This document shows positions 1 to 64,000 of a DNA stretch of 64,000 bases, in pieces. Below the pieces are notes generated by a model. It ran no database searches. It saw nothing but the letters and a program-made list of their open reading frames with translations, and was not told the origin of the DNA. Position 1 is the first letter of the stretch, and the number at the start of each line of letters is the position of its first letter. The stretch is from Nitrospinales bacterium (GTDB taxonomy: Bacteria; Nitrospinota; Nitrospinia; Nitrospinales; VA-1), in the NCBI GenBank assembly GCA_965223345.1, contig CBDCWG010000001.1, positions 190,846-254,845 of the forward strand, in the 5' to 3' direction. The position numbers were made by a program, and so were the translations under genes.

Positions 1-26
1 GCAGTGGGTCTGCGTTTTTGAGTCAT
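1..26 (-). CDS. 5' end of a gene running off the window (MTQKRRPT...), probably the dcw penicillin-binding protein FtsI
   Basis: ATG at 26, 6 nt after the ftsL stop; identity rests only on canonical dcw gene order. Confidence 0.4.
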
Positions 27-32
27 GAGACG

Positions 33-350
33 TCAGTTCAAAAAAACGGTGACGATCTGACCTTCCTCGGGATTCTGAAGGTCCGTGTGCGAGCGCGCGA
101 GCGCCTGGATGCGGTCCAGCGATTTCAGGCTTTCCCGCTCGACTTTCAACAGCCGGTTTTCGCGCAGCAGTTTGCGTTGATCCTGCGTCAGGGTCTGGTA
201 TTCGTACGCGATCTTCACCATCTTCACGTTGGGCCAGACAAACGCCATCGCGCCGATCATGAACAAAACGCAGACCACAAGCAGCGTGCGCAGCTCCTTG
301 GGAGAAACGTGCAGCCGCGATTTGGCGATGCGGCGTGCGCGCTCAAACAT
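33..350 (-). CDS. ftsL: Cell division protein FtsL
   Basis: 105 aa; basic N-terminus, one TM helix, coiled coil (ENRLLKVERESLKSLDRIQALA); follows rsmH. Confidence 0.85.
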   Translation of the reverse strand: MFERARRIAKSRLHVSPKELRTLLVVCVLFMIGAMAFVWPNVKMVKIAYEYQTLTQDQRKLLRENRLLKVERESLKSLDRIQALARSHTDLQNPEEGQIVTVFLN

Positions 351-505
351 CGGTGGGGCCCGTCATCCGGACGCAGGGGTTCCGGGAAATGAAACCCCGA
401 TCCGCTTCGAATGGGTTGCAGGAAGTGATCATGAACGGTCCCCAAATACGTGCGTGGTTTCAGGCCAAAGCGAGACCTGATGTTTGCCGATTCCGGACAG
501 GCCGG

Positions 506-1450
506 TCACACATAAACTCGTTCCGCGACGCGCATCTTGGCGCTGGAAGAGCGGGGATTGCGCTCGATCTCCGTGGCGTCCGGCACCACGGGTTTTCGGG
601 TGACGGTTTTCAGAGTGGGTTTTCTACCGCAGACGCACACCGGAATCCGCGGAGGGCAGATGCAGCCTTTTTCTTCGTCGCGAAAAAAATTTTTTACGAT
701 GCGGTCTTCCAGAGAGTGAAAAGAGATGATCAGTATACGGGCGCCCGCATTGAGGACTTGCAGCGAATCCTTCAAGGCGGATTTCAAATGCTCCAGCTCC
801 TTGTTCACGACGAGGCGGAGCGATTGAAACACACGGGTCGCAGGATGGGTCTTAGAAGAGGGTTTTGCGGGAATTACTTCGGAAAGAATTTTCGATAATT
901 GGCGGGTTGTAACAATTGGACTGACACCCTGTGCGTTTCGAATCGCTCGTACGATCCGCTTGGATCGGCGCTCCTCGCCGTAGATCTTGAAAACGGAAGC
1001 CAGCTCGGCGTCCGAAAGGTTGACCAGAAGGTCGGCCGCGGTGACGCTGTCGCCCGGGTCCGCCCGCATATCCAATGGTCCGTCTTTTTCCGGCTGGAAG
1101 CTGAAGCCGCGCGCCGGATCCATCAGTTGCAGAGTGGAAACACCGAGATCGAGAATCAGGCCGTCCACCTTGTCGATGTGACGTTGTTGCAGGATCTGCT
1201 GGATTTCGCTGTAATTGCCGTGGGCGGTGTCGAGGCGGTCCGAATAGTTTGCCAGCCGGCTCTGCGCCCGCTCGAGAGCGTGCGGGTCCCGGTCGATTCC
1301 CAGCAGGCGCACGCCGGGGCCCGTATTCTCAAGAATGTAGAGGGAATGGCCTCCATCCCCCAGCGTTCCGTCCACGATCACTGCCTCCTCCTTAACATTC
1401 AAATACTTCAGAACCGCTTCCTTCAAAATCGGTGTGTGATAGTCAAACAT
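506..1450 (-). CDS. rsmH: 16S rRNA m4C1402 methyltransferase RsmH
   Basis: Motifs HTPIL, DGTLGDGGHS, DLGVS, RGFSF, GPLDMR, ISFHSLEDRIVK, NPRSSSAKMR. Confidence 0.97.
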   Translation of the reverse strand: MFDYHTPILKEAVLKYLNVKEEAVIVDGTLGDGGHSLYILENTGPGVRLLGIDRDPHALERAQSRLANYSDRLDTAHGNYSEIQQILQQRHIDKVDGLILDLGVSTLQLMDPARGFSFQPEKDGPLDMRADPGDSVTAADLLVNLSDAELASVFKIYGEERRSKRIVRAIRNAQGVSPIVTTRQLSKILSEVIPAKPSSKTHPATRVFQSLRLVVNKELEHLKSALKDSLQVLNAGARILIISFHSLEDRIVKNFFRDEEKGCICPPRIPVCVCGRKPTLKTVTRKPVVPDATEIERNPRSSSAKMRVAERVYV

Positions 1451-1509
1451 GACCGCACCGGGCCCTCATCGAGACAGGCGGCGTGAGGGAAGATCCCCCG
1501 GCACCCGGC

Positions 1510-1920
1510 TCACCCGTTTTGCACCGCCCATCGCTCGGGATTCCACAACTCAAAGGTCCGGACCATCCCGTTCACCACCGCAGCCGTTCCGTTTTCCAGT
1601 CCCGCCGCCTCCCTCTGGTGAGCGGGGATCAGGATTTTTCCACTTTTGATTTCACAGTACGAAGCCAGAGAATAGAGTTTCCGGACTTTCTCCTTGGCCT
1701 CTTCATCGAAATCGTCCACGTTCTCGTAGTGCTTCTGGTTGGCATCCCACTGTTTTTCCGGGAACACCGTCAGGTACTTGCCGCTGGTTTTGTTCTCCGA
1801 GATGCAGATCACCAGTTGTTCGCTTTCCTGCTTATCCAGCACGGACTTGAATTTCGCCGGCACGTTGAAACGTCCCTTGCCATCCAGATTTATGTTGTAA
1901 GCTCCTAAAAAACTGGCCAT
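1510..1920 (-). CDS. mraZ: Transcriptional repressor MraZ
   Basis: Start refined to MASFLGAYNINLDGKGRFNVPAKF; C-terminal FELWNPERW; first gene of dcw cluster. Confidence 0.92.
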   Translation of the reverse strand: MASFLGAYNINLDGKGRFNVPAKFKSVLDKQESEQLVICISENKTSGKYLTVFPEKQWDANQKHYENVDDFDEEAKEKVRKLYSLASYCEIKSGKILIPAHQREAAGLENGTAAVVNGMVRTFELWNPERWAVQNG

Positions 1921-2014
1921 AATTGTCAACAGCAGCAGGGCTGTAAGAAGAAAGAAAGCGAAGTTCATTTTGTGTAAATTTGGGTTTGGTGCACTTCGTG
2001 ACACATTTAGGCAA

Positions 2015-2042
2015 ATCATAACACAACGGGGGTCCCTGTCAA
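2015..2042 (-). promoter_or_regulatory. Sigma70-type promoter of the dcw cluster
   Basis: Minus strand TTGACA-16 nt-TATGAT with extended TG. Confidence 0.7.
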
Positions 2043-2399
2043 TTGAAATCCCTGCCTTTTTGCGCCGGATTCGACGCATATGTTTTGCAAGTGATTGAAA
2101 AATTGGCGCTTATTTTTCCGTATTTTTTGTGTCGAAAAGTGTCGAATCCGGGCCCATCCTGACCCACCCGGGTGAGCGCGACACATTACGGGGTTTTCCC
2201 TCTCCGGCCATTTAAATTTACACAACTTGTGAATCTTATCTCCGGGCTTTCCGGAGAATGCGCCCATTGAAGGAAAGCGTTTCGGATTGCAGAGGGCGGG
2301 AACGCGGGTTTTTGCACAAGTTGCGCAAGCACGGCGCATCGGCGGGACGGAGCTTGCTTAAACCGTGTTTTGCAAAGGTTTTCGCGCCGGGGAATTACT

Positions 2400-2429
2400 T
2401 TGACAAGCTCAAATTTCGAGTGATACTAT
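2400..2429 (+). promoter_or_regulatory. Sigma70-type promoter of the ccm operon
   Basis: TTGACA (2400-2405), then TGA-TACTAT (-10 at 2424-2429). Confidence 0.6.
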
Positions 2430-2483
2430 TTATTTATAAGGTGTAAATTGCGTCGTTCTCTCTGAAGAGGAAGCGGTATCGAC

Positions 2484-2975
2484 ATGAATTCAAAGAAAGT
2501 GAAATTCGCCATCGGCAGTCTCTTGATCGTGATTGCCATCGCATATCTGATCAGTTCCGGAATCAGTTCCACCTCGCAGTACTTTTTCACGGTGGACGAA
2601 TTGATGAATCAAAAAGTTTCCTATACCGGGGCGGGCCTCAAGGTGAAGGGCAATGTGGTCAACGGTTCGATCCAGCGTGACCCCGATGATTTTTTGAAAG
2701 TCCGGTTTTCCATCGAGGAAAAAGAATCGAACCTGAACGTGGTCTACAACGGCATCACTCCGGATATGTTTGCGGATGGCCGGGAGGTGGTCGTCGAGGG
2801 GACCCTGACACAGGATGGCGTTTTTCATGCCGACACGCTTCTGACCAGTTGTCCTTCTAAGTACGAAGCGGAAAAGGAAGCGGGAAAAACGCATCCGGGA
2901 ACAGCGCCCGATTCGTCCTACGAGGAAAAACCCGGTCTCAAGCCCGAAGGGTCCTCATCCAAGACGACAATTTAA
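2484..2975 (+). CDS. ccmE: Heme chaperone CcmE, CxxxY (System I*) type
   Basis: N-terminal TM, PDMFADGREVVVEG, heme-binding motif TSCPSKY. Confidence 0.95.
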   Translation: MNSKKVKFAIGSLLIVIAIAYLISSGISSTSQYFFTVDELMNQKVSYTGAGLKVKGNVVNGSIQRDPDDFLKVRFSIEEKESNLNVVYNGITPDMFADGREVVVEGTLTQDGVFHADTLLTSCPSKYEAEKEAGKTHPGTAPDSSYEEKPGLKPEGSSSKTTI

Positions 2976-3054
2976 TCCCAATCCTTCTTAATCAGACTCT
3001 CAATGCCGCAACCGGAACCCTGCCGGTATCCGGTGCGCGTGAACAACGTTGCCC

Positions 3055-5070
<2,016 letters not shown>

Positions 5071-5077
5071 CGGCATC

Positions 5078-5560
5078 ATGAAAATGCGAATCCTTCTTTC
5101 ATTTCTATTGCTCTTCGGGCTTGCGCTTTCGGTCGCAGCGCCGTCCGCACAGGCGGCGGAGATGCTGGCCGATCTCGAAAACGCCCTCATGTGCAAGTGC
5201 GACGACAAATGCGGCAAAGTGCTGATCAACTGCACCTGCGCCACCTCCGACAAGACCCGGGCGGAGTTCACCAAGCTGCTCGAATCCGGGCTCACGGTGC
5301 AGAACATCATCGACCAGCAGGTGGAAAAATACGGCGAAACCGTTTTGTCCGCACCCACCAAAGACGGGTTCAACCTGACGGCGTGGGTGATGCCGTTCGC
5401 CGCCCTCATGGTCGGGGGGCTTGGAATCGGCAAGATCATCGAGGTCTGGAAAAAGCGCGCCGCAGGCAGCGCCGCCGATTCCGATACCGACACCGCTCCC
5501 AAAATTCCCAGCAAATATTCCAACCGGCTGAAGCAGGAATTGGACGAGATTGAGTTCTAG
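5078..5560 (+). CDS. ccmH: CcmH-family biogenesis protein with Cys-rich motif
   Basis: Signal peptide, LMCKCDDKC...CTC, KYGETVLSAP...AWVMP plus TM; follows ccmF. Confidence 0.85.
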   Translation: MKMRILLSFLLLFGLALSVAAPSAQAAEMLADLENALMCKCDDKCGKVLINCTCATSDKTRAEFTKLLESGLTVQNIIDQQVEKYGETVLSAPTKDGFNLTAWVMPFAALMVGGLGIGKIIEVWKKRAAGSAADSDTDTAPKIPSKYSNRLKQELDEIEF

Positions 5561-5562
5561 GA

Positions 5563-5901
5563 ATGCGATTTGTCCATTTCATAGAACTGATCCTTGTGGT
5601 TTCCATCCTGGCGGCGGTGGGGATTCCGCTGTTTCGTGGCCTTTCCAAGATCAAACTTTTCTCCAAACCCGACAAGCTGGGTGAAGAATTCAAGCACCTT
5701 CTGATGCGCAAGGAGGAAGTCCTGCTTTCCATCAAGGATCTGGAGTTCGATCTGAAGACCGACAAAATTTCCCAGAGCGACTACGAAGATCTGAGGAGCA
5801 AGCTGGAACTGGAAGCCGCCGGCATTCTGGAAAGACTCGATGAACTGGAAAAACAGAAAAAAAAGGGCGGAAAAGGGCTCCGGCAGGCGAGTGTTCTTTA
5901 A
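5563..5901 (+). CDS. CcmI-N-terminus-like membrane/coiled-coil protein
   Basis: TM helix then IKDLEFDLKTDKISQSDYEDL, resembling the CcmI N-domain; inside ccm operon. Confidence 0.7.
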   Translation: MRFVHFIELILVVSILAAVGIPLFRGLSKIKLFSKPDKLGEEFKHLLMRKEEVLLSIKDLEFDLKTDKISQSDYEDLRSKLELEAAGILERLDELEKQKKKGGKGLRQASVL

Positions 5902-6011
5902 TAATGAATCCCTTCCTTGCCCGCGCCGGCCGCTCGACCCGCACGACTTCCGCATCCCCGTCGCCGTTCCGCTTCTGAGCGGCGTCCACTGAAACGAACT
6001 CGCCTTTCGTC

Positions 6012-6758
6012 ATGTCCGACCCATCCACCACAGCCGCCGATCCCATCATCCAGGTCGAAAAACTCGAAAAAACCTTCGGCGTGCTCAAGGCGGTGGACGG
6101 CATCAGCTTCACCCTCAACCGTGGCGCGTTTCTGACGATTTTCGGCCCCAACGGCGCCGGCAAGACCACACTCATCAAAATGCTCTCCGGCCTCACCCGG
6201 CCGACGCACGGTTCGGCCAAAGTGGCTGGGTTCGACATCACCGAATCCGATGCCCGCATGCGCAAAAACATCGGCGTGATCTCTCATTCCACCGGCCTGT
6301 ACGGAGACCTGACCGCCCTGGAGAACCTGCTGTTCTACGGCAGGATGTACGGCCTGCAGGATGTGCGCGACCGGGCCGTTCAGGCCCTCGATGAAGTGGG
6401 GCTGAAAAACCGGATGCACGACCGCACCCGCACCTTTTCACGGGGCATGCAGCAGCGCGTCTCCATCGCGCGCGCGGTCCTGCACGAACCCTCCGTTCTG
6501 TTTCTCGACGAACCCTTCACCGGCCTCGACCCGCACGGCTCCAACGTGCTGAAAGACTATCTCCACACCCTGCACACGAAAAACCGCACCCTCATCATGA
6601 CGACGCACGACCTTGCCTGCGGCCTGGAGATGGGGGACACCATCGCCGTGCAGGTGCGGGGTCGTTTCGCGCGGCTGGAAAAAGCCGACGCACTGGATCA
6701 GAACCGTTTTGAGGCCCTTTATTTTGAAACCATCGACGACGCCAAGCGCAGCCGCTGA
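6012..6758 (+). CDS. ccmA: Heme exporter ATP-binding protein CcmA
   Basis: Walker A GPNGAGKT, signature FSRGMQQR, Walker B LFLDEP; precedes ccmB. Confidence 0.9.
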   Translation: MSDPSTTAADPIIQVEKLEKTFGVLKAVDGISFTLNRGAFLTIFGPNGAGKTTLIKMLSGLTRPTHGSAKVAGFDITESDARMRKNIGVISHSTGLYGDLTALENLLFYGRMYGLQDVRDRAVQALDEVGLKNRMHDRTRTFSRGMQQRVSIARAVLHEPSVLFLDEPFTGLDPHGSNVLKDYLHTLHTKNRTLIMTTHDLACGLEMGDTIAVQVRGRFARLEKADALDQNRFEALYFETIDDAKRSR

Positions 6759-6776
6759 GGGAGGAACGCGGGAACC

Positions 6777-7457
6777 ATGCAGGAGTACCTGAATCAGATC
6801 GCCGCCATCGTCTCCAAGGACATCGCCACCGAGCTGAAAACGCGGGAGCTGTTCAGCAGCATGTTCGTGTTCGCGGTGCTGGTGATGCTGATCTTCATCT
6901 TTTCGGTGAACCTCAGCATCGAGAAGGCCAACGAGGTGGGGCCGGGCATCCTGTGGGTGGCGATCTTTTTCGCGGGCACCCTGGGGCTCAACCGCTCCTT
7001 CATGCTGGAGAAGGAAAACGGTTGCCTGCAGGGGCTGATCCTGACGCCGGCGGACCGCACCGCCATTTATTTCGGCAAGCTGATCAGCAATTTCGTGTTT
7101 CTGCTCATCATGGAGGCGTTTCTGCTGCCGATATTCATGATCTTCTTCAACGTGGACCTGCTGTCCCACCTCGGGCCGCTTCTGCTGGTGATCCTGTTGG
7201 GAACACTGGGGTTTTGCGCCATCGGGACGCTGCTGTCCTCGCTGTCCTCGAACCTGAAAACCCGCGAGATCATGCTGCCGATTCTGCTGTATCCTTTGAT
7301 CGTGCCCGTGGCCATCGGCTCGGTGCGCATGACCGGGCAGATCCTGGCGGGCGAGCCCTTGTCCGAAATGATGAATTGGATCGGCTTGACCCTTTGTTTT
7401 GATATCATATATATAGGGGCTTCGATCCTGACCATCGACCACATCTTAGAGGAGTAG
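6777..7457 (+). CDS. ccmB: Heme exporter permease CcmB
   Basis: GILWVAIFFAG, FMLEKENGCL, LPILLYPL; about 6 TM. Confidence 0.93.
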   Translation: MQEYLNQIAAIVSKDIATELKTRELFSSMFVFAVLVMLIFIFSVNLSIEKANEVGPGILWVAIFFAGTLGLNRSFMLEKENGCLQGLILTPADRTAIYFGKLISNFVFLLIMEAFLLPIFMIFFNVDLLSHLGPLLLVILLGTLGFCAIGTLLSSLSSNLKTREIMLPILLYPLIVPVAIGSVRMTGQILAGEPLSEMMNWIGLTLCFDIIYIGASILTIDHILEE

Positions 7458-7461
7458 GTGA

Positions 7462-7611
7462 ATGAATCACCTTGCATTTTTATTCGCTGCGAACGCGTTC
7501 GTCTGGGCCGGCGTCATCATTTACCTGGTGACCCTGAAAAAGCGCAACCACTCGCTTCAGAAAGACCTGGACCTGTTGAAAGAGGCCTTCGATAAGGAGA
7601 GCGGCAAATGA
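7462..7611 (+). CDS. ccmD: CcmD-family small membrane protein (49 aa; not in the ORF track)
   Basis: MNHLAFLFAANAFVWAGVIIYLVTLKKRNHSLQKDLDLLKEAFDKESGK; SD upstream; ATGA overlap with ccmC. Confidence 0.85.
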   Translation: MNHLAFLFAANAFVWAGVIIYLVTLKKRNHSLQKDLDLLKEAFDKESGK

Positions 7612-8309
7612 AGCCGGAAGAGTCCAAGGAGAGTTTCGTCCTGCTCTGGATGACCGCCGCGGCGATCCTCGCAGCCATCGTCGCCATCTACATCTACGTT
7701 CCCACCGAAAAAACCGAAGGCCTGATTCAGCGCATCATGTACTTTCACGTTCCCTGCGCCTGGCTTTCGTTTTTCGCGTTTTTCGTCGTCTTCGTGTGCA
7801 GCATTCTTTTTCTGTGGAAAAAGGAACGCGAGTGGGACATCTACGCCCACGCTTCCGCGGAAATCGGCGTGGTCTTCTGTTCCCTGGTTCTCATCACCGG
7901 GCCCATCTGGGCGAAGCCCGTGTGGAACGCGTGGTGGGTCTGGGACGCACGCCTGACCTCGACGTTGATCCTGCTGCTCATTTACGTGGCGTACCTCATG
8001 CTGCGCGGGCAGACCGATCCCGGTTCGATGCGGGCGCGTTACGCGGCGGTGTTGGGAATCGTGGGGTTTCTCGACATCCCGTTGATCCACTTTTCTGTGC
8101 TGTGGTGGCGGACGTTTCATCCCCTGCCCAAGGTGGTCACGCCGGAAGGTTTTGGCGCCGGCATGGACAACTCCATGCTGATCACGCTGTTCATTTCGCT
8201 GGGGGCGTTCACCCTGCTGTATTTCGTGCTGATGGGACAGAGAATCCGACAGGAAAAGATGAGAGATGAAATCGATCGCATCAAAAAAGAAAAGCTCTAT
8301 TCCCATTAA
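7608..8309 (+). CDS. ccmC: Heme exporter/chaperone loader CcmC
   Basis: IMYFHVP, WWD motif WAKPVWNAWWVWDARLT, WWRTFHP. Confidence 0.96.
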   Translation: MKPEESKESFVLLWMTAAAILAAIVAIYIYVPTEKTEGLIQRIMYFHVPCAWLSFFAFFVVFVCSILFLWKKEREWDIYAHASAEIGVVFCSLVLITGPIWAKPVWNAWWVWDARLTSTLILLLIYVAYLMLRGQTDPGSMRARYAAVLGIVGFLDIPLIHFSVLWWRTFHPLPKVVTPEGFGAGMDNSMLITLFISLGAFTLLYFVLMGQRIRQEKMRDEIDRIKKEKLYSH

Positions 8310-8874
8310 AAAATACGCCGCGCTCTATATCGTTCTACTGATCGCCGTGCTGCTGTTTTTCTTCGAGCATTTCAACGAGGAACCGCTGTCGGTCGGCGAG
8401 ATGGAGATCGAGGAAACCCGGGACGAGGAAAAGGCGCACATCGGGTATCTGGCGCCGCGCTTCGCGTTGAAGAACCTGAAAGGCAATCAGGTCGAGCTGG
8501 AGAGCTTTCGCGGGCAGGTGGTGGTGCTCAATTTCTGGGCCACCTGGTGCGTGCCCTGCCGGGTGGAGATGCCCGCGTTCGAGAACCTGTACCGACGCTA
8601 CCGCTCCGAGGGCCTGGCCGTCCTCGCGGTGAGCCTGGACAAGAATGCCGACGCCGAGGTGAAGGAATTCGTGGAGGAATACAAATTGTCCTTCCCGATC
8701 CTGATGGACAGCGACGGCAAGGCGGAAAAACTCTATCCGACCATCAGCATCCCGTTCACGTTCGTGATCGATCAGGAGGGCCGGGTGGTGGCGCGTGTGG
8801 ACGGCGCGAAAAACTGGGAATCCGACGAGACGTTCGAGGCGATCGAATACCTGCTGAACAAAAAGAAGGTGTGA
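8266..8874 (+). CDS. TlpA/CcmG-like membrane-anchored thiol-disulfide reductase
   Basis: TM anchor, LNFWATWCVPCRVEMP, cis-Pro motif IPFTFVID; overlaps ccmC by 44 nt. Confidence 0.9.
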   Translation: MKSIASKKKSSIPIKKYAALYIVLLIAVLLFFFEHFNEEPLSVGEMEIEETRDEEKAHIGYLAPRFALKNLKGNQVELESFRGQVVVLNFWATWCVPCRVEMPAFENLYRRYRSEGLAVLAVSLDKNADAEVKEFVEEYKLSFPILMDSDGKAEKLYPTISIPFTFVIDQEGRVVARVDGAKNWESDETFEAIEYLLNKKKV

Positions 8875-8904
8875 TTGAAATAGAGGCAAAACGGGGGCAG
8901 CCCT

Positions 8905-9339
8905 TTGACGCAAAGAGGATCGATGTTATTTCAAGAGGAGGCGTTAAACGCCAACGAACAGTTTTACCAGGCCTTCAACAGCCGCGACCTGGACCTGATG
9001 AAACGCGTCTGGCACGAGGACGCTTCCGTCGCCTGCATCCACCCCGGCTGGGAAGTGCTGCGCGGCTTCGATTCGATCATCAAGTCCTGGGCGAACATTT
9101 TTCTCGGCTCGGAAAACCTGGAGATCCGCCTGTCAGAGATCGAGCTGACCACCTCCCCGGAGGTGATCTGGGTCAGCTGCCAGGAAAACCTGTTCGCCAT
9201 GTCCATGTCCGGCGTGCAGGTCTCCAAGGTGCACGCGACCAACCTTTTCAAGCGGGCCCGCGGCGGCTGGAAAATGGTCCTGCACCACGCCTCCTCGGTA
9301 CCCAGCGTGCCGCGCGAGCCGCAGATCGACTCCCCCTGA
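8905..9339 (+). CDS. NTF2/SnoaL-like protein
   Basis: ANEQFYQAF, CIHPGW, ATNLF, WKMVLHHAS. Confidence 0.88.
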   Translation: MTQRGSMLFQEEALNANEQFYQAFNSRDLDLMKRVWHEDASVACIHPGWEVLRGFDSIIKSWANIFLGSENLEIRLSEIELTTSPEVIWVSCQENLFAMSMSGVQVSKVHATNLFKRARGGWKMVLHHASSVPSVPREPQIDSP

Positions 9340-9498
9340 TCCCTTGAAGACGCCGAAAACGCCCCCCGGAGGCCCTAGCATGCGCATCCGCGTGGCCGGA
9401 GAAAAATAGTAAGTTATTCAAAAAAAAGGTGTTATCATGTTCAGGTGGGGAGGGTCGCCTCCTCAGGGCCGGATGGAACCCTTTTGTGAGCCGCTGGA

Positions 9499-11394
9499 AT
9501 GGGAGAGCAGGGCATGGACGAGTTGGCATCCAAAAACAACGGAAACTCCTTTGAGGAACGTCTGAAAGATCCCTTTCACGGTCCCCGGGATCAGCCGATC
9601 GAGAACTACGGCATCATCGGCAACATGCACACCGTGGCGCTGGTGAGCGTGGAAGGCTCGATCGACTGGCTGTGCTACCCGCATTTCGATTCCCCGAGCG
9701 TGTTCGCCGCCATTCTGGACCGGGACATAGGCGGTTATTTCAAAATCGCCCCGATCGGCGACTTCAAGAAAAAACAACTGTACCGGCCCGACACCAACGT
9801 TCTGGTGACGCGGTTTCTGCACAAGGACGGCGTCGGCGAGGTCACCGATTTCATGCCCATGGGCGCGCGCCTTGAGGATTCCGGGGAAAACGCCGCCTGC
9901 CAGGTCATCCGCATGGTTCGCGTCGTGCGCGGCGAACTCAAATTCCGGCTGGAGTGTTTCCCCGCCTTCGATTACGGCCGGAAAGACCACACAGTCCAGC
10001 TGGTGAAAGAAGGCGCTGTGTTTGAGTCCGAAAACATGGTGCTGGGCCTGCACTCGCACGTTTCGTTGGGCAAGCAGGATGGTGGCGTGGTTTCCGAATT
10101 CTGCCTCAAATCCGGCGAAGCGCAGTACTTTTTCGTCAAGGGGGCCGACGAAGCCAGCGGCGGCGATATCTGTAAATTGAAACGCGACGCGATCGAGCTG
10201 TTCGGCTCCACCTGCGATTACTGGCGCGCCTGGCTCGCCCGCAGCCATTACCGCGGCCGCTGGCGCGAGATGGTGAACCGTTCCGCGCTCACGCTCAAGC
10301 TGTTGACCTTCGCTCCTACGGGGGCCATCGTCGCCGCGCCCACGACCAGCCTGCCCGAGGAACTGGAAGGAAAGCGCAACTGGGATTACCGGTTCACCTG
10401 GATCCGCGACGCCAGTTTCACCCTGTACGGACTGTTGCGGCTGGGCTTCACCGAGGAAGCGGACGCGTTCATGAAGTGGCTCGAGCACCGCTGCGAAGAG
10501 CTCAATCCCGACGGCTCGCTGCAGATCATGTACGGCATCCGCGGCGAGCACGACCTGCCGGAGATGGAACTGCCGCACCTTTCCGGCTGGAACAATTCCC
10601 GGCCCGTGCGCATCGGCAACGCCGCCCACAAACAGCTGCAGCTGGACATCTACGGCGAGCTGATGGATTCGGTGTATCTGTACAACAAATACGGCCAGCC
10701 CATTTCCTACGACCTGTGGGTGAACCTGCGGCGTCTTTTGGACTGGGTGTGCGACCACTGGATGCACCCGGACGAGGGCATCTGGGAAGTGCGCGGCGGA
10801 CGCCAGCATTTCGTCTATTCCAAGGTGATGTGCTGGGTGGCGCTGGACCGCGGCCTCAGGCTGGCGCAAAAGCGCAGTTTTCCGGCGCCGCACGAACGCT
10901 GGCTGCGCACCCGCGACCAGATCTACGAAGAGGTGATGCAGAAGGGATGGAACCCGCAGGTCGGCAGCTTCGTCCAGTATTACGGTTCGACGACCCTGGA
11001 CGCCAGCACCCTCATCATGCCGCTGGTCATGTTCATCTCCCCCACCGATCCCAGGATGCTGTCCACCATCGACCGCGTCATGGAGAGCCTGGTTTCCGAC
11101 AGCCTGGTGTACCGCTACAAGAACAGCGAATATGACGACGGCGTGAGCGGCGGCGAGGGCACGTTCTCGATGTGCACCTTCTGGCTGGTCGAAGCGCTGA
11201 CCCGCGCAGGCCGTTTGACCGAATCGCGCATGATCTTCGAAAAGATGCTCACCTTCGCCAACCACCTCGGTCTGTACGCCGAGGAAGTGGGCTCGCACGG
11301 CGAGCAGTTGGGCAACTACCCGCAGGCCTTCACCCACCTCGCGCTGATCAGCGCCGCCCACAACCTGGACAAAGCCCTGGGCCGCGGCATCTGA
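9499..11394 (+). CDS. Glycoside hydrolase family 15 (glucoamylase/trehalase-like)
   Basis: [48 protein letters not shown]. Confidence 0.95.
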
Positions 11395-11458
11395 CACCGG
11401 CGCTTCCTTAAAAATTTCGCGAAGAAAAAAGAGTTCCCGTTTGCGGCAAGCGGCGCGG

Positions 11459-11920
11459 TCAGAGCAGGGGCAGGATCTCCCCCTCAACGCCGTTTTGTGT
11501 GATCTCCAGCCGCCCGACCGTCACCGGCAGGTTGAAGCGGCGCGGTCCCGCGCTTCCGGGATTGAAGTAGAGCGTGTCGCCTGCGGTGCGGTTGACCGGC
11601 TGGTGCGAATGGCCGAACACCACCACGCGTTGGATGGACTCGCCGCTTTTCGCTTCATCGTCCGGAAGGTCGCGGAAAATATGCAGCAGCCGGAAGGATT
11701 TGCCTTCCACCGCGAACGTGAGCTCCTCCTGGAACCGGTGCAGCAGATCCGGATCGTTGTTGCCCGCCACCGCGCGCACCGGCGCCAGCGGTTCCAGCTC
11801 CACGATCACGTCCAGCCCGCCGATGTCCCCCGCGTGCAGGATCAGGTCCACCCCTGCGAGAGCCGTGTAGACCTCCGGCCGCACCAGGCCGTGCGTGTCT
11901 GAGATGACGCCGATTTGCAT
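11459..11920 (-). CDS. YfcE/MJ0936-type metallophosphoesterase
   Basis: Start refined to MQIGVISDTHG; HAGD, GNND, GHSH, NPGS motifs. Confidence 0.92.
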   Translation of the reverse strand: MQIGVISDTHGLVRPEVYTALAGVDLILHAGDIGGLDVIVELEPLAPVRAVAGNNDPDLLHRFQEELTFAVEGKSFRLLHIFRDLPDDEAKSGESIQRVVVFGHSHQPVNRTAGDTLYFNPGSAGPRRFNLPVTVGRLEITQNGVEGEILPLL

Positions 11921-12041
11921 GCGGACCGCTCCCTTCAGGTTGGTGGGAATGTCATGGTAGTCCAGAGAAATTATCAGGTAAAGAAAATTCCCGCGGCGAT
12001 AGGGGAGGGCGTCGATCCTGCGGGTAAAAAACGGGAGGGGG

Positions 12042-12311
12042 CTAGCGCCGTCGGCGCCTGGAGCGTTTGGCCGGCGGCTTCGACAGCCGGACGGTGATGT
12101 TGCTGCCATCCAGAGAGGAACCGTTCAGAGCCTTCATGGCCGCTTCCGCATCGGCCTGCCGCGGCATTTCAATGAAACCGAAGCCTTTGCTCTGTCCGGT
12201 GAAGGAATCGATGACCCGGTTGACCGCGGTCACCTCTCCATGTTCGGCAAAGATGTCCCGCAACGCGGCGTCGGTTGCGAGGAAGGGCAGGTTGCCGACG
12301 TATAATCTCAT
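12042..12311 (-). CDS. RRM (RNP-1) RNA-binding protein
   Basis: RNP2 LYVGNL, RNP1 KGFGFIEM, Arg-rich tail. Confidence 0.93.
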   Translation of the reverse strand: MRLYVGNLPFLATDAALRDIFAEHGEVTAVNRVIDSFTGQSKGFGFIEMPRQADAEAAMKALNGSSLDGSNITVRLSKPPAKRSRRRRR

Positions 12312-12393
12312 AACTCGGGTTCTCCTTTCTCATGCGGCGTGCAGGGTGCGGGTTCCGGAGGTCACCGGCCCTGAAGAAAAGGGAATGGGAAAT

Positions 12394-12558
12394 TCAAGAA
12401 CCGTTTGCTGCGATCTTCACCTGGGGTTTGGTCTTTTTGACGGTTTTGCGGTAATTGGCCGGTTCGTACAGCATCTTGGTGGAGCGCTTGATGAGCGTTT
12501 TTTCCGAGATCACCTTTTTCAATTTTCCTGAATTGTCGTACACACGAACTTCATACAT
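12394..12558 (-). CDS. Small basic hypothetical protein (54 aa; not in the ORF track)
   Basis: MYEVRVYDNSGKLKKVISEKTLIKRSTKMLYEPANYRKTVKKTKPQVKIAANGS; AGAGG SD upstream. Confidence 0.65.
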   Translation of the reverse strand: MYEVRVYDNSGKLKKVISEKTLIKRSTKMLYEPANYRKTVKKTKPQVKIAANGS

Positions 12559-12591
12559 GATGCATCCTCTTTCCCCGCTTTGTGGGAGCGC

Positions 12592-12623
12592 AAAAAACCC
12601 GGCAGAGAACTCTCTCTGCCGGG
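12592..12623 (-). terminator. Rho-independent terminator of csp (12643-12843)
   Basis: 10-bp stem CCCGGCAGAG/CTCTGCCGGG, 6-nt loop, U-tract on minus strand. Confidence 0.85.
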
Positions 12624-12642
12624 TCGATTTGAAAGGTTTGAC

Positions 12643-12843
12643 TTACTTGGGAATGACTTTCGAAGCCTGCGGGCCCTTCTGACCCATCGTTTTTTCAAAC
12701 TCCACCTGCTGGCCTTCCCTCAGGGTTTTGAAACCCGGATCCTGGATTTCCGAAAAATGAACGAAACAATCTTCGCCATCTTCGGAAGCGATAAAACCAT
12801 AACCTTTGCTTTCATTGAACCACTTCACTGTTCCAACTGCCAT
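12643..12843 (-). CDS. Cold-shock protein (CspA family)
   Basis: [15 protein letters not shown]...FVHFS...GFKTL. Confidence 0.96.
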
Positions 12844-13179
12844 GCTGAATGTACTCCTGCAATTTTGTTGAGGCCCGCCAGACGAACCTGTCCATGAATA
12901 TTCGGGTTGTGCGTTTCAAGGGAATATCATGGAAACTGCCAAGGCAAAAAAAAACCATCCTTAGCGGATGGCCGGGAGGATAAAACCGGTTTCTTTTGTT
13001 TTGTCTTACCATGAGCGCGCTTCAAAAGAATCGCGACCCAATGACTCACGTCAACCCATCTTGGATCATGCTAGCACAGATCTTGAGCAAAGGGCGAAAA
13101 TTTTTCAAAAATTGTGGAAAACTTCCCTGCGGCAATAAAGCGGTTTTTCACGCACGGGCAACGCTGTCGGCCTCGAAAT

Positions 13180-14166
13180 TCAATGATCTCTGAGAAAACA
13201 GGCGACCCGGTGGCCCGGCGCCACCTCCCTGAGCTCTGGCGCGTTCTCTTCGCAGCGTTTCTCCTTGATCGGGCAGCGGGTGTGGAACGCGCAGCCTGAG
13301 GGCGGGTCCGCGGGGTTGGGCAGATCCCCGGTAACCCGCAGACGCGGCTTTTTCGGGCCCGGTTCCATCGAGGGCACCGCAGAGAGCAGCGCCTCGGTAT
13401 AGGGATGCCGGGGGGAGGCGTAGAGCGTCGCGCTGTCCGCCGTCTCGATGATCTTGCCCAGGTACATCACCGCCACCCGGTCGCAGAAATGCTCCACCAG
13501 GGCCATGTCGTGCGAGATGAACAGGTAGGCGATGTCCATCGCTTCCTTGAGTTTCTGCATCAGGTTCATCACCTGCGCCCGGATCGAGACATCCAGCGCC
13601 GACACCGGCTCGTCCGCCACGATCAGGCTGGGGTGGAGCGCGATCGCCCGCGCGATGCCCACCCGCTGCCGCTGCCCGCCGGAAAACTCGTGCGGGAAGC
13701 GCCGCGCGTATTCCGGCGCCAGTCCCACTTTTTCGAGCAACGCGGCCACCCGCTCGCTGCGCTCTTTGGGGTCGTCGAAACCGTGAATCAGAAACGGCTC
13801 TTCGAGCAGCCGGCCGATGCGTTTGCGGGGGTTGAGCGAGGCGTACGGGTCCTGAAAGATGATCTGCATCTCCCGCCTGAGCGAGCGCAATTCCTCAGCG
13901 CTGAGACGCAATAGGTCCTTGCCCTGAAACAGTACCCGTCCCGCAGTCGGCTCGATCAGGCGCAGCAGCGCCCGCGCCGCCGTGGATTTGCCGCAGCCCG
14001 ATTCCCCCACCAGCCCGAGCGTTTCGCCCTTGCGCAGATGGAAGGAGATGCCGTCCACCGCCCGCACCTGCGCGCCTGAGCCCTTGCCGAAACCGGTCTT
14101 GAGCGGGAAGTGCATTTTCAGATCCGTGACCCGCAGCAGGTCGCGCCGGCTTTCCTCCGGGGTCAT
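13180..14166 (-). CDS. Oligo/dipeptide ABC transporter ATP-binding subunit (DppF/OppF-like)
   Basis: [16 protein letters not shown], oligo_HPY tail with CAFHTRC. Confidence 0.93.
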
Positions 14167-15149
14167 GGCGATGCCTCATGCAGAAAGCAGCTCACCCCCC
14201 GGCCCGCGCTCACGGTCTGCAGGCGCGGTTTCTCGGTTTTGCAGCGCGGCAGCACCGAAGGGCAGCGCGGGTGGAACGGACAGCCTGAAGGCAGCCGGTT
14301 GAGCGAGGGCACGTTGCCGGCAATCTCCGGCAGCAGGCGGGAAGCCGGCTTTTCGGCTTTCAGTTTGGGGACCGAGTTTTTCAGCCCCAGCGTGTAGGGG
14401 TGCAAGGGCTCGCGGAATATTTCGGCGGTCGGTCCTTCCTCGACGATCTCGCCGGCGTACATGACGAGGACCCGGTCGGCGATCTGCGTCACGATGCCCA
14501 GATCGTGCGTGATCAGCAGGATCGACATGCGCGACTGTTCCCTGAGCTGCTCCAGCAGGTCGATGATCTGCGCCTGAATCAGCACATCGAGCGCCGTGGT
14601 GGGCTCGTCGGCGATCAGGATTCTCGGCGAGCAGGCCAGCGCCATGGCGATCATCACCCGCTGCCGCATGCCGCCGCTCAGCTGGTGCGCGTACTGCCGC
14701 ATCTTTTCTTCTGGCATCGGGATGTCCACCCGGGAAAGCAGGTCCACCGCCCGCTCGTGGATCTCATGGCGGGGCAGGGTGGTGTGCTTGAAAAGCGGCT
14801 CCATGATCTGATCGCCCAGAGTCAGCACCGGGTTGAGCGAGGTCATCGGGTCCTGGAAGATCATGGAAATATCCTTACCCCGAACTTCCCGCAGCGCCTT
14901 CGCCGGCAGCCGCAAAAGGTCCAAAGAGTCAAAAAGAATGCGCCCCGACTCCACTCTTCCCGGGGGCTGTGGGATCAGGCCCAGGATGGACAGGGCGCTC
15001 ACGGATTTTCCGCACCCCGATTCGCCCACCAGGGCCAGCGTCTCCCCGCGGTGGAGCGCGTAGTGGATGCCGTTCACCGCGGTGAGCGGGCCCTCATCGG
15101 TGGTAAAAGACACCTTCAGGTTTTCAACGGTCAGTTCGGGTTGCAACAA
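14163..15149 (-). CDS. Oligo/dipeptide ABC transporter ATP-binding subunit (DppD/OppD-like)
   Basis: [27 protein letters not shown]; 4-nt overlap with partner. Confidence 0.93.
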
Positions 15150-15396
15150 AGATCCTCCAGCAGCGACCCGTTTAGTTTAAGCGCTTTGCGGCCGGGAGGA
15201 TGAATTTTTTTCGACTCCATTTTCCCCGCAAAAGTCAGGCCTCGATGGGCGAATTATAAGCCATTGTTATTTATGAAGGCATATCCGTTTTCCGAAAGTG
15301 CCGCTTGACATCTTCTCGCAACCCGTGGTATTCCACGCGAATGTAGGGCCTGTTTCATCGTGGAAGGCCTTTCACTGCTTATGAGGAGAAGTGGTC

Positions 15397-15597
15397 ATGG
15401 CTGATGGAAAAGTGAAGTGGTTCAGTGACAAGAAAGGATATGGATTTATCGAATCCCAGGATGGAGAAGACATTTTTGTGCATTATTCTGCGATCACGGG
15501 GGATGGATTCAAGACACTGAAAGAAGGGCAGGAGGTGGAGTTTGAAACCAACGCCAGCCCCAAAGGTCCGCAGGCCGCCAACGTCAAACCGAGATGA
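15397..15597 (+). CDS. Cold-shock protein (CspA family), second paralogue
   Basis: [15 protein letters not shown]...FVHYS...GFKTL; GAGGAG SD. Confidence 0.96.
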
Positions 15598-15617
15598 TTC
15601 AGGGGGCAACCCCCGCG

Positions 15618-15651
15618 CCCGGCAAAGCCCGCGCTTTGCCGGGTTTTTTTT
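15618..15651 (+). terminator. Rho-independent terminator of second csp
   Basis: 10-bp stem CCCGGCAAAG/CTTTGCCGGG, 6-nt loop, T8. Confidence 0.88.
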
Positions 15652-15713
15652 ATGCGTTTTTTCAGTTTCTCTTTCCTCTATACATCTGAAAACGGTTTCT
15701 GTCTCCAATCCTC

Positions 15714-15742
15714 TTGAATGCCGCCGCCGCTTGCCTTATGCT
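15714..15742 (+). promoter_or_regulatory. Candidate sigma70 promoter of xth
   Basis: TTGAAT-17-TATGCT. Confidence 0.5.
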
Positions 15743-15777
15743 TTTCCCCTTTGCCGAATCGAAGGGGATGCCGCCGC

Positions 15778-16542
15778 ATGAAACTCATCAGCTGGAACGT
15801 CAACGGAATCCGCGCCGTTTTGAAAAAGGGATTTCTCGAATGGTTTCAGGCTGAAGCGCCCGATGTGCTCTGCCTGCAGGAGATCAAGGCCCACCCCGAA
15901 CAGTTGGACGCAGAACTGGTCTCGGAAGGCTATCACGCCGTGTGGAACCCGGCGCAGCGCAAGGGCTACAGCGGCGTGGCGACGTTCACGAAAAAGAAAG
16001 CCCGCTCGCAGATCCTCGGGATGGGCATCGAACGGTTCGACGTGGAAGGCAGGATCATCCGCACCGGGTTTGCGAATTTCGACCTGTTGAACGTGTACTT
16101 CCCCAACGGCACCTCGGGAGACGAGCGCCTGCAGTTCAAGATGGAGTTTTACGACGCGTTCCTCGATCACTGCGAAGCGCTGCGCAAAGAGGGCAAAAAA
16201 CTCGTCATCACCGGCGACGTCAACACCGCGCACAAGGCCATCGACCTCAAAAACGCCAAGGCGAACGAGAAAAACTCCGGGTTTCTGCCCATCGAGCGGG
16301 CCTGGATCGACAAGTTCATCGAGCACGGCTACGTGGACACCTTCCGCCTGTTTCACCCCGAGCCGGACCAGTACACCTGGTGGACCTACCGGGCCAACGC
16401 CCGGGCGCGCAACATCGGTTGGCGGATCGACTACTTTTTCGTCACCGAGGACCTGGTGCCCAAGGTGAAGGATTCGTTCATCCTGCCCGAGGTCATGGGC
16501 TCCGACCATTGCCCCATCGGGCTGGACCTGCGCAGCACCTGA
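15778..16542 (+). CDS. xth: Exodeoxyribonuclease III
   Basis: [38 protein letters not shown]. Confidence 0.96.
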
Positions 16543-16683
16543 CGCCCGCAATCGCCGTTTTCCCCCGCCGATTTGCATCCACCCGGCGGCTTGCGGTAGC
16601 ATCGTAGCGTACCCGACTCACAGGGCCCCGACGGGCGAATCCCAGTCACAAAATCCCATGGATTTCATACATAGAGGCGATAC

Positions 16684-19611
16684 ATGCAATTAGAGACCGG
16701 CCAATCGTGTCACGGATTCAAACTGAACAAAAAGGAAACGATAAAGGAACTCAAATCCCTGGCGCTGCATTTCGAGCACGAAGTGACCGGCGCCGAGGTT
16801 CTGGTATTGGAAAACGACGACGACAACAAGGTATTCAGCGTCACCTTCCGCACCCCGCCGGAGAACGACCGCGGCGTCGCGCACATCCTGGAACACAGCG
16901 TTCTGTGCGGATCGCGCAAATACCCGGTCAAGGAACCGTTCATGGAGTTGGTCAAGGGCAGCCTGCAAACCTTCCTCAATGCCATGACCTTTCCCGACAA
17001 GACCATGTATCCGGTGGCGAGCCGCAACCATAAGGATTTCAGAAACCTCATGAGCGTCTACCTCGATGCGGTGTTTTTCCCGCGCATCACAGAGGACATC
17101 TTCATGCAGGAAGGCTGGCACCACGAGCTGGAAGCGCCGGATCAGGACATCGTATACAAGGGCGTCGTTTTCAACGAAATGAAAGGCGTGTTTTCCAGCC
17201 CGGAAAACATCATCGACCGCTACCTCGCCCATTCCCTGTTTCCCAAAACCACCTACGGCTACGAGTCCGGCGGCGACCCCGACGCCATCCCCGATCTGAC
17301 GTATGAAGAGTTCAAGCAGTTTCACGAAAAATACTACCATCCCTCGAACAGCCGCATCTTTCTCTACGGCGACGGCGACACGGCGGAGTACCTGCGCTTC
17401 ATTCAGGAAGACTATCTGAAGGACTTCGACCGCAAGCAGGTCGATTCCGCCATTGCCCTGCAGAGAAAATTCGTGAAACCCAAGCGCAAGGTGATCCAGT
17501 ACCCCGTTTCCGCCGACGAATCGCTGGAAAAGAAAACCTTCGTCGTCACCGGGTTGAAACTGGGCAAAGCCACCGATTACGAGCACTGCCTGGGATTCAA
17601 CATCCTGAGCTACCTGCTGCTCGGCACCAGCGCCTCGCCGCTGCGCAAAGCGCTGATGGATTCCGAGCTCGGCAGCGAGGTGATGGGCGGCGGGTTCGAC
17701 GATCAACGGGCCGAAACCATGTTCGCCGTCGGGCTCAAGGGCACCGAAGCCGAGCATGAGGAGACCATCCTCGATCTGATCTTTTCCACGCTGAAGGATC
17801 TCGCCGACAACGGCATCGAGCCCGATATGATCGAGTCCGCCGTGAACACCATCGATTTCAAACTGCGCGAGGCCAATTTCGGCGGTTTCGCCAAGGGGAT
17901 CGTCTACAACATTCAGGCGCTGGCGTCATGGCTCTACGACGCCGATCCGACCCTGCACTTGAAATACGAGCGGCTCATGGGCCGCATCAAACAGAAATCA
18001 AAGGAAGGGTATTTCGAAAAACTGATCCGGAAATATCTTTTGGGCAACAACCACAGGAGCACCATCGTGGCGGTTCCCAAACCGGGGCTGGCGAAAAAGC
18101 GCGACGCCAAGGCGCGCAAACAGCTGCGCGCGTTCAAGTCATCCCTGCCGTCGGAAGAGCTGGAGAAGATGGTCGAGCGCACCCACACCCTGCAGCGCAT
18201 GCAGATCACACCCGATACGCCGGAAGCGCTGGCGACTTTACCGACACTGGGGATCGAGGACATCCGCCGGGAGAGTGAGGACTATCCCATCGAGATCAAG
18301 CAGGCCGGACCGCCGAAAATCCTGTTTCACGATTTGTTCACCAACAACGTGGCGTACACCCAAGTCGGCTTCAACACGCGCGCCGTGCCCATGCCGCTCA
18401 TCCAGTACCTGCCCCTGTTCGGCCGCCTGATTCTGGGCATGGGAACGAACCGCCGCGACTACGTCGCCGTCTCCAAGGAGTTGGGCATCCACACCGGCGG
18501 CATCCGTTCGTCGCATTTTTCCTCCGCCACCGTGAACGACCGGCAGGACATCGTCTCCTACATCTTTTTCAACGGCAAGACGCTGTTCGAAAAGCTCGAC
18601 CCGCTGTTCGGGATGGTCGGCGAGCTCATCGGCGAATTCAATTTCGACAACCACAAGCGGCTCGCCGAGATCATCCGCAGCGCCAAGGCCGACATGGAGG
18701 ATTCCATCGTTCCGCACGGCAACCAGTACGTGCTGGCCCGCTTGCAGTCCTATCAGTCGCGGCTCGGCCGCTTCGACGAACTCACCGACGGGATCACCTA
18801 CTACAAATTTCTCGAGGAACTGCTCGCGCGCGTGGAAAAAGACCCGGCGGAGGTGGCGGAGCGGTTCCGCGAGCTGGCGGGCTATTTGTTCACGCGGGAG
18901 AACCTGCTCGTCAACATCACCTGCGAGGGCAAAGGCTACGCCGAGGTCGAGAAACGCCTGCAGGGCCTGATGGACGCGATTCCCGATAAATCGCTGCCCG
19001 ACGCCGAGCTGGAGCTCGATCCCGTGCCCGGCAACGAAGCGTTTCTCACCGCCAGCACCGTGCAGTATGTCGGCAAGGGCGCCAACCTGTACGATCTCGG
19101 CTTCGAATACAGCGGCCGCTTCAACGTCGTCAAATCCCTGCTCAGCACCGGCTTTCTCTGGGAGAAGGTGCGCATGCAGGGCGGCGCGTACGGCTGTTCC
19201 AACTCCTTCGAGTACTACACCGGCGATTTCGGCCTCGTCTCCTACCGCGACCCCAACCTGACCGAAACCCTGAGCGTGTACGACGAGATCGCCGATCACA
19301 TCGCCAACCTGGACCTGACCGAAGACGAGTTGAAAAAGATCGTCATCGGCTGCGTCGGGCACCTGGACCCGCCGCTCTCACCGGACCGCAAAGGATCGAT
19401 CTCCATGATCGAGCATCTGACCGGCCGCACCGTCGAGTTGAAGCAGAAGCACCGCGACGAGCTGCTCTCCACCAAGCTCGAGGATCTGAAAGCTTTTGCG
19501 CCGCTGTTTCAGAAAGTCAAAGAGTCGGGCAACGTGTGCGTGCTCGGCAACGAGGAAAAGATCAAAAAAGCCAAGCCCGTATTCGACGAACTCGTGCCCG
19601 TGTTCAACTGA
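16684..19611 (+). CDS. M16C metallopeptidase (presequence protease/insulinase family)
   Basis: Inverted zincin HILEH, FLNAMT, GVVFNEMKG, VRMQGGAYG, SYRDP; 975 aa. Confidence 0.95.
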   Translation: MQLETGQSCHGFKLNKKETIKELKSLALHFEHEVTGAEVLVLENDDDNKVFSVTFRTPPENDRGVAHILEHSVLCGSRKYPVKEPFMELVKGSLQTFLNAMTFPDKTMYPVASRNHKDFRNLMSVYLDAVFFPRITEDIFMQEGWHHELEAPDQDIVYKGVVFNEMKGVFSSPENIIDRYLAHSLFPKTTYGYESGGDPDAIPDLTYEEFKQFHEKYYHPSNSRIFLYGDGDTAEYLRFIQEDYLKDFDRKQVDSAIALQRKFVKPKRKVIQYPVSADESLEKKTFVVTGLKLGKATDYEHCLGFNILSYLLLGTSASPLRKALMDSELGSEVMGGGFDDQRAETMFAVGLKGTEAEHEETILDLIFSTLKDLADNGIEPDMIESAVNTIDFKLREANFGGFAKGIVYNIQALASWLYDADPTLHLKYERLMGRIKQKSKEGYFEKLIRKYLLGNNHRSTIVAVPKPGLAKKRDAKARKQLRAFKSSLPSEELEKMVERTHTLQRMQITPDTPEALATLPTLGIEDIRRESEDYPIEIKQAGPPKILFHDLFTNNVAYTQVGFNTRAVPMPLIQYLPLFGRLILGMGTNRRDYVAVSKELGIHTGGIRSSHFSSATVNDRQDIVSYIFFNGKTLFEKLDPLFGMVGELIGEFNFDNHKRLAEIIRSAKADMEDSIVPHGNQYVLARLQSYQSRLGRFDELTDGITYYKFLEELLARVEKDPAEVAERFRELAGYLFTRENLLVNITCEGKGYAEVEKRLQGLMDAIPDKSLPDAELELDPVPGNEAFLTASTVQYVGKGANLYDLGFEYSGRFNVVKSLLSTGFLWEKVRMQGGAYGCSNSFEYYTGDFGLVSYRDPNLTETLSVYDEIADHIANLDLTEDELKKIVIGCVGHLDPPLSPDRKGSISMIEHLTGRTVELKQKHRDELLSTKLEDLKAFAPLFQKVKESGNVCVLGNEEKIKKAKPVFDELVPVFN

Positions 19612-19769
19612 TTGCAGCGCAGAGCGGCGTGTGGAGGGAAAGAGGGGGCCCCACTTGCACCCAGTCCAGCATTTTCCCGTGCGGGCGATTTTTCGTTAAA
19701 GTCGATTTGCCCGATGGTCGATAAAAGAGTCTGAACCGGCTGATAAATAAGCCGTAGACGTGACCGGGA

Positions 19770-20354
19770 TCACAGGTTGCGGGCGAACTCGAACGCCTCC
19801 TGCATCTTGGGCAGCGCGCTCAACTCCGGCACGATCTCCAGATAGCGGATGACGCCTGAACGGTCCAGCACCATCACCGCGCGGGCCAGCAGGCGGTTTT
19901 CCTTCATCAGGAGGCCCGAAGCCTTGCCGAATTCCGCGTCGCGGTAGTCGGACAGAAAGCGGATGTTGTCCATCTTGGCTTTTTTCGCGAACCGCGTCTG
20001 GGCAAACGGCAGATCGCGGCTGATCGTCACCAGGTTCACGGTCTGGTCCAGACCGCCGTTTTTTTCACTCAGAATATGCGTCTGTTCTTCGCAGGTGGGT
20101 GTATCCAGGGAAGGAACGACACTCACGAGGGTCACTTTGCCTTTCAAGGTTGAAAGTTCGACCATATTGAGCGATCCGTCGGGAAGGGAAACCTGAGGGA
20201 GTGTTTTTCCCACCTGCAAGTCATTTCCCCAAAGGGTCAGGGGTTGCCCTCTCAGGCTCACCTGAGGGGGCGCCTCGCCGAACGCGGCGAACGGCGCCGC
20301 AAACAACAACGCAAGAAGCACGAACATCCCGCCGAAAATTGTTTTTGAATTCAT
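19770..20354 (-). CDS. tpx: Thiol peroxidase (Tpx family) with signal peptide and a single Cys
   Basis: PSLDTPTC, DLPFAQTRFA, LARAV; start refined to MNSKTIF with GGAG SD. Confidence 0.88.
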   Translation of the reverse strand: MNSKTIFGGMFVLLALLFAAPFAAFGEAPPQVSLRGQPLTLWGNDLQVGKTLPQVSLPDGSLNMVELSTLKGKVTLVSVVPSLDTPTCEEQTHILSEKNGGLDQTVNLVTISRDLPFAQTRFAKKAKMDNIRFLSDYRDAEFGKASGLLMKENRLLARAVMVLDRSGVIRYLEIVPELSALPKMQEAFEFARNL

Positions 20355-20431
20355 AGCAGACTCTCCTTTATTCGTAAAATATTCTAAAAATAATCGTTGA
20401 GCAGGTTGTCCACCTGCTGGGATGCGGCATT

Positions 20432-22825
20432 TCAAAGCTCCACGTTCGTGATGCCGTCGCCGCCTTCGCCCAGCTTGCCCGGTTCGAAGTGTTTGCACAG
20501 TCCAGTCGTGCTCAGGTAATCGCGCACCAGATTTTTCAGCGTGCCCATGCCGTGGCCGTGAATGAGCGTCACCCGGCGGATCTGGTTGACCACCGCCTGG
20601 CTCAGAAACCGTTCCATCTCCTGAAGCGCCGTTTCCGAATCCATGCCGCGCAGGTCGCAGGAGGTCTTCATCGTCACGCCCTGCGTCTTTTCCACTTTGA
20701 TCTCGACAGGAGCCGCCGCGGGTTTCACAGGCCGGCTGCGGTTGCGGTGGCCGCGCAATTCTTTCAGCTCCACCACCGTTTTCACATTGCCCATCTGGAT
20801 GTGCACCTTTGATTTTTGGCCCGGCGGCTCGAGCAGCACGCCGAACGCGCCGTAGCTGGTCACCAGCACCCGGTCTCCCTCGGCCAGCTTTTCCGCGGGC
20901 ACTTCCCAGCCCGCGTGGTCTTTGACCTGCGCCGACAGCGGAACCCGGCCCAGCGCCGACAGTTTCTTGTCCACCTTGCGGATCTTGGCCACGTCTTTCG
21001 TGCCCTTGATCCCCTGGATCATGCGGCGGATCTGCGCCTTGGCCTCGCGGATGTGCGCCTGCATGCGTTTGGAGCGGTTCTTTTTGAATTCCTTTTCCGC
21101 CTCACGCAGGGTTTCGGTCAGGCGCTTCTGCTCTTTGCGCAGATCTTCCAGTTCCGCGCTTTGCGCGCGCATTCGGTCGGTTTCCCGTTCCAGTTCCAGC
21201 CGCTGTTGTGTGAGATCCTTGAGGAAGTTTTCGGCGCGCGTGTCGGTGGCCGCGTGGATCGAGCGCGCCGCTTCGATGATGTCCGCATCGAGGCCGAGCC
21301 GCTGCGCCGTCTCCAGCGCGTTGCTGTGGCCGGGCGCGCCGAAGATCAGCCGGTAGGTCGGGCTCAACGACTCCGCGTCGAACTCCGTGCAGGCGTTCAG
21401 AAATCCTGCCTGCGTCTGCGCCAGCATCTTGAGCGAATGGTAATGCGTCGAAACCAGCGTGACCACGTCCTTGCGTTTCAAATCGAGAAGGATCGCCTCC
21501 GCCAGCGCCGCGCCTTCCGTCGGTTCGGTGGCGATGCCCAATTCGTCCAGAAGGATCAATGTGCCCGGTTCGGCGTTTTTCGTGATGTGCACGATTTTTT
21601 CCAGATGCGCGGAAAACGTCGAGAGGTTGCGCTGGATGTCCTGGTCGTCGCCGATGTCCGCGTACACCCGGTCGAAAAAGCGCAGGCACGAGCCTTCCGC
21701 GACGGGCAGAAACAGCCCCGCCCGAATCATGAGCGAGAGCAGCCCCACGGTTTTCAGCGTCACCGTCTTGCCGCCGGTGTTGGGTCCGGAAATGATGAGC
21801 ACCCGCACCGACGCGTCCCAGCGGATGTCGTTGGGCACCACCTCCTGCTTGTTGAGGATCAGCTCCGGGTTGCGCGCCTGGATCAGGTTCACCTCGCCGT
21901 CGCGGCTGAGCGGGCAGAGTTTCGCCTGCATGACCTTTGCCAGCCGCGCCTTCGCGTGGATGAGATCAAGCGCCGCCGCCGTCTCCAGGTTTTTAACGAG
22001 GATGTCCTTGCTCTCCAGAACCGTGGCCGCCAGCGCCTGCAGCAGCCGGATCCTTTCCTGCTCGATTCTCAGCCGGCAGATCTTCAACTGGTTGTTCAGG
22101 GGAATCACCTGCGTCGGTTCGACGAACAGCGTCTGGCCGCTGCCCGAGCTGTCGTGCACGATCCCTTCGAGGCGCGATTTGAAATCCGCGTTCACCGGCA
22201 GCACCAGCCGGCCCTCGCGCTCGGTGATGTAGCTGTCCTGCAAGGTTTCCTTGACCGCCGCACTGGCCAGCAGTTTTTCCAGCCGGCTTTCCAGCTTGTG
22301 CTTGGCCGCCGCCGCTTCGCGCACCGCCTCCTTGAGTTCCGGCGTGGCGTTTTCCTTGATTTCGCCGTCCTCATCGATCGCGCTTTCCAGCTGCCTGAGC
22401 AGAGCGGGCAGGGGATCGAAATCCCGGCCCAGCTCCGTCAGCCGCGGCGCGCCGGAATGTTTGTCGAGCGCGCGCTTGAGATCGCGCACCAGCCGCAGCA
22501 GCTTCAGGATTTTGAGACAGGCCGCCGGGTCGAGGATGCGGTTTTCCAGCGCCGCCGTGAGAACGGGGCGGATGTCGTCGAAGGGCAGGATGGGAAACGC
22601 CGAGTCGGAATCCAGCAGGGTGACCATTTCCGCCGTGGTCTCGAGCGCCTGCTGTGCCTGTTCGAAATCGGATTCGGGCAGCAGCGAGCGGCAGTGCGAA
22701 GCGGTGAGGGGCGAGAAGGCGTGGGCGGCCAGCGCGTTTTGAATCAGCTCCCACCCCAGAAGCGCGACGGAGTGGTCCAGAATCCGGTGGGGCTCGGGTT
22801 CCGGTGCGGCGTCGGGGGTGCTCAT
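20432..22825 (-). CDS. mutS2: MutS2 endonuclease / ribosome-collision factor
   Basis: GPNTGGKT, DIGDDQ, STFS, LLDEL, coiled coil, C-terminal Smr domain (DLRG...IHGHGMG). Confidence 0.96.
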   Translation of the reverse strand: MSTPDAAPEPEPHRILDHSVALLGWELIQNALAAHAFSPLTASHCRSLLPESDFEQAQQALETTAEMVTLLDSDSAFPILPFDDIRPVLTAALENRILDPAACLKILKLLRLVRDLKRALDKHSGAPRLTELGRDFDPLPALLRQLESAIDEDGEIKENATPELKEAVREAAAAKHKLESRLEKLLASAAVKETLQDSYITEREGRLVLPVNADFKSRLEGIVHDSSGSGQTLFVEPTQVIPLNNQLKICRLRIEQERIRLLQALAATVLESKDILVKNLETAAALDLIHAKARLAKVMQAKLCPLSRDGEVNLIQARNPELILNKQEVVPNDIRWDASVRVLIISGPNTGGKTVTLKTVGLLSLMIRAGLFLPVAEGSCLRFFDRVYADIGDDQDIQRNLSTFSAHLEKIVHITKNAEPGTLILLDELGIATEPTEGAALAEAILLDLKRKDVVTLVSTHYHSLKMLAQTQAGFLNACTEFDAESLSPTYRLIFGAPGHSNALETAQRLGLDADIIEAARSIHAATDTRAENFLKDLTQQRLELERETDRMRAQSAELEDLRKEQKRLTETLREAEKEFKKNRSKRMQAHIREAKAQIRRMIQGIKGTKDVAKIRKVDKKLSALGRVPLSAQVKDHAGWEVPAEKLAEGDRVLVTSYGAFGVLLEPPGQKSKVHIQMGNVKTVVELKELRGHRNRSRPVKPAAAPVEIKVEKTQGVTMKTSCDLRGMDSETALQEMERFLSQAVVNQIRRVTLIHGHGMGTLKNLVRDYLSTTGLCKHFEPGKLGEGGDGITNVEL

Positions 22826-24171
22826 GGCCCGGGCAGCGAGGCCAGCGTTTTTTCGAGGGAGACCGTCACCTTGGCGTCGAACAGCATGGCCGGGTCGCGG
22901 GATTGTTTGTAGGAGCGCAGCAGGATATCCAGGTCTTTATCCACCTTGCCCGAATAGCGCAGCTGTTTTTCCCCGGCGATGATCTTGTTGCCTTCCTCGC
23001 GCATCTCCTGAGTGGTGATCTTCACCGGGGCGTTGAAATCGACCATGTCCGAATTCAGGAACACCTCGAACTCGAGAATGTTTTTGCCCATCACCTGGAA
23101 TTCGTTGTCGCCTTTCTGCACCGCGAACAGCGTGGCGATCTTTCCGTCCCTGAGCTGCATGGGCTCCTTTTCCGGACCGGGGATCTGCAGCGCCGCAAGC
23201 TGCACGCCTTTGCTCAGCCGCACCCAGTAGACGCGGTCGAGGTGATTGGCCTCGCGCGTCATCCGCACCGTCTGCGGCAGCGGTTCGCGCTTTTGTTTTT
23301 TCATCCACGCCACCATCGGGGCGATCTCCTCGTCGGGCAGAAAATGCCCGCCGTGCGCCGCGCCGCGTTTGTCGTGTTCCCGGTAGATGACCGGGTATTT
23401 CATGTCCGTGAGGATCTTATGCACCCGCCGGGTGAGCTGAATGGGAAAAATCGGATCGTGCACGCCCTGCACGATGTACACCGGCGTGTTGCGCAGGTTG
23501 ACGAGAAAATGCATGTAGCGCGGCGTGATGGCGCTGGCGATGGGAATGATGCCGGCGAAATAGTCCGGATAGAACATGCCGATCATGTACGCGCCGATGG
23601 CGCCGTTGGACAGACCGGCGAGAAAGATCCGGTTGGTGTCCACCGGATAGGACGCCTGGACCTTCTGGATCAGGTTGAGCACCAGATCTTCAGCGGGCTG
23701 GGCCCACCACGCGCCCATCGGATAGGAGGGGCACAGCACGATGTATTCCTTCGCAAGCCGCTGCACCCAGGTTTCGACGATGTTGTCGCCGCTGCTTCCC
23801 GCTCCGTGCAGGACCACCGCCAGCGGATAGGTCTGCCCCGGCTGCATCGTTTCCGGAGCGTACAGCGCGTAGCCGTACTTTTTCGCGCCCTGTTCGATTT
23901 CCAGGCCCACTTGCAGTCCCGTGGCGGCAGTTTTGCGGGCAGAGTCGGCGCGCAGAATGGATTTGATCTGATCGTGCGACACGTTCATGCGCTTGAGCCG
24001 CTGGACCGCGCCGGTTTCCACATTCGGGTCGTCGGTCAACAGGAACAGATCCACATCCGCCTTGACCTTTGCCATGGAAAAATCCGCGGAGGGCTGCGTG
24101 TCCACACGGCCCCGGCCGCTGGCGCAGGCCATGCTGAGAATCAGGCATATCAGTATCAGAAAATGTCTCAT
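22822..24171 (-). CDS. Lipoprotein alpha/beta-hydrolase (esterase/peptidase-like)
   Basis: Lipobox LSMAC, LHGAG, nucleophile motif GLSNG, QGVHD, HGGH; ATGA-coupled to mutS2. Confidence 0.75.
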   Translation of the reverse strand: MRHFLILICLILSMACASGRGRVDTQPSADFSMAKVKADVDLFLLTDDPNVETGAVQRLKRMNVSHDQIKSILRADSARKTAATGLQVGLEIEQGAKKYGYALYAPETMQPGQTYPLAVVLHGAGSSGDNIVETWVQRLAKEYIVLCPSYPMGAWWAQPAEDLVLNLIQKVQASYPVDTNRIFLAGLSNGAIGAYMIGMFYPDYFAGIIPIASAITPRYMHFLVNLRNTPVYIVQGVHDPIFPIQLTRRVHKILTDMKYPVIYREHDKRGAAHGGHFLPDEEIAPMVAWMKKQKREPLPQTVRMTREANHLDRVYWVRLSKGVQLAALQIPGPEKEPMQLRDGKIATLFAVQKGDNEFQVMGKNILEFEVFLNSDMVDFNAPVKITTQEMREEGNKIIAGEKQLRYSGKVDKDLDILLRSYKQSRDPAMLFDAKVTVSLEKTLASLPGP

Positions 24172-24466
24172 CGCATCACCTTAAATGATATTGAAACCAT
24201 TGTAAAGTTTCTGCCCTCCGGAATAAAGGGGGAGGTTTTGCCGCGCAAAAATTTATGGACAGACGATGCAGAATATTGCATGATTTATAAAATTCTTGCT
24301 GCCTTTCAGCGTGAAGGGAATAAGACAACCCCACCCAACCCGCCTGGGAATTTCGTTCCCGTAACCCCTAAAAAATAAGCATAAGGCAAGCGAGGGACGA
24401 AAATCGCCGTTTTTGATCGACCGAGAGGCGGGGGCCCTTGAATTAACTATTTTTCAAAGAGTTAAT

Positions 24467-25285
24467 ATGAAAGCCATCCAGAACCTCACCGCACGCAAAC
24501 CCTTTCATCCCGGTAATCTGATTCTTGGCAACGGCAAGGAGGTGATGAGCGAACCTCCCGGATTCCATCTGCTGTTTCGATGCCGCAAAAACGGTCACGA
24601 TTTTCTCGGGCAGATCCAATTGCCCTCAGACGGCATGACCCTGAAGCTCGAAATGTTCAACAAGCATTACTTCACGCTGTTTGAAGAACCCGAAGAAACC
24701 ATCCTCGATTCCCTGGAAGCGGTCCTACTCAAAAAAATCGCCGCCTTCGAGCGGGTCCCGGAAGCCTACCGCAGCGCGGCCAAAGGGCTGCTGGATGAGA
24801 GGAAAAAACATCCCCAACCCGCAGAGCAGGCCGAAGACGCCCCCGCCGACGCGCAGGAAAAGGACATCACCGCGATTTTCGATCGCCTGAATGCAGAGTA
24901 TTTCAACGGCAGGATCGAGGCCACGGTGGAGTGGGGGCGGGATTCCAAAACCAAAAACCGCAGCTCGTTCCGCTTCGGTTCCTACGACGCCTCCAAAAAG
25001 CGCATCCGCCTGCACCCGCGGCTCGATCAGGATTTCGTGCCGCAGTGCGTTCTGGAATTGACCCTGTATCACGAGATGTGCCACCAGTGGGTGCCGCCCG
25101 TGAAGCGCAACGGCGTGTGGCAGGACCACTCTCCGGAATTCAAGAAAAAGGAGAAGGAGTACAAGTTCTACAAGGAAGCCAAAAAGTGGGAAAAACTCAA
25201 TTGGGTGAAATTCCTCGCGCCCGTGAAGGAAGACGCGCCGGAGGAGAAGCAGGAGCCGGCGGTTCCCGAAACCCAGGAGGCGTGA
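24467..25285 (+). CDS. SprT-like zinc metalloprotease with N-terminal extension
   Basis: FDRLNAEYF, FGSY, HEMCH, DHSPEF. Confidence 0.78.
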   Translation: MKAIQNLTARKPFHPGNLILGNGKEVMSEPPGFHLLFRCRKNGHDFLGQIQLPSDGMTLKLEMFNKHYFTLFEEPEETILDSLEAVLLKKIAAFERVPEAYRSAAKGLLDERKKHPQPAEQAEDAPADAQEKDITAIFDRLNAEYFNGRIEATVEWGRDSKTKNRSSFRFGSYDASKKRIRLHPRLDQDFVPQCVLELTLYHEMCHQWVPPVKRNGVWQDHSPEFKKKEKEYKFYKEAKKWEKLNWVKFLAPVKEDAPEEKQEPAVPETQEA

Positions 25286-25306
25286 TGCGGGGGGCCCGCC
25301 TCGCCG

Positions 25307-27727
25307 TCAGGTATCGAAGGGAAAGGTGATGGTGAAGGTGGTGCCTTCACCCACTTGCGAGTCCACGGCGATGTGGCCGCCGTATTTTTCCACCAGCCGG
25401 TGCACGATATTGAGCCCAAGGCCGGTTCCCTTGCCCTGTTCCTTGGTGGTGAAGAACGGATCGAACACTTTCGACAGGTAGTCCTGCGGAATGCCGGGGC
25501 CCGTATCGCGGATCACCGTCACGATGTAGCCGTTGACCGGCTGCGAGGTGATCTCGAGTTTTCCCTTCCCCTCCATCGCCTGCACTGCATTGGCGATGAT
25601 GTTGACGAAGATCTGCTGGATTTCCTCGGGCTTCGCCTGGATGAGCGGCAGCTCCGCATAGTTTTTTTCCAGCACGATGTCGTCCGAGTACGAGGCCAGA
25701 AGCGCCATCTCCACCGAGGCGTCGAGCCGCTCGTTCACATTGACATCCTGCAGCGAGTCGTTGACGCTGGAGCGCGAATACCCCGCAAGATTGAGGATGA
25801 TCGAGGCCATGTGCTTGGCCCGGTCCAGAACCTTCTCCGCGTAGCTCTTGACCTTGGAGGGTTCCTTTTCTTCCAGGATCGCCTCCGTGAATCCCATGAT
25901 CGAATACAGGGGATTGTTCATCTCGTGCGCGATCCCCGCGGCCAGGGTGCCCAGCCCCGATAATTTTTCCGCCATCGTCAGTTGATCCTGCAGAGCTTTT
26001 TCCTCACTGATCTCCTTCATCAGCAATCCGATGCGCTGCCTGTCCTCGATCGAGAGCGCCACGTCGAAGAACTGGTAGGCGAACGTGCGCGAACCCAGCG
26101 TCAGGATGGAAGCGGAATGTGAGGACAGGGCCGGCTGCTGCGGCGCCAGCGGGTCCCGCGGAACGCCCCGGTTCGGGGAAGCGGGCCCCGATGAAGCTTG
26201 TTCCCGGTTGCCGTTGTCGCAATAGGCTTTCAACTCCGGCAGCGTGCCGAGCCACGCCTCCTTGAATTCTAGATCGACCGCCTCCAGCGGTTTGTCGATC
26301 ACGTCATCGCCGCGCTTGCCGGTGAGCGTTTCGAAAGCGGAATTGACGTATTCGATTTTCAATTCGTCGTTGAAGATGACCAGGATATCGGGAACGCTCA
26401 TCAGGATGCTTTCGGTGTATTCCTGCAGGAAGCGCACCTCCTTGGTTTTCTCGCGCACTTTCTCTTCCAGGCCGTAGAAGGATTTTTTCAGCATCGCGTT
26501 CATCGAGTTGATCTCTTTGGCGAGCGACTCGATTTCATCCCCGGTGGGGATGTTCAGAGGCTCGACCTCTTCGCCCCGGCCGATGCGCGCGGCCACGTTC
26601 TGCACCTGGCGGATCGGTTTCACGATGCGGTTGGATGCGAGCGACCCCATGATCACGATCAGCAGAATCGAAATGAAGCCCGCCGTCGAAATCCAGAGAA
26701 ACAGTTTTTCCATCGGCGCGAACAACTCTTCCGACGACTGCCAGGCAAAGGTGTACCAGGTGTCGCCGGTGGACTTGATCTTGTAAACGTTCGTCTCATC
26801 GAGCGGGGAAAAGCCGATGATCGACAGCTCCTTGCTGCCGTGCCCGTCTCCCTGCGTGAGCGCCCAGCTCGCCTCGGGCTTAGTGACGCTCTGCACCAGT
26901 TCGGGGTCCGCCAGTTGGAATCCGGTGGGCAGGATGGGGCAGTCGATCACCACGCCCTTGGAATCGATCAGCATCACATGCCCCGTATCGCCGAACAGGA
27001 TGGGCTCGATCAGATGCGAGAAAAATTCCTTGGCCCGGTAGACCCGGTAGAACACACCCGCGATGGAACCGTCGTGATCGTGAATTGGCAGCGAAAGCAG
27101 AAACCCGTGCTGTTCGATTTCCGGGATGTCAAAAAGGGGGCCGATGTAGGCGAAGCCTGCGCCGCCCGAAAACGGTTTGGAAAATTCCGGCAGGTGCCCG
27201 TAGAGATAATCGGGAAAATGATTGATGCTCGACAGCAGAACGCCGCGCGCATCCGTGATGAAAATGGCGTGCGTGGTGCGGTTGGAAATCGTGTCTCTTT
27301 TTAAAAAGCTCCGCAGCACCCGGCTGCCGTTGTTGTTCAGGATGTGATCCATGCTGGGATCTTTTTTCGCCCACAGGTCCGCCTGTTCCGCAAACAGTTC
27401 TTCAAACCGGTCGGGCTCCAGGTCCCAGGTGATCTGGCTGTGTGCGCGCGCTTTTAAAAGCAGGGTGGGGTGCGTGGTGAGGCGGATGTCTTTTTCGATT
27501 TCCTCTTTCATGATGAAATCGAGCTTGGTCGAAGTCTCGTAAGCCAGCGCCTGAAAACTCGAACCCATCACGTTCTGCAGCGACTTGTTGCCCTGCACAT
27601 AAGACAGTCCCATGGCCAGCAGCAAGGGCAGGGTCCCCACCGCGATCATGGTGAGGATCAATTTGTTTTTCAATCCCTTCTTGGGAGCGGGATGCAAAGG
27701 CGCGCCCGCGGATTTTTGTTCGTTCAT
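25307..27727 (-). CDS. Sensor histidine kinase (TM-Cache-TM-HAMP-PAS-HisKA-HATPase)
   Basis: H-box AHEMNNPL, N-box NAVQA, DTGPG, FDPFFTTK, GTGLGL; HAMP TGDEIESLA; start estimated at MNEQKS. Confidence 0.92.
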   Translation of the reverse strand: MNEQKSAGAPLHPAPKKGLKNKLILTMIAVGTLPLLLAMGLSYVQGNKSLQNVMGSSFQALAYETSTKLDFIMKEEIEKDIRLTTHPTLLLKARAHSQITWDLEPDRFEELFAEQADLWAKKDPSMDHILNNNGSRVLRSFLKRDTISNRTTHAIFITDARGVLLSSINHFPDYLYGHLPEFSKPFSGGAGFAYIGPLFDIPEIEQHGFLLSLPIHDHDGSIAGVFYRVYRAKEFFSHLIEPILFGDTGHVMLIDSKGVVIDCPILPTGFQLADPELVQSVTKPEASWALTQGDGHGSKELSIIGFSPLDETNVYKIKSTGDTWYTFAWQSSEELFAPMEKLFLWISTAGFISILLIVIMGSLASNRIVKPIRQVQNVAARIGRGEEVEPLNIPTGDEIESLAKEINSMNAMLKKSFYGLEEKVREKTKEVRFLQEYTESILMSVPDILVIFNDELKIEYVNSAFETLTGKRGDDVIDKPLEAVDLEFKEAWLGTLPELKAYCDNGNREQASSGPASPNRGVPRDPLAPQQPALSSHSASILTLGSRTFAYQFFDVALSIEDRQRIGLLMKEISEEKALQDQLTMAEKLSGLGTLAAGIAHEMNNPLYSIMGFTEAILEEKEPSKVKSYAEKVLDRAKHMASIILNLAGYSRSSVNDSLQDVNVNERLDASVEMALLASYSDDIVLEKNYAELPLIQAKPEEIQQIFVNIIANAVQAMEGKGKLEITSQPVNGYIVTVIRDTGPGIPQDYLSKVFDPFFTTKEQGKGTGLGLNIVHRLVEKYGGHIAVDSQVGEGTTFTITFPFDT

Positions 27728-28059
27728 GACCGGCCTGTCCCAGAGATCGCACATCGAATCGGATGGCTGCACCGATGCCGCTCCGGCAAAACCCTTGAAA
27801 TACCCCTTGACAGGTTTTGGGCGCGGACCTAGCTTTAGAGGACCATCCAAATCAATGATAGGCATGGTGCCTTGATTTCGCAACCTTTTGTGATTCGGGC
27901 TTTCAGGAAGGAGACGGTGGGCGGGTTCAAAAGCCTCGTGGGAGTAAAACCGGCGGGAGGGGGGTCGCCGCTCAAGGAACGATCCGCATGCCAGCGCCTT
28001 GCCCTGGCAGGATCATCAGGCGTTTCGTGAGTTTGACATTTCTGAAAGGGAGTCGAAAA

Positions 28060-28455
28060 ATGATTACAGGAAAAATACTGATCGTTGACGACGAGCAGGA
28101 TGTGAGAGACGTGATCCGGGTGCATCTCAATAAGGAAGGGTTTTTCACACTGGAAGCGGAAAACGGAGAGCAGGCCATCGACGTCCTGCGCGAGGGAGAC
28201 AACATGATCAACGTCGGGGTGATCCTGTGCGACATCCGCATGCCCAAAGTGAACGGCATCGAATGCATCGATTTTCTCCGGAAAGAGGCTCCCGGAATTC
28301 CCATCGTGGTGGTGACTGGTTATCCCGACACCGAGATGGCCACCTCGCTCATGAAAAAAGGCGTCAAGGAGTACCTGGTCAAACCGGTGGAACGCGAAAA
28401 GCTTGTGGATACCGTCCGCCGCCTGATAAAAGCCGGTAAAGAGATCGAGTTTTAG
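28060..28455 (+). CDS. Single-domain response regulator
   Basis: ILIVDDE, CDIRMP, VTGY, YLVKP. Confidence 0.93.
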   Translation: MITGKILIVDDEQDVRDVIRVHLNKEGFFTLEAENGEQAIDVLREGDNMINVGVILCDIRMPKVNGIECIDFLRKEAPGIPIVVVTGYPDTEMATSLMKKGVKEYLVKPVEREKLVDTVRRLIKAGKEIEF

Positions 28456-28514
28456 ATCCGGGGTGAAAAGGCCGGAGAATCCGCCCGTTTTCGCAAAACG
28501 CTCCAAAGGAGCAG

Positions 28515-28556
28515 AAAGGCTTTGCAACCGTTTCGGATTGCAAAGCCTTTTTTTTT
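28515..28556 (+). terminator. Rho-independent terminator after response regulator
   Basis: AAAGGCTTTGCAA...TTGCAAAGCCTTT followed by T-tract. Confidence 0.85.
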
Positions 28557-28566
28557 GGTCTAAATT
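28538..28566 (+). promoter_or_regulatory. Candidate promoter for the PII-yggS-proC operon, overlapping the terminator
   Basis: TTGCAA-17-TAAATT, 11 nt before the ATG. Confidence 0.5.
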
Positions 28567-28577
28567 GATGCCCAGTT

Positions 28578-28916
28578 ATGAAAATGATCAAATGTTACAT
28601 TCGCTATGAAAAACTGGAAGAGGTGAGGGAGAAACTTTTCCAACTGGGTGTGCCCGGCCTTTCCGTGCTGGATGTGAAGGGAATCGGCAAGCCGATGAGC
28701 CAGTTGAAGTCCGAGGTCGATTCCAAGATCCCGCAGTTTCATCCCCGCGTCGAGATCACGGTCGTGCTGGAAGACGGGGCCGTGGAGGAAGTGATCCAGA
28801 CCCTGGTCAAGACCGTCCAGACCGGTTCCCTGGGCGACGGCAAAATCTTCGTGCTCCCGGTGGAGGAAGCCGTACGCATTCGAACGGGAGAGAGGGGCGA
28901 GCAAGCGCTTTATTGA
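28578..28916 (+). CDS. PII-family signal transduction protein, non-canonical T-loop
   Basis: 112 aa; B-loop TGSLGDGKIF and C-loop RIRTG intact; T-loop divergent. Confidence 0.92.
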   Translation: MKMIKCYIRYEKLEEVREKLFQLGVPGLSVLDVKGIGKPMSQLKSEVDSKIPQFHPRVEITVVLEDGAVEEVIQTLVKTVQTGSLGDGKIFVLPVEEAVRIRTGERGEQALY

Positions 28917-29602
28917 TTGCAGACAACCTCAAAGCCGTGCAGCAGCGAATCGAGGCCGCCGCCCGCAAAGCCGGCCGCCCTCCGGAAACCGTGCATCTGG
29001 TCGTCGTCAGCAAAACCCGGTCTGTGGATGAGATCCTGGAAGCCCACAACGCGGGAGCGGAATTTTTCGGCGAGAACCGGGTGCAGGAAGCCTGCGACAA
29101 AATCGACCGGCTCGCTGACGAACGCATACGCTGGCACTTCATCGGGCATCTGCAGAAAAACAAGGTCAAGCGCATCGTCGGCCGCACGGAATGCATCCAT
29201 TCCGTGGACAGCGTTTCCCTCGCCGAGTCCATTTCCGAGAAAAGTGTCGAAGCGGGACGGGTCACGCCGATCCTGATCCAGGTCAACATTTCCGGCGAAG
29301 CCTCAAAATCCGGCATTGCGCCCGAATCCCTGGAAGACACCTTAAGGCAAGTGAGCGGGTTTCCCGGCGTGCGCGTGCAGGGCCTGATGACGATCCCGCC
29401 GCTGAATCCCGACCCGGAACAGTCGCGGCCCTTTTTCGCCCGCCTCAGGCAGCTGCGGGACGACGCCGTCCGGATGCAGATCCCCGGCGTGTCGCTCGCG
29501 GAGCTCTCGATGGGCATGTCCAGCGATTTCGAAGTGGCCATCGAGGAGGGCGCGACCTGGGTGCGCGTGGGAACCGCCGTCTTCGGCGAACGCCCCGAAT
29601 GA
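28913..29602 (+). CDS. yggS: PLP homeostasis protein YggS/PLPBP
   Basis: VSKT, FGENRVQE, HFIGHLQKNK, GLMTIP, LSMGMSSD, VRVGTAVFG. Confidence 0.96.
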   Translation: MIADNLKAVQQRIEAAARKAGRPPETVHLVVVSKTRSVDEILEAHNAGAEFFGENRVQEACDKIDRLADERIRWHFIGHLQKNKVKRIVGRTECIHSVDSVSLAESISEKSVEAGRVTPILIQVNISGEASKSGIAPESLEDTLRQVSGFPGVRVQGLMTIPPLNPDPEQSRPFFARLRQLRDDAVRMQIPGVSLAELSMGMSSDFEVAIEEGATWVRVGTAVFGERPE

Positions 29603-29677
29603 TTTGACGCGGCGACGCGTGCCGCCCGCCCGCAAAGCGGCGGGATGGAAGACGAACACGATCAGGAGAAACCATCT

Positions 29678-30577
29678 GTGCTGACGAGTAAAAAACTGGG
29701 CTTCATCGGCGGCGGCAACATGGCCGAAGCCATGATCAAAGGGCTGCTCTCCGCCTCGTTCATCGAAGCGAAGAACATCCTGGTGGCCGATCCTTTGGGC
29801 AGCCGCCTGGATTACCTGCGCTCCGAGTACCGCGTGCGCGTGACCGAGGACAACCGCGAGCTGGCGCAGAAAAGCGACATCCTCATACTGGCGGTCAAGC
29901 CGCAGGTCGCGCAGAGCGTGCTGGAAAACATCGGTGAGCTGGTGGACAACAAAAAGCTGCTGGTTTCCATCGCCGCCGGCGTCACCATGCGCAACATGGA
30001 AGAAGCGCTGGCGAAGAGCAATCCCAAGACCCGTTTCTGCATCGTGCGCACCATGCCCAACACCCCGGCGCTGGTGCAGGAAGGCGTGACGGCCATCGCC
30101 TCGGGCAAGAACGTCTCCAAGATGGACGTCAAGATCGCCCACCGCCTGTTCGAGGCCATCGGCAGCACCGTCGATGTGGACGAGATGCAGCTCGACGCCG
30201 TTACCGGTCTGTCCGGCAGCGGCCCGGCGTACATCTTCATGATCATCGAAGCCCTGTCCGACGCGGGTGTCAAAATGGGCCTGTCGCGCCGGGTGGCGAA
30301 CATCCTCACTATCCAGACCGTGCTCGGGTCCGCCAAGCTGGCGCGCGAAAGCGGCAAGCACCCCGGCGAGCTCAAGGACATGGTCACCTCACCCGGCGGC
30401 ACCTCGATCTCCGGACTGCACACCCTGGAAGCCGGCGGCCTGCGCACCACGCTGATGAACGCCGTCGAAGACGCCACCCGCCGCTCGCTCGATCTGGGCA
30501 AACAGCCGCAGAACCATCACCGCAGCGAGGAGTCCCCCGAGAGCGATCCCGGCAAGGACAGTCCTAAGGATGTGTGA
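29678..30577 (+). CDS. proC: Pyrroline-5-carboxylate reductase
   Basis: GFIGGGNMA, AVKPQ, RTMPNTP, SGSGPAY, VTSPGGT; GTG start with AGGAG SD (alternative ATG at 29645). Confidence 0.96.
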   Translation: MLTSKKLGFIGGGNMAEAMIKGLLSASFIEAKNILVADPLGSRLDYLRSEYRVRVTEDNRELAQKSDILILAVKPQVAQSVLENIGELVDNKKLLVSIAAGVTMRNMEEALAKSNPKTRFCIVRTMPNTPALVQEGVTAIASGKNVSKMDVKIAHRLFEAIGSTVDVDEMQLDAVTGLSGSGPAYIFMIIEALSDAGVKMGLSRRVANILTIQTVLGSAKLARESGKHPGELKDMVTSPGGTSISGLHTLEAGGLRTTLMNAVEDATRRSLDLGKQPQNHHRSEESPESDPGKDSPKDV

Positions 30578-30597
30578 GTGAGGTAAGACCTGTTTAA

Positions 30598-31089
30598 TTA
30601 GGGTCCGTTCATGCTAAGTCTGCTGAATTCGCCACTATCCGGATCATAAACGATTCCCCAAAATGGCTCACCCCCATCACAAAATATGACTGCGTAGAGA
30701 CTTCGATCGCCCCGAGTGTGCTCGTCCTCTGGATAGAAATTTCCATAAATCAGTCGCTTGCCTTTCTCGTAGAATCCGACATATTGGCTTAAGTAAATTT
30801 CGTCTGTTGGAGGGTGTCTTTCTTCAGCATTCCGGAATTTTTCGAGGAAGATATAGAGACGTGTTTCAAGTTCCTTGATTTGAATTTTGTCAGGCTTCCA
30901 GAAAAGCCCTTTTTCAGGAATTGGAGCGCTCCTTGAGCACTGATCAAAAAGCTTGGATGCTTGGGTGGGGTCGAGTAGGTGCGCTCCATCCTTCGCCAAC
31001 ATATATTGGGAAGTTTTTCCTGTTTGGGCGGAGACAAAGACCAAGCATAGGAGCCAAATAATAGCGAGAACGGGGGCAGCTGTTTTCAC
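30598..31089 (-). CDS. Secreted hypothetical protein, lower GC than flanks
   Basis: Signal peptide, QCSR and YLSQYVG...CDGG..FW motifs; GTGA overlap with upstream ORF. Confidence 0.7.
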   Translation of the reverse strand: MKTAAPVLAIIWLLCLVFVSAQTGKTSQYMLAKDGAHLLDPTQASKLFDQCSRSAPIPEKGLFWKPDKIQIKELETRLYIFLEKFRNAEERHPPTDEIYLSQYVGFYEKGKRLIYGNFYPEDEHTRGDRSLYAVIFCDGGEPFWGIVYDPDSGEFSRLSMNGP

Positions 31090-31319
31090 TTGGAGCGGAA
31101 TTTTTCCCATTCGCCCCAGGCGACGATCGCAAAACCGATGAACAACAGCCAGGTGGGATGCAGCACGTGTTCCGGTTTGGTGAAGTACAGGATGAACATG
31201 ATCGCCACGCCGCTCATCGTGACGGTCAGCCCGGTGTAGACCGCGGCCAAACCCTTGGCGAAGCGGTCCGGGTCTTTCAGTTCTTTGCGGATTTCCGGTC
31301 TCAGCTCAACTTTCCACAT
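31086..31319 (-). CDS. Small two-TM membrane protein (77 aa)
   Basis: Two hydrophobic helices; host-like codon usage. Confidence 0.7.
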   Translation of the reverse strand: MWKVELRPEIRKELKDPDRFAKGLAAVYTGLTVTMSGVAIMFILYFTKPEHVLHPTWLLFIGFAIVAWGEWEKFRSK

Positions 31320-31376
31320 TTTTCACTCGATCGATTTAGATTTCCGATAGGAGACCTTTGCCTAAGTCGTCATCTT

Positions 31377-31436
31377 TGTCATGCTGAGCCTGTCGAAGCA
31401 TGACTCTGTGCACCCTTCGACAAGCTCAGGGTGACA
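31377..31436. repeat. REP-like extragenic palindrome
   Basis: TGTCATGCTGAGCCTGTCGAAG...CTTCGACAAGCTCAGGGTGACA imperfect inverted repeat just after the larE stop. Confidence 0.75.
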
Positions 31437-31438
31437 TT

Positions 31439-32260
31439 TCAACCCTTCGTCGTTTTAGTGAGCGCCTCGTTCAGCCGTCCCGAACGAAAGCCCTCCGGAT
31501 CGAGGACGATGTCGCGAAAGCCGATTTCCTGAAAACGCCGCCGCACGGTTTCCTGAATCGAACCGGTGAGAAACCGCGGGATGGCTTCCTTCTCCAGTTC
31601 GATGCGCGCCACATCGCCCAGATGCCGCACCCTGAGCTGGGAAAAATCCAGCGACAGCAGAAAATCCTCCGCCCGCTCGATCATCAAGAGCTTTTCCTCC
31701 GAGATCAGTTCGCCGTACGGCACTCTTGAGGAAAGACAGGGCATGGCGGGTTTTTCCCAGTTGGAAAGGCCCAGCTCCCGCGCCAGCTGCCGCACCTCCT
31801 GCTTGCTCAAATCCGCGTCCGCCAGCGGGCTGACCACCCCCGCTTCCTGTGCCGCGCCGATGCCGGGCCGGTGATCGCCCAGGTCGTCGCGGTTGATGCC
31901 GTTCGCCACGTACGCGAAGCCTCTCTCGGCGGCCACCGCCAGCAGCTTGCCGTACAACTCGGATTTGCAGTAATAGCAGCGGTTGGCCGGGTTTTCCCGG
32001 TAGCGGGCATCGGTGATTTCTGCGGTTGGCACGATTCGATGTTCGACGCCGATCTCATCGGCCAGCCGGCGGCTCACCGCCAGTTCGCGCGCGGCGACGC
32101 TGGGGGACTGCGCGGTGACGGCCAGCGTCCGGTCTCCCAGAACCGCTTTGCACAGCGCCAGCACCAGCGTGCTGTCCACCCCGCCGGAAAACGCCACCAC
32201 CACGCTTTTAAGGTCGCGGATCGAGGCGCGCAGGCGGTCGTGTTTTTGAGCGAGCGTCAT
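31439..32260 (-). CDS. larE: LarE-family ATP-dependent sulfur transferase
   Basis: PP-loop AFSGGVDS, NRCYYCK, DHRPG, PCLSSRVPYG; start refined to MTLAQK. Confidence 0.92.
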   Translation of the reverse strand: MTLAQKHDRLRASIRDLKSVVVAFSGGVDSTLVLALCKAVLGDRTLAVTAQSPSVAARELAVSRRLADEIGVEHRIVPTAEITDARYRENPANRCYYCKSELYGKLLAVAAERGFAYVANGINRDDLGDHRPGIGAAQEAGVVSPLADADLSKQEVRQLARELGLSNWEKPAMPCLSSRVPYGELISEEKLLMIERAEDFLLSLDFSQLRVRHLGDVARIELEKEAIPRFLTGSIQETVRRRFQEIGFRDIVLDPEGFRSGRLNEALTKTTKG

Positions 32261-32318
32261 GGTGGCACGTTCATGCGATTGAATGAAAAGAAAAACAGGG
32301 TAGCACAAAGAGGGGAGG

Positions 32319-32359
32319 AAAAAAATATCCGGAGGCGGCCTGGCGACCACCTCCGGAAT
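32319..32359 (-). terminator. Hairpin/terminator between moaA and larE
   Basis: TCCGGAGG...CCTCCGGA stem followed by TATTTTTTT on minus strand. Confidence 0.55.
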
Positions 32360-32661
32360 TTTGAGAGGGAGAATCTGTGAAATACCGTAGAGAAGAATCT
32401 CTATACTTCCAGTATCGAATGAAACGGTGGTCTTCATCAATGCCCGGCCGCGCAAAATCGCAGCGCCGGGATGAGGACAGGGGCCCACCCCGCAGCGGGG
32501 TATTTCAAAACCTTCGTAAATAAAGCGTTTCAGGTCTCGGGTGGCGGGGCAGGGGGTCTGCACCCGGTGGCAAGGATTGCACGGATTGAAACAAGGGGGA
32601 ATCGAGGCGGACGAACGCAAGCGTCGCGCTCAGATATTCAGGAAGTGGCCGTTTTGCCCAA

Positions 32662-33669
32662 CTAGCCGCCGATGGCGTGCATCGCCCGGGTGGGCCGTTC
32701 GAAATCGTCCAGGTTGATCTTGTGGCCCGGTTCCTTGATGGCCACCGCGTCGCGGATCCGCTGCGTGATGTCCGCATCCGAAGCGCCGCTGCGGATCAAC
32801 TCCTTGAGATTGGTTTCCTGCGTCGAGAACAGGCAGGTGCGCAGTTTGCCGTCGGCGGTCATGCGGATGCGGTTGCAGTGATCGCAGAACGGGTTGCTGA
32901 CCGCGGTGATGATGCCGATCTTGCCCTTGCCGTCGGCGAATTTGAATTCGCTGGCCGGGCCGATCTCCAGCGAGTTTTCGATCGGGATCAACTCGTGCTT
33001 CTCGCGGATGAGATCGACGATCTCATGGCCGAACAGCACCTTGTCGCGTTCCCACACCTTGTCCGAGTCCAGCGGCATGAATTCGATGAACCGCACCTCG
33101 AAGCCGTCCGAGCGGCCCATGTCGATCAGGCGCAGGATTTCGCTTTCCGAGAAATTGCGCATCGCCACCGCGTTGATCTTGATCGATTCGTAGCCGGCGT
33201 CCGACGCCGCCTTGAGGCCCAGAAGCACCTGGTCGAGACAGTCGCGCCGGTTGACGTGCGCGAATTTTTCCGGGTCCAGCGCGTCGAGGCTGACGTTGAG
33301 CCGCTTGAGCCCCGCATCGTACAGGTCCTTCGCCTGATCCTTGAGGAAAAACGCGTTGGTGGTCATGGCGATGTCGTCGATCCCCTCGACGGCGGACAGC
33401 ATGCGGATCAGCACCGGCAGGTCCTTGCGCATGGTGGGCTCGCCGCCCGTCAGGCGCAGCCGGTTGATCCCCATCTTGGAGACGATCGTCGCGACGCGGG
33501 TCAGCTCCTCGAAGGTGAGCAGCTTGCTGCGGTCCATGAACTCCACATTGTCCGCGGGCATGCAGTAAGTACAGCGGAAATTACAACGATCGGTCACGGA
33601 GATGCGCAGGTTGACGATGGTGCGTCCCATGCCGTCCACGAGTTTCGGCCGGTCTGTATGTTGGGTCAT
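32662..33669 (-). CDS. moaA: GTP 3',8-cyclase MoaA
   Basis: CNFRCTYC, LTGGEP, FCDHCNRIR...CLF, C-terminal IGG. Confidence 0.97.
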   Translation of the reverse strand: MTQHTDRPKLVDGMGRTIVNLRISVTDRCNFRCTYCMPADNVEFMDRSKLLTFEELTRVATIVSKMGINRLRLTGGEPTMRKDLPVLIRMLSAVEGIDDIAMTTNAFFLKDQAKDLYDAGLKRLNVSLDALDPEKFAHVNRRDCLDQVLLGLKAASDAGYESIKINAVAMRNFSESEILRLIDMGRSDGFEVRFIEFMPLDSDKVWERDKVLFGHEIVDLIREKHELIPIENSLEIGPASEFKFADGKGKIGIITAVSNPFCDHCNRIRMTADGKLRTCLFSTQETNLKELIRSGASDADITQRIRDAVAIKEPGHKINLDDFERPTRAMHAIGG

Positions 33670-34079
33670 GGCGGAGTGCCCTTGTTTTAAAGCGTGAATT
33701 CAAACGTTCCCGCGCATTTTCCTTAGAATCGCCGCAAGCGTTTTGATTCCCGAAGGCGGAGAACTTTGTGTGGTTCGATTATAGCCCCTTCGCTTTCAAT
33801 CTGCACCCAATATAGGCTCATCGCTTCTTAAATCAAACCATTTTCGCAACACACAGCCCGCACAAGCCAACAGGTGCTTTCTCAGCGGTTTCCGGCTAAA
33901 CGCATGATATTCAATGCGAAACGCGATGTTCACACTGAGGATCAACAATTGCGGCAAACTTGCCCCTTCCGAACTGCGCGTTCAAAGCCGCAAAACCGGC
34001 AGGGAAGGGGGTGGTTTTGCGTGTGAGATTCTTGCAAAAGAATCGGATCTTTCGGACTTCCGGTGCATCTTAATGACTG

Positions 34080-34108
34080 TTGAGATAAACAGGCAGAATC
34101 CTTATACT
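34080..34108 (+). promoter_or_regulatory. Sigma70-type promoter of the suf operon
   Basis: TTGAGA-17-TATACT. Confidence 0.65.
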
Positions 34109-34189
34109 AAGGCGTGGAAAAACTTTCCATTATCCCTTTGAACCCATGCGGTGAAGGCGTGTCCTTCCCCCCTGACTCCCCCAATTCCG

Positions 34190-34948
34190 ATGTCGGTTCT
34201 GGAAGATAAATTCTCGAAAAAATTTGAAGAAGCCGCCTCGAAGCCCAAGAATCGGGGCGCCTATTATCAGGACGACGCCACCGAAAAGGGCATGGCCCTC
34301 GTGGAAGCCAAGCACAAAGACATGAAACTGTACTGGCTGGTCAATCCCGAGGACGACCGCATTTTCAGCGCCAAATTCTTCGCCTATGGCGGCAAAGTGT
34401 CTGTGGCCATTGTCGAAACGCTGTGCAACATGGTCAAGGGGCTGACTCTGGAAGAGGCCTGTTCGCTCCTGGGTTCGGATGTGGAAAACCAGCTGCGCGA
34501 CGCGCCGGACGAGCCGGCGGTGCCCGAATCGAAACAGGCCGCCTTCGGCGCGGTCGAGGCCCTGCTCAAGACCGTGCGCGAGCAGTACGAAAACGCCAAG
34601 GCGATGGCCGCGGCCACAACCGCCGCCAAAGCCGCCACCGAGAAGGACGGCCCGCCCAAACGCTCCACCGCCGAGCTTTCCATGGCGGAGCAGGCCTGGC
34701 TGGGGCTCAGTGAAGCGGAGCAGAAGGAGCAGATCAATCTGGTGCTCGACGACAAGGTGCGTCCGGCGCTGATGGCCGACGGCGGTAACATCGAGGTGTT
34801 GAGCGTCACCAATGGTGAAAAAGTGAGCGTCCAGTATCAGGGTGCCTGCGGAAGCTGCGGGTCCTCGCTCGGCGCGACGCTTTCATTCATAGAACAGACC
34901 CTGAGGCGGGAAATTTACAACGATCTCATGGTCGTGCCCAATATGTAG
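34190..34948 (+). CDS. NifU-like protein: degenerate IscU-type N-domain plus Nfu C-domain
   Basis: N-domain PKNRG...AKFFAYG...MVKGLT; C-domain VRPALMADGG...YQGACGSC. Confidence 0.85.
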   Translation: MSVLEDKFSKKFEEAASKPKNRGAYYQDDATEKGMALVEAKHKDMKLYWLVNPEDDRIFSAKFFAYGGKVSVAIVETLCNMVKGLTLEEACSLLGSDVENQLRDAPDEPAVPESKQAAFGAVEALLKTVREQYENAKAMAAATTAAKAATEKDGPPKRSTAELSMAEQAWLGLSEAEQKEQINLVLDDKVRPALMADGGNIEVLSVTNGEKVSVQYQGACGSCGSSLGATLSFIEQTLRREIYNDLMVVPNM

Positions 34949-34978
34949 CCACGGTTCCTTTTAAAGGAGTGTGAATAA

Positions 34979-36430
34979 ATGGCAGCCAAGGAAAATTCAG
35001 TCAACGAGGTTTTGGAAGACAAGACCTACAAATACGGATTCCAGACTCTCATCGAGTCGGAGACCTTCGCCAAGGGCCTCAACGAGGACGTGGTGCGGGC
35101 CATCTCCAAAAAGAAGAAAGAGCCCCAGTTCATGCTGGACTTTCGGCTCAAGGCCTACAGGAAATGGCTCACCATGAAAGAGCCGACCTGGCCCAACGTG
35201 CATTACCCGCCCATCGACTATCAGGACATTTCCTACTACTCGGCGCCCAAGCCGAAAAAGAAGCTGGAAAGCCTCGATGAAGTCGATCCCGAACTGCTGC
35301 GCACCTTCGAGAAACTCGGCATCCCGCTGGATGAGCAGAAAAAGCTCGCCAACGTGGCGGTCGATGCGGTGTTCGACAGCGTCAGCGTCGCCACCACGCA
35401 CAAGAAAAAGCTGATGGAGGTGGGCGTCATTTTTTGTCCCATCTCCGAGGCGATCCAGGAGTACCCGGAACTGGTGGAGGAATACATGGGATCCGTGGTC
35501 CCGGTGGGCGACAATTTTTACGCCGCGCTCAACAGCGCCGTGTTCACCGACGGCTCGTTCGTCTACATTCCGCCCGACACCGTCTGTCCGATGGAGCTGT
35601 CCACTTATTTCCGCATCAACACCGAGGAGACCGGGCAGTTCGAGCGCACGCTCATCATCTGCGCCGAGAACAGCTACGTGTCGTATCTGGAAGGCTGTAC
35701 CGCGCCGCAGTTCGACACCAACCAGCTGCACGCCGCGGTGGTCGAGCTGGTGACCATGGACAACGCCGAGATCAAGTACAGCACCGTGCAGAACTGGTAC
35801 GCCGGCGACAAGGAAACCGGCAAGGGCGGCATCTACAATTTCGTGACCAAGCGCGGCAAGTGCCAGGGCGAAAAATCCAAGATTTCCTGGACCCAGGTCG
35901 AGACCGGCTCCGCCATCACCTGGAAATACCCGAGCTGCATCCTGCAGGGCGACGACTCCGTCGGCGAGTTCTATTCTGTCGCGCTCACCAACGGCCACAT
36001 GCAGGCGGACACCGGCACGAAAATGATCCACATCGGCAAGAACACCCGTTCCAGCATCATCTCGAAGGGGATCTCCGCCGACCACTCCTCCAACAGCTAC
36101 CGCGGACAGGTGAAGGTCAACAAGAACGCCACCAACGCGCGCAACTACAGCCAGTGCGACAGCATGCTGGTGGGGGACCAGTGCAGCGCCCACACGTTTC
36201 CTTATATAGAATCCGGAAACAGTTCCGTGCAGATCGAGCACGAGGCGTCCACCTCCAAGATCAGCGAGGAACAGCTGTTCTATTTCGAACAGCGTGGCAT
36301 CTCCCGGGAAAACGCCATCACCGCTGTGATCAACGGTTTCTGCAAAGAGGTGTTCAAGCAGCTGCCGATGGAATTCGCCGTGGAAGCGCAGAAGCTGTTG
36401 ACCCTCAAACTCGAGGACAGCGTCGGTTAA
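34979..36430 (+). CDS. sufB: Fe-S assembly protein SufB
   Basis: [40 protein letters not shown]. Confidence 0.98.
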
Positions 36431-36495
36431 CGGCAAGGCGGCATTGCGGACGATTACAGAATTGACCATCCATATTCAACAGAGGAAACGTATCG

Positions 36496-37242
36496 ATGCT
36501 TGAGATCAAGGATCTGCATGCCGGTTTTGACGGCATTGAAATCATAAAGGGGGTCTCCCTCAAGATCAACAAAGGCGAGGTGCACGCCATCATGGGGCCC
36601 AACGGCTCCGGCAAGAGCACGCTCTCCAAGGTGCTGGCGGGCCACCCGTCCTATGAGGTGACGGCCGGCGAGCTGATTTTCGACGGCCAGGACCTGAAGG
36701 AGATGGACCCGGAGCAACGGGCACTGGCGGGAATCTTCATGGGCTTTCAGTATCCCGTCGAGATCCCCGGCGTCAACAACGCCGAGTTTTTGCGCATGGC
36801 GCACAACGCCCGGCTCGTCGCCGAGGGCAAGGAGGAGATCGATCCTCTGGATTTCGATGAAATTCTCAGCGAGAAGATGGGGATGCTCGGCATGGAGCAG
36901 AAATACAAGGACCGCAGCCTCAACGACGGTTTTTCCGGTGGCGAGAAAAAGAAAAACGAAATCTTGCAGATGGCGGTGATCAATCCCAAGCTCGCCATTC
37001 TCGATGAGACCGACTCCGGCCTCGACATCGATGCGCTGCGCGTCGTCGCCAGCGGGGTGAACAAGCTCCGGACCGCGGACAACGCCCTGATCCTCATCAC
37101 CCACTACCAGAGACTGCTCGAGTACATCCAGCCCGATTTCGTGCACGTGATCAGCCAGGGCAAGATCGTCAAGTCCGGCCAGAAGGAACTCGCTCTCGAG
37201 CTGGAGGCCCAGGGTTACGACTGGCTCGCCACCAAAGTTTGA
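36496..37242 (+). CDS. sufC: Fe-S assembly ATPase SufC
   Basis: GPNGSGKST, FQYPVEIPG, FSGGEKK, LDETDSGLD. Confidence 0.98.
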   Translation: MLEIKDLHAGFDGIEIIKGVSLKINKGEVHAIMGPNGSGKSTLSKVLAGHPSYEVTAGELIFDGQDLKEMDPEQRALAGIFMGFQYPVEIPGVNNAEFLRMAHNARLVAEGKEEIDPLDFDEILSEKMGMLGMEQKYKDRSLNDGFSGGEKKKNEILQMAVINPKLAILDETDSGLDIDALRVVASGVNKLRTADNALILITHYQRLLEYIQPDFVHVISQGKIVKSGQKELALELEAQGYDWLATKV

Positions 37243-37251
37243 GGAGACGCC

Positions 37252-38562
37252 ATGACGACCGCCGCCACCGAAGACACCGCCGAATCGATCCTGATCCGGC
37301 GTCACCAGCAGTTTTTAAGCGAGAACGAGGCGTCCGACGCCCTCGCGCCGTTCCAACGCGCCGCCATCGGCCGCTTCGAGACCCTCGGGTTCCCCGGCCG
37401 CAAGCACGAGATGTATACCTTCGTCAACACGAAGGAACTTGTGGCCACGCCCTTTGCCGCTCCCGATCAAACTTCCGTACCCGAAGAGCGCATCCAATCC
37501 AGCGTGTATCCCGGCTGCGAGAAGAGCCATCTCGTTTTCGTGGACGGCGTCCTGCGCGGCGATCTTTCCGATCTGACCGACCTCGGGGATGTGCTCGCGA
37601 TCAAGACGCTCGCCGAAGCGGTGTCCGATCCTGAGATCAAGCAGCACCTGACAGAAACCATCGAAAACGAAAACGACGTCTTCGCCTCCATCAACAGCGC
37701 CTTCATGAACAGCGGTTCCCTGCTGGAGATTCCGCAAAAGACGAAGATCCCGACGCCGCTGCAGATTCTCTACGTGTCTACCGGGGGAAACTCGCAAAAC
37801 GTCACCAGCCATCCCAGGGTGCTTCTCAAACTGGGCTGCCAGTCCGAACTGGATCTGATCGTCCGCTACGTGGGTGTGGACGGCGGTTATTTCGTCAACG
37901 CGGTGCAGGACATCTTCGTCGCCGAGGATGCGGGCATCCGCTACACGCAGGTGCAGCAGGACGATACAGATTCCTGGCATTGTTCCAAGACCCGCATCCG
38001 GCTTGCGCGCAACAGCCGCTTGCACGCGGCCAACGCGTCGTATGGAAACCGGCTGACCCGCCAGCACCTGGAAGCGCATCTCACCGAACCCGGCTCGGAA
38101 TTGCGGTGGAACGCCGTCAGCGTTTTGACCGATGAAGAGCAGGTGCACCACTTCGTGCGCATCCACCACGAGTCGCCGCACGGGGTCAGCCACCAGCATT
38201 TCAAGAACATCGTCAACGACAAGAGCCGCTCCAGCGTGGACGGCACCGTCGTGGTGGACCCGGGAGCGCAGCTCACCAGCTCCGACCAGCTGATCAACAA
38301 CCTCATGCTTTCGGACACCTCGCACGCCGACAACAAACCGAACCTGATGATCTTCGCCGACGATGTGAAGTGCACACACGGCGCCACCATCGGCCAGATC
38401 GACGAGGAACAGCTTTTCTACCTGAAGACGCGCGGACTTTCACAGAAGACCGCGAAAGAGCTTTTGACCAAAAGTTTCGCCGAGAGCATCATCGAGACCG
38501 TCGAATTTCCCGGAGTGCGAACGGATCTCGAAAACACCTTACTCAAGAAACTGGAGAACTGA
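37252..38562 (+). CDS. sufD: Fe-S assembly protein SufD
   Basis: IFADDVKCTHGAT, LFYLKTRG; operon position. Confidence 0.95.
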   Translation: MTTAATEDTAESILIRRHQQFLSENEASDALAPFQRAAIGRFETLGFPGRKHEMYTFVNTKELVATPFAAPDQTSVPEERIQSSVYPGCEKSHLVFVDGVLRGDLSDLTDLGDVLAIKTLAEAVSDPEIKQHLTETIENENDVFASINSAFMNSGSLLEIPQKTKIPTPLQILYVSTGGNSQNVTSHPRVLLKLGCQSELDLIVRYVGVDGGYFVNAVQDIFVAEDAGIRYTQVQQDDTDSWHCSKTRIRLARNSRLHAANASYGNRLTRQHLEAHLTEPGSELRWNAVSVLTDEEQVHHFVRIHHESPHGVSHQHFKNIVNDKSRSSVDGTVVVDPGAQLTSSDQLINNLMLSDTSHADNKPNLMIFADDVKCTHGATIGQIDEEQLFYLKTRGLSQKTAKELLTKSFAESIIETVEFPGVRTDLENTLLKKLEN

Positions 38563-38563
38563 A

Positions 38564-39817
38564 ATGCCGGACCCAGACACCGCCCTGGCTGAAAAAACCA
38601 CGCTCGACGTGGACAAGATCCGCCAGGAGTTTCCCATACTGTCGCAAACGGTGAACGGCAAGCCGCTGATCTATCTCGATAACGGCGCCACCACCCAGAA
38701 ACCCCGCTCGGTGATCGAGCGCGTGCGCAAATTCGACGCCGAGGAATACGGCACCGTGCGCCGGGGCGCGTACAAACTCAGCGAGCGTGCCACCCAGTTG
38801 TATGAAGAAGCGCGCCAGAAAGTGGCGGACCTGTTCCACACGCCCGACCGCAAGGAGATCGTGTTCACCAGCGGCACCACGCAGTCGATCAATCTCGTCG
38901 CGCACAGTTTCGGCAAGCGGTTCATCAAAGAGGGCGACGAGATCATCATCTCCAACATCGAACACCACGCCAACACCGTGCCCTGGCAGGTGCTGTGCGA
39001 AGAGCGCGGCGCGCGCCTCAAGGTGATTCCGGTGGACGACCGCGGCGAGCTGATCCTGGAGGAATACGAGCGGCTGCTCAACGAAAAGACCCGCATGGTC
39101 GCGGTGAACCACGTGTCGAACGCGCTCGGCACCATCAATCCCGTCAAGAAGGTCACCGATCTGGCGCACGCCGCCGGCGCGAAAGTGCTGATCGACGGCG
39201 CCCAGAGCACGCCGCACATGAAGATCGACGTGCAGGACATCGGCTGCGATTTTTATACCTTCTCCGGCCACAAGATGTACGCCCCCAGCGGCATCGGCGG
39301 CGTGTACGGCAAAATGGAACTGTGGGAAACCATGGGGCCCTACGTGACCGGCGGCGACATGATCATGCAGGTGACGCTGGAAAAGACCACCTACGCGAAA
39401 CCGCCGGCGCGTTTCGAAGCCGGGACGCCGCCCATCTCGCAGGTGATCGGCCTGGGCGCCGCCATCGATTTCATCACCGAAATCGGTCTGGATAACATCT
39501 TCGAGTACGAAAAAAGCCTGCTCGATCACGGCACCAAGCTGCTCAAGGAGATCGACGGGCTGAGGATCATCGGCGACGCCAGGGAAAAAGCCGCGCTCAT
39601 CTCGTTTGTGCTCGATGCGGCGCACCCGCACGATGTGGGAACGCTGCTCGACCAGGACGGCATCGCCGTGCGCGGCGGCCACCATTGCGCCCAGCCGACC
39701 ATGATCCGTTTCGGCGTTCCCGCCACCACCCGCGCCTCCATGGCTTTCTACAACAAGCCGGAGGAGCTGGATGCGCTGGCCGAGAGCGTCCGCAAAGTGA
39801 TCAAGCTGTTTTCCTGA
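38564..39817 (+). CDS. sufS: Cysteine desulfurase SufS
   Basis: YLDNGATTQKP, SGHKM (PLP Lys), RGGHHCA. Confidence 0.97.
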   Translation: MPDPDTALAEKTTLDVDKIRQEFPILSQTVNGKPLIYLDNGATTQKPRSVIERVRKFDAEEYGTVRRGAYKLSERATQLYEEARQKVADLFHTPDRKEIVFTSGTTQSINLVAHSFGKRFIKEGDEIIISNIEHHANTVPWQVLCEERGARLKVIPVDDRGELILEEYERLLNEKTRMVAVNHVSNALGTINPVKKVTDLAHAAGAKVLIDGAQSTPHMKIDVQDIGCDFYTFSGHKMYAPSGIGGVYGKMELWETMGPYVTGGDMIMQVTLEKTTYAKPPARFEAGTPPISQVIGLGAAIDFITEIGLDNIFEYEKSLLDHGTKLLKEIDGLRIIGDAREKAALISFVLDAAHPHDVGTLLDQDGIAVRGGHHCAQPTMIRFGVPATTRASMAFYNKPEELDALAESVRKVIKLFS

Positions 39818-39903
39818 CTCCTCCCCGGAGGGGGGATGCGTGCGGCTGCACGAGTGAGTGGGCGACGATTTTTTGAGACGGTTTATTGAAAGGTGAGTTT
39901 GCG

Positions 39904-40362
39904 ATGTCTTACGACAACGAGCTGTATCAGCAGGTGATTCTGGACCACAACCGCAATCCCCGGAATTTCCGCGAAATCAAAAACGCCACGCACCACTGTC
40001 ACGGCATCAACCCGTTGTGCGGCGACGACATCCACGTGTATCTGGACGTCGATCCCGAAAGTGATGAGATCAAGGACATCAGTTTCGTCGGCAGCGGCTG
40101 CGCCATCTCCAAAGCCAGCACCTCGCTCATGACCGCGTTTCTCAAAGGCAAAAAGGTGGACGAGGCGCGCGTCGTGTTCGGCGAGTTTCACAAAATGGTG
40201 CTCGGCGAACTGGAGCCGGACAAAGAAGAAAACCACCTCGGAAAACTGAAACTGTTCGTCGGCATCCGCGAATATCCCTCGCGCACCAAATGCGCTTCTC
40301 TGGCTTGGCACACGATGGTCGGCGCGCTGGACAAAAAGACCGAGGGCATCAGCACCGAGTGA
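39904..40362 (+). CDS. sufU: Sulfur-transfer protein SufU
   Basis: LYQQVILDH, NPLCGD, GCAISKAS, RTKCA. Confidence 0.95.
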   Translation: MSYDNELYQQVILDHNRNPRNFREIKNATHHCHGINPLCGDDIHVYLDVDPESDEIKDISFVGSGCAISKASTSLMTAFLKGKKVDEARVVFGEFHKMVLGELEPDKEENHLGKLKLFVGIREYPSRTKCASLAWHTMVGALDKKTEGISTE

Positions 40363-40444
40363 CCGGCCCGCACACGGGCCGCGCCATACCGTAACCTCTC
40401 TCGCACGCTTTCATCCCCCTCTAAAAGCAACCCCGTTGCACCGC

Positions 40445-40473
40445 TTCAAACCGCGCCCGAAAGGGTGTATGAT
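40445..40473 (+). promoter_or_regulatory. Promoter predicting a leaderless amrS transcript
   Basis: TTCAAA-17-TATGAT, 6 nt before ATG 40480; no SD. Confidence 0.55.
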
Positions 40474-40479
40474 TGTTGT

Positions 40480-41535
40480 ATGAGCGCCACGAAAAACCTG
40501 CAAACCGAACTGGACCGGGCGACCCGGCCCGGTGAGCTGTTCAGGCGGATTTCCGAGTCGGAACTCGTCTGCACCGCCTGCGGTCATCTGTGCAAACTCA
40601 AACCCGGGCAGCGCGGCGTCTGCAAAGTGCGCTACAACGAGGGCGGTACGCTGCGCGTGCCGTTTCACTACGCCGCCGGCGTGCAGAACGATCCCATCGA
40701 AAAAAAACCGTTCTTCCACGCGCTGCCGGCAAGCCGCGCCCTCAGTTTCGGCATGCTCGGCTGCGATTTCCGCTGTGCGTACTGCCAGAACTGGTTCACC
40801 TCGCAGACCCTGCGCGATGATGCGGCGACGCTGAACTTCGAGAGCATCACCGCAGGCGAGCTGTGCGACCTCGCCGAGCGCGAAGGATCGAAGACCCTCG
40901 TTTCCACCTACAACGAGCCGTTGATCACCAGCGAATGGGCGGTGGAGGTGTTTCAGGAAGCGAAGCGGCGCGGCCTCAAGACCGCCTACGTGTCCAACGG
41001 CCACGGCACGCCGGAGGTGCTGGAATACATCCGGCCCTGGGTGGATTTTTACAAGATCGACCTCAAATGCTTTTCCGCGCCGAATTACCGGAGGTTGGGA
41101 GGCAACCTGTCCGCGGTGCTGGACACCATCCGCACCGTCCACGCGATGGGCATGTGGCTGGAGATCGTGACGCTGGTGATTCCCGCTTACAACGACTCCG
41201 ATGCCGAACTGGCCGAAATCGCCGAATTCATCGCTTCGGTTTCCAAAGACATCCCCTGGCATGTGACGGCCTTTCACCCCGACTACAAGATGACCGACCG
41301 CGGCCGCACCCCGGCCGAGACCCTGTTGCGGGCGCAGGAGATGGGAAAGCAGGCGGGGTTGCAGTTCGTCTATCTGGGCAATCTTCCCGGCCAGCTCGAA
41401 GGCAGTGAGGACACCCGCTGCCCCGGTTGCGGCGACACGCTCATCGCGCGCCGCGGATTTCACGTGCTCGCCGATCGCTTGCGGCAGGGGGCCTGTCCCG
41501 CCTGCGGCGAAGCCATCCCCGGCCGCTGGCTGTGA
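40480..41535 (+). CDS. amrS: AmmeMemoRadiSAM system radical SAM enzyme
   Basis: CTACGHLC, DPIEKKP, CDFRCAYCQNW, TYNEP, C-terminal CPGC...CPAC. Confidence 0.92.
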   Translation: MSATKNLQTELDRATRPGELFRRISESELVCTACGHLCKLKPGQRGVCKVRYNEGGTLRVPFHYAAGVQNDPIEKKPFFHALPASRALSFGMLGCDFRCAYCQNWFTSQTLRDDAATLNFESITAGELCDLAEREGSKTLVSTYNEPLITSEWAVEVFQEAKRRGLKTAYVSNGHGTPEVLEYIRPWVDFYKIDLKCFSAPNYRRLGGNLSAVLDTIRTVHAMGMWLEIVTLVIPAYNDSDAELAEIAEFIASVSKDIPWHVTAFHPDYKMTDRGRTPAETLLRAQEMGKQAGLQFVYLGNLPGQLEGSEDTRCPGCGDTLIARRGFHVLADRLRQGACPACGEAIPGRWL

Positions 41536-41551
41536 AATGCCAGGGAGGCCA

Positions 41552-42226
41552 ATGAAGCGCATTCACCCGATGGGTTGCCGGTTTGTTTGCGCGTGGCTGT
41601 TGGCGTTTTCCGTCGTGCTGGGTTCGGCAGCCGTCATCCAGGCCGCGGCCGCAAAAAACAAGCCGCCGCAGGCAGCCGGTGAAAAAGCCGCCGCCGTCGA
41701 GGGGTTCCGTTCGGCGCGCTTCGGCATGAGCGAAAAGCAGGTCTACAAATCCATCTACAAGGATTTCAAGGTCACCAAAAAGAACGTCGTGCGGCACCGC
41801 CATCCTCTGGAAAAAACCCTGAGCCTCGAAATCGCGGTGCAGGATCTGTTGCCGGATTCCGGCCCCGCGCGCGTGTTCTACGTGTTCGGCTACCGCTCGA
41901 ACCGGCTGATTCAGGTGAACATTCTGTGGGGAAAATCGGCAGGTGCGGTGGCCGAGCCGAAAAGGATCGTGGACACCGCCAATCAACTGAGAAATTATTT
42001 TTCGCAGCAGGGATTTCCGAAAAAGCACCAGGTGGCCAACACGCCCGCGCGGGAAGGGCTGATCATCGTGTTCCGCGCGCGCGACCGGGCGGGCCGCATG
42101 GTGCTGCTGCTGATGACGAACCCCCCGAAGCAGAAGTCCGGGGCCGCGCCGCTTTCCCTCAAGCTGTCCTACATCCAGAAACCGGAACAGCCGGATGTCT
42201 TTCAAATCAGGAAAGGCCAGTTTTGA
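41552..42226 (+). CDS. Secreted hypothetical protein
   Basis: Signal peptide, EGFRSARFGM motif; GGAGG SD. Confidence 0.7.
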   Translation: MKRIHPMGCRFVCAWLLAFSVVLGSAAVIQAAAAKNKPPQAAGEKAAAVEGFRSARFGMSEKQVYKSIYKDFKVTKKNVVRHRHPLEKTLSLEIAVQDLLPDSGPARVFYVFGYRSNRLIQVNILWGKSAGAVAEPKRIVDTANQLRNYFSQQGFPKKHQVANTPAREGLIIVFRARDRAGRMVLLLMTNPPKQKSGAAPLSLKLSYIQKPEQPDVFQIRKGQF

Positions 42227-42246
42227 GCGCCGGCCGCCGTTTTCGG

Positions 42247-42275
42247 TTGCCAGCGCCCGATGGGCATATTAGAAT
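42247..42275 (+). promoter_or_regulatory. Promoter of flavin reductase gene
   Basis: TTGCCA-17-TAGAAT. Confidence 0.6.
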
Positions 42276-42310
42276 TTTGCATCCCGAATCACACACGACA
42301 GGAGCCAACC

Positions 42311-42781
42311 TTGAAGAACAAAACAGAAGTCGGCAAAGCCCTGGGCCGCGTTCCCAGCGGATTGTTCGTCGTCACTGCGAAATGCGACGACCGTGAGGAC
42401 GCGGTCCTCGCAAGCTGGGTCAACCAGAGCTCGTTCGACCCTCCCACCGTATCCATTGCACTGGCGACGCTGCGTCCCGCGCGCCTGCTGGTGGAGGCCT
42501 CGAATGCATTCATCATCAATGTGCTGGGGAAAGATTCCAACGGCCTGCTGAAGCATTTCAGCAAACCGCCCCAGGACGATCTGTTCAAGGGCCTGAAGAC
42601 CGTGAAAGGATATCAGGGCATCCGCGTTTTGAAGGATGCGGTCTCCTGCCTGGAATGCAAGCTGACCGGCTCCATGCCCGCAGGCGATCACGTGCTTTAC
42701 GTCGGGGAAATCGTGGGGGGCAAGGTGCTCAAGGGGGGCGATCCCTACATCCACGTTCGCACGAACGGGTTCAACTACTAA
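42311..42781 (+). CDS. Flavin reductase family protein
   Basis: ALGRVPSGLFVVT, ASWVNQSSFDPP, AGDH; TTG start with AGGAG SD. Confidence 0.9.
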   Translation: MKNKTEVGKALGRVPSGLFVVTAKCDDREDAVLASWVNQSSFDPPTVSIALATLRPARLLVEASNAFIINVLGKDSNGLLKHFSKPPQDDLFKGLKTVKGYQGIRVLKDAVSCLECKLTGSMPAGDHVLYVGEIVGGKVLKGGDPYIHVRTNGFNY

Positions 42782-43044
42782 CCCCAGCCCAGCATTTTCG
42801 GCAGGTCCGTGCGCGTGAACGCCCAGTAGACCAGAACGACGAGAAACGAGATCACCGAAACGAAGAACACGACGAGCTTGACCAGCCGTTTCGGGTCGGT
42901 GTGGTAGTACTCTTTGACATCCTCGGCGAAACTTTCGATCACCCCTTCGTCGGGGTGTTTTTTGTAGGTCTTGTCGAACGCGTCCCGCCCGTAGATGATC
43001 CCGAAGATGACGGCGATCATCAGGATTTCGATCGCTCCGATCAT
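42778..43044 (-). CDS. Small two-TM membrane protein (88 aa) with TatA-like N-terminus
   Basis: MIGAIEILMIAVIFGIIYG...; ATGA overlap with upstream 852-aa gene; the 260-aa ORF call is over-extended. Confidence 0.7.
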   Translation of the reverse strand: MIGAIEILMIAVIFGIIYGRDAFDKTYKKHPDEGVIESFAEDVKEYYHTDPKRLVKLVVFFVSVISFLVVLVYWAFTRTDLPKMLGWG

Positions 43045-45599
43045 CGTCCGGCCTCCGGTGAGTCGCTGGCCCTCGCGTGCTGCGTTTCCGTCTCGTTGCG
43101 TGTCATCTTTTTCGGCCCATCGGTTTTTTCGCCGTTTTTGGCACAACGGAAACCGTAATCTTCCAGACGCGTGTCCGGGTAGCTGTTGTTGCGAAATGAA
43201 GAGTAGATGAACCCGGCCAGGTCCCGCCAGGAACCGCCGCGCAAGACCTTGAATTCGCCCCCGATGGGGCCTCTCGGATTCGCGTAGTCGGATTCCTCGG
43301 TATAATACTCCCGGTCGTACCAGTCGTCCACCCATTCTTTCACGTTGCCCGCCATGTTGAACACGCCGTACGGGCTTTTCCCCGCCTCCAGCGCGTCCAC
43401 CGGCACCATGACCCTGTGTTTGCGCTCTTCCGTCCAGGCCTGAAGGTAGCGTGCCTGTTCGGGCGTGGGCGGCGTGTTGCCCCAGGGGAAGAGGCGCTTG
43501 TCCGCACCGCGCGCCGCTTTTTCCCATTCCGCTTCGGTCGGCAGGCGTTTGCCTTTCCATTTGCAGAAGGCCTTGGCGCCGTTCCAGTTGACGTTGTTGA
43601 TCGGGAACGCCTCCAGGCCGGGCCGCGGCGCGAAGCGGCCGGTAAAGGTCAGCACCCCGAATTTGTTGTCGAGGTAGTACCCCTTCACATTGTCCACGGC
43701 GTTTAGAAACTCCGCGTAGGCGGTCGCCGAGACTTCGTACTTGTCGATGTAGAACGCATCCACGTAGACCTTGTGTTCGGGCAGTTCGTCTTCGCCGTTC
43801 TTGTTGGAACCCATCGAGAAAAATCCCGCCGGGATGTGCACCATGTTTTCTGGAACCGCATCTTGCCCATTCGGGGTGTCGGGTTCAGACGTTTCCGCGG
43901 AAACTTTTTTCAGGTGCATGGTTTCCAGAAGATTGCGCGCTTCCTCGACGAAGCGGCCCGACGCGTTTTTTTCCACGTACCCTTCCAGAAACGGCTTGGC
44001 GGTGTCCTTCAGGCCGGCGTGGAAATAGATCCAGCCGGTGAAGTATTCCAGCTCCGGCCGGTTTGCAAACCGTTTCGCCGCATCCTCAATGTCTTTCACC
44101 ATGCCGCTCACGGCGCTGGGGTCCTTGTCGGCGAGCGCTTTCTGATACCAGCGTTTCGATTCGGCAAATTCGCGCGACAAGAGGGAATAGAATCCCAGGT
44201 TCATGTGCGCCAGCGTCAACAGCTCCTTGTGTCCGGCGGCGTTTTCGATGCCGCGCTTGGTCCAGGCGGCCGCCATGTCGAAATTGCCTTTGCGGTAATG
44301 CGTCCAGCCCAGCTGCACGTAGGCCTTCAGGTTTTTCGGGTCGTATTCGATCAGGTAGCCGTACAGCTCGATGGCGCGGTCGAAATCCTCCTCGCGGTAG
44401 TAGGTCTCCGCCAGCGAGTCCAGCACCTCCGGCTTGCCCGGAAAGCGCTGGCGCAGGTTGGCGAACGTCTGCCGGGCCAGCTCGTAGCGGCCCATTCTGA
44501 GATACACATTGCCGAGCGCCATCTCGGTGGACACGTCGCCGGGATTCAGGGCCGCGATGCGTTTCAGATGCAGCAGCGCCCCGAAATAGCGCCGCTTTTC
44601 CAGATAAAGCCGCACCAGCGCTTTGTGCGCCGCCTCGAAACCCGGGTCGATCTGCACCACCTGCAGGAAGGCCTCCACCGCGCCCTGAGTCTGCCCCGCC
44701 TTGTTGCGGGCGAGTCCCAGGTTGAACAGGGTTGCCGTGTTGTTGGGGTCCGCTTCGAACGCCCGCTGGTAATGCTCGAGCGCCCGGTCCAGCTGGCCGG
44801 TCTCCGAATAGATGTTGGCGAGGTTGTTGTGCGCTTCGATGGAACGCGTGTTGATGCGGGTGGAAAGATCGAGATAAAACACCGCTTTGCCGGGGTTGCC
44901 GCCTTTGTAGTAGACCATCCCCACATTGGAGAAATACGCCCCCAGGGTCTGTTTCTCGCTCAGGTTGGTCATGAAAAATTCCGCCGTTTCCGCCACCCCG
45001 AAGCGTTGCCGGTAAAAGGAATCCGGATGCCGCGCGCCGCGCTCGGTCGCCTCGATGTTGATGCGGGCCCCTTGCGCTTCGTAGCGCACGAAAAAATGAT
45101 TGGGCAGCGCCACGCCGTGCAGCGGCAGGTCCAGCCGCTCGGCCAGGATGAGATACAGCAGCGACAGGTTCATGCAGTAGCCGCGCCGGTTTTGCAGCAG
45201 GCCGTGCATGAACAGCTCGGCCGGATCGATGGGGATGCCCTGCGGGTCCACCCGGTCGGTGAAATCGTAGTTGGATTCCAGATGGATCACCGTCCGCAGC
45301 GCTTCCACGATCTGCTCCGGCGTGGAGGCGGCGTTGATTTTTGTACGCAGCGCATCGGTCAGCCGGTCCAGTTCCGCAGTGAGGCCGCTCAGATCGAGAG
45401 AGGGATCCCGGTCTTTCGAGATCAAGAGCACCGTGCGGGCGAGATCGATGTCTCTGGCGTCCGCTGTGACAAGGGCCGTCAGGGACTGTTCCAGCGAGGG
45501 GGCGGCCCCGGTTTCGGCCTTCGCTGCCGGAGTGCTTAAAAACGGCAGCAGAAACACCAACCCGAGGAAGAGAATCGAATGCAGTCTGCTGGCGCTCAT
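43041..45599 (-). CDS. Exported transglutaminase-like (SirB1/Transglut_core2) + TPR + FGE-sulfatase-domain protein
   Basis: Signal peptide; GYCM..PNHF..NIEAT; multiple TPRs; RLPTEAEWEKAARG, MAGNVKEWV, RGGSW...GFRC. Confidence 0.88.
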   Translation of the reverse strand: MSASRLHSILFLGLVFLLPFLSTPAAKAETGAAPSLEQSLTALVTADARDIDLARTVLLISKDRDPSLDLSGLTAELDRLTDALRTKINAASTPEQIVEALRTVIHLESNYDFTDRVDPQGIPIDPAELFMHGLLQNRRGYCMNLSLLYLILAERLDLPLHGVALPNHFFVRYEAQGARINIEATERGARHPDSFYRQRFGVAETAEFFMTNLSEKQTLGAYFSNVGMVYYKGGNPGKAVFYLDLSTRINTRSIEAHNNLANIYSETGQLDRALEHYQRAFEADPNNTATLFNLGLARNKAGQTQGAVEAFLQVVQIDPGFEAAHKALVRLYLEKRRYFGALLHLKRIAALNPGDVSTEMALGNVYLRMGRYELARQTFANLRQRFPGKPEVLDSLAETYYREEDFDRAIELYGYLIEYDPKNLKAYVQLGWTHYRKGNFDMAAAWTKRGIENAAGHKELLTLAHMNLGFYSLLSREFAESKRWYQKALADKDPSAVSGMVKDIEDAAKRFANRPELEYFTGWIYFHAGLKDTAKPFLEGYVEKNASGRFVEEARNLLETMHLKKVSAETSEPDTPNGQDAVPENMVHIPAGFFSMGSNKNGEDELPEHKVYVDAFYIDKYEVSATAYAEFLNAVDNVKGYYLDNKFGVLTFTGRFAPRPGLEAFPINNVNWNGAKAFCKWKGKRLPTEAEWEKAARGADKRLFPWGNTPPTPEQARYLQAWTEERKHRVMVPVDALEAGKSPYGVFNMAGNVKEWVDDWYDREYYTEESDYANPRGPIGGEFKVLRGGSWRDLAGFIYSSFRNNSYPDTRLEDYGFRCAKNGEKTDGPKKMTRNETETQHARASDSPEAGR

Positions 45600-45677
45600 A
45601 GATTCGCAGTGTTCCAGTGGGAGATGGATTCCATTATATCAGATGGCCGCCGGGATTTGGGGCCGGGGAGGGCCGGT

Positions 45678-45968
45678 TCAGCCCCCCGAAACCGATTGCA
45701 CGATGGTCAGGCTGTCGCCGGATTTGAGGGGTGTGTCCGTCTGTTTCAGCCAGCGGGTGTTTTCCTCGTTGAGAAAAAACAGCACATGCTGGCGCGGCGC
45801 GCCGGATTCGTCGAAAAGATGCACCCTGAGCAGCGGATAGCGATCGAGCAGGTGTTCGAGGCACCGGTTGAGGGTGTCCGCCTCGATCTCGACGCGCGAG
45901 CGGCCTTGCGTGCAGTGGGTCAGCAGACTGGGAAGATGCACCGGGATGCGCGGCATGGTTCGCTTCAT
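45678..45968 (-). CDS. MoaD/ThiS ubiquitin-like protein
   Basis: Beta-grasp length, C-terminal VSGG; ATGA-coupled to upstream propeller gene. Confidence 0.92.
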   Translation of the reverse strand: MKRTMPRIPVHLPSLLTHCTQGRSRVEIEADTLNRCLEHLLDRYPLLRVHLFDESGAPRQHVLFFLNEENTRWLKQTDTPLKSGDSLTIVQSVSGG

Positions 45969-47047
45969 TCCAGCCTGAGGGCCGATACGCAGTAGATCCT
46001 CGGAAACGCGTGCGGCAGGCTCTGCCAGTGCTCGCCTTCATCGGCGCTGGTGTACAGCGTGCCGCCCGTGGTGCCGAAATAGACCCCGCATGGGTCCTCG
46101 GCGTCGGTGGCCAGCGCGTGGCGCAGCACCGAAACGTAACCGGTTTCGGGAAACCCGTTCGTCAGCGCCTGCCAGGAATCGCCCGCATCGCTGGAACGGT
46201 ACACAGCGGGTCGCCCGTTCGGGAAAAACCGGTATTCGTCGCTCTCGAGCGGCGCCACGTACAGCGTCCCCGGCCTGTTGGGATGCACGGCCATGGGAAA
46301 TCCGAACGAAGAGGGCAGGCCGTTTTCGATGCGTTCCCAGGAGTCGCCGCCATCCAAGCTGCGGAACACGCCGCGGTGGTTCTGCTGGAACAGCCGCCGG
46401 GGATTTTGGGGGTCCATCACCAGCCGGTGCACGCAGCGGCCGATGTCTTTGTGCGTTTCCATCTCCAGCGCCGCCATCACCCCCTGGTTTTTGCTGTGCC
46501 AGGTCGCGCCGCCGTCGTCGCTGCGGAACACCCCCACCGCCGAAATCCCCACCCAGATGCGGTCCGCGTTGTCCGGGTCGATCAGGATCGAATGGCAGCA
46601 CAGGCCGCCTGCGCCGGGCACCCACTCGCTGCGCGTGGCGTGGCGCGAGAGGCCGGAAAGTTCCTGCCAGTGCAACCCGCGATCGCGCGAGACGAACAAT
46701 CCCGCCTCGTCCACCCCGGCGTACAACGTGTCGGGCTGGTCTTTGGGGCCGGGGACGACGGTCCACACGTTGTTGAGCTTGAAACCGGAGTCCGCATCGT
46801 AGCTTGGCCCGTGCTGCACCTGTTCGAAGTGCCCGCCCAGATCGCGTGAGATGTGCAGGGCGGGGCCGTACACGTCGTGCCCGACCGCGGCGTACAGCGT
46901 CGGCTCGGACCGCTGATCGAGCATGAGGTCGAACACCTTCCAGCCCTTGAGAAACGGCCCGCGCAGTTGCCAATCCTTGCGTCCGTTTTGCGACTCCAGC
47001 AGAAAACCGCCTTTGTCGGTGCCGATGAAAATCCCGTGTCTGGCCAT
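45965..47047 (-). CDS. BNR/Asp-box beta-propeller protein (sialidase-like)
   Basis: Repeated SxDxGxxW Asp-boxes; GGLCCHS and GRCVH motifs; start refined to MARHGIF. Confidence 0.9.
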   Translation of the reverse strand: MARHGIFIGTDKGGFLLESQNGRKDWQLRGPFLKGWKVFDLMLDQRSEPTLYAAVGHDVYGPALHISRDLGGHFEQVQHGPSYDADSGFKLNNVWTVVPGPKDQPDTLYAGVDEAGLFVSRDRGLHWQELSGLSRHATRSEWVPGAGGLCCHSILIDPDNADRIWVGISAVGVFRSDDGGATWHSKNQGVMAALEMETHKDIGRCVHRLVMDPQNPRRLFQQNHRGVFRSLDGGDSWERIENGLPSSFGFPMAVHPNRPGTLYVAPLESDEYRFFPNGRPAVYRSSDAGDSWQALTNGFPETGYVSVLRHALATDAEDPCGVYFGTTGGTLYTSADEGEHWQSLPHAFPRIYCVSALRLE

Positions 47048-47281
47048 CGTGCGCGCATCCTGAAAATGAGTGAAAACAGCGACCTCAATCCTAACACGCA
47101 ACGCGGTGCAAAAAGAACGGGATTCCCGTTTGCGGGCCGTGCACAAACAGCCGGTTCCGTTCGGTCGCAGGGGGCACGTGAAATGGCTGAATTTTCATGG
47201 TTTTTTTGAGGCCCGGCCGCGAGGCGTCAAAGCGGCGTGCCAGCATCGTCTTCCCGCTAGCCGCGATGTGTTTTGATCTGC

Positions 47282-47309
47282 TTGAAATTCAATAGATTAT
47301 TGCTATGAT
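47282..47309 (+). promoter_or_regulatory. Candidate promoter of the 228-aa hypothetical gene
   Basis: TTGAAA-16-TATGAT with extended TG. Confidence 0.55.
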
Positions 47310-47358
47310 AGTAAGGATTGGCCCGATTCCTGTATCTCCAACACACAACAGGTGATTT

Positions 47359-48045
47359 ATGGCCGAAAAATTCACACATCTGGACAGCGGTGACAGCGAC
47401 ACCACCGAATCGTTCTTTTCCGACCAGCTGTTGAAAGCGCGCATCGAGGCTGGGCTGGAATCGAACGCAGGCTACGACCCGATCTTCGAGGAAGGCCGCA
47501 GCGAGGAATGGAAGGAGCGGCACTGGAAGCAGGTCAAGGCCAACGACCTCAAATACGACGAGGACGTGAACCAGTATATCACCCTCACTCTGGCGGACCT
47601 CGCCAACCCGCAATCGCTTTCCCTCATCCATAAATACGTGGTCGGTCTCGATGCGGACGTCGGCAAAATCGCCGTCCAGCAGGAACAGACCGCCATCCGG
47701 TATTTTCTCTACAAGATCAACGCGGATTTTCTGCTGCTCAACCTGGGGCTGTTCAACCCGGACGGCAATGTGATGGGAGAGGCCTATTTCGACAAAGGCG
47801 AGTCCTACTATTACAGCGCCGCCACCAGCCTCAAAAAAGTGGAAGGCGGGCGTTCCGGCACCTCCGACGTGCTGGAGAAGCTGGCCAACCAGTTCAAAAA
47901 ATACGTGGTCATCCTGAGGCAGATGAAAAACTCCGCCGACAATTATTTCAGCTTTCACTTTAAAGTTTCCGACCTTGAGATCCGTTCGCTCGAGGAAACC
48001 CTGAGCTTCGAAGTGCGCAGGAAAAACGGCCCCGGTCCCGTCTGA
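47359..48045 (+). CDS. Hypothetical soluble, predicted helical protein
   Basis: 228 aa, host codon bias, AGGTG SD; YKINADFLL, GESYYYSA motifs. Confidence 0.75.
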   Translation: MAEKFTHLDSGDSDTTESFFSDQLLKARIEAGLESNAGYDPIFEEGRSEEWKERHWKQVKANDLKYDEDVNQYITLTLADLANPQSLSLIHKYVVGLDADVGKIAVQQEQTAIRYFLYKINADFLLLNLGLFNPDGNVMGEAYFDKGESYYYSAATSLKKVEGGRSGTSDVLEKLANQFKKYVVILRQMKNSADNYFSFHFKVSDLEIRSLEETLSFEVRRKNGPGPV

Positions 48046-48101
48046 CCGGCGGCCGCTTCGGACCCTCCGTCCACCCCAAACCACTTTTCCTTTAACAACG
48101 G

Positions 48102-48995
48102 ATGCACCTCTCCGGCCGAAAAAAAACACAATGGGCGGTCTTTTTGGCCGCCTGCCTGCTGTTTCTGGGCGGCGGCAAGCTGCTGATGGTGTGGGAGGAG
48201 AGTGGCTTTTTTGCGCGGATCCCGCCGTATTCCAATTCGCAGGTGCAATGGACGCGGGTGAACGCCTGGATGCAAGACAAAAAAGCCGTCCCCCTGCATG
48301 TGGTGCCCGATCCTGAGGTGCTGGCGGCCATCCGCGCGATCGTGCGTCCGGCCGGCGTTTCCAGGGAAACGCTGCTCAAAAACGTCATGCGCTTCGTGCA
48401 CGACAATTCCATCCACAAGATCGACGCCGAGCATCACACCTACGCGTTCAAAACCGATGCGGTCCTCAGCATGCTGTTGGCCGTCCAGCGCGGCGAGTCC
48501 GGGCACAAACCGCATCTGTCCTGCGGCTCGCGCTCCTATGCCATGAAAGGCATCCTCGACGATCTGGGAATCTCCTCCCGCCTGGTGCAGATTTTTTCCA
48601 GAGACTACAAGCGGATGGAGGGCCACCGTTTTCTGGAGGTCTATGATCCGGAGTCTGCGGCCTGGGAAGCCTGGGACCCCGATTTCAACGTCACCTACGT
48701 GGACGCGCAGAGTGGAGCGCCTGTGGACGTGTTGAGCCTGCTGTTTGCCAAACCCGGACGCGTCGTTCCGGTGCGCGGCGATGTCAAAGGTTGGAACGAA
48801 ACCGGCACCGCACACCTGCGCGAGCATTTTTTGCAGGCCGTCCTGTTCGAGGCGCTGACGCTGGACGGCCGGCGTCAGTTTCTGCTGGTTGCGCAAAAAA
48901 ACCGCTTCCCGCCGGACACGGTCTTTACAGGCGGCGAGACCACCCAGCAGTGGTTCGATCAGCGCTTCGGAAACCCCGTGACCCTCCGGTTTTAA
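48102..48995 (+). CDS. Membrane-anchored transglutaminase-like protein
   Basis: N-terminal TM; putative triad LSCGSRS, GHRFLEVY, WDPD. Confidence 0.7.
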   Translation: MHLSGRKKTQWAVFLAACLLFLGGGKLLMVWEESGFFARIPPYSNSQVQWTRVNAWMQDKKAVPLHVVPDPEVLAAIRAIVRPAGVSRETLLKNVMRFVHDNSIHKIDAEHHTYAFKTDAVLSMLLAVQRGESGHKPHLSCGSRSYAMKGILDDLGISSRLVQIFSRDYKRMEGHRFLEVYDPESAAWEAWDPDFNVTYVDAQSGAPVDVLSLLFAKPGRVVPVRGDVKGWNETGTAHLREHFLQAVLFEALTLDGRRQFLLVAQKNRFPPDTVFTGGETTQQWFDQRFGNPVTLRF

Positions 48996-49059
48996 AGGCG
49001 TTGACGTTCCCACCCGCCACTCTGTCTCCCGATCCCTCCTGATCCACAGAAGCCATCCA

Positions 49060-49089
49060 TTGAAAAACTGGCGCGGGGTGCGCTATAAT
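49060..49089 (+). promoter_or_regulatory. Candidate promoter of hybrid kinase gene
   Basis: TTGAAA-18-TATAAT. Confidence 0.5.
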
Positions 49090-49189
49090 ATATTCATGTG
49101 TTTTCTATGTAAATTAATAGTCGAGAGCAACCCGAAACAGAAACGACCGCAAAACACCCCGATACGATACGGCAAACGGCCATCCCGCA

Positions 49190-50434
49190 ATGATCATCTC
49201 CGACGAAGACTTGAAGAAGGCCCGTATTCTGATCGTTGACGATCAGGCGGCCAACGTGCTCCTCTTGCAGCAGTTTCTCAAGCAGCGCGGATTCACCCAG
49301 GTGAAGAGCACCGAGGATTCCCGCCAGGCCGCCGCGCTGTACAGGGAGTTCGATCCGGATCTCGTACTTCTCGATCTGAACATGCCGCATCTGGACGGAT
49401 TCGCCGTGATGCAGCAGCTCAGGGAAATCGAAAAGGACAACTACGTGCCCGTGATGGTGTTGACCGCCCAGACGGATCAGGAAAACCGTCTCAAGGCGCT
49501 GGAGGCGGGGGCGAAGGATTTTTTGAGCAAACCGCTCGATTTTGCGGAAGTTTCACTGCGCATCCGCAACATCCTCGAGATCCGCCTGCTCAACAACCTG
49601 CTCAGCGAGTCCAGGCAGTTTTTTGAGATCAAGGCGCGCGAGCGGGCCGTGGAATTAATCAGCAAGGACGAAGCCCTGAACGAGGAGATCAGCAGCCGCA
49701 TGCTGGCGGAGCGGGAGAACAAGGGCCTGGCCGAACAGTTGGAGATGAAAAACCAGGAATTGAACGATTTTTTCTACGCCGCCTGCCACGACCTCAAGGA
49801 GCCCTTGCGGAAAATCGTTTCCTTCGGCGGCATGCTGCAGTCTGCGTTGAACGGGGCCGAAGGGAAAGAGGCCGGATATCTGGACCGGCTGGATCATTCG
49901 GTGGGAAGGATGCAGAGTCTCATCGACGATCTGATCCTTTTTTACGAATTTCACCGCAAAAAAAGCGCGTTCCGCTCGCTCGACCTCAATCCGCTGGTCG
50001 AAGCGCTGATCGCCGAGCTCACAGCAGGCGATACCGAGTCAGCGAACCGGGTGGAGAAAAAAACACTCCCCACCCTGGAGGCGGATGCGGAACAGATCGG
50101 CCTGCTGTTCAAGCATCTGATCGCCAACGGGCTCAAGTTTCATGCCCCCGGAAGCCCCTCGAAGGTCTGGCTGGAGGGCCAGTCCCTCGGCAACGGATTC
50201 TGGAAAATCGGCGTGCGCGACGACGGCATCGGCTTCGATCCCAAATACATCCCCACTGTGTTGAAACCGTTCAAGCGCCTGAACACGAAAGATCAATATC
50301 CCGGCAACGGGATGGGGCTGGCCTACTGCCGGCAGGTGGTGTTCAACCACGGGGGAACGCTCAAGATCATCAGCGCGCCGGGGCAGGGCACCAAAGTCGA
50401 GATCGTCCTGCCCGAAACGCAGAGACCGCAATGA
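49190..50434 (+). CDS. Hybrid receiver-histidine kinase
   Basis: REC (ILIVDD, LLDLNMP, SKP), H-box CHDLKEPLR, NGLKF, DDGIG, GNGMGL. Confidence 0.92.
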   Translation: MIISDEDLKKARILIVDDQAANVLLLQQFLKQRGFTQVKSTEDSRQAAALYREFDPDLVLLDLNMPHLDGFAVMQQLREIEKDNYVPVMVLTAQTDQENRLKALEAGAKDFLSKPLDFAEVSLRIRNILEIRLLNNLLSESRQFFEIKARERAVELISKDEALNEEISSRMLAERENKGLAEQLEMKNQELNDFFYAACHDLKEPLRKIVSFGGMLQSALNGAEGKEAGYLDRLDHSVGRMQSLIDDLILFYEFHRKKSAFRSLDLNPLVEALIAELTAGDTESANRVEKKTLPTLEADAEQIGLLFKHLIANGLKFHAPGSPSKVWLEGQSLGNGFWKIGVRDDGIGFDPKYIPTVLKPFKRLNTKDQYPGNGMGLAYCRQVVFNHGGTLKIISAPGQGTKVEIVLPETQRPQ

Positions 50435-50449
50435 GGCCGCCGCAACGGT

Positions 50450-50962
50450 TCATTCGCATTCGGACATGAAACCGATTTTGCAGACCACGGGTTTTGTTTC
50501 CACGAACCGGTTCAACGTCGCATTCAGCCAGGTCTGCACCAGTTGATACAATTCCTCGTAGAAGGCGCTCAAATCCGAACGCTCGGCGTCCGGGATGGAA
50601 AAGCCTTTTTCCTTCTCGGAGGTTTTGATCAGAAACGCATCCCCTTCCTTTTTGATTCCCAGCACGATCAGCACCGGCTGCGCTGGAAAACCCGCCCCGT
50701 TGACGGGGATCAGAGTCATCTCGATGCCGATGTGCCAGTACATGTCCTGGCCCAGGAGAAGCGCTTCGCTCACAGGGTAGGTTTTTCCCGGCTCGGCTTT
50801 CTGCAGCGTGGGGATCACCCGGAAGCGGTCTTGCGGAACGGAAAAGAAGGTCGCCAGGCCCTCGACCAGAGCTTCTGCGAAATGAATGCAGTCCGCGTGG
50901 TAGTCGGAAAACCGCTGCCTGGAATCGGAATACAGAGTGCAAAGTGCATCGTATCTGGACAT
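50450..50962 (-). CDS. Hypothetical protein
   Basis: 170 aa, GGAGG SD, near-terminal KIGF motif. Confidence 0.7.
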   Translation of the reverse strand: MSRYDALCTLYSDSRQRFSDYHADCIHFAEALVEGLATFFSVPQDRFRVIPTLQKAEPGKTYPVSEALLLGQDMYWHIGIEMTLIPVNGAGFPAQPVLIVLGIKKEGDAFLIKTSEKEKGFSIPDAERSDLSAFYEELYQLVQTWLNATLNRFVETKPVVCKIGFMSECE

Positions 50963-51058
50963 GGAGAACCCCCTCCTCCCTGGGTGAAATTCAAGAAAAA
51001 GAACCGGGCGCGCGTGAGCCGTATTATCAAACCGTGTGTTGATGTCGTGGGAAAACCC

Positions 51059-53092
51059 TCAACCCTTACGCCGGATCGTGTACTCGCGGTTGACCGGGAA
51101 GGGGCGTTCGAGCACGCTCGTCTCTCCGGTGGACCAGCGCACTTCCACCCGCTCGACGGTTTCAAAACGGTCGAGCCCGAAATGCGCCACCGGCGCGTCG
51201 TTGGAGTGGAAGCCGCCTCCGGCCTTGATCTCGCGCATCTGGTGCCGTTCGCCTTCTGCGCCGTAGTGGAGGGTGATCACACAGCCGATGCAGAACCGGT
51301 TGCCCTTTGCGTCCCTAAGTTTGAAGGTGACGCTGTTTCCCTGTTCGTTGTTGTTGAAGTAAACCTTGAACGGGCCGTACTGCGTGTTGGCGACGATGTC
51401 GAGGTCCCCGTCCCGGTCGATATCGAGGTAGGTGTAGGACGAGCTGTGGTCGCGGTCTTTCAGGCCGAACGCCTCTTCGGCGGCGGCGAAGGTTTCGCCT
51501 TTCTGGTTGTGGAAAAAATTATTCGTGGCGAACTCCTGGGTGATCAGCACCCCGTTCACCACATACAGATCCTGCCATTCGTCGTTGTCCAGGTCCGCAA
51601 AGCGCGCGTTCCAGCTCCATTCGGCGGTGGTGACGCCCGCGCGTTCCGAGATGTCTTCGAATCCCGCACCGCTTGTGCCCATCAACAGAAGGTTCGACAG
51701 CGCCCGCTGCGGGATTTCATCGTCGCCGGTCGCAGCCACAGGCTCGGTCGTAAAAAATTTGCGGCACAGCGTCTGCCCGAGCGCGTGCCCGCGGTCGATC
51801 CTGTCGCACAGCGCGGCGTCCTTGCGTTCCGCCGCAAACAGCGCCAGCCGCGTCACCATGCAGTCCTTCACCAATCGGCGGTTCTCAAGGCGCACGCAGC
51901 GTTCCGAAACGTCCTGCTTTTCCGGATTGAGCAGCGTCACCAGCTGCACCAGATCGTGGCATTCCCCGCGCTCAAGCACACTCGCGCCCGAGTCGCAGAA
52001 TTCCCGCCCGGCCTCCCGCATGTCCTGCCCGAAAATATTGGACACCACGTCGATGCCTTTGGAGAAGCCGATGTTGGCGAGATAGATATCCGGGATCAGG
52101 TCGTTGTTGAAATCCCCCGTGTCGATGCTCATGGTGTTCTCGGTGCTGACCGGCAGCACGCCGTCCCGGCGCGTGATCTTTTTCAGCACCCCGTCGCCCG
52201 CGCCCTCGAAATAGGTGTCGGGCACCAGATAGTCGTTGCCCACCACCAGATCGGCGTTCGCGTTGCCGAGAAAATCCGACCACAGGATCGACTGCGTCTG
52301 GCCGGGGACGCCCGGCAGGGTTTTCAGCGTGAAATTCAGGTTGCGGTTGAGTACCAGTTGATCGATCGCGTTGGCGATCGGTTTGCGCGTCAGCACGCCG
52401 AGATGATAATTGCCGTTGGCGATGTCGAGGAACCCGTCGCGGTCGATGTCCGCGAACGCCGCGGCGTTGGTGAGCAGAACGTCGCCGTTGGGCACCCGCA
52501 GCACGCGCTTGTCTTTCCCTTCGGCAAGCGGGTTGAGGATGAGAAAGTTGCCGGTCTCGAACGTGGTCAGGAAAACGTCCAGCCAGCCGTCGTTGTCCAG
52601 GTCCACCAGCGCGATGTGGATGCCCTCCTGGCCGATGTCGGTTTTGAGATCCCAGCGCCATTGTTTGAAAGCCTTGCCGTCGATGTTCTGATACAGCGCA
52701 AACCCCCGGTCGGTGGCCACCGCGATGTCCGTCCAGCCGTCGCCGTCCACATCGCCCGAGGCGATGCCGCGGCCGAAGAAAAACGGATCGAAAAAGTTCT
52801 GTGGCGTCAGCTCGTTCCAGTAGCCGATGCCGATTTCAGGCGCGAGAATTTTTGTGAAGGGCAGCGGGCCGGTTTTTTGCCGGGCTTGATGCGGAGTGAA
52901 AGCCACCGAAATTCCGTCCGCCGTGAAAAAATCCTGGCTCGGCAGGGCGGTGGTCGGGTGGGGCGTGTCCGATGCGGCGGGCAAGGGTTCCACCTTGCGC
53001 TGCGACGGCGTCCCGGACGGCGCCGGGTCCGCGTCCGCCATCACCGCATCGTACTGCGACAGCCAGGCGATGTGGCGGTGCTCCGAGTAGGC
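51059..53092 (-). CDS. CRTAC1/ASPIC-UnbV FG-GAP repeat protein, 5'-truncated at junction
   Basis: FG-GAP repeats (GDVDGDGWTDI, DLDNDGWLD, DIDRDGFLDI), ASPIC/UnbV tail (HFGL...EVRW); residues upstream of ~53092 in the 742-aa ORF are off-frame phoX. Confidence 0.85.
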   Translation of the reverse strand, partial: AYSEHRHIAWLSQYDAVMADADPAPSGTPSQRKVEPLPAASDTPHPTTALPSQDFFTADGISVAFTPHQARQKTGPLPFTKILAPEIGIGYWNELTPQNFFDPFFFGRGIASGDVDGDGWTDIAVATDRGFALYQNIDGKAFKQWRWDLKTDIGQEGIHIALVDLDNDGWLDVFLTTFETGNFLILNPLAEGKDKRVLRVPNGDVLLTNAAAFADIDRDGFLDIANGNYHLGVLTRKPIANAIDQLVLNRNLNFTLKTLPGVPGQTQSILWSDFLGNANADLVVGNDYLVPDTYFEGAGDGVLKKITRRDGVLPVSTENTMSIDTGDFNNDLIPDIYLANIGFSKGIDVVSNIFGQDMREAGREFCDSGASVLERGECHDLVQLVTLLNPEKQDVSERCVRLENRRLVKDCMVTRLALFAAERKDAALCDRIDRGHALGQTLCRKFFTTEPVAATGDDEIPQRALSNLLLMGTSGAGFEDISERAGVTTAEWSWNARFADLDNDEWQDLYVVNGVLITQEFATNNFFHNQKGETFAAAEEAFGLKDRDHSSSYTYLDIDRDGDLDIVANTQYGPFKVYFNNNEQGNSVTFKLRDAKGNRFCIGCVITLHYGAEGERHQMREIKAGGGFHSNDAPVAHFGLDRFETVERVEVRWSTGETSVLERPFPVNREYTIRRKG

Positions 53093-53698
53093 CGACCGGG
53101 GTGTTGACGTGGATTCTGCGGTTGAGGCGGTCCCGAACGACCTGCCAGCGGCCGTTGCGCTCGGCCACCTCCACCACCGAGACGCCGTGAGCGGCCTGCG
53201 ACAGGCGCACGTCCTCCAACGACTCCGGGGCCTCCTTGCCAAGTACGTGGGTGTTGCGGCCGAACTCGTGGTTGATGCACAGCACACCGTGGTTGCGACC
53301 GAGCGGGTAGAACCACATGCCGTCGTGCCCGATTCCGATCTGCTTCTCCTGGTCGGCGGCTGACTTCGAGCCGTTCACATGCTCGGGGTAGGGCGCAAGG
53401 ATCGGCTCGCCCCAGGGATGAGCACCTGATACTCATAGTCGGCCGAGACAGCAGGCAGTGGGCCCGACCCGCCGGCGACCGGAACCGGGGTGAAGCCGAT
53501 GAGCGGCGCCCGGTGGCCGTTCTTCCGTCCGGGCCGTGCCCGGCCGGTCAGCGCCCCGGCCGTGCCTGCACCGAAGAAGATGGTGGCCCCGGTGGCCAAG
53601 CTTCCGCCGAGAACCTTCCGGCGCGAGATTCTGGCATACAGCACATCTTCAAACGGTCGATTGGCGGATGGGTTCGTCGCAATGTCGTCGACTGGCAT
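53093..53698 (-). pseudogene. phoX: PhoX-family alkaline phosphatase N-terminal fragment (frameshifted and truncated)
   Basis: Tat signal SRRKVL; QIGIGHDGMWF, LCINHE, AAHGVSVVE, NRRI; frameshift near 53415; AGGAGG SD. Confidence 0.85.
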
Positions 53699-53732
53699 AT
53701 CGTCCTCCTGGGTCACGTAGCCTCCGGGCTGG

Positions 53733-53798
53733 ACACTAAACAAGTGGGTTGTCGGCGGGGTTGCACGGAGGTGGACGCACTGTTGCCAGTGGCTGAAC
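53733..53798 (-). promoter_or_regulatory. Putative PHO-box array and -10 for phoX
   Basis: Minus-strand 11-nt units GTTCAGCCACT/GGCAACAGTGC/GTCCACCTCCG/TGCAACCCCGC, then TAGTGT. Confidence 0.5.
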
Positions 53799-53849
53799 CC
53801 TTGACTGACGCCCGGTTCCCATCCCGACGCAGGGATCGCCACCGTGATT

Positions 53850-53890
53850 GTTCAACTGGTGGTCACCCACCGGCCAACTCGGCCTAATGT
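53850..53890 (+). promoter_or_regulatory. Actinobacterial-type PHO box and -10
   Basis: 11-nt direct repeat units GTTCAACTGGT/GGTCACCCACC/GGCCAACTCGG, then TAATGT. Confidence 0.65.
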
Positions 53891-53942
53891 CCGCGTAGGG
53901 CGCCTCGGCTACAACCACAGGTATCTAGCTTCGGAGGCAGCC

Positions 53943-55575
53943 TTGAAACTGAATCAGTTCAACCTTGTGTCGCGGGCGATGGCGATACTTCTCACCTTGT
54001 CCTTGGTCACCTCGTCGCTCGTTGGAACGGCCGATGCTGCCGGCGGGGACTACTTCGAGCCGTTGGCCACGTTCGACGTGATGGCCGGCAACGGTTCGGC
54101 GGTGGCCGAGATCGTCGCATTTGCGGCAGGCGGCAATCTGCTGGTCTACACCGACGGCGACAATCAACAGATCGGTCTGGTCGACGTCGCTCGACTCGAC
54201 GACCCACAGGGCCTTGGGGTCATCGACATGCCCGGTGAACCGACGAGCCTGGCGACGACCGGGCCACTTGCGCTCGTCGCCGTGAACACGTCCGAATCGT
54301 TCGTCGAGCCGTCGGGCTCGCTGGTCGTGCTCAACCTCAGGTCGCGAAAGGTGTTGACGACGATCGACCTGGGCGGCCAACCCGACTCGATGGCCGTTTC
54401 ACCGGACGGCAAGACGGCGGCCGTGGTGATCGAGAACGAGCGCGACGAGGATCTGAACGACGGCCTCATTCCCCAACTGCCCGGTGGCGGGCTCGCCATC
54501 GTCTCGCTCAAGGGCAACCCGTCGACCTGGACGGTCACCATGGCCGATCTGTCCCCGGTGGCGGCGTCAGCGTTCGCCGGGTCCGACCTTGAGCCGGAGT
54601 TCGTCGACATCAACGCCGAAAACGAGGCGGTCGTCACCTTCCAGGAGAACAACCACCTTGCGGTCGTCGACCTGGGGTCCGGAAGCACGATCTCCCATTT
54701 CCCGGCCGGCGAGGTCTCACTTACCAACGTCGACACCGAAGAGGAGGATCTGATCAACCTCGACTCCGACATCACCAAACGTCGCGAGCCCGACGCGGTG
54801 GCCTGGATCGACGCCGATACCTTCGCCACCGCCAACGAAGGCGACTACGAGGACGCAAACGGTGAAGAGGGTGGAAGTCGCGGCTTCACCGTCTTCCACC
54901 AGGACGGAACCGTGGCCTACGAGTCGGCCGAAACGTTCGAGCATCTGCTGGTCGCCGCCGGCCACTACAACGAGGGTCGATCGGAGAACAAGGGTGTGGA
55001 GCCCGAGTCGGTCGAGGTCGGGGTGTACGGAAAGCGGACCTTGCTCTTCGTCGGGTCGGAACGTTCGAACGCCGTTGGCGTCTACGACGTAACCTCAGGC
55101 ACGCCGGTGCTGCAGCAGCTCCTGCCCACGGGCATCGGGCCCGAAGGGCTGGCCGCCAATCCCAAGCGGAAGCTCTTCGTCGCCTCAACCGAGGCCGACG
55201 AGGCCGACGACGGCATTCCCACGATGATCAACATCTACCGTCTCGGAGCCGCTGGCCCGTCCTACCCCATGATCTCCTCCGCGCCCGACGCCAACGGCAC
55301 CCCCGTACCGTGGGTGGCGCTGTCCGGTCTCGCTCCGGATCCGAGCGACCCCGATGTTGTGTATGCCGTGAGCGACTCGTTCCTGGCCGAAGGTTTCGTC
55401 TACACCATCGACGTCTCGTCGATCCCGGCCCTGATCATCGATCGCACGCAGATCACCGGTGCGACCGGGTCGCTCGACCTGGAGGGGATCGCTGTCGCTC
55501 CGGACGGAACCTGGTACCTGGCCAGCGAGGGCCGGGCCGGTGATCGGCCGAACCAGATCGTCGTCGTCGATCCGC
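53943..55575 (+). CDS. Secreted choice-of-anchor-I / esterase-like-activity-of-phytase protein, 3'-truncated at junction
   Basis: TTG start with GGAGG SD, signal peptide, GQPDS, IENE, EPE, TANEG, NKGVEPE, GPEG, then ALSGL..SD..DLEGIA..ASEG. Confidence 0.82.
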
Positions 55576-56612
55576 AGGCCGATGGGGAGCGAAGGATCGA
55601 GAACCTCGACGAATTGATCTACGATGCCGTCGAATTTGACACGGAACAGATTGACAACAAACCGCCAAGCGGCGAACCGCTAAGTGGCGAAGTGCCAAGT
55701 GTGATCGGCCGGGCGAACGGTTTCGGTGGCCTCGATGCGTATCTTGAGCACGTTGCTTTGGTCAGCGATGTCGACCGATGGCATGGCGAGGAGGACAGGG
55801 TCACTTTAATGACCCTACATGCGGCCAAGGGACTCGAGTTTCCATATGTCTTTATCGTTGGCGCCGAACAAGGGATCATCCCAAGTTCGTGGGCTGTCCA
55901 AGATGGTGATCCCAATGCACTGGAAGAAGAGCGTCGGCTTTTCTTTGTTGGGATGACCCGCGCCGAATCGGAGCTGCATATCAGTTTGGCACGACTCCGC
56001 GGCCAGCGTGGCGAATTGCGTCCGTCGGTCGGTAGTTCGTTTCTCATGGAACTGCCGCATGATGAACTCGATGTCGTCGAGTATGGGGACACGGGGCCTT
56101 ACCGAGTGATTGCCGAGTATGATGTCGACGACTCGGATGGGACCGATTGCGACGGGAGTGAACAAGCTCGCGAGCTGAATCGAAGCTTTGCGGCTGGTTC
56201 TCTCCCTCCCCGTCCTAGGCAATTGGATCGGTCCCGGGTCCCCTCGGTGCGTAATTCCTCGTCGCGCGCTGATACATTACCCTCCATTACAACCGCCGCC
56301 GCGATGTTGGGCCAACGGAGTGGGGCGGACGGAGAATCGGACGCGCCAGCGGAACATGATAGGGACGTGCCGTTGGGCCATGGTGGATCGGGGCTTCGCG
56401 CCCCTTCGTCACGTGGCAAGTCGGATCGTCGAGATGTCCCCCAGGTATCGGTCGGTGATACCGTGGTCCATCCCGAATTGGGGCCTGGTAAGGTCGTGCG
56501 GTTACGGCAAGGACTACGCGAAACGGCTACCGTGCAGTTTGCGCTCAGCGGGGAACAGAGAAGCTTCGTGGTGTCGGAAAGCTTATTGCGCGTTGTGCCA
56601 CGCAGTGAATAG
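55576..56612 (+). CDS. C-terminal part of UvrD/PcrA DNA helicase (5'-truncated)
   Basis: RIENLDEL, VTLMTLHAAKGLEF, EEERRLFFVGMTRA, SSFLMEL, Tudor-like VHPELGPGKV. Confidence 0.9.
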
Positions 56613-56627
56613 CGGTCGTCGGTCGGG

Positions 56628-58136
56628 GTGACGCGAGTGAGTGACTTCATCAAGATAGCCCAGCTTCGTAGCGCGGGGGAATTGCGGGATCGTTGGCGGC
56701 AGCTCGGCTGGGATGTACCGGTCGACGACGACATTTTGACCGCCGAGGATGCATCGCCCATCGCCACGCCGATGGCATTCGGCCGGTCGACGGTCGGCAA
56801 TCGTTGGTGCATCCATCCGATGGAAGGGTGGGATGCCAACCCCGATGGGAGTCCGTCGGAGCATACACTCCAACGGTGGAAGAAGTTCGGCGAGAGTGGT
56901 GCCAAATTGATTTGGGGTGGTGAGGCGGCTGCGGTACGGCGCGATGGACGCGCGAATCCCCGGCAGACACTCGGTACGTCCGACAATCGGTTCGGCTTGG
57001 AGCGGCTGCTTCAGACCACGCGTCAGTCGCATCGGGACTCCGGCTGGGATGACCGTGACCTGGTCGTCGGACTGCAGCTGACACATTCGGGGCGGTTCAG
57101 TGTCGATGGTGAAGGACGACGCGCGCCACGATTAGCCTATCACCACCCCTACCTCGATTCCCATTTCGGTATCGACCCTCATGATCCCAAGCTCGTTTGG
57201 GCCGACGGAGAATTACCGGAACTGATCGATGCCTACGTTACGGCCGCGCAGTTGGCTGCCTCAGTTGGCTATCAATTCGTTGACGTCAAGGCGTGTCATG
57301 GATATCTGCTACATGAGTTTCTCAGTGCTCGACTTCGGCCCGGTCCCTATGGTGGCGACTTGGTTGGTAGGTCGCGGCTATTACGGGAGATCATCGAAGC
57401 GATTCGGGCTGCCTGTCCCCAAGTCGACATTGGAGTACGTATCAGCCTGTTCGATCGGCCGCCATATGGACCGTCTGGCGAACCGATCGTGACCGACGGT
57501 GATCTCCCCTACCAATGTGGCTTCGGACTCGATCCAACCGCTCCCTCGACCATCGATCTGACCGAGCCACTTGCCCTGATCGAAATGTTGGTTGATCTGG
57601 GCGTGGTGGCGGTCAACGTGTCGGCCGGCAGTCCCTACTACTGCCCTCACGTGCAACGTCCGGCGGCCTTTCCACCCAGCGATGGCTATCCTCCCCCCGA
57701 GGATCCCCTGGTCGGCGTGGCGCGGCAACTTGTCGCGACACGCCAGGTAAAAAAGCGCTTTCCCGATTTGCCACTGGTCGGAACCGCCTACAGCTATTTA
57801 CAGGACTATGTGCCGCACGTTGCGCAGGCGATCATACGAGCAGGCTGGGCCGATAGCGTCGGCTTGGGAAGGATGGTTTTGTCGTATCCCGAGTTGCCAG
57901 CCGACGTTTTGCTGGGACGTACTTGGCAGCGGAAGCGGGTATGTCGTACCTTTAGCGACTGTACGACGGCGCCCCGGCACGGACTTGTTTCCGGATGCTA
58001 TCCGCTCGATCCTTACTACAAGTCGCTACCGGAAGCGAAGCAACTTAGGCAGGTCAAGGCCGTTCGGCGCAAGGAACGATGGATCTCCGTAACGACACGG
58101 CAGAGGGTGATAACGCCTTGGAAACGGCAACGGTGA
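56628..58136 (+). CDS. NADH:flavin oxidoreductase (Old Yellow Enzyme superfamily)
   Basis: HPMEGWD, QLTHSGR, DVKACHGYLLHE, C-terminal CRTFSDC..GC. Confidence 0.9.
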   Translation: MTRVSDFIKIAQLRSAGELRDRWRQLGWDVPVDDDILTAEDASPIATPMAFGRSTVGNRWCIHPMEGWDANPDGSPSEHTLQRWKKFGESGAKLIWGGEAAAVRRDGRANPRQTLGTSDNRFGLERLLQTTRQSHRDSGWDDRDLVVGLQLTHSGRFSVDGEGRRAPRLAYHHPYLDSHFGIDPHDPKLVWADGELPELIDAYVTAAQLAASVGYQFVDVKACHGYLLHEFLSARLRPGPYGGDLVGRSRLLREIIEAIRAACPQVDIGVRISLFDRPPYGPSGEPIVTDGDLPYQCGFGLDPTAPSTIDLTEPLALIEMLVDLGVVAVNVSAGSPYYCPHVQRPAAFPPSDGYPPPEDPLVGVARQLVATRQVKKRFPDLPLVGTAYSYLQDYVPHVAQAIIRAGWADSVGLGRMVLSYPELPADVLLGRTWQRKRVCRTFSDCTTAPRHGLVSGCYPLDPYYKSLPEAKQLRQVKAVRRKERWISVTTRQRVITPWKRQR

Positions 58137-61100
58137 CAGATCATTCCGCGCGCGATGTCGATCCGCGTGTGCGTCACATTGTCGTGACGCTGCGCGACGC
58201 CGTCGATTTTACTTCGACCCCATCGGTCGAACCGAATCGATCGTGCCGGCCCCTCGTCTTAGACAACGCCGTCGGAACCTCCGGCTTGGCGGTGCTGGCC
58301 GGTGCACTCGACCGGGCATATCGCCATCTCTTGGTGATTTGCAGCGACGCAAATCAAGCAGAGACATGCGCCGACGACCTTGCGCTCTTTTCGCCAATCG
58401 AACCCCGGTTTTTCCCGCTGCTCTTGGATGAGAGTGTTCGCGACGAGTCACTCGGACAGCGACTCCAAGTCGTCAAATGGTTGATGGGACGGCCAACGCG
58501 GGGCATGACGATCACACATGCTGCCGCTCTCATGCAGACCGTCCCGGGCGAGGGGCAACTGCGCCAGACCAGCCGAACCTTGGAGGTTGGTCAGTCGCTC
58601 GACCGCGACGAACTGGTGGAGTGGCTCGTTGCGGCGGGGTACCAACCGACCGCCGGTGTTGAGTTTCCCGGCGAGTTCGCTCAGCGTGGCGGATTGCTCG
58701 ATGTCTTTTCGGTCGATGCGATCGATCCAGTGCGCATCGAATTGTTTGGCGACGAGATCGAGAGCCTGCGTACGTTTCACGTCGAGTCACAAAGGAGCTT
58801 GCAACAATGCGAAGTTGTGGAGCTCATGTCAATGACTGAGTCGCGCGACATCACCGACGCTTCCCTGCTCGATTATCTGCCGGACGATACGCTGGTGGCG
58901 ATCGTCGAACCCGATAAGACGGAGGGGGAGGCGGCGGCCTATGAGATGCGGCATCCACAGGCCGAACATCTGATCGGCTGGCGGACTCTCTGCACGCAGT
59001 TCGAGCCGTTTGGGCTCTGTTTGCTCTACCAACTCGCCCCCCATGCCGACGGTGCCATGGTCCGTTTGCCGGTGGGTGGAGTCGAACGGTTCAGCGGCGA
59101 CTGGGCACACGTCAAGTCGGAGTTGCAACGCGCGGTGACCGATCTCGACCGGATCACGGTCGTTTGCCAAACACAGGGTGAACGGAAGCGGTTGGAGCAT
59201 CTATTTCGCGAGTCGGTTTCTGAACAAGCCAGCCGATTCGAGGTCGTTACGGGACGGTTGTCGGCCGGATTCCAATTGGCCGAACAGCGCGAAGTTATTC
59301 TCAGTAGCTCTCAGATGTTTCGCCGAAGCGAGACTTCACGCCGGCGCGTCAAACGGCATCGCGGCAAAGCGATACAGAGTTTTCTCGATTTGCGCGAAGG
59401 CGATTTGGTTGTCCATCTAGCGCATGGTATCGGACGATACCTTGGCCTCAAAGAGATCGAAAAGCAGGGGCAACAAGAGGAGCACCTGGAAGTCGAATTC
59501 CATGGGGGCACGCGCGTCTACGTCCCCGCGACACGAATTGATTTGGTACAGAAGTACGTCGGCGGACGCAAGGCTCGTCCAAAGTTGGCGCGAATCGGGG
59601 GGCGCGTGTGGCAGCAACAGAAAAAAGCTGCCGAACGGGCGGTCGAGAACTTAGCGCACGATCTGTTGGAACTCCAGGCCGAACGTGCCAGTCAGCCCGG
59701 AATCGGGTTTGGCGAGGATACCGAGTGGCAGCACGAATTCGACGCCGCGTTCCCGTATCAAGAGACGCCCGACCAGCTTGCCGCCGCCGACGATATCAAG
59801 GGAGACTTGGCATCTGGCCGACCGATGGACCGGTTGCTCTGTGGCGATGTTGGCTTCGGGAAGACAGAACTCGCAATGCGCGCCGCCTTCAAGGCAGTTG
59901 ACAGCGGGTACCAAGTCGCAATCTTGGCACCGACCACGATCCTGGTCGAGCAGCACTTCCACACGTTTACCGAGCGTATGGCCGAGTATCCGTTTCGGAT
60001 CGCCAAGTTGAGCCGGTTCTGTTCGGCTGCCGAGACGCGAAACGTGATCGCACAAGTAAAAGACGGAGGTATCGATATTGTGATCGGTACCCACCGTCTC
60101 GCCTCGAAAGATGTCGGCTTTCGCAACCTGGGGTTGCTGGTCATCGACGAGGAGCAGCGGTTTGGTGTATCGGTCAAGGAACGCCTCAAACAACTGCGTG
60201 CAAGTGTCAATGTGTTAACTCTGAGCGCCACACCGATCCCGCGCACTCTGCACATGTCGCTAACTGGCATGCGTGACATCTCAAATCTGGAAACGGCTCC
60301 GGAAGAACGCGTACCTGTCGAGACGCGTGTAACGCGTTGGAGCGATACTTTGATCCGCGACGCCGTACAACGCGAACTCGATCGTGGTGGACAAATCTTT
60401 TTCGTCCACAATCGAGTGCAAGACATCCAGTCCGTTGCTGCCAAGATCCAGCGAATCGTGCCAGAGGCGAAGATCGGGATTGGCCATGGTCAAATGCCGG
60501 AGCATGACCTGGAGGAGATTATGACCGATTTTATTGAGCACCGATTCGACCTGTTGCTTTCGACGACGATCGTGGAAAGCGGGCTTGACATTCCCAATGC
60601 GAACACGATGTTCATTGACGAAGCGCACCGCTACGGGCTGGCCGAACTTCATCAGCTTCGAGGGCGCGTTGGCCGGTACAAGCACCACGCCTATTGTTAT
60701 CTGTTGCTTGATCCCCGCGGATCGGTGACACCGGCGTCTGCACGAAGATTACAGGCAATTCAGGAGTTTAGCGCGATGGGGGCCGGTTTCGCCATCGCCA
60801 TGCGAGACCTCGAGATACGGGGCGCAGGTAATATTCTGGGGACACAACAGAGCGGTCACATTGCCACGGTCGGTTATGAACTCTATTGCCAATTGCTCGA
60901 AGCGGCGGTGCGGCGCCTTCGCAAGTTGCCACCCAAGGCGCGACCGGAGGTAATCGTTGATCTACCGGGTGTGACGTTGATCCCACGTGACTACGTCCCA
61001 GACCTCCGCGCTAAGATCGATCTCTATCGCCGGATCAATCAGATCGACAGCGACGATGCGATCCGACTCTTAGTGGACGAACTCGTTGATCGATTTGGGC

Positions 61101-61363
61101 CGGTCCCGCGTGCGCTAACGCGTCTGTTAGATCACGCCCGGTTAAAGCTCGACGCCGCCCTTTGGTCAATCGATACCGTGCGGTGGGAAGCGCCGTTCCT
61201 ACTCTTTGCCTTCCGTGATCCACAGCGGATCGATCAGCTTGTCCGTGCGCATCGAGGTCAACTCCGCCGGGTAGGAGGGCGAGAGCTCTGTTGGCAGCTG
61301 CCGCCAGATGCCACCGTTGACACGATTGGGCAGGCCGCGAAATCTGTGTTGCAGCCGGCATGA
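58133..61363 (+). CDS. mfd: Transcription-repair coupling factor Mfd
   Basis: RGGLLDVF, RID (VVHLAHGIG), MDRLLCGDVGFGKT, DEEQRFG, SATPIPRT, QLRGRVGR, TRG; start 58133 (GTGA overlap) or 58079. Confidence 0.97.
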   Translation: MTDHSARDVDPRVRHIVVTLRDAVDFTSTPSVEPNRSCRPLVLDNAVGTSGLAVLAGALDRAYRHLLVICSDANQAETCADDLALFSPIEPRFFPLLLDESVRDESLGQRLQVVKWLMGRPTRGMTITHAAALMQTVPGEGQLRQTSRTLEVGQSLDRDELVEWLVAAGYQPTAGVEFPGEFAQRGGLLDVFSVDAIDPVRIELFGDEIESLRTFHVESQRSLQQCEVVELMSMTESRDITDASLLDYLPDDTLVAIVEPDKTEGEAAAYEMRHPQAEHLIGWRTLCTQFEPFGLCLLYQLAPHADGAMVRLPVGGVERFSGDWAHVKSELQRAVTDLDRITVVCQTQGERKRLEHLFRESVSEQASRFEVVTGRLSAGFQLAEQREVILSSSQMFRRSETSRRRVKRHRGKAIQSFLDLREGDLVVHLAHGIGRYLGLKEIEKQGQQEEHLEVEFHGGTRVYVPATRIDLVQKYVGGRKARPKLARIGGRVWQQQKKAAERAVENLAHDLLELQAERASQPGIGFGEDTEWQHEFDAAFPYQETPDQLAAADDIKGDLASGRPMDRLLCGDVGFGKTELAMRAAFKAVDSGYQVAILAPTTILVEQHFHTFTERMAEYPFRIAKLSRFCSAAETRNVIAQVKDGGIDIVIGTHRLASKDVGFRNLGLLVIDEEQRFGVSVKERLKQLRASVNVLTLSATPIPRTLHMSLTGMRDISNLETAPEERVPVETRVTRWSDTLIRDAVQRELDRGGQIFFVHNRVQDIQSVAAKIQRIVPEAKIGIGHGQMPEHDLEEIMTDFIEHRFDLLLSTTIVESGLDIPNANTMFIDEAHRYGLAELHQLRGRVGRYKHHAYCYLLLDPRGSVTPASARRLQAIQEFSAMGAGFAIAMRDLEIRGAGNILGTQQSGHIATVGYELYCQLLEAAVRRLRKLPPKARPEVIVDLPGVTLIPRDYVPDLRAKIDLYRRINQIDSDDAIRLLVDELVDRFGPVPRALTRLLDHARLKLDAALWSIDTVRWEAPFLLFAFRDPQRIDQLVRAHRGQLRRVGGRELCWQLPPDATVDTIGQAAKSVLQPA

Positions 61364-61377
61364 TGCCTCCCTATAAT
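61349..61377 (+). promoter_or_regulatory. Promoter of PPIase gene
   Basis: TTGCAG-17-TATAAT. Confidence 0.6.
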
Positions 61378-61463
61378 CCGCCGCCACTCCGTAGAGTGCG
61401 GCGTGCCAACTGACGGTACGCCCGGAACAAGCTGAGCTTGCAATCGACGAGGGACCCGGACCG

Positions 61464-63086
61464 GTGGAGCCGAGGTTAGTGAAGAGTATTACCACACGCG
61501 CGACTGGCCAGCGGTTGTATCGCACCCTTCAGTTCGCGCTAGTTTCAACGGCCTTGATCGTCACAGCATTGTCGGCCATTGCGGCAGAGAATGGGATTGA
61601 TTCGTCGCGGCCGACCGATCCAGTATCGCGTCTCCCCTGGCGTGCATTCCCATCGGAACGGGGCCCCCATCGGCTACCACCGTTGCAGGGGCAAGTAGTG
61701 CCGGCACCCTTTGTCCCGGTTGGCCGAGCGCCACTACAGGTCGGGCTACCTGATCCGTCAGGTACTCCTGCCTACCCCACCACACGATATCCCACGACTT
61801 CCTATCCGCCACCTGTGCTACCGGAACGTCCCGTCGGTCGACTGACCGGGGAACCAGCCTCACCAACCGAGTCGCGACCAAATGGCCCTCGTCCGGCCGA
61901 TCGTCTTTCGCGGCCTGCGTCACCACTCGGGGCGACCATTGCGCGTCCCACGGACTCGTTTTTCCAGGATGAACGCTCCCGTACTGAATCGGCGAGCCCC
62001 GTGTTGCCACCGGCCGACCGAGGACTCGGCCAAACGACTCCCCGTCTTGCTACGCCAGAACCTCCTGTTGCGCGGGAATTGCGCGCTGCCACCGATCCGA
62101 TCGTTAAGCCATTGCGTGACGAGGTGAAACAAGTCGAGCAGATCCCGGCGGCACAGGTGATCGCGATTGTGGGTGATCAGCCAATCTTGGCTGGCGATCT
62201 CTTGGGCCAAATTAACGACGTCTTGCGGAAGAACAACGTACACGATGTCACCCCCGAGCAGCGTGATGAGTTGTTGCGGCGTTTTTTGCCCGGTGCCATC
62301 GACTCCAAGCTCGTTTATCTCGAGTATCTACGGCAAGTACCTGCCGACAAACTGCCGGAGGTCGAGGGGCGACTGAAGGAAGTCTACAACGAGCATCAGC
62401 TTCAGAAGTCGATGGACGAGGCCGGTGTTCGGTCCGTTGCTGAGTTTGAGGAAAAGCTGCGAGAGATCGGCTCGTCGCTCGATAAACAACGTCGACAGTT
62501 TGGTGAAACGGTCCTGGCACATCAACTGCTGAAGGAAAAAGTCGACCAGCAAGTCGACATTAGTCGCGAAGATCTATTGCAATATTACCGCGAGCATCAG
62601 GCTGACTATGAGTTCAAGGCGTCGGCTCGATGGGAGGAATTAACGACTCAGTTTGATCAGTTCTCCACACGCGAGGAAGCGCGTGTGGCATTGGCGAAGA
62701 TGGGAAACCGCGTTTGGTCGGGTGAAGAGTGGGGCGTGGTAGCGCGCGAGGTATCGCAAGGGTTTACGGCTCGAGAGGGTGGACGCCACGACTGGACTGA
62801 CCAGGGAAGTTTGGTAAGCGATGCAATGGATGACGCAATCTTCTCTCTTCCGTTGAATAAGATGAGCGAGATCTTGGAGGATCGAATAGGGTTCCATATT
62901 GTTCGCGTATTGGAACGTAAGGAGGAGGGACGCGTACCCTTCACCGATTGCCAGGCCGAGATTCGGAAAAAGATTGAATCCGAACGGATGCAGCAGCGCC
63001 GCGGCGACTACATCCAGAATCTACGTGAAAAGACGTTTGTCTGGACCCGGTTCGACCGACTCGCCAGCGCCGGTCCGCGACCCTGA
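61464..63086 (+). CDS. Exported parvulin-type PPIase (SurA/PrsA-like) with long Pro-rich N-terminal region
   Basis: Signal peptide, Pro/Arg-rich linker, VIAIVGDQPIL, VAREVSQG..GG, GFHIVRV. Confidence 0.85.
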   Translation: MEPRLVKSITTRATGQRLYRTLQFALVSTALIVTALSAIAAENGIDSSRPTDPVSRLPWRAFPSERGPHRLPPLQGQVVPAPFVPVGRAPLQVGLPDPSGTPAYPTTRYPTTSYPPPVLPERPVGRLTGEPASPTESRPNGPRPADRLSRPASPLGATIARPTDSFFQDERSRTESASPVLPPADRGLGQTTPRLATPEPPVARELRAATDPIVKPLRDEVKQVEQIPAAQVIAIVGDQPILAGDLLGQINDVLRKNNVHDVTPEQRDELLRRFLPGAIDSKLVYLEYLRQVPADKLPEVEGRLKEVYNEHQLQKSMDEAGVRSVAEFEEKLREIGSSLDKQRRQFGETVLAHQLLKEKVDQQVDISREDLLQYYREHQADYEFKASARWEELTTQFDQFSTREEARVALAKMGNRVWSGEEWGVVAREVSQGFTAREGGRHDWTDQGSLVSDAMDDAIFSLPLNKMSEILEDRIGFHIVRVLERKEEGRVPFTDCQAEIRKKIESERMQQRRGDYIQNLREKTFVWTRFDRLASAGPRP

Positions 63087-63255
63087 GTCAATTTCTATCG
63101 CATGCCATCGAAGGGTCCTGCCGTCGGTGGGCCCCCGCTTTTCGAATGGGACGGTGGCCATTACATTGCAGAGACTGCCGGTGCGGCGGATTCATGACAC
63201 GCGGACTTGCGGGTTCGACGTGCTGGACCGAATGGTTTCTGCGGGGGCGATGGGA

Positions 63256-64000
63256 ATGGCTGATGAACTGAAATCGGCGGGCAAATCGGTTTGGCATGTA
63301 GATGGTAAAGAGATTGAACTCCCACTGGTCGAAGGTTCCGAGGGAGAAAAGGCGGTCGATGTCTCTCGCCTCCGCGCCGGTAGCGGTTACGTAACTCTCG
63401 ACGAAGGTTACGTGAATACTGGTTCGACAACCAGTAGTATCACTTTTCTCAATGGTGAGTCAGGCGTTTTACGTTATCGCGGGTATCCCATTGAAACGCT
63501 GGCCGAGCATTGCGACTTCGTTGAGGTCTGTTATCTGCTGATCTATGGCGAGCTACCGACTCGCAGTGAAATCGAAGGCTTTCGCAGTTCGATTCGCCGG
63601 CATACGATGCTGCATGAAGATATGAAGCTGTTTTACAACGGCTTCCCGCGCGATGCCCACCCGATGGCGATCTTGTCTTCGGTCGTGAACGCGATGTCTA
63701 CCTTCTATCAAGATTCTCTCGATCCACACGATCCGGCGCAGGTCGAAGTTTCGATTCATCGTTTGATTGCCAAGTTGCCCACGATCGCAGCATATAGCTA
63801 CAAGAAGTCGGTGGGACAACCCTTCACCTACCCCAAGAACGATCTCAATTACTGCGAGAACTTTCTGCGAATGATGTTCGCTGTACCGAGCGAACCGTTT
63901 GAACTCGATCAAGACTTCATCAGCGCGCTTAATCTTTTGCTGATCGTGCACGCTGATCACGAACAGAATTGCAGCACATCGACTGTGCGGATGGTCGGTT
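63256..64000 (+). CDS. gltA: Citrate synthase (partial, runs off window; not in the ORF track)
   Basis: GYVNTGS, LRYRGYPIE, AHPMA, HADHEQNCSTSTVR. Confidence 0.95.
   Translation, partial: MADELKSAGKSVWHVDGKEIELPLVEGSEGEKAVDVSRLRAGSGYVTLDEGYVNTGSTTSSITFLNGESGVLRYRGYPIETLAEHCDFVEVCYLLIYGELPTRSEIEGFRSSIRRHTMLHEDMKLFYNGFPRDAHPMAILSSVVNAMSTFYQDSLDPHDPAQVEVSIHRLIAKLPTIAAYSYKKSVGQPFTYPKNDLNYCENFLRMMFAVPSEPFELDQDFISALNLLLIVHADHEQNCSTSTVRMVG

Follow-up and report, generated by a model that had tools for sequence, protein, structure and literature searches.

The mid-gene breaks in the window, by which we mean the whole 64,000-nt stretch of DNA analysed here, are assembly joins and do not represent a real biological feature. 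The window is part of contig C1 in a Nitrospinaceae genome assembled into 12 contigs, and C1 is an inter-genome chimera that probably arose during metagenome sequencing or assembly. Native Nitrospinaceae DNA (segment A) stops at window position 53,092, corresponding to C1:243,937. It is followed by 2,484 nt of Acidimicrobiales-like DNA with a GC content of 65% (segment B, 53,093 to 55,576) and by 34,329 nt of Pirellulales-like DNA (segment C), which runs from 55,577 to the end of the contig. The foreign DNA in C1 amounts to 36.8 kb in all (C1:243,938-280,750). An artefact is preferred over horizontal gene transfer (HGT) because four lines of evidence agree: short-read contigs stop following the window at 53,092, the interrupted host gene has its 5' part on another contig (C9), a relative of the same genus (G001) bridges contigs C7, C9 and C1 without the foreign block, and single-copy genes of the host are duplicated in the foreign tail. 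The first-pass annotation, which had proposed an artificial mosaic of Nitrospina-like, actinobacterial and planctomycete-like DNA with four broken genes, is upheld in all of these points, and both breaks lie no more than two bases from the places it had given. The four truncated genes encode a CRTAC1-like protein, PhoX, a choice-of-anchor-I/phytase-like protein and UvrD.

The Nitrospina-like origin of segment A is reflected in the loci obtained with its last gene, 27 of 36 being labelled Nitrospina, Nitrospinaceae, Nitrospinales or Nitrospinota, with one more labelled Nitrospirae. Its last gene (51,059 to 53,092, minus strand) encodes the 3' part of an FG-GAP/UnbV_ASPIC (CRTAC1-like) protein with the Pfam domains FG-GAP_3, FG-GAP and UnbV_ASPIC. 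The last 677 codons are kept, and approximately 350 N-terminal codons are absent from the window copy; open frames of the relatives comprise 1,022 to 1,079 amino acids, the full form consisting of an ArsP_1 permease followed by the FG-GAP and UnbV_ASPIC parts. The G001 orthologue, 81% identical, has an open frame of 1,039 amino acids with ArsP_1 at residues 115-365. The loss of the 5' end to a phoX fragment had been placed at about 53,090, and the join is found at 53,092|53,093 (junction 1), where the cut gene directly adjoins the PhoX fragment on the minus strand. Homology to G001 begins at the Ala codon 53,090-53,092, and homology to the closest PhoX locus (L202, from an Acidimicrobiales metagenome-assembled genome, MAG) stops at 53,094. 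The two sides meet seamlessly at junction 1; the origin of no base other than 53,093 is uncertain. Both joins are free of N's and of adapter-sized filler, and no more than one base is left unexplained by either side; a ligation chimera is neither supported nor excluded by such seamless joins.

Segment B begins with the 5' fragment of phoX (53,093 to 53,698, minus strand), which covers positions 41-138 of the 515 positions of the Pfam PhoX profile and carries a Tat-type signal. Approximately 200 of about 608 codons are present, the closest full gene (L202) encoding a protein of 608 amino acids that spans profile positions 5-515. The five best matches of the fragment (92, 80, 78, 74 and 72% identity, the first of them L202 at the amino acid level) all belong to Acidimicrobiales or Acidimicrobiia MAGs, which bears out the actinobacterial assignment. 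In the DNA alignment to L202 the window is one base short between 53,414 and 53,415, resulting in a frame shift. This single-base deletion and the presence of contigs as large as 3.37 Mb in the assembly would fit a long-read assembly.

The remainder of segment B is the 5' part of a gene on the plus strand for a secreted choice-of-anchor-I/phytase-like protein (53,979 to 55,576; Pfam choice_anch_I and Phytase-like, the latter at profile positions 2-104 of 284), from which about 200 C-terminal codons are missing. The gene was rejected as a taxonomic marker for segment B: its best matches (59-72% identity) are mixed, including Pseudomonadales, Desulfobacter, Actinomycetota, Nitrospirales and others, so that the gene alone does not place the segment. 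A phoX gene adjoining the choice-of-anchor gene was found in just one of 80 homologue loci (L123), and nothing in L202 matches 53,976-55,576; the gene pair of segment B is thus not confirmed as native anywhere.

The phytase-like frame had been described as running into UvrD at about 55,578, and this join is located at 55,576|55,577 (junction 2), in frame. The resulting open frame of 922 amino acids (53,844 to 56,612, plus strand) contains choice_anch_I, Phytase-like and then UvrD_C, with the Phytase-like match at residues 489-585 and the UvrD_C match (profile positions 234-348 of 350) at residues 581-716. For 66 of the 80 loci, the alignment to the homologue stops at or before residue 586 of the fusion, most often at 576, and in 63 of these 66 the homologue extends at least 150 residues further. 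The homology of segment B stops at residues 576-578 (55,571-55,577), and that of UvrD begins at residues 580-582 (55,581-55,587). The frame is preserved across junction 2 by chance, and the 922-residue "phytase-UvrD fusion" is not a protein.

Segment C starts with the 3' part of uvrD (55,577 to 56,612, plus strand), comprising the last 345 codons or so. Approximately 500 N-terminal codons are absent; in two loci from Pirellulales MAGs (L005 and L007), with frames of 827 and 858 residues, the alignment sets in at residue 502 or 518. Further genes on the plus strand (56,628 to 64,000) encode, according to Pfam, an OYE-type flavin oxidoreductase, Mfd, a SurA-like PPIase and citrate synthase. Planctomycetota account for each of the 23 Mfd loci ranked highest, most of these being Pirellulales, and gene order is kept, as expected for the planctomycete-like origin assigned earlier: the order UvrD-OYE-Mfd-SurA is common to L005 and L007, and among 74 loci Mfd has SurA as a neighbour in 29 and citrate synthase in six. 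The host carries its own copies of such genes on contig C12, a second full-length Mfd (C12:2,504,396-2,507,635) with 37% identity to the tail copy and a second citrate synthase (C12:2,925,192) with 57-59% identity. Single-copy genes of the host are therefore duplicated in the foreign tail at low identity (37-59% overall). Beyond the window, 17 long frames are listed for the tail (C1:254,002-280,584), and long open frames cover 95.7% of C1:254,001-280,750, which argues that segment C is not one noisy read.

Taxonomic best matches change abruptly within C1, and the best-fitting tetranucleotide model switches at both joins. The shifts in codon style noted by eye in the first-pass annotation are reproduced by codon counts. 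The A side has a GC3 of 0.688, with 9.2 CGA and 2.2 CTA codons per 1000 and AAA making up 59% of the Lys codons. GC content rises to 65.1% and GC3 to 0.834 in the middle part (722 codons), and the C side shows a GC3 of 0.631, with 17.8 CGA, 7.7 CTA and 5.5 TTA codons per 1000 and AAA accounting for 33% of the Lys codons. Bins of 500 nt were classified with four-mer models whose training sets came from other DNA. Between 44,001 and 53,000, 16 of 18 bins were assigned to A, one (46,501-47,000) to B and one (52,001-52,500) to C; all five bins of 53,001-55,500 were assigned to the Acidimicrobiales model and all 17 bins of 55,501-64,000 to the tail model. From C1:245,001 onwards, each of seven 5-kb bins scored 0.034 to 0.046, compared to a median of 0.019 and a 90th percentile of 0.029 on C12. 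Genome-wide, 19 of 1,485 bins of 2.5 kb were not A-like, and 14 of these form the contiguous tail of C1; as to further foreign blocks, only five scattered weak bins, on C12, were obtained. Since 244 of the 281 kb of C1 are Nitrospinaceae DNA, the whole contig was binned with the Nitrospinaceae genome.

The native continuation of the cut gene is found elsewhere in the same assembly. The N-terminal 199 residues of the match to the G001 orthologue (residues 16-214) correspond to C9:597..1 with 90% identity, and residues 366-1039 to C1:243,940..241,907. Contig C2 of G001 (630,007-670,000) is colinear with C7 363,162-377,301 (a contig end), then C9 5,117-20 and then C1 from 243,937 down to 222,522. 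Between the C9 and C1 matches, G001 has 475 nt without a match in the assembly, and it carries no foreign block. When 53,093-60,000 was used for a DNA search in 30 relatives, only matches to Mfd motifs of at most 238 nt were obtained, in 12 of the 30. The true chromosome continues from C1:243,937 through approximately 455 unassembled bases into C9 and on to the end of C7. In the assembly this end of C1 was joined instead to 2,484 nt of Acidimicrobiales DNA and then to 34.3 kb of Pirellulales DNA, probably by way of a chimeric molecule or read or of a misjoin made by the assembler at a weakly covered contig end.

Short-read contigs (Logan) were available from four public runs (X1-X4) of one study, representing at most two samples; they may derive from the source sample and are not independent replicates. 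Such contigs lose rare variants and are evidence of presence, not of absence. Of the words sampled from 51,500-57,500, 26-30% occur in the four runs; the A part makes up 26.5% of this stretch. Each of the four yields a contig that matches the window without a difference over 52,598-53,092 and then continues with 457, 272, 595 and 595 letters, respectively, unlike the window. Depths of the diverging contigs are 5.1, 2, 5.75 and 5.6, compared to 5.78, 2.9, 5.98 and 4.16 for the flanking contigs. The letters past 53,092 probably represent the missing part of the CRTAC1-like gene. Neither join is spanned in the Logan contigs of the four runs, which as such cannot show absence. No identical contig over 53,093-55,576 was found in these presence-only data, so that the assembly itself is the one witness to segment B in the sample. 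Segment C is covered, in the same presence-only data, by two 151-letter unitigs of run X1, one of which matches 55,577-55,724 exactly with its last three letters misfitting; the depth is about 2 in this run, and the segment was not seen in the three others. Other pieces of X1 on segment C (35-46 letters with two to four differences) were assigned to other organisms. Exact-pattern scans of metagenome contigs for the native continuations, with the 33 nt of A that precede junction 1 and with the 43 nt of C that follow junction 2, gave no match.

A different route to the same contig would be concatenation after assembly, in which separate contigs of 243,937 nt (A), 2,484 nt (B) and 34,329 nt (C) were glued without a spacer, whether in scaffolding, in gap closing or merging, or through a slip in file handling. 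This would be an artefact too, but made after assembly. Contigs usually end within genes, from which all four truncations would follow, and the joins without N's or filler are compatible with it. The A genome is truly broken at this point, as C9 starts approximately 455 nt further on, and the 2,484 nt of segment B are in the range of the other small contigs of the assembly (2,679-3,495 nt). However, segments B and C would first have to be binned with the Nitrospinaceae despite their clearly different four-mer composition, and the short-read depth of segment C, about 2 in a single run, differs. A sloppy binning or merging step should also leave more than the five scattered weak bins among 1,485 outside the C1 tail. 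Concatenation after assembly is thus considered a possible but rather improbable origin, and a chimera formed during sequencing or assembly is preferred.

A genuine insertion, in which a minority Nitrospinaceae strain would have gained more than 36.8 kb of Acidimicrobiales and Pirellulales DNA at once, through illegitimate joining guided by microhomology within the ArsP_1-ASPIC gene, would agree with the continuous sequence, the open frame preserved at junction 2 and a possible microhomology of 8/10 at junction 1 (as judged from proxies, with L202 representing B and the window representing A). This reading is hardly credible, however. The short-read contigs of all four runs apparently show the native uninterrupted form, at depths equal to the flank, and C1 never returns to Nitrospinaceae DNA and has its 3' partner on another contig. 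The block was not found among the 30 relatives searched, and its 34 kb are made up of housekeeping genes arranged as in Pirellulales, a second Mfd among them. Two donors of different phyla, each cut mid-gene, with neither an integrase nor a tRNA, repeats or a target duplication, match no known mobile element. The absence of an integrase, transposase or tRNA near the joins, remarked on earlier, holds: the window contains no tRNA gene, no repeat family links 53,093 to 55,577, and no integrase, recombinase or transposase domain (Pfam) was found in the 13 window frames scanned. Three of the 13 frames (47,359-48,045, 48,102-48,995 and 50,450-50,962) matched no Pfam family.

The block resembles a genomic island acquired by HGT in that it is compositionally deviant, has foreign best matches and lies next to native DNA. 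Unlike such an island, it is accompanied by no integrase, tRNA or flanking repeats and has truncated genes, of host and foreign origin, on both sides; there is no return to host DNA, the C-like tail reaching C1:280,000 and the host continuation lying on C9; its housekeeping genes duplicate single-copy genes of the host; and the uninterrupted native form of the locus is apparently found in reads, and also on another contig. The closer likeness is to inter-genome chimeric MAG contigs, the problem addressed by tools such as GUNC: abrupt changes of lineage within one contig, genes cut at the joins and good marker figures (here 94.45% completeness and 2.69% contamination despite 36.8 kb of foreign DNA) are common to both. 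C1 differs in joining three phyla with a very short middle piece (2.5 kb) and in that the join lies terminally on a large contig from what is apparently an assembly of long-read scale.

The finding matters for quality control only. Arguments from context across the joins had been called unsafe, and any inference on gene neighbourhood, operons, metabolism or HGT across window position 53,092 or 55,576 is indeed invalid. Equally invalid is any inference that relies on the Nitrospinaceae genome possessing what C1:243,938-280,750 encodes, namely PhoX, the choice-of-anchor/phytase-like protein, a second copy each of UvrD, Mfd and citrate synthase, and further proteins. The problem was not flagged by the standard marker-based figures. 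The native order of the contigs, C7 end, C9 reversed and C1 reversed from 243,937, could be used for repair of the assembly.

The mosaic of three sources at the 3' end of the window is an artefact and not a real biological feature. The contig involved (C1, 280,750 nt) extends 25.9 kb past the window end, the window being C1:190,846–254,845 on the plus strand (C1 position = window position p + 190,845), and belongs to the Nitrospinaceae assembly GCA_965223345.1 (12 contigs, 4.10 Mb, none of the 12 containing an N; rated 94.45% complete and 2.69% contaminated). Native DNA (segment A) meets an Acidimicrobiales-like middle piece (segment B) at 53,092|53,093 (junction 1), and B meets a Pirellulales-like tail (segment C), which reaches the end of C1, at 55,576|55,577 (junction 2).

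The replacement of the 5' end of a CRTAC1 gene by a phoX fragment at about 53,090, described in the first-pass annotation, was reproduced with open frames and Pfam. A CRTAC1-like frame with FG-GAP_3, FG-GAP and UnbV_ASPIC domains (51,059–53,287, minus strand) overlaps a PhoX fragment (52,836–53,378) on the same strand but in a different frame, which covers only profile positions 41–138 of 515; a PhoX N-terminus with a Tat-like signal is encoded at 53,375–53,842. From 53,092 downward the A-side gene encodes 677 aa with 81% identity to the same-genus genome G001, where the open frame comprises 1,039 aa and the extra approximately 365 N-terminal residues form an ArsP_1 permease domain. Of the Nitrospinales relatives searched (30 genomes), 25 have a match to the gene (26 of 31 with the host counted); in 18 relatives nearly the whole query is matched, in open frames of 1,022–1,079 aa. 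Homology to G001 starts at the Ala codon 53,090–53,092, and the PhoX fragment can be aligned with the Acidimicrobiales MAG locus L202, its closest relative (92% protein, 81–86% DNA identity), as far as 53,094; the single base 53,093 is clearly assignable to neither side. Since PhoX of L202 comprises 608 aa, about 400 C-terminal codons are absent from the window gene. Around junction 1 (53,083–53,099), the B continuation expected from L202, ACCTTCTCGG, agrees in 8 of 10 bases with A just past the join, GCCTACTCGG, which could be a hint of a microhomology-guided join, as judged from a proxy just 81–86% identical to B. The phoX sequence has one base fewer than L202 between 53,414 and 53,415, with a resulting shift of the PhoX frame; the protein there reads LIPGAS versus the expected LIPWGEP, and a run of C's adjoins. 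Either the base was lost through faulty sequencing or consensus calling where coverage was thin, or the donor gene is a genuine pseudogene.

The missing part of the A-side gene is located on another contig of the same assembly. The first 597 nt of C9 encode, on the minus strand, residues 1–199 of the cut gene (90% identity to G001); the piece matches ArsP_1 profile positions 44–136 and its frame runs off the contig end. Along 40 kb of G001, the host contigs align colinearly in the order C7 363,162–377,301 (contig end), C9 5,117–20 and, after 475 nt without a match in the host assembly, C1 from 243,937 down to 222,522. From this colinearity, the native chromosome runs from C1:243,937 to C9 and C7, and the further 36.8 kb of C1 are an appendage; read along G001, the order is the end of C7, C9 reversed, about 455 unassembled bases and C1 reversed from 243,937. 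The intact host gene is a fusion of approximately 1,030 aa, in which an ArsP_1-type permease domain precedes FG-GAP repeats and UnbV_ASPIC (51,059–53,092 plus C9:1–597).

At junction 2, a phytase-like esterase had been noted to run in frame into the C-terminal part of UvrD, and this was found again with open frames and Pfam. The fused frame (53,844–56,612, plus strand, 922 aa) contains choice_anch_I, Phytase-like and UvrD_C domains; Phytase-like profile positions 2–104 of 284 lie at residues 489–585, directly followed by UvrD_C positions 234–348 of 350 at residues 581–716. The fused frame was aligned with 80 loci encoding choice-of-anchor/phytase-like homologues. In 66 of them the alignment ends at or before fusion residue 586 (mode 576), and in 63 of these 66 the homologue extends at least 150 residues further; the remaining 14 alignments drift on to residues 588–624. 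UvrD homology to two Pirellulales MAG loci (L005 and L007) begins at fusion residues 580–582 (55,581–55,587), corresponding to residues 502 and 518 in their 827- and 858-aa frames. From these alignment ends and starts, the B gene lacks about 200 codons and uvrD about 500, and it is a coincidence that the two remain in frame. The genes 3' of the fused frame encode, by Pfam, an OYE-type oxidoreductase, Mfd, a SurA-like PPIase and a citrate synthase.

The proposed Nitrospina-like, actinobacterial and planctomycete-like sources were recovered by best matches and composition models. For A, the A-side gene retrieved 36 loci (52–61% identity), of which 27 carry a Nitrospina, Nitrospinaceae, Nitrospinales or Nitrospinota label and another one a Nitrospirae label. 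For B, the PhoX fragment retrieved 79 loci, the best five of which are all from Acidimicrobiales/Acidimicrobiia MAGs (92, 80, 78, 74 and 72%); the choice-of-anchor gene, with mixed phyla among its matches, does not by itself place B. For C, the top-ranked 23 of 74 Mfd loci are all Planctomycetota, mostly Pirellulales, and the highest best-segment identities (63–65%) are likewise to Pirellulaceae or Pirellulales. The gene order UvrD-OYE-Mfd-SurA, common to L005 and L007, supports a Pirellulales-type origin of C; in this set of 74, Mfd is adjoined by a SurA match at 29 loci and by a citrate synthase match at 6.

The reported shifts in codon style are borne out by counts. C1:1–243,937 resembles C12 and C7 (GC3 0.69–0.70, CGA approximately 9 and CTA approximately 2 per 1000 codons, AAA 54–59% of Lys codons); the corresponding tail values are 0.63, 17.8, 7.7 and 33%, and B has 65.1% GC and a GC3 of 0.834 (722 codons). 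The tetranucleotide distance to C12 is 0.014–0.023 in eleven 5-kb C1 bins starting at 190,001–240,001 and 0.034–0.046 in all seven from 245,001 (C12 itself: median 0.019, 90th percentile 0.029). Three composition models were trained on C12 (A), six Acidimicrobiales loci (B) and the tail beyond the window (C). In 500-nt bins, model A was best in 16 of 18 at 44,001–53,000, B in 5 of 5 at 53,001–55,500 and C in 17 of 17 at 55,501–64,000. Genome-wide, B or C was preferred over A in 19 of 1,485 2.5-kb bins, the C model being trained on the tail itself; 14 of these 19 are the contiguous C1:245,001–280,000. Five scattered C12 bins weakly prefer B or C with small margins (430,001–432,500; 1,487,501–1,492,500; 2,262,501–2,265,000; 2,877,501–2,880,000).

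Four public short-read runs, from one study and at most two samples, contain 26–30% of the sampled words of 51,500–57,500, a stretch of which A makes up 26.5%. In all four runs, a contig matches the window without differences over 52,598–53,092 and then extends by 457, 272, 595 and 595 letters not fitting the window, at depths similar to those in flanking A contigs (5.1, 2, 5.75 and 5.6 versus 5.78, 2.9, 5.98 and 4.16). Identical cover of B was absent from all four runs and that of C consisted of two 151-letter unitigs, both in run X1, assembled (Logan) contigs being proof of presence only; the match of one of them starts at 55,577, with 3 unmatched letters beyond.

An artefact rather than horizontal transfer, as already preferred in the first-pass annotation, is supported: the run contigs leave the window at 53,092, the missing gene piece is on C9, G001 is colinear without the appendage, host single-copy genes are duplicated at low identity, no mark of a mobile element was found in the window and the block was not found in the 30 relatives searched. 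Mfd and citrate synthase of the appendage share 37% (over nearly full length) and 57–59% identity, respectively, with the host single-copy genes. In agreement with the first-pass annotation, the window contains no tRNA gene, its frames scanned against Pfam no integrase or transposase domain, and no repeats pairing junction 1 with junction 2 were found. When 53,093–60,000 was compared as DNA with 30 relatives, the only matches were Mfd-motif matches of up to 238 nt, in 12 of the relatives. Long frames cover 95.7% of the clean tail (C1:254,001–280,750), and B has a single frameshift in its approximately 2.2 kb of coding sequence. Candidate origins of the join are chimerism of a molecule or read, misjoining by the assembler where the end had little coverage, and spacer-free merging at a later step. 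Interspecies chimeric contigs, of which this is an example, are a known fault of metagenome-assembled genomes; GUNC is described as detecting chimerism from whether contigs are homogeneous in lineage (PMC8201837), and a 2026 preprint gives such contigs for 444 of 640 near-complete MEGAHIT MAGs from CAMI data (10.64898/2026.10.15.759294). The finding is of value solely as a caution about this assembly and as a pointer to its repair.

Two further regions deviate in composition. The bin 46,501–47,000, in a BNR/Sortilin-type gene (45,965–47,146, minus strand), fits the Acidimicrobiales model slightly better; with a local GC content of 66% and host-like neighbouring bins, a GC-rich repeat domain is the probable explanation. 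Outside the window, C1:13,000–27,000 has 42% GC in a contig of 57.6% GC and the highest 4-mer deviation of C1 (0.068–0.069); it abounds in frames resembling membrane proteins and glycosyltransferases and has the look of a surface-polysaccharide island, not of another chimera.
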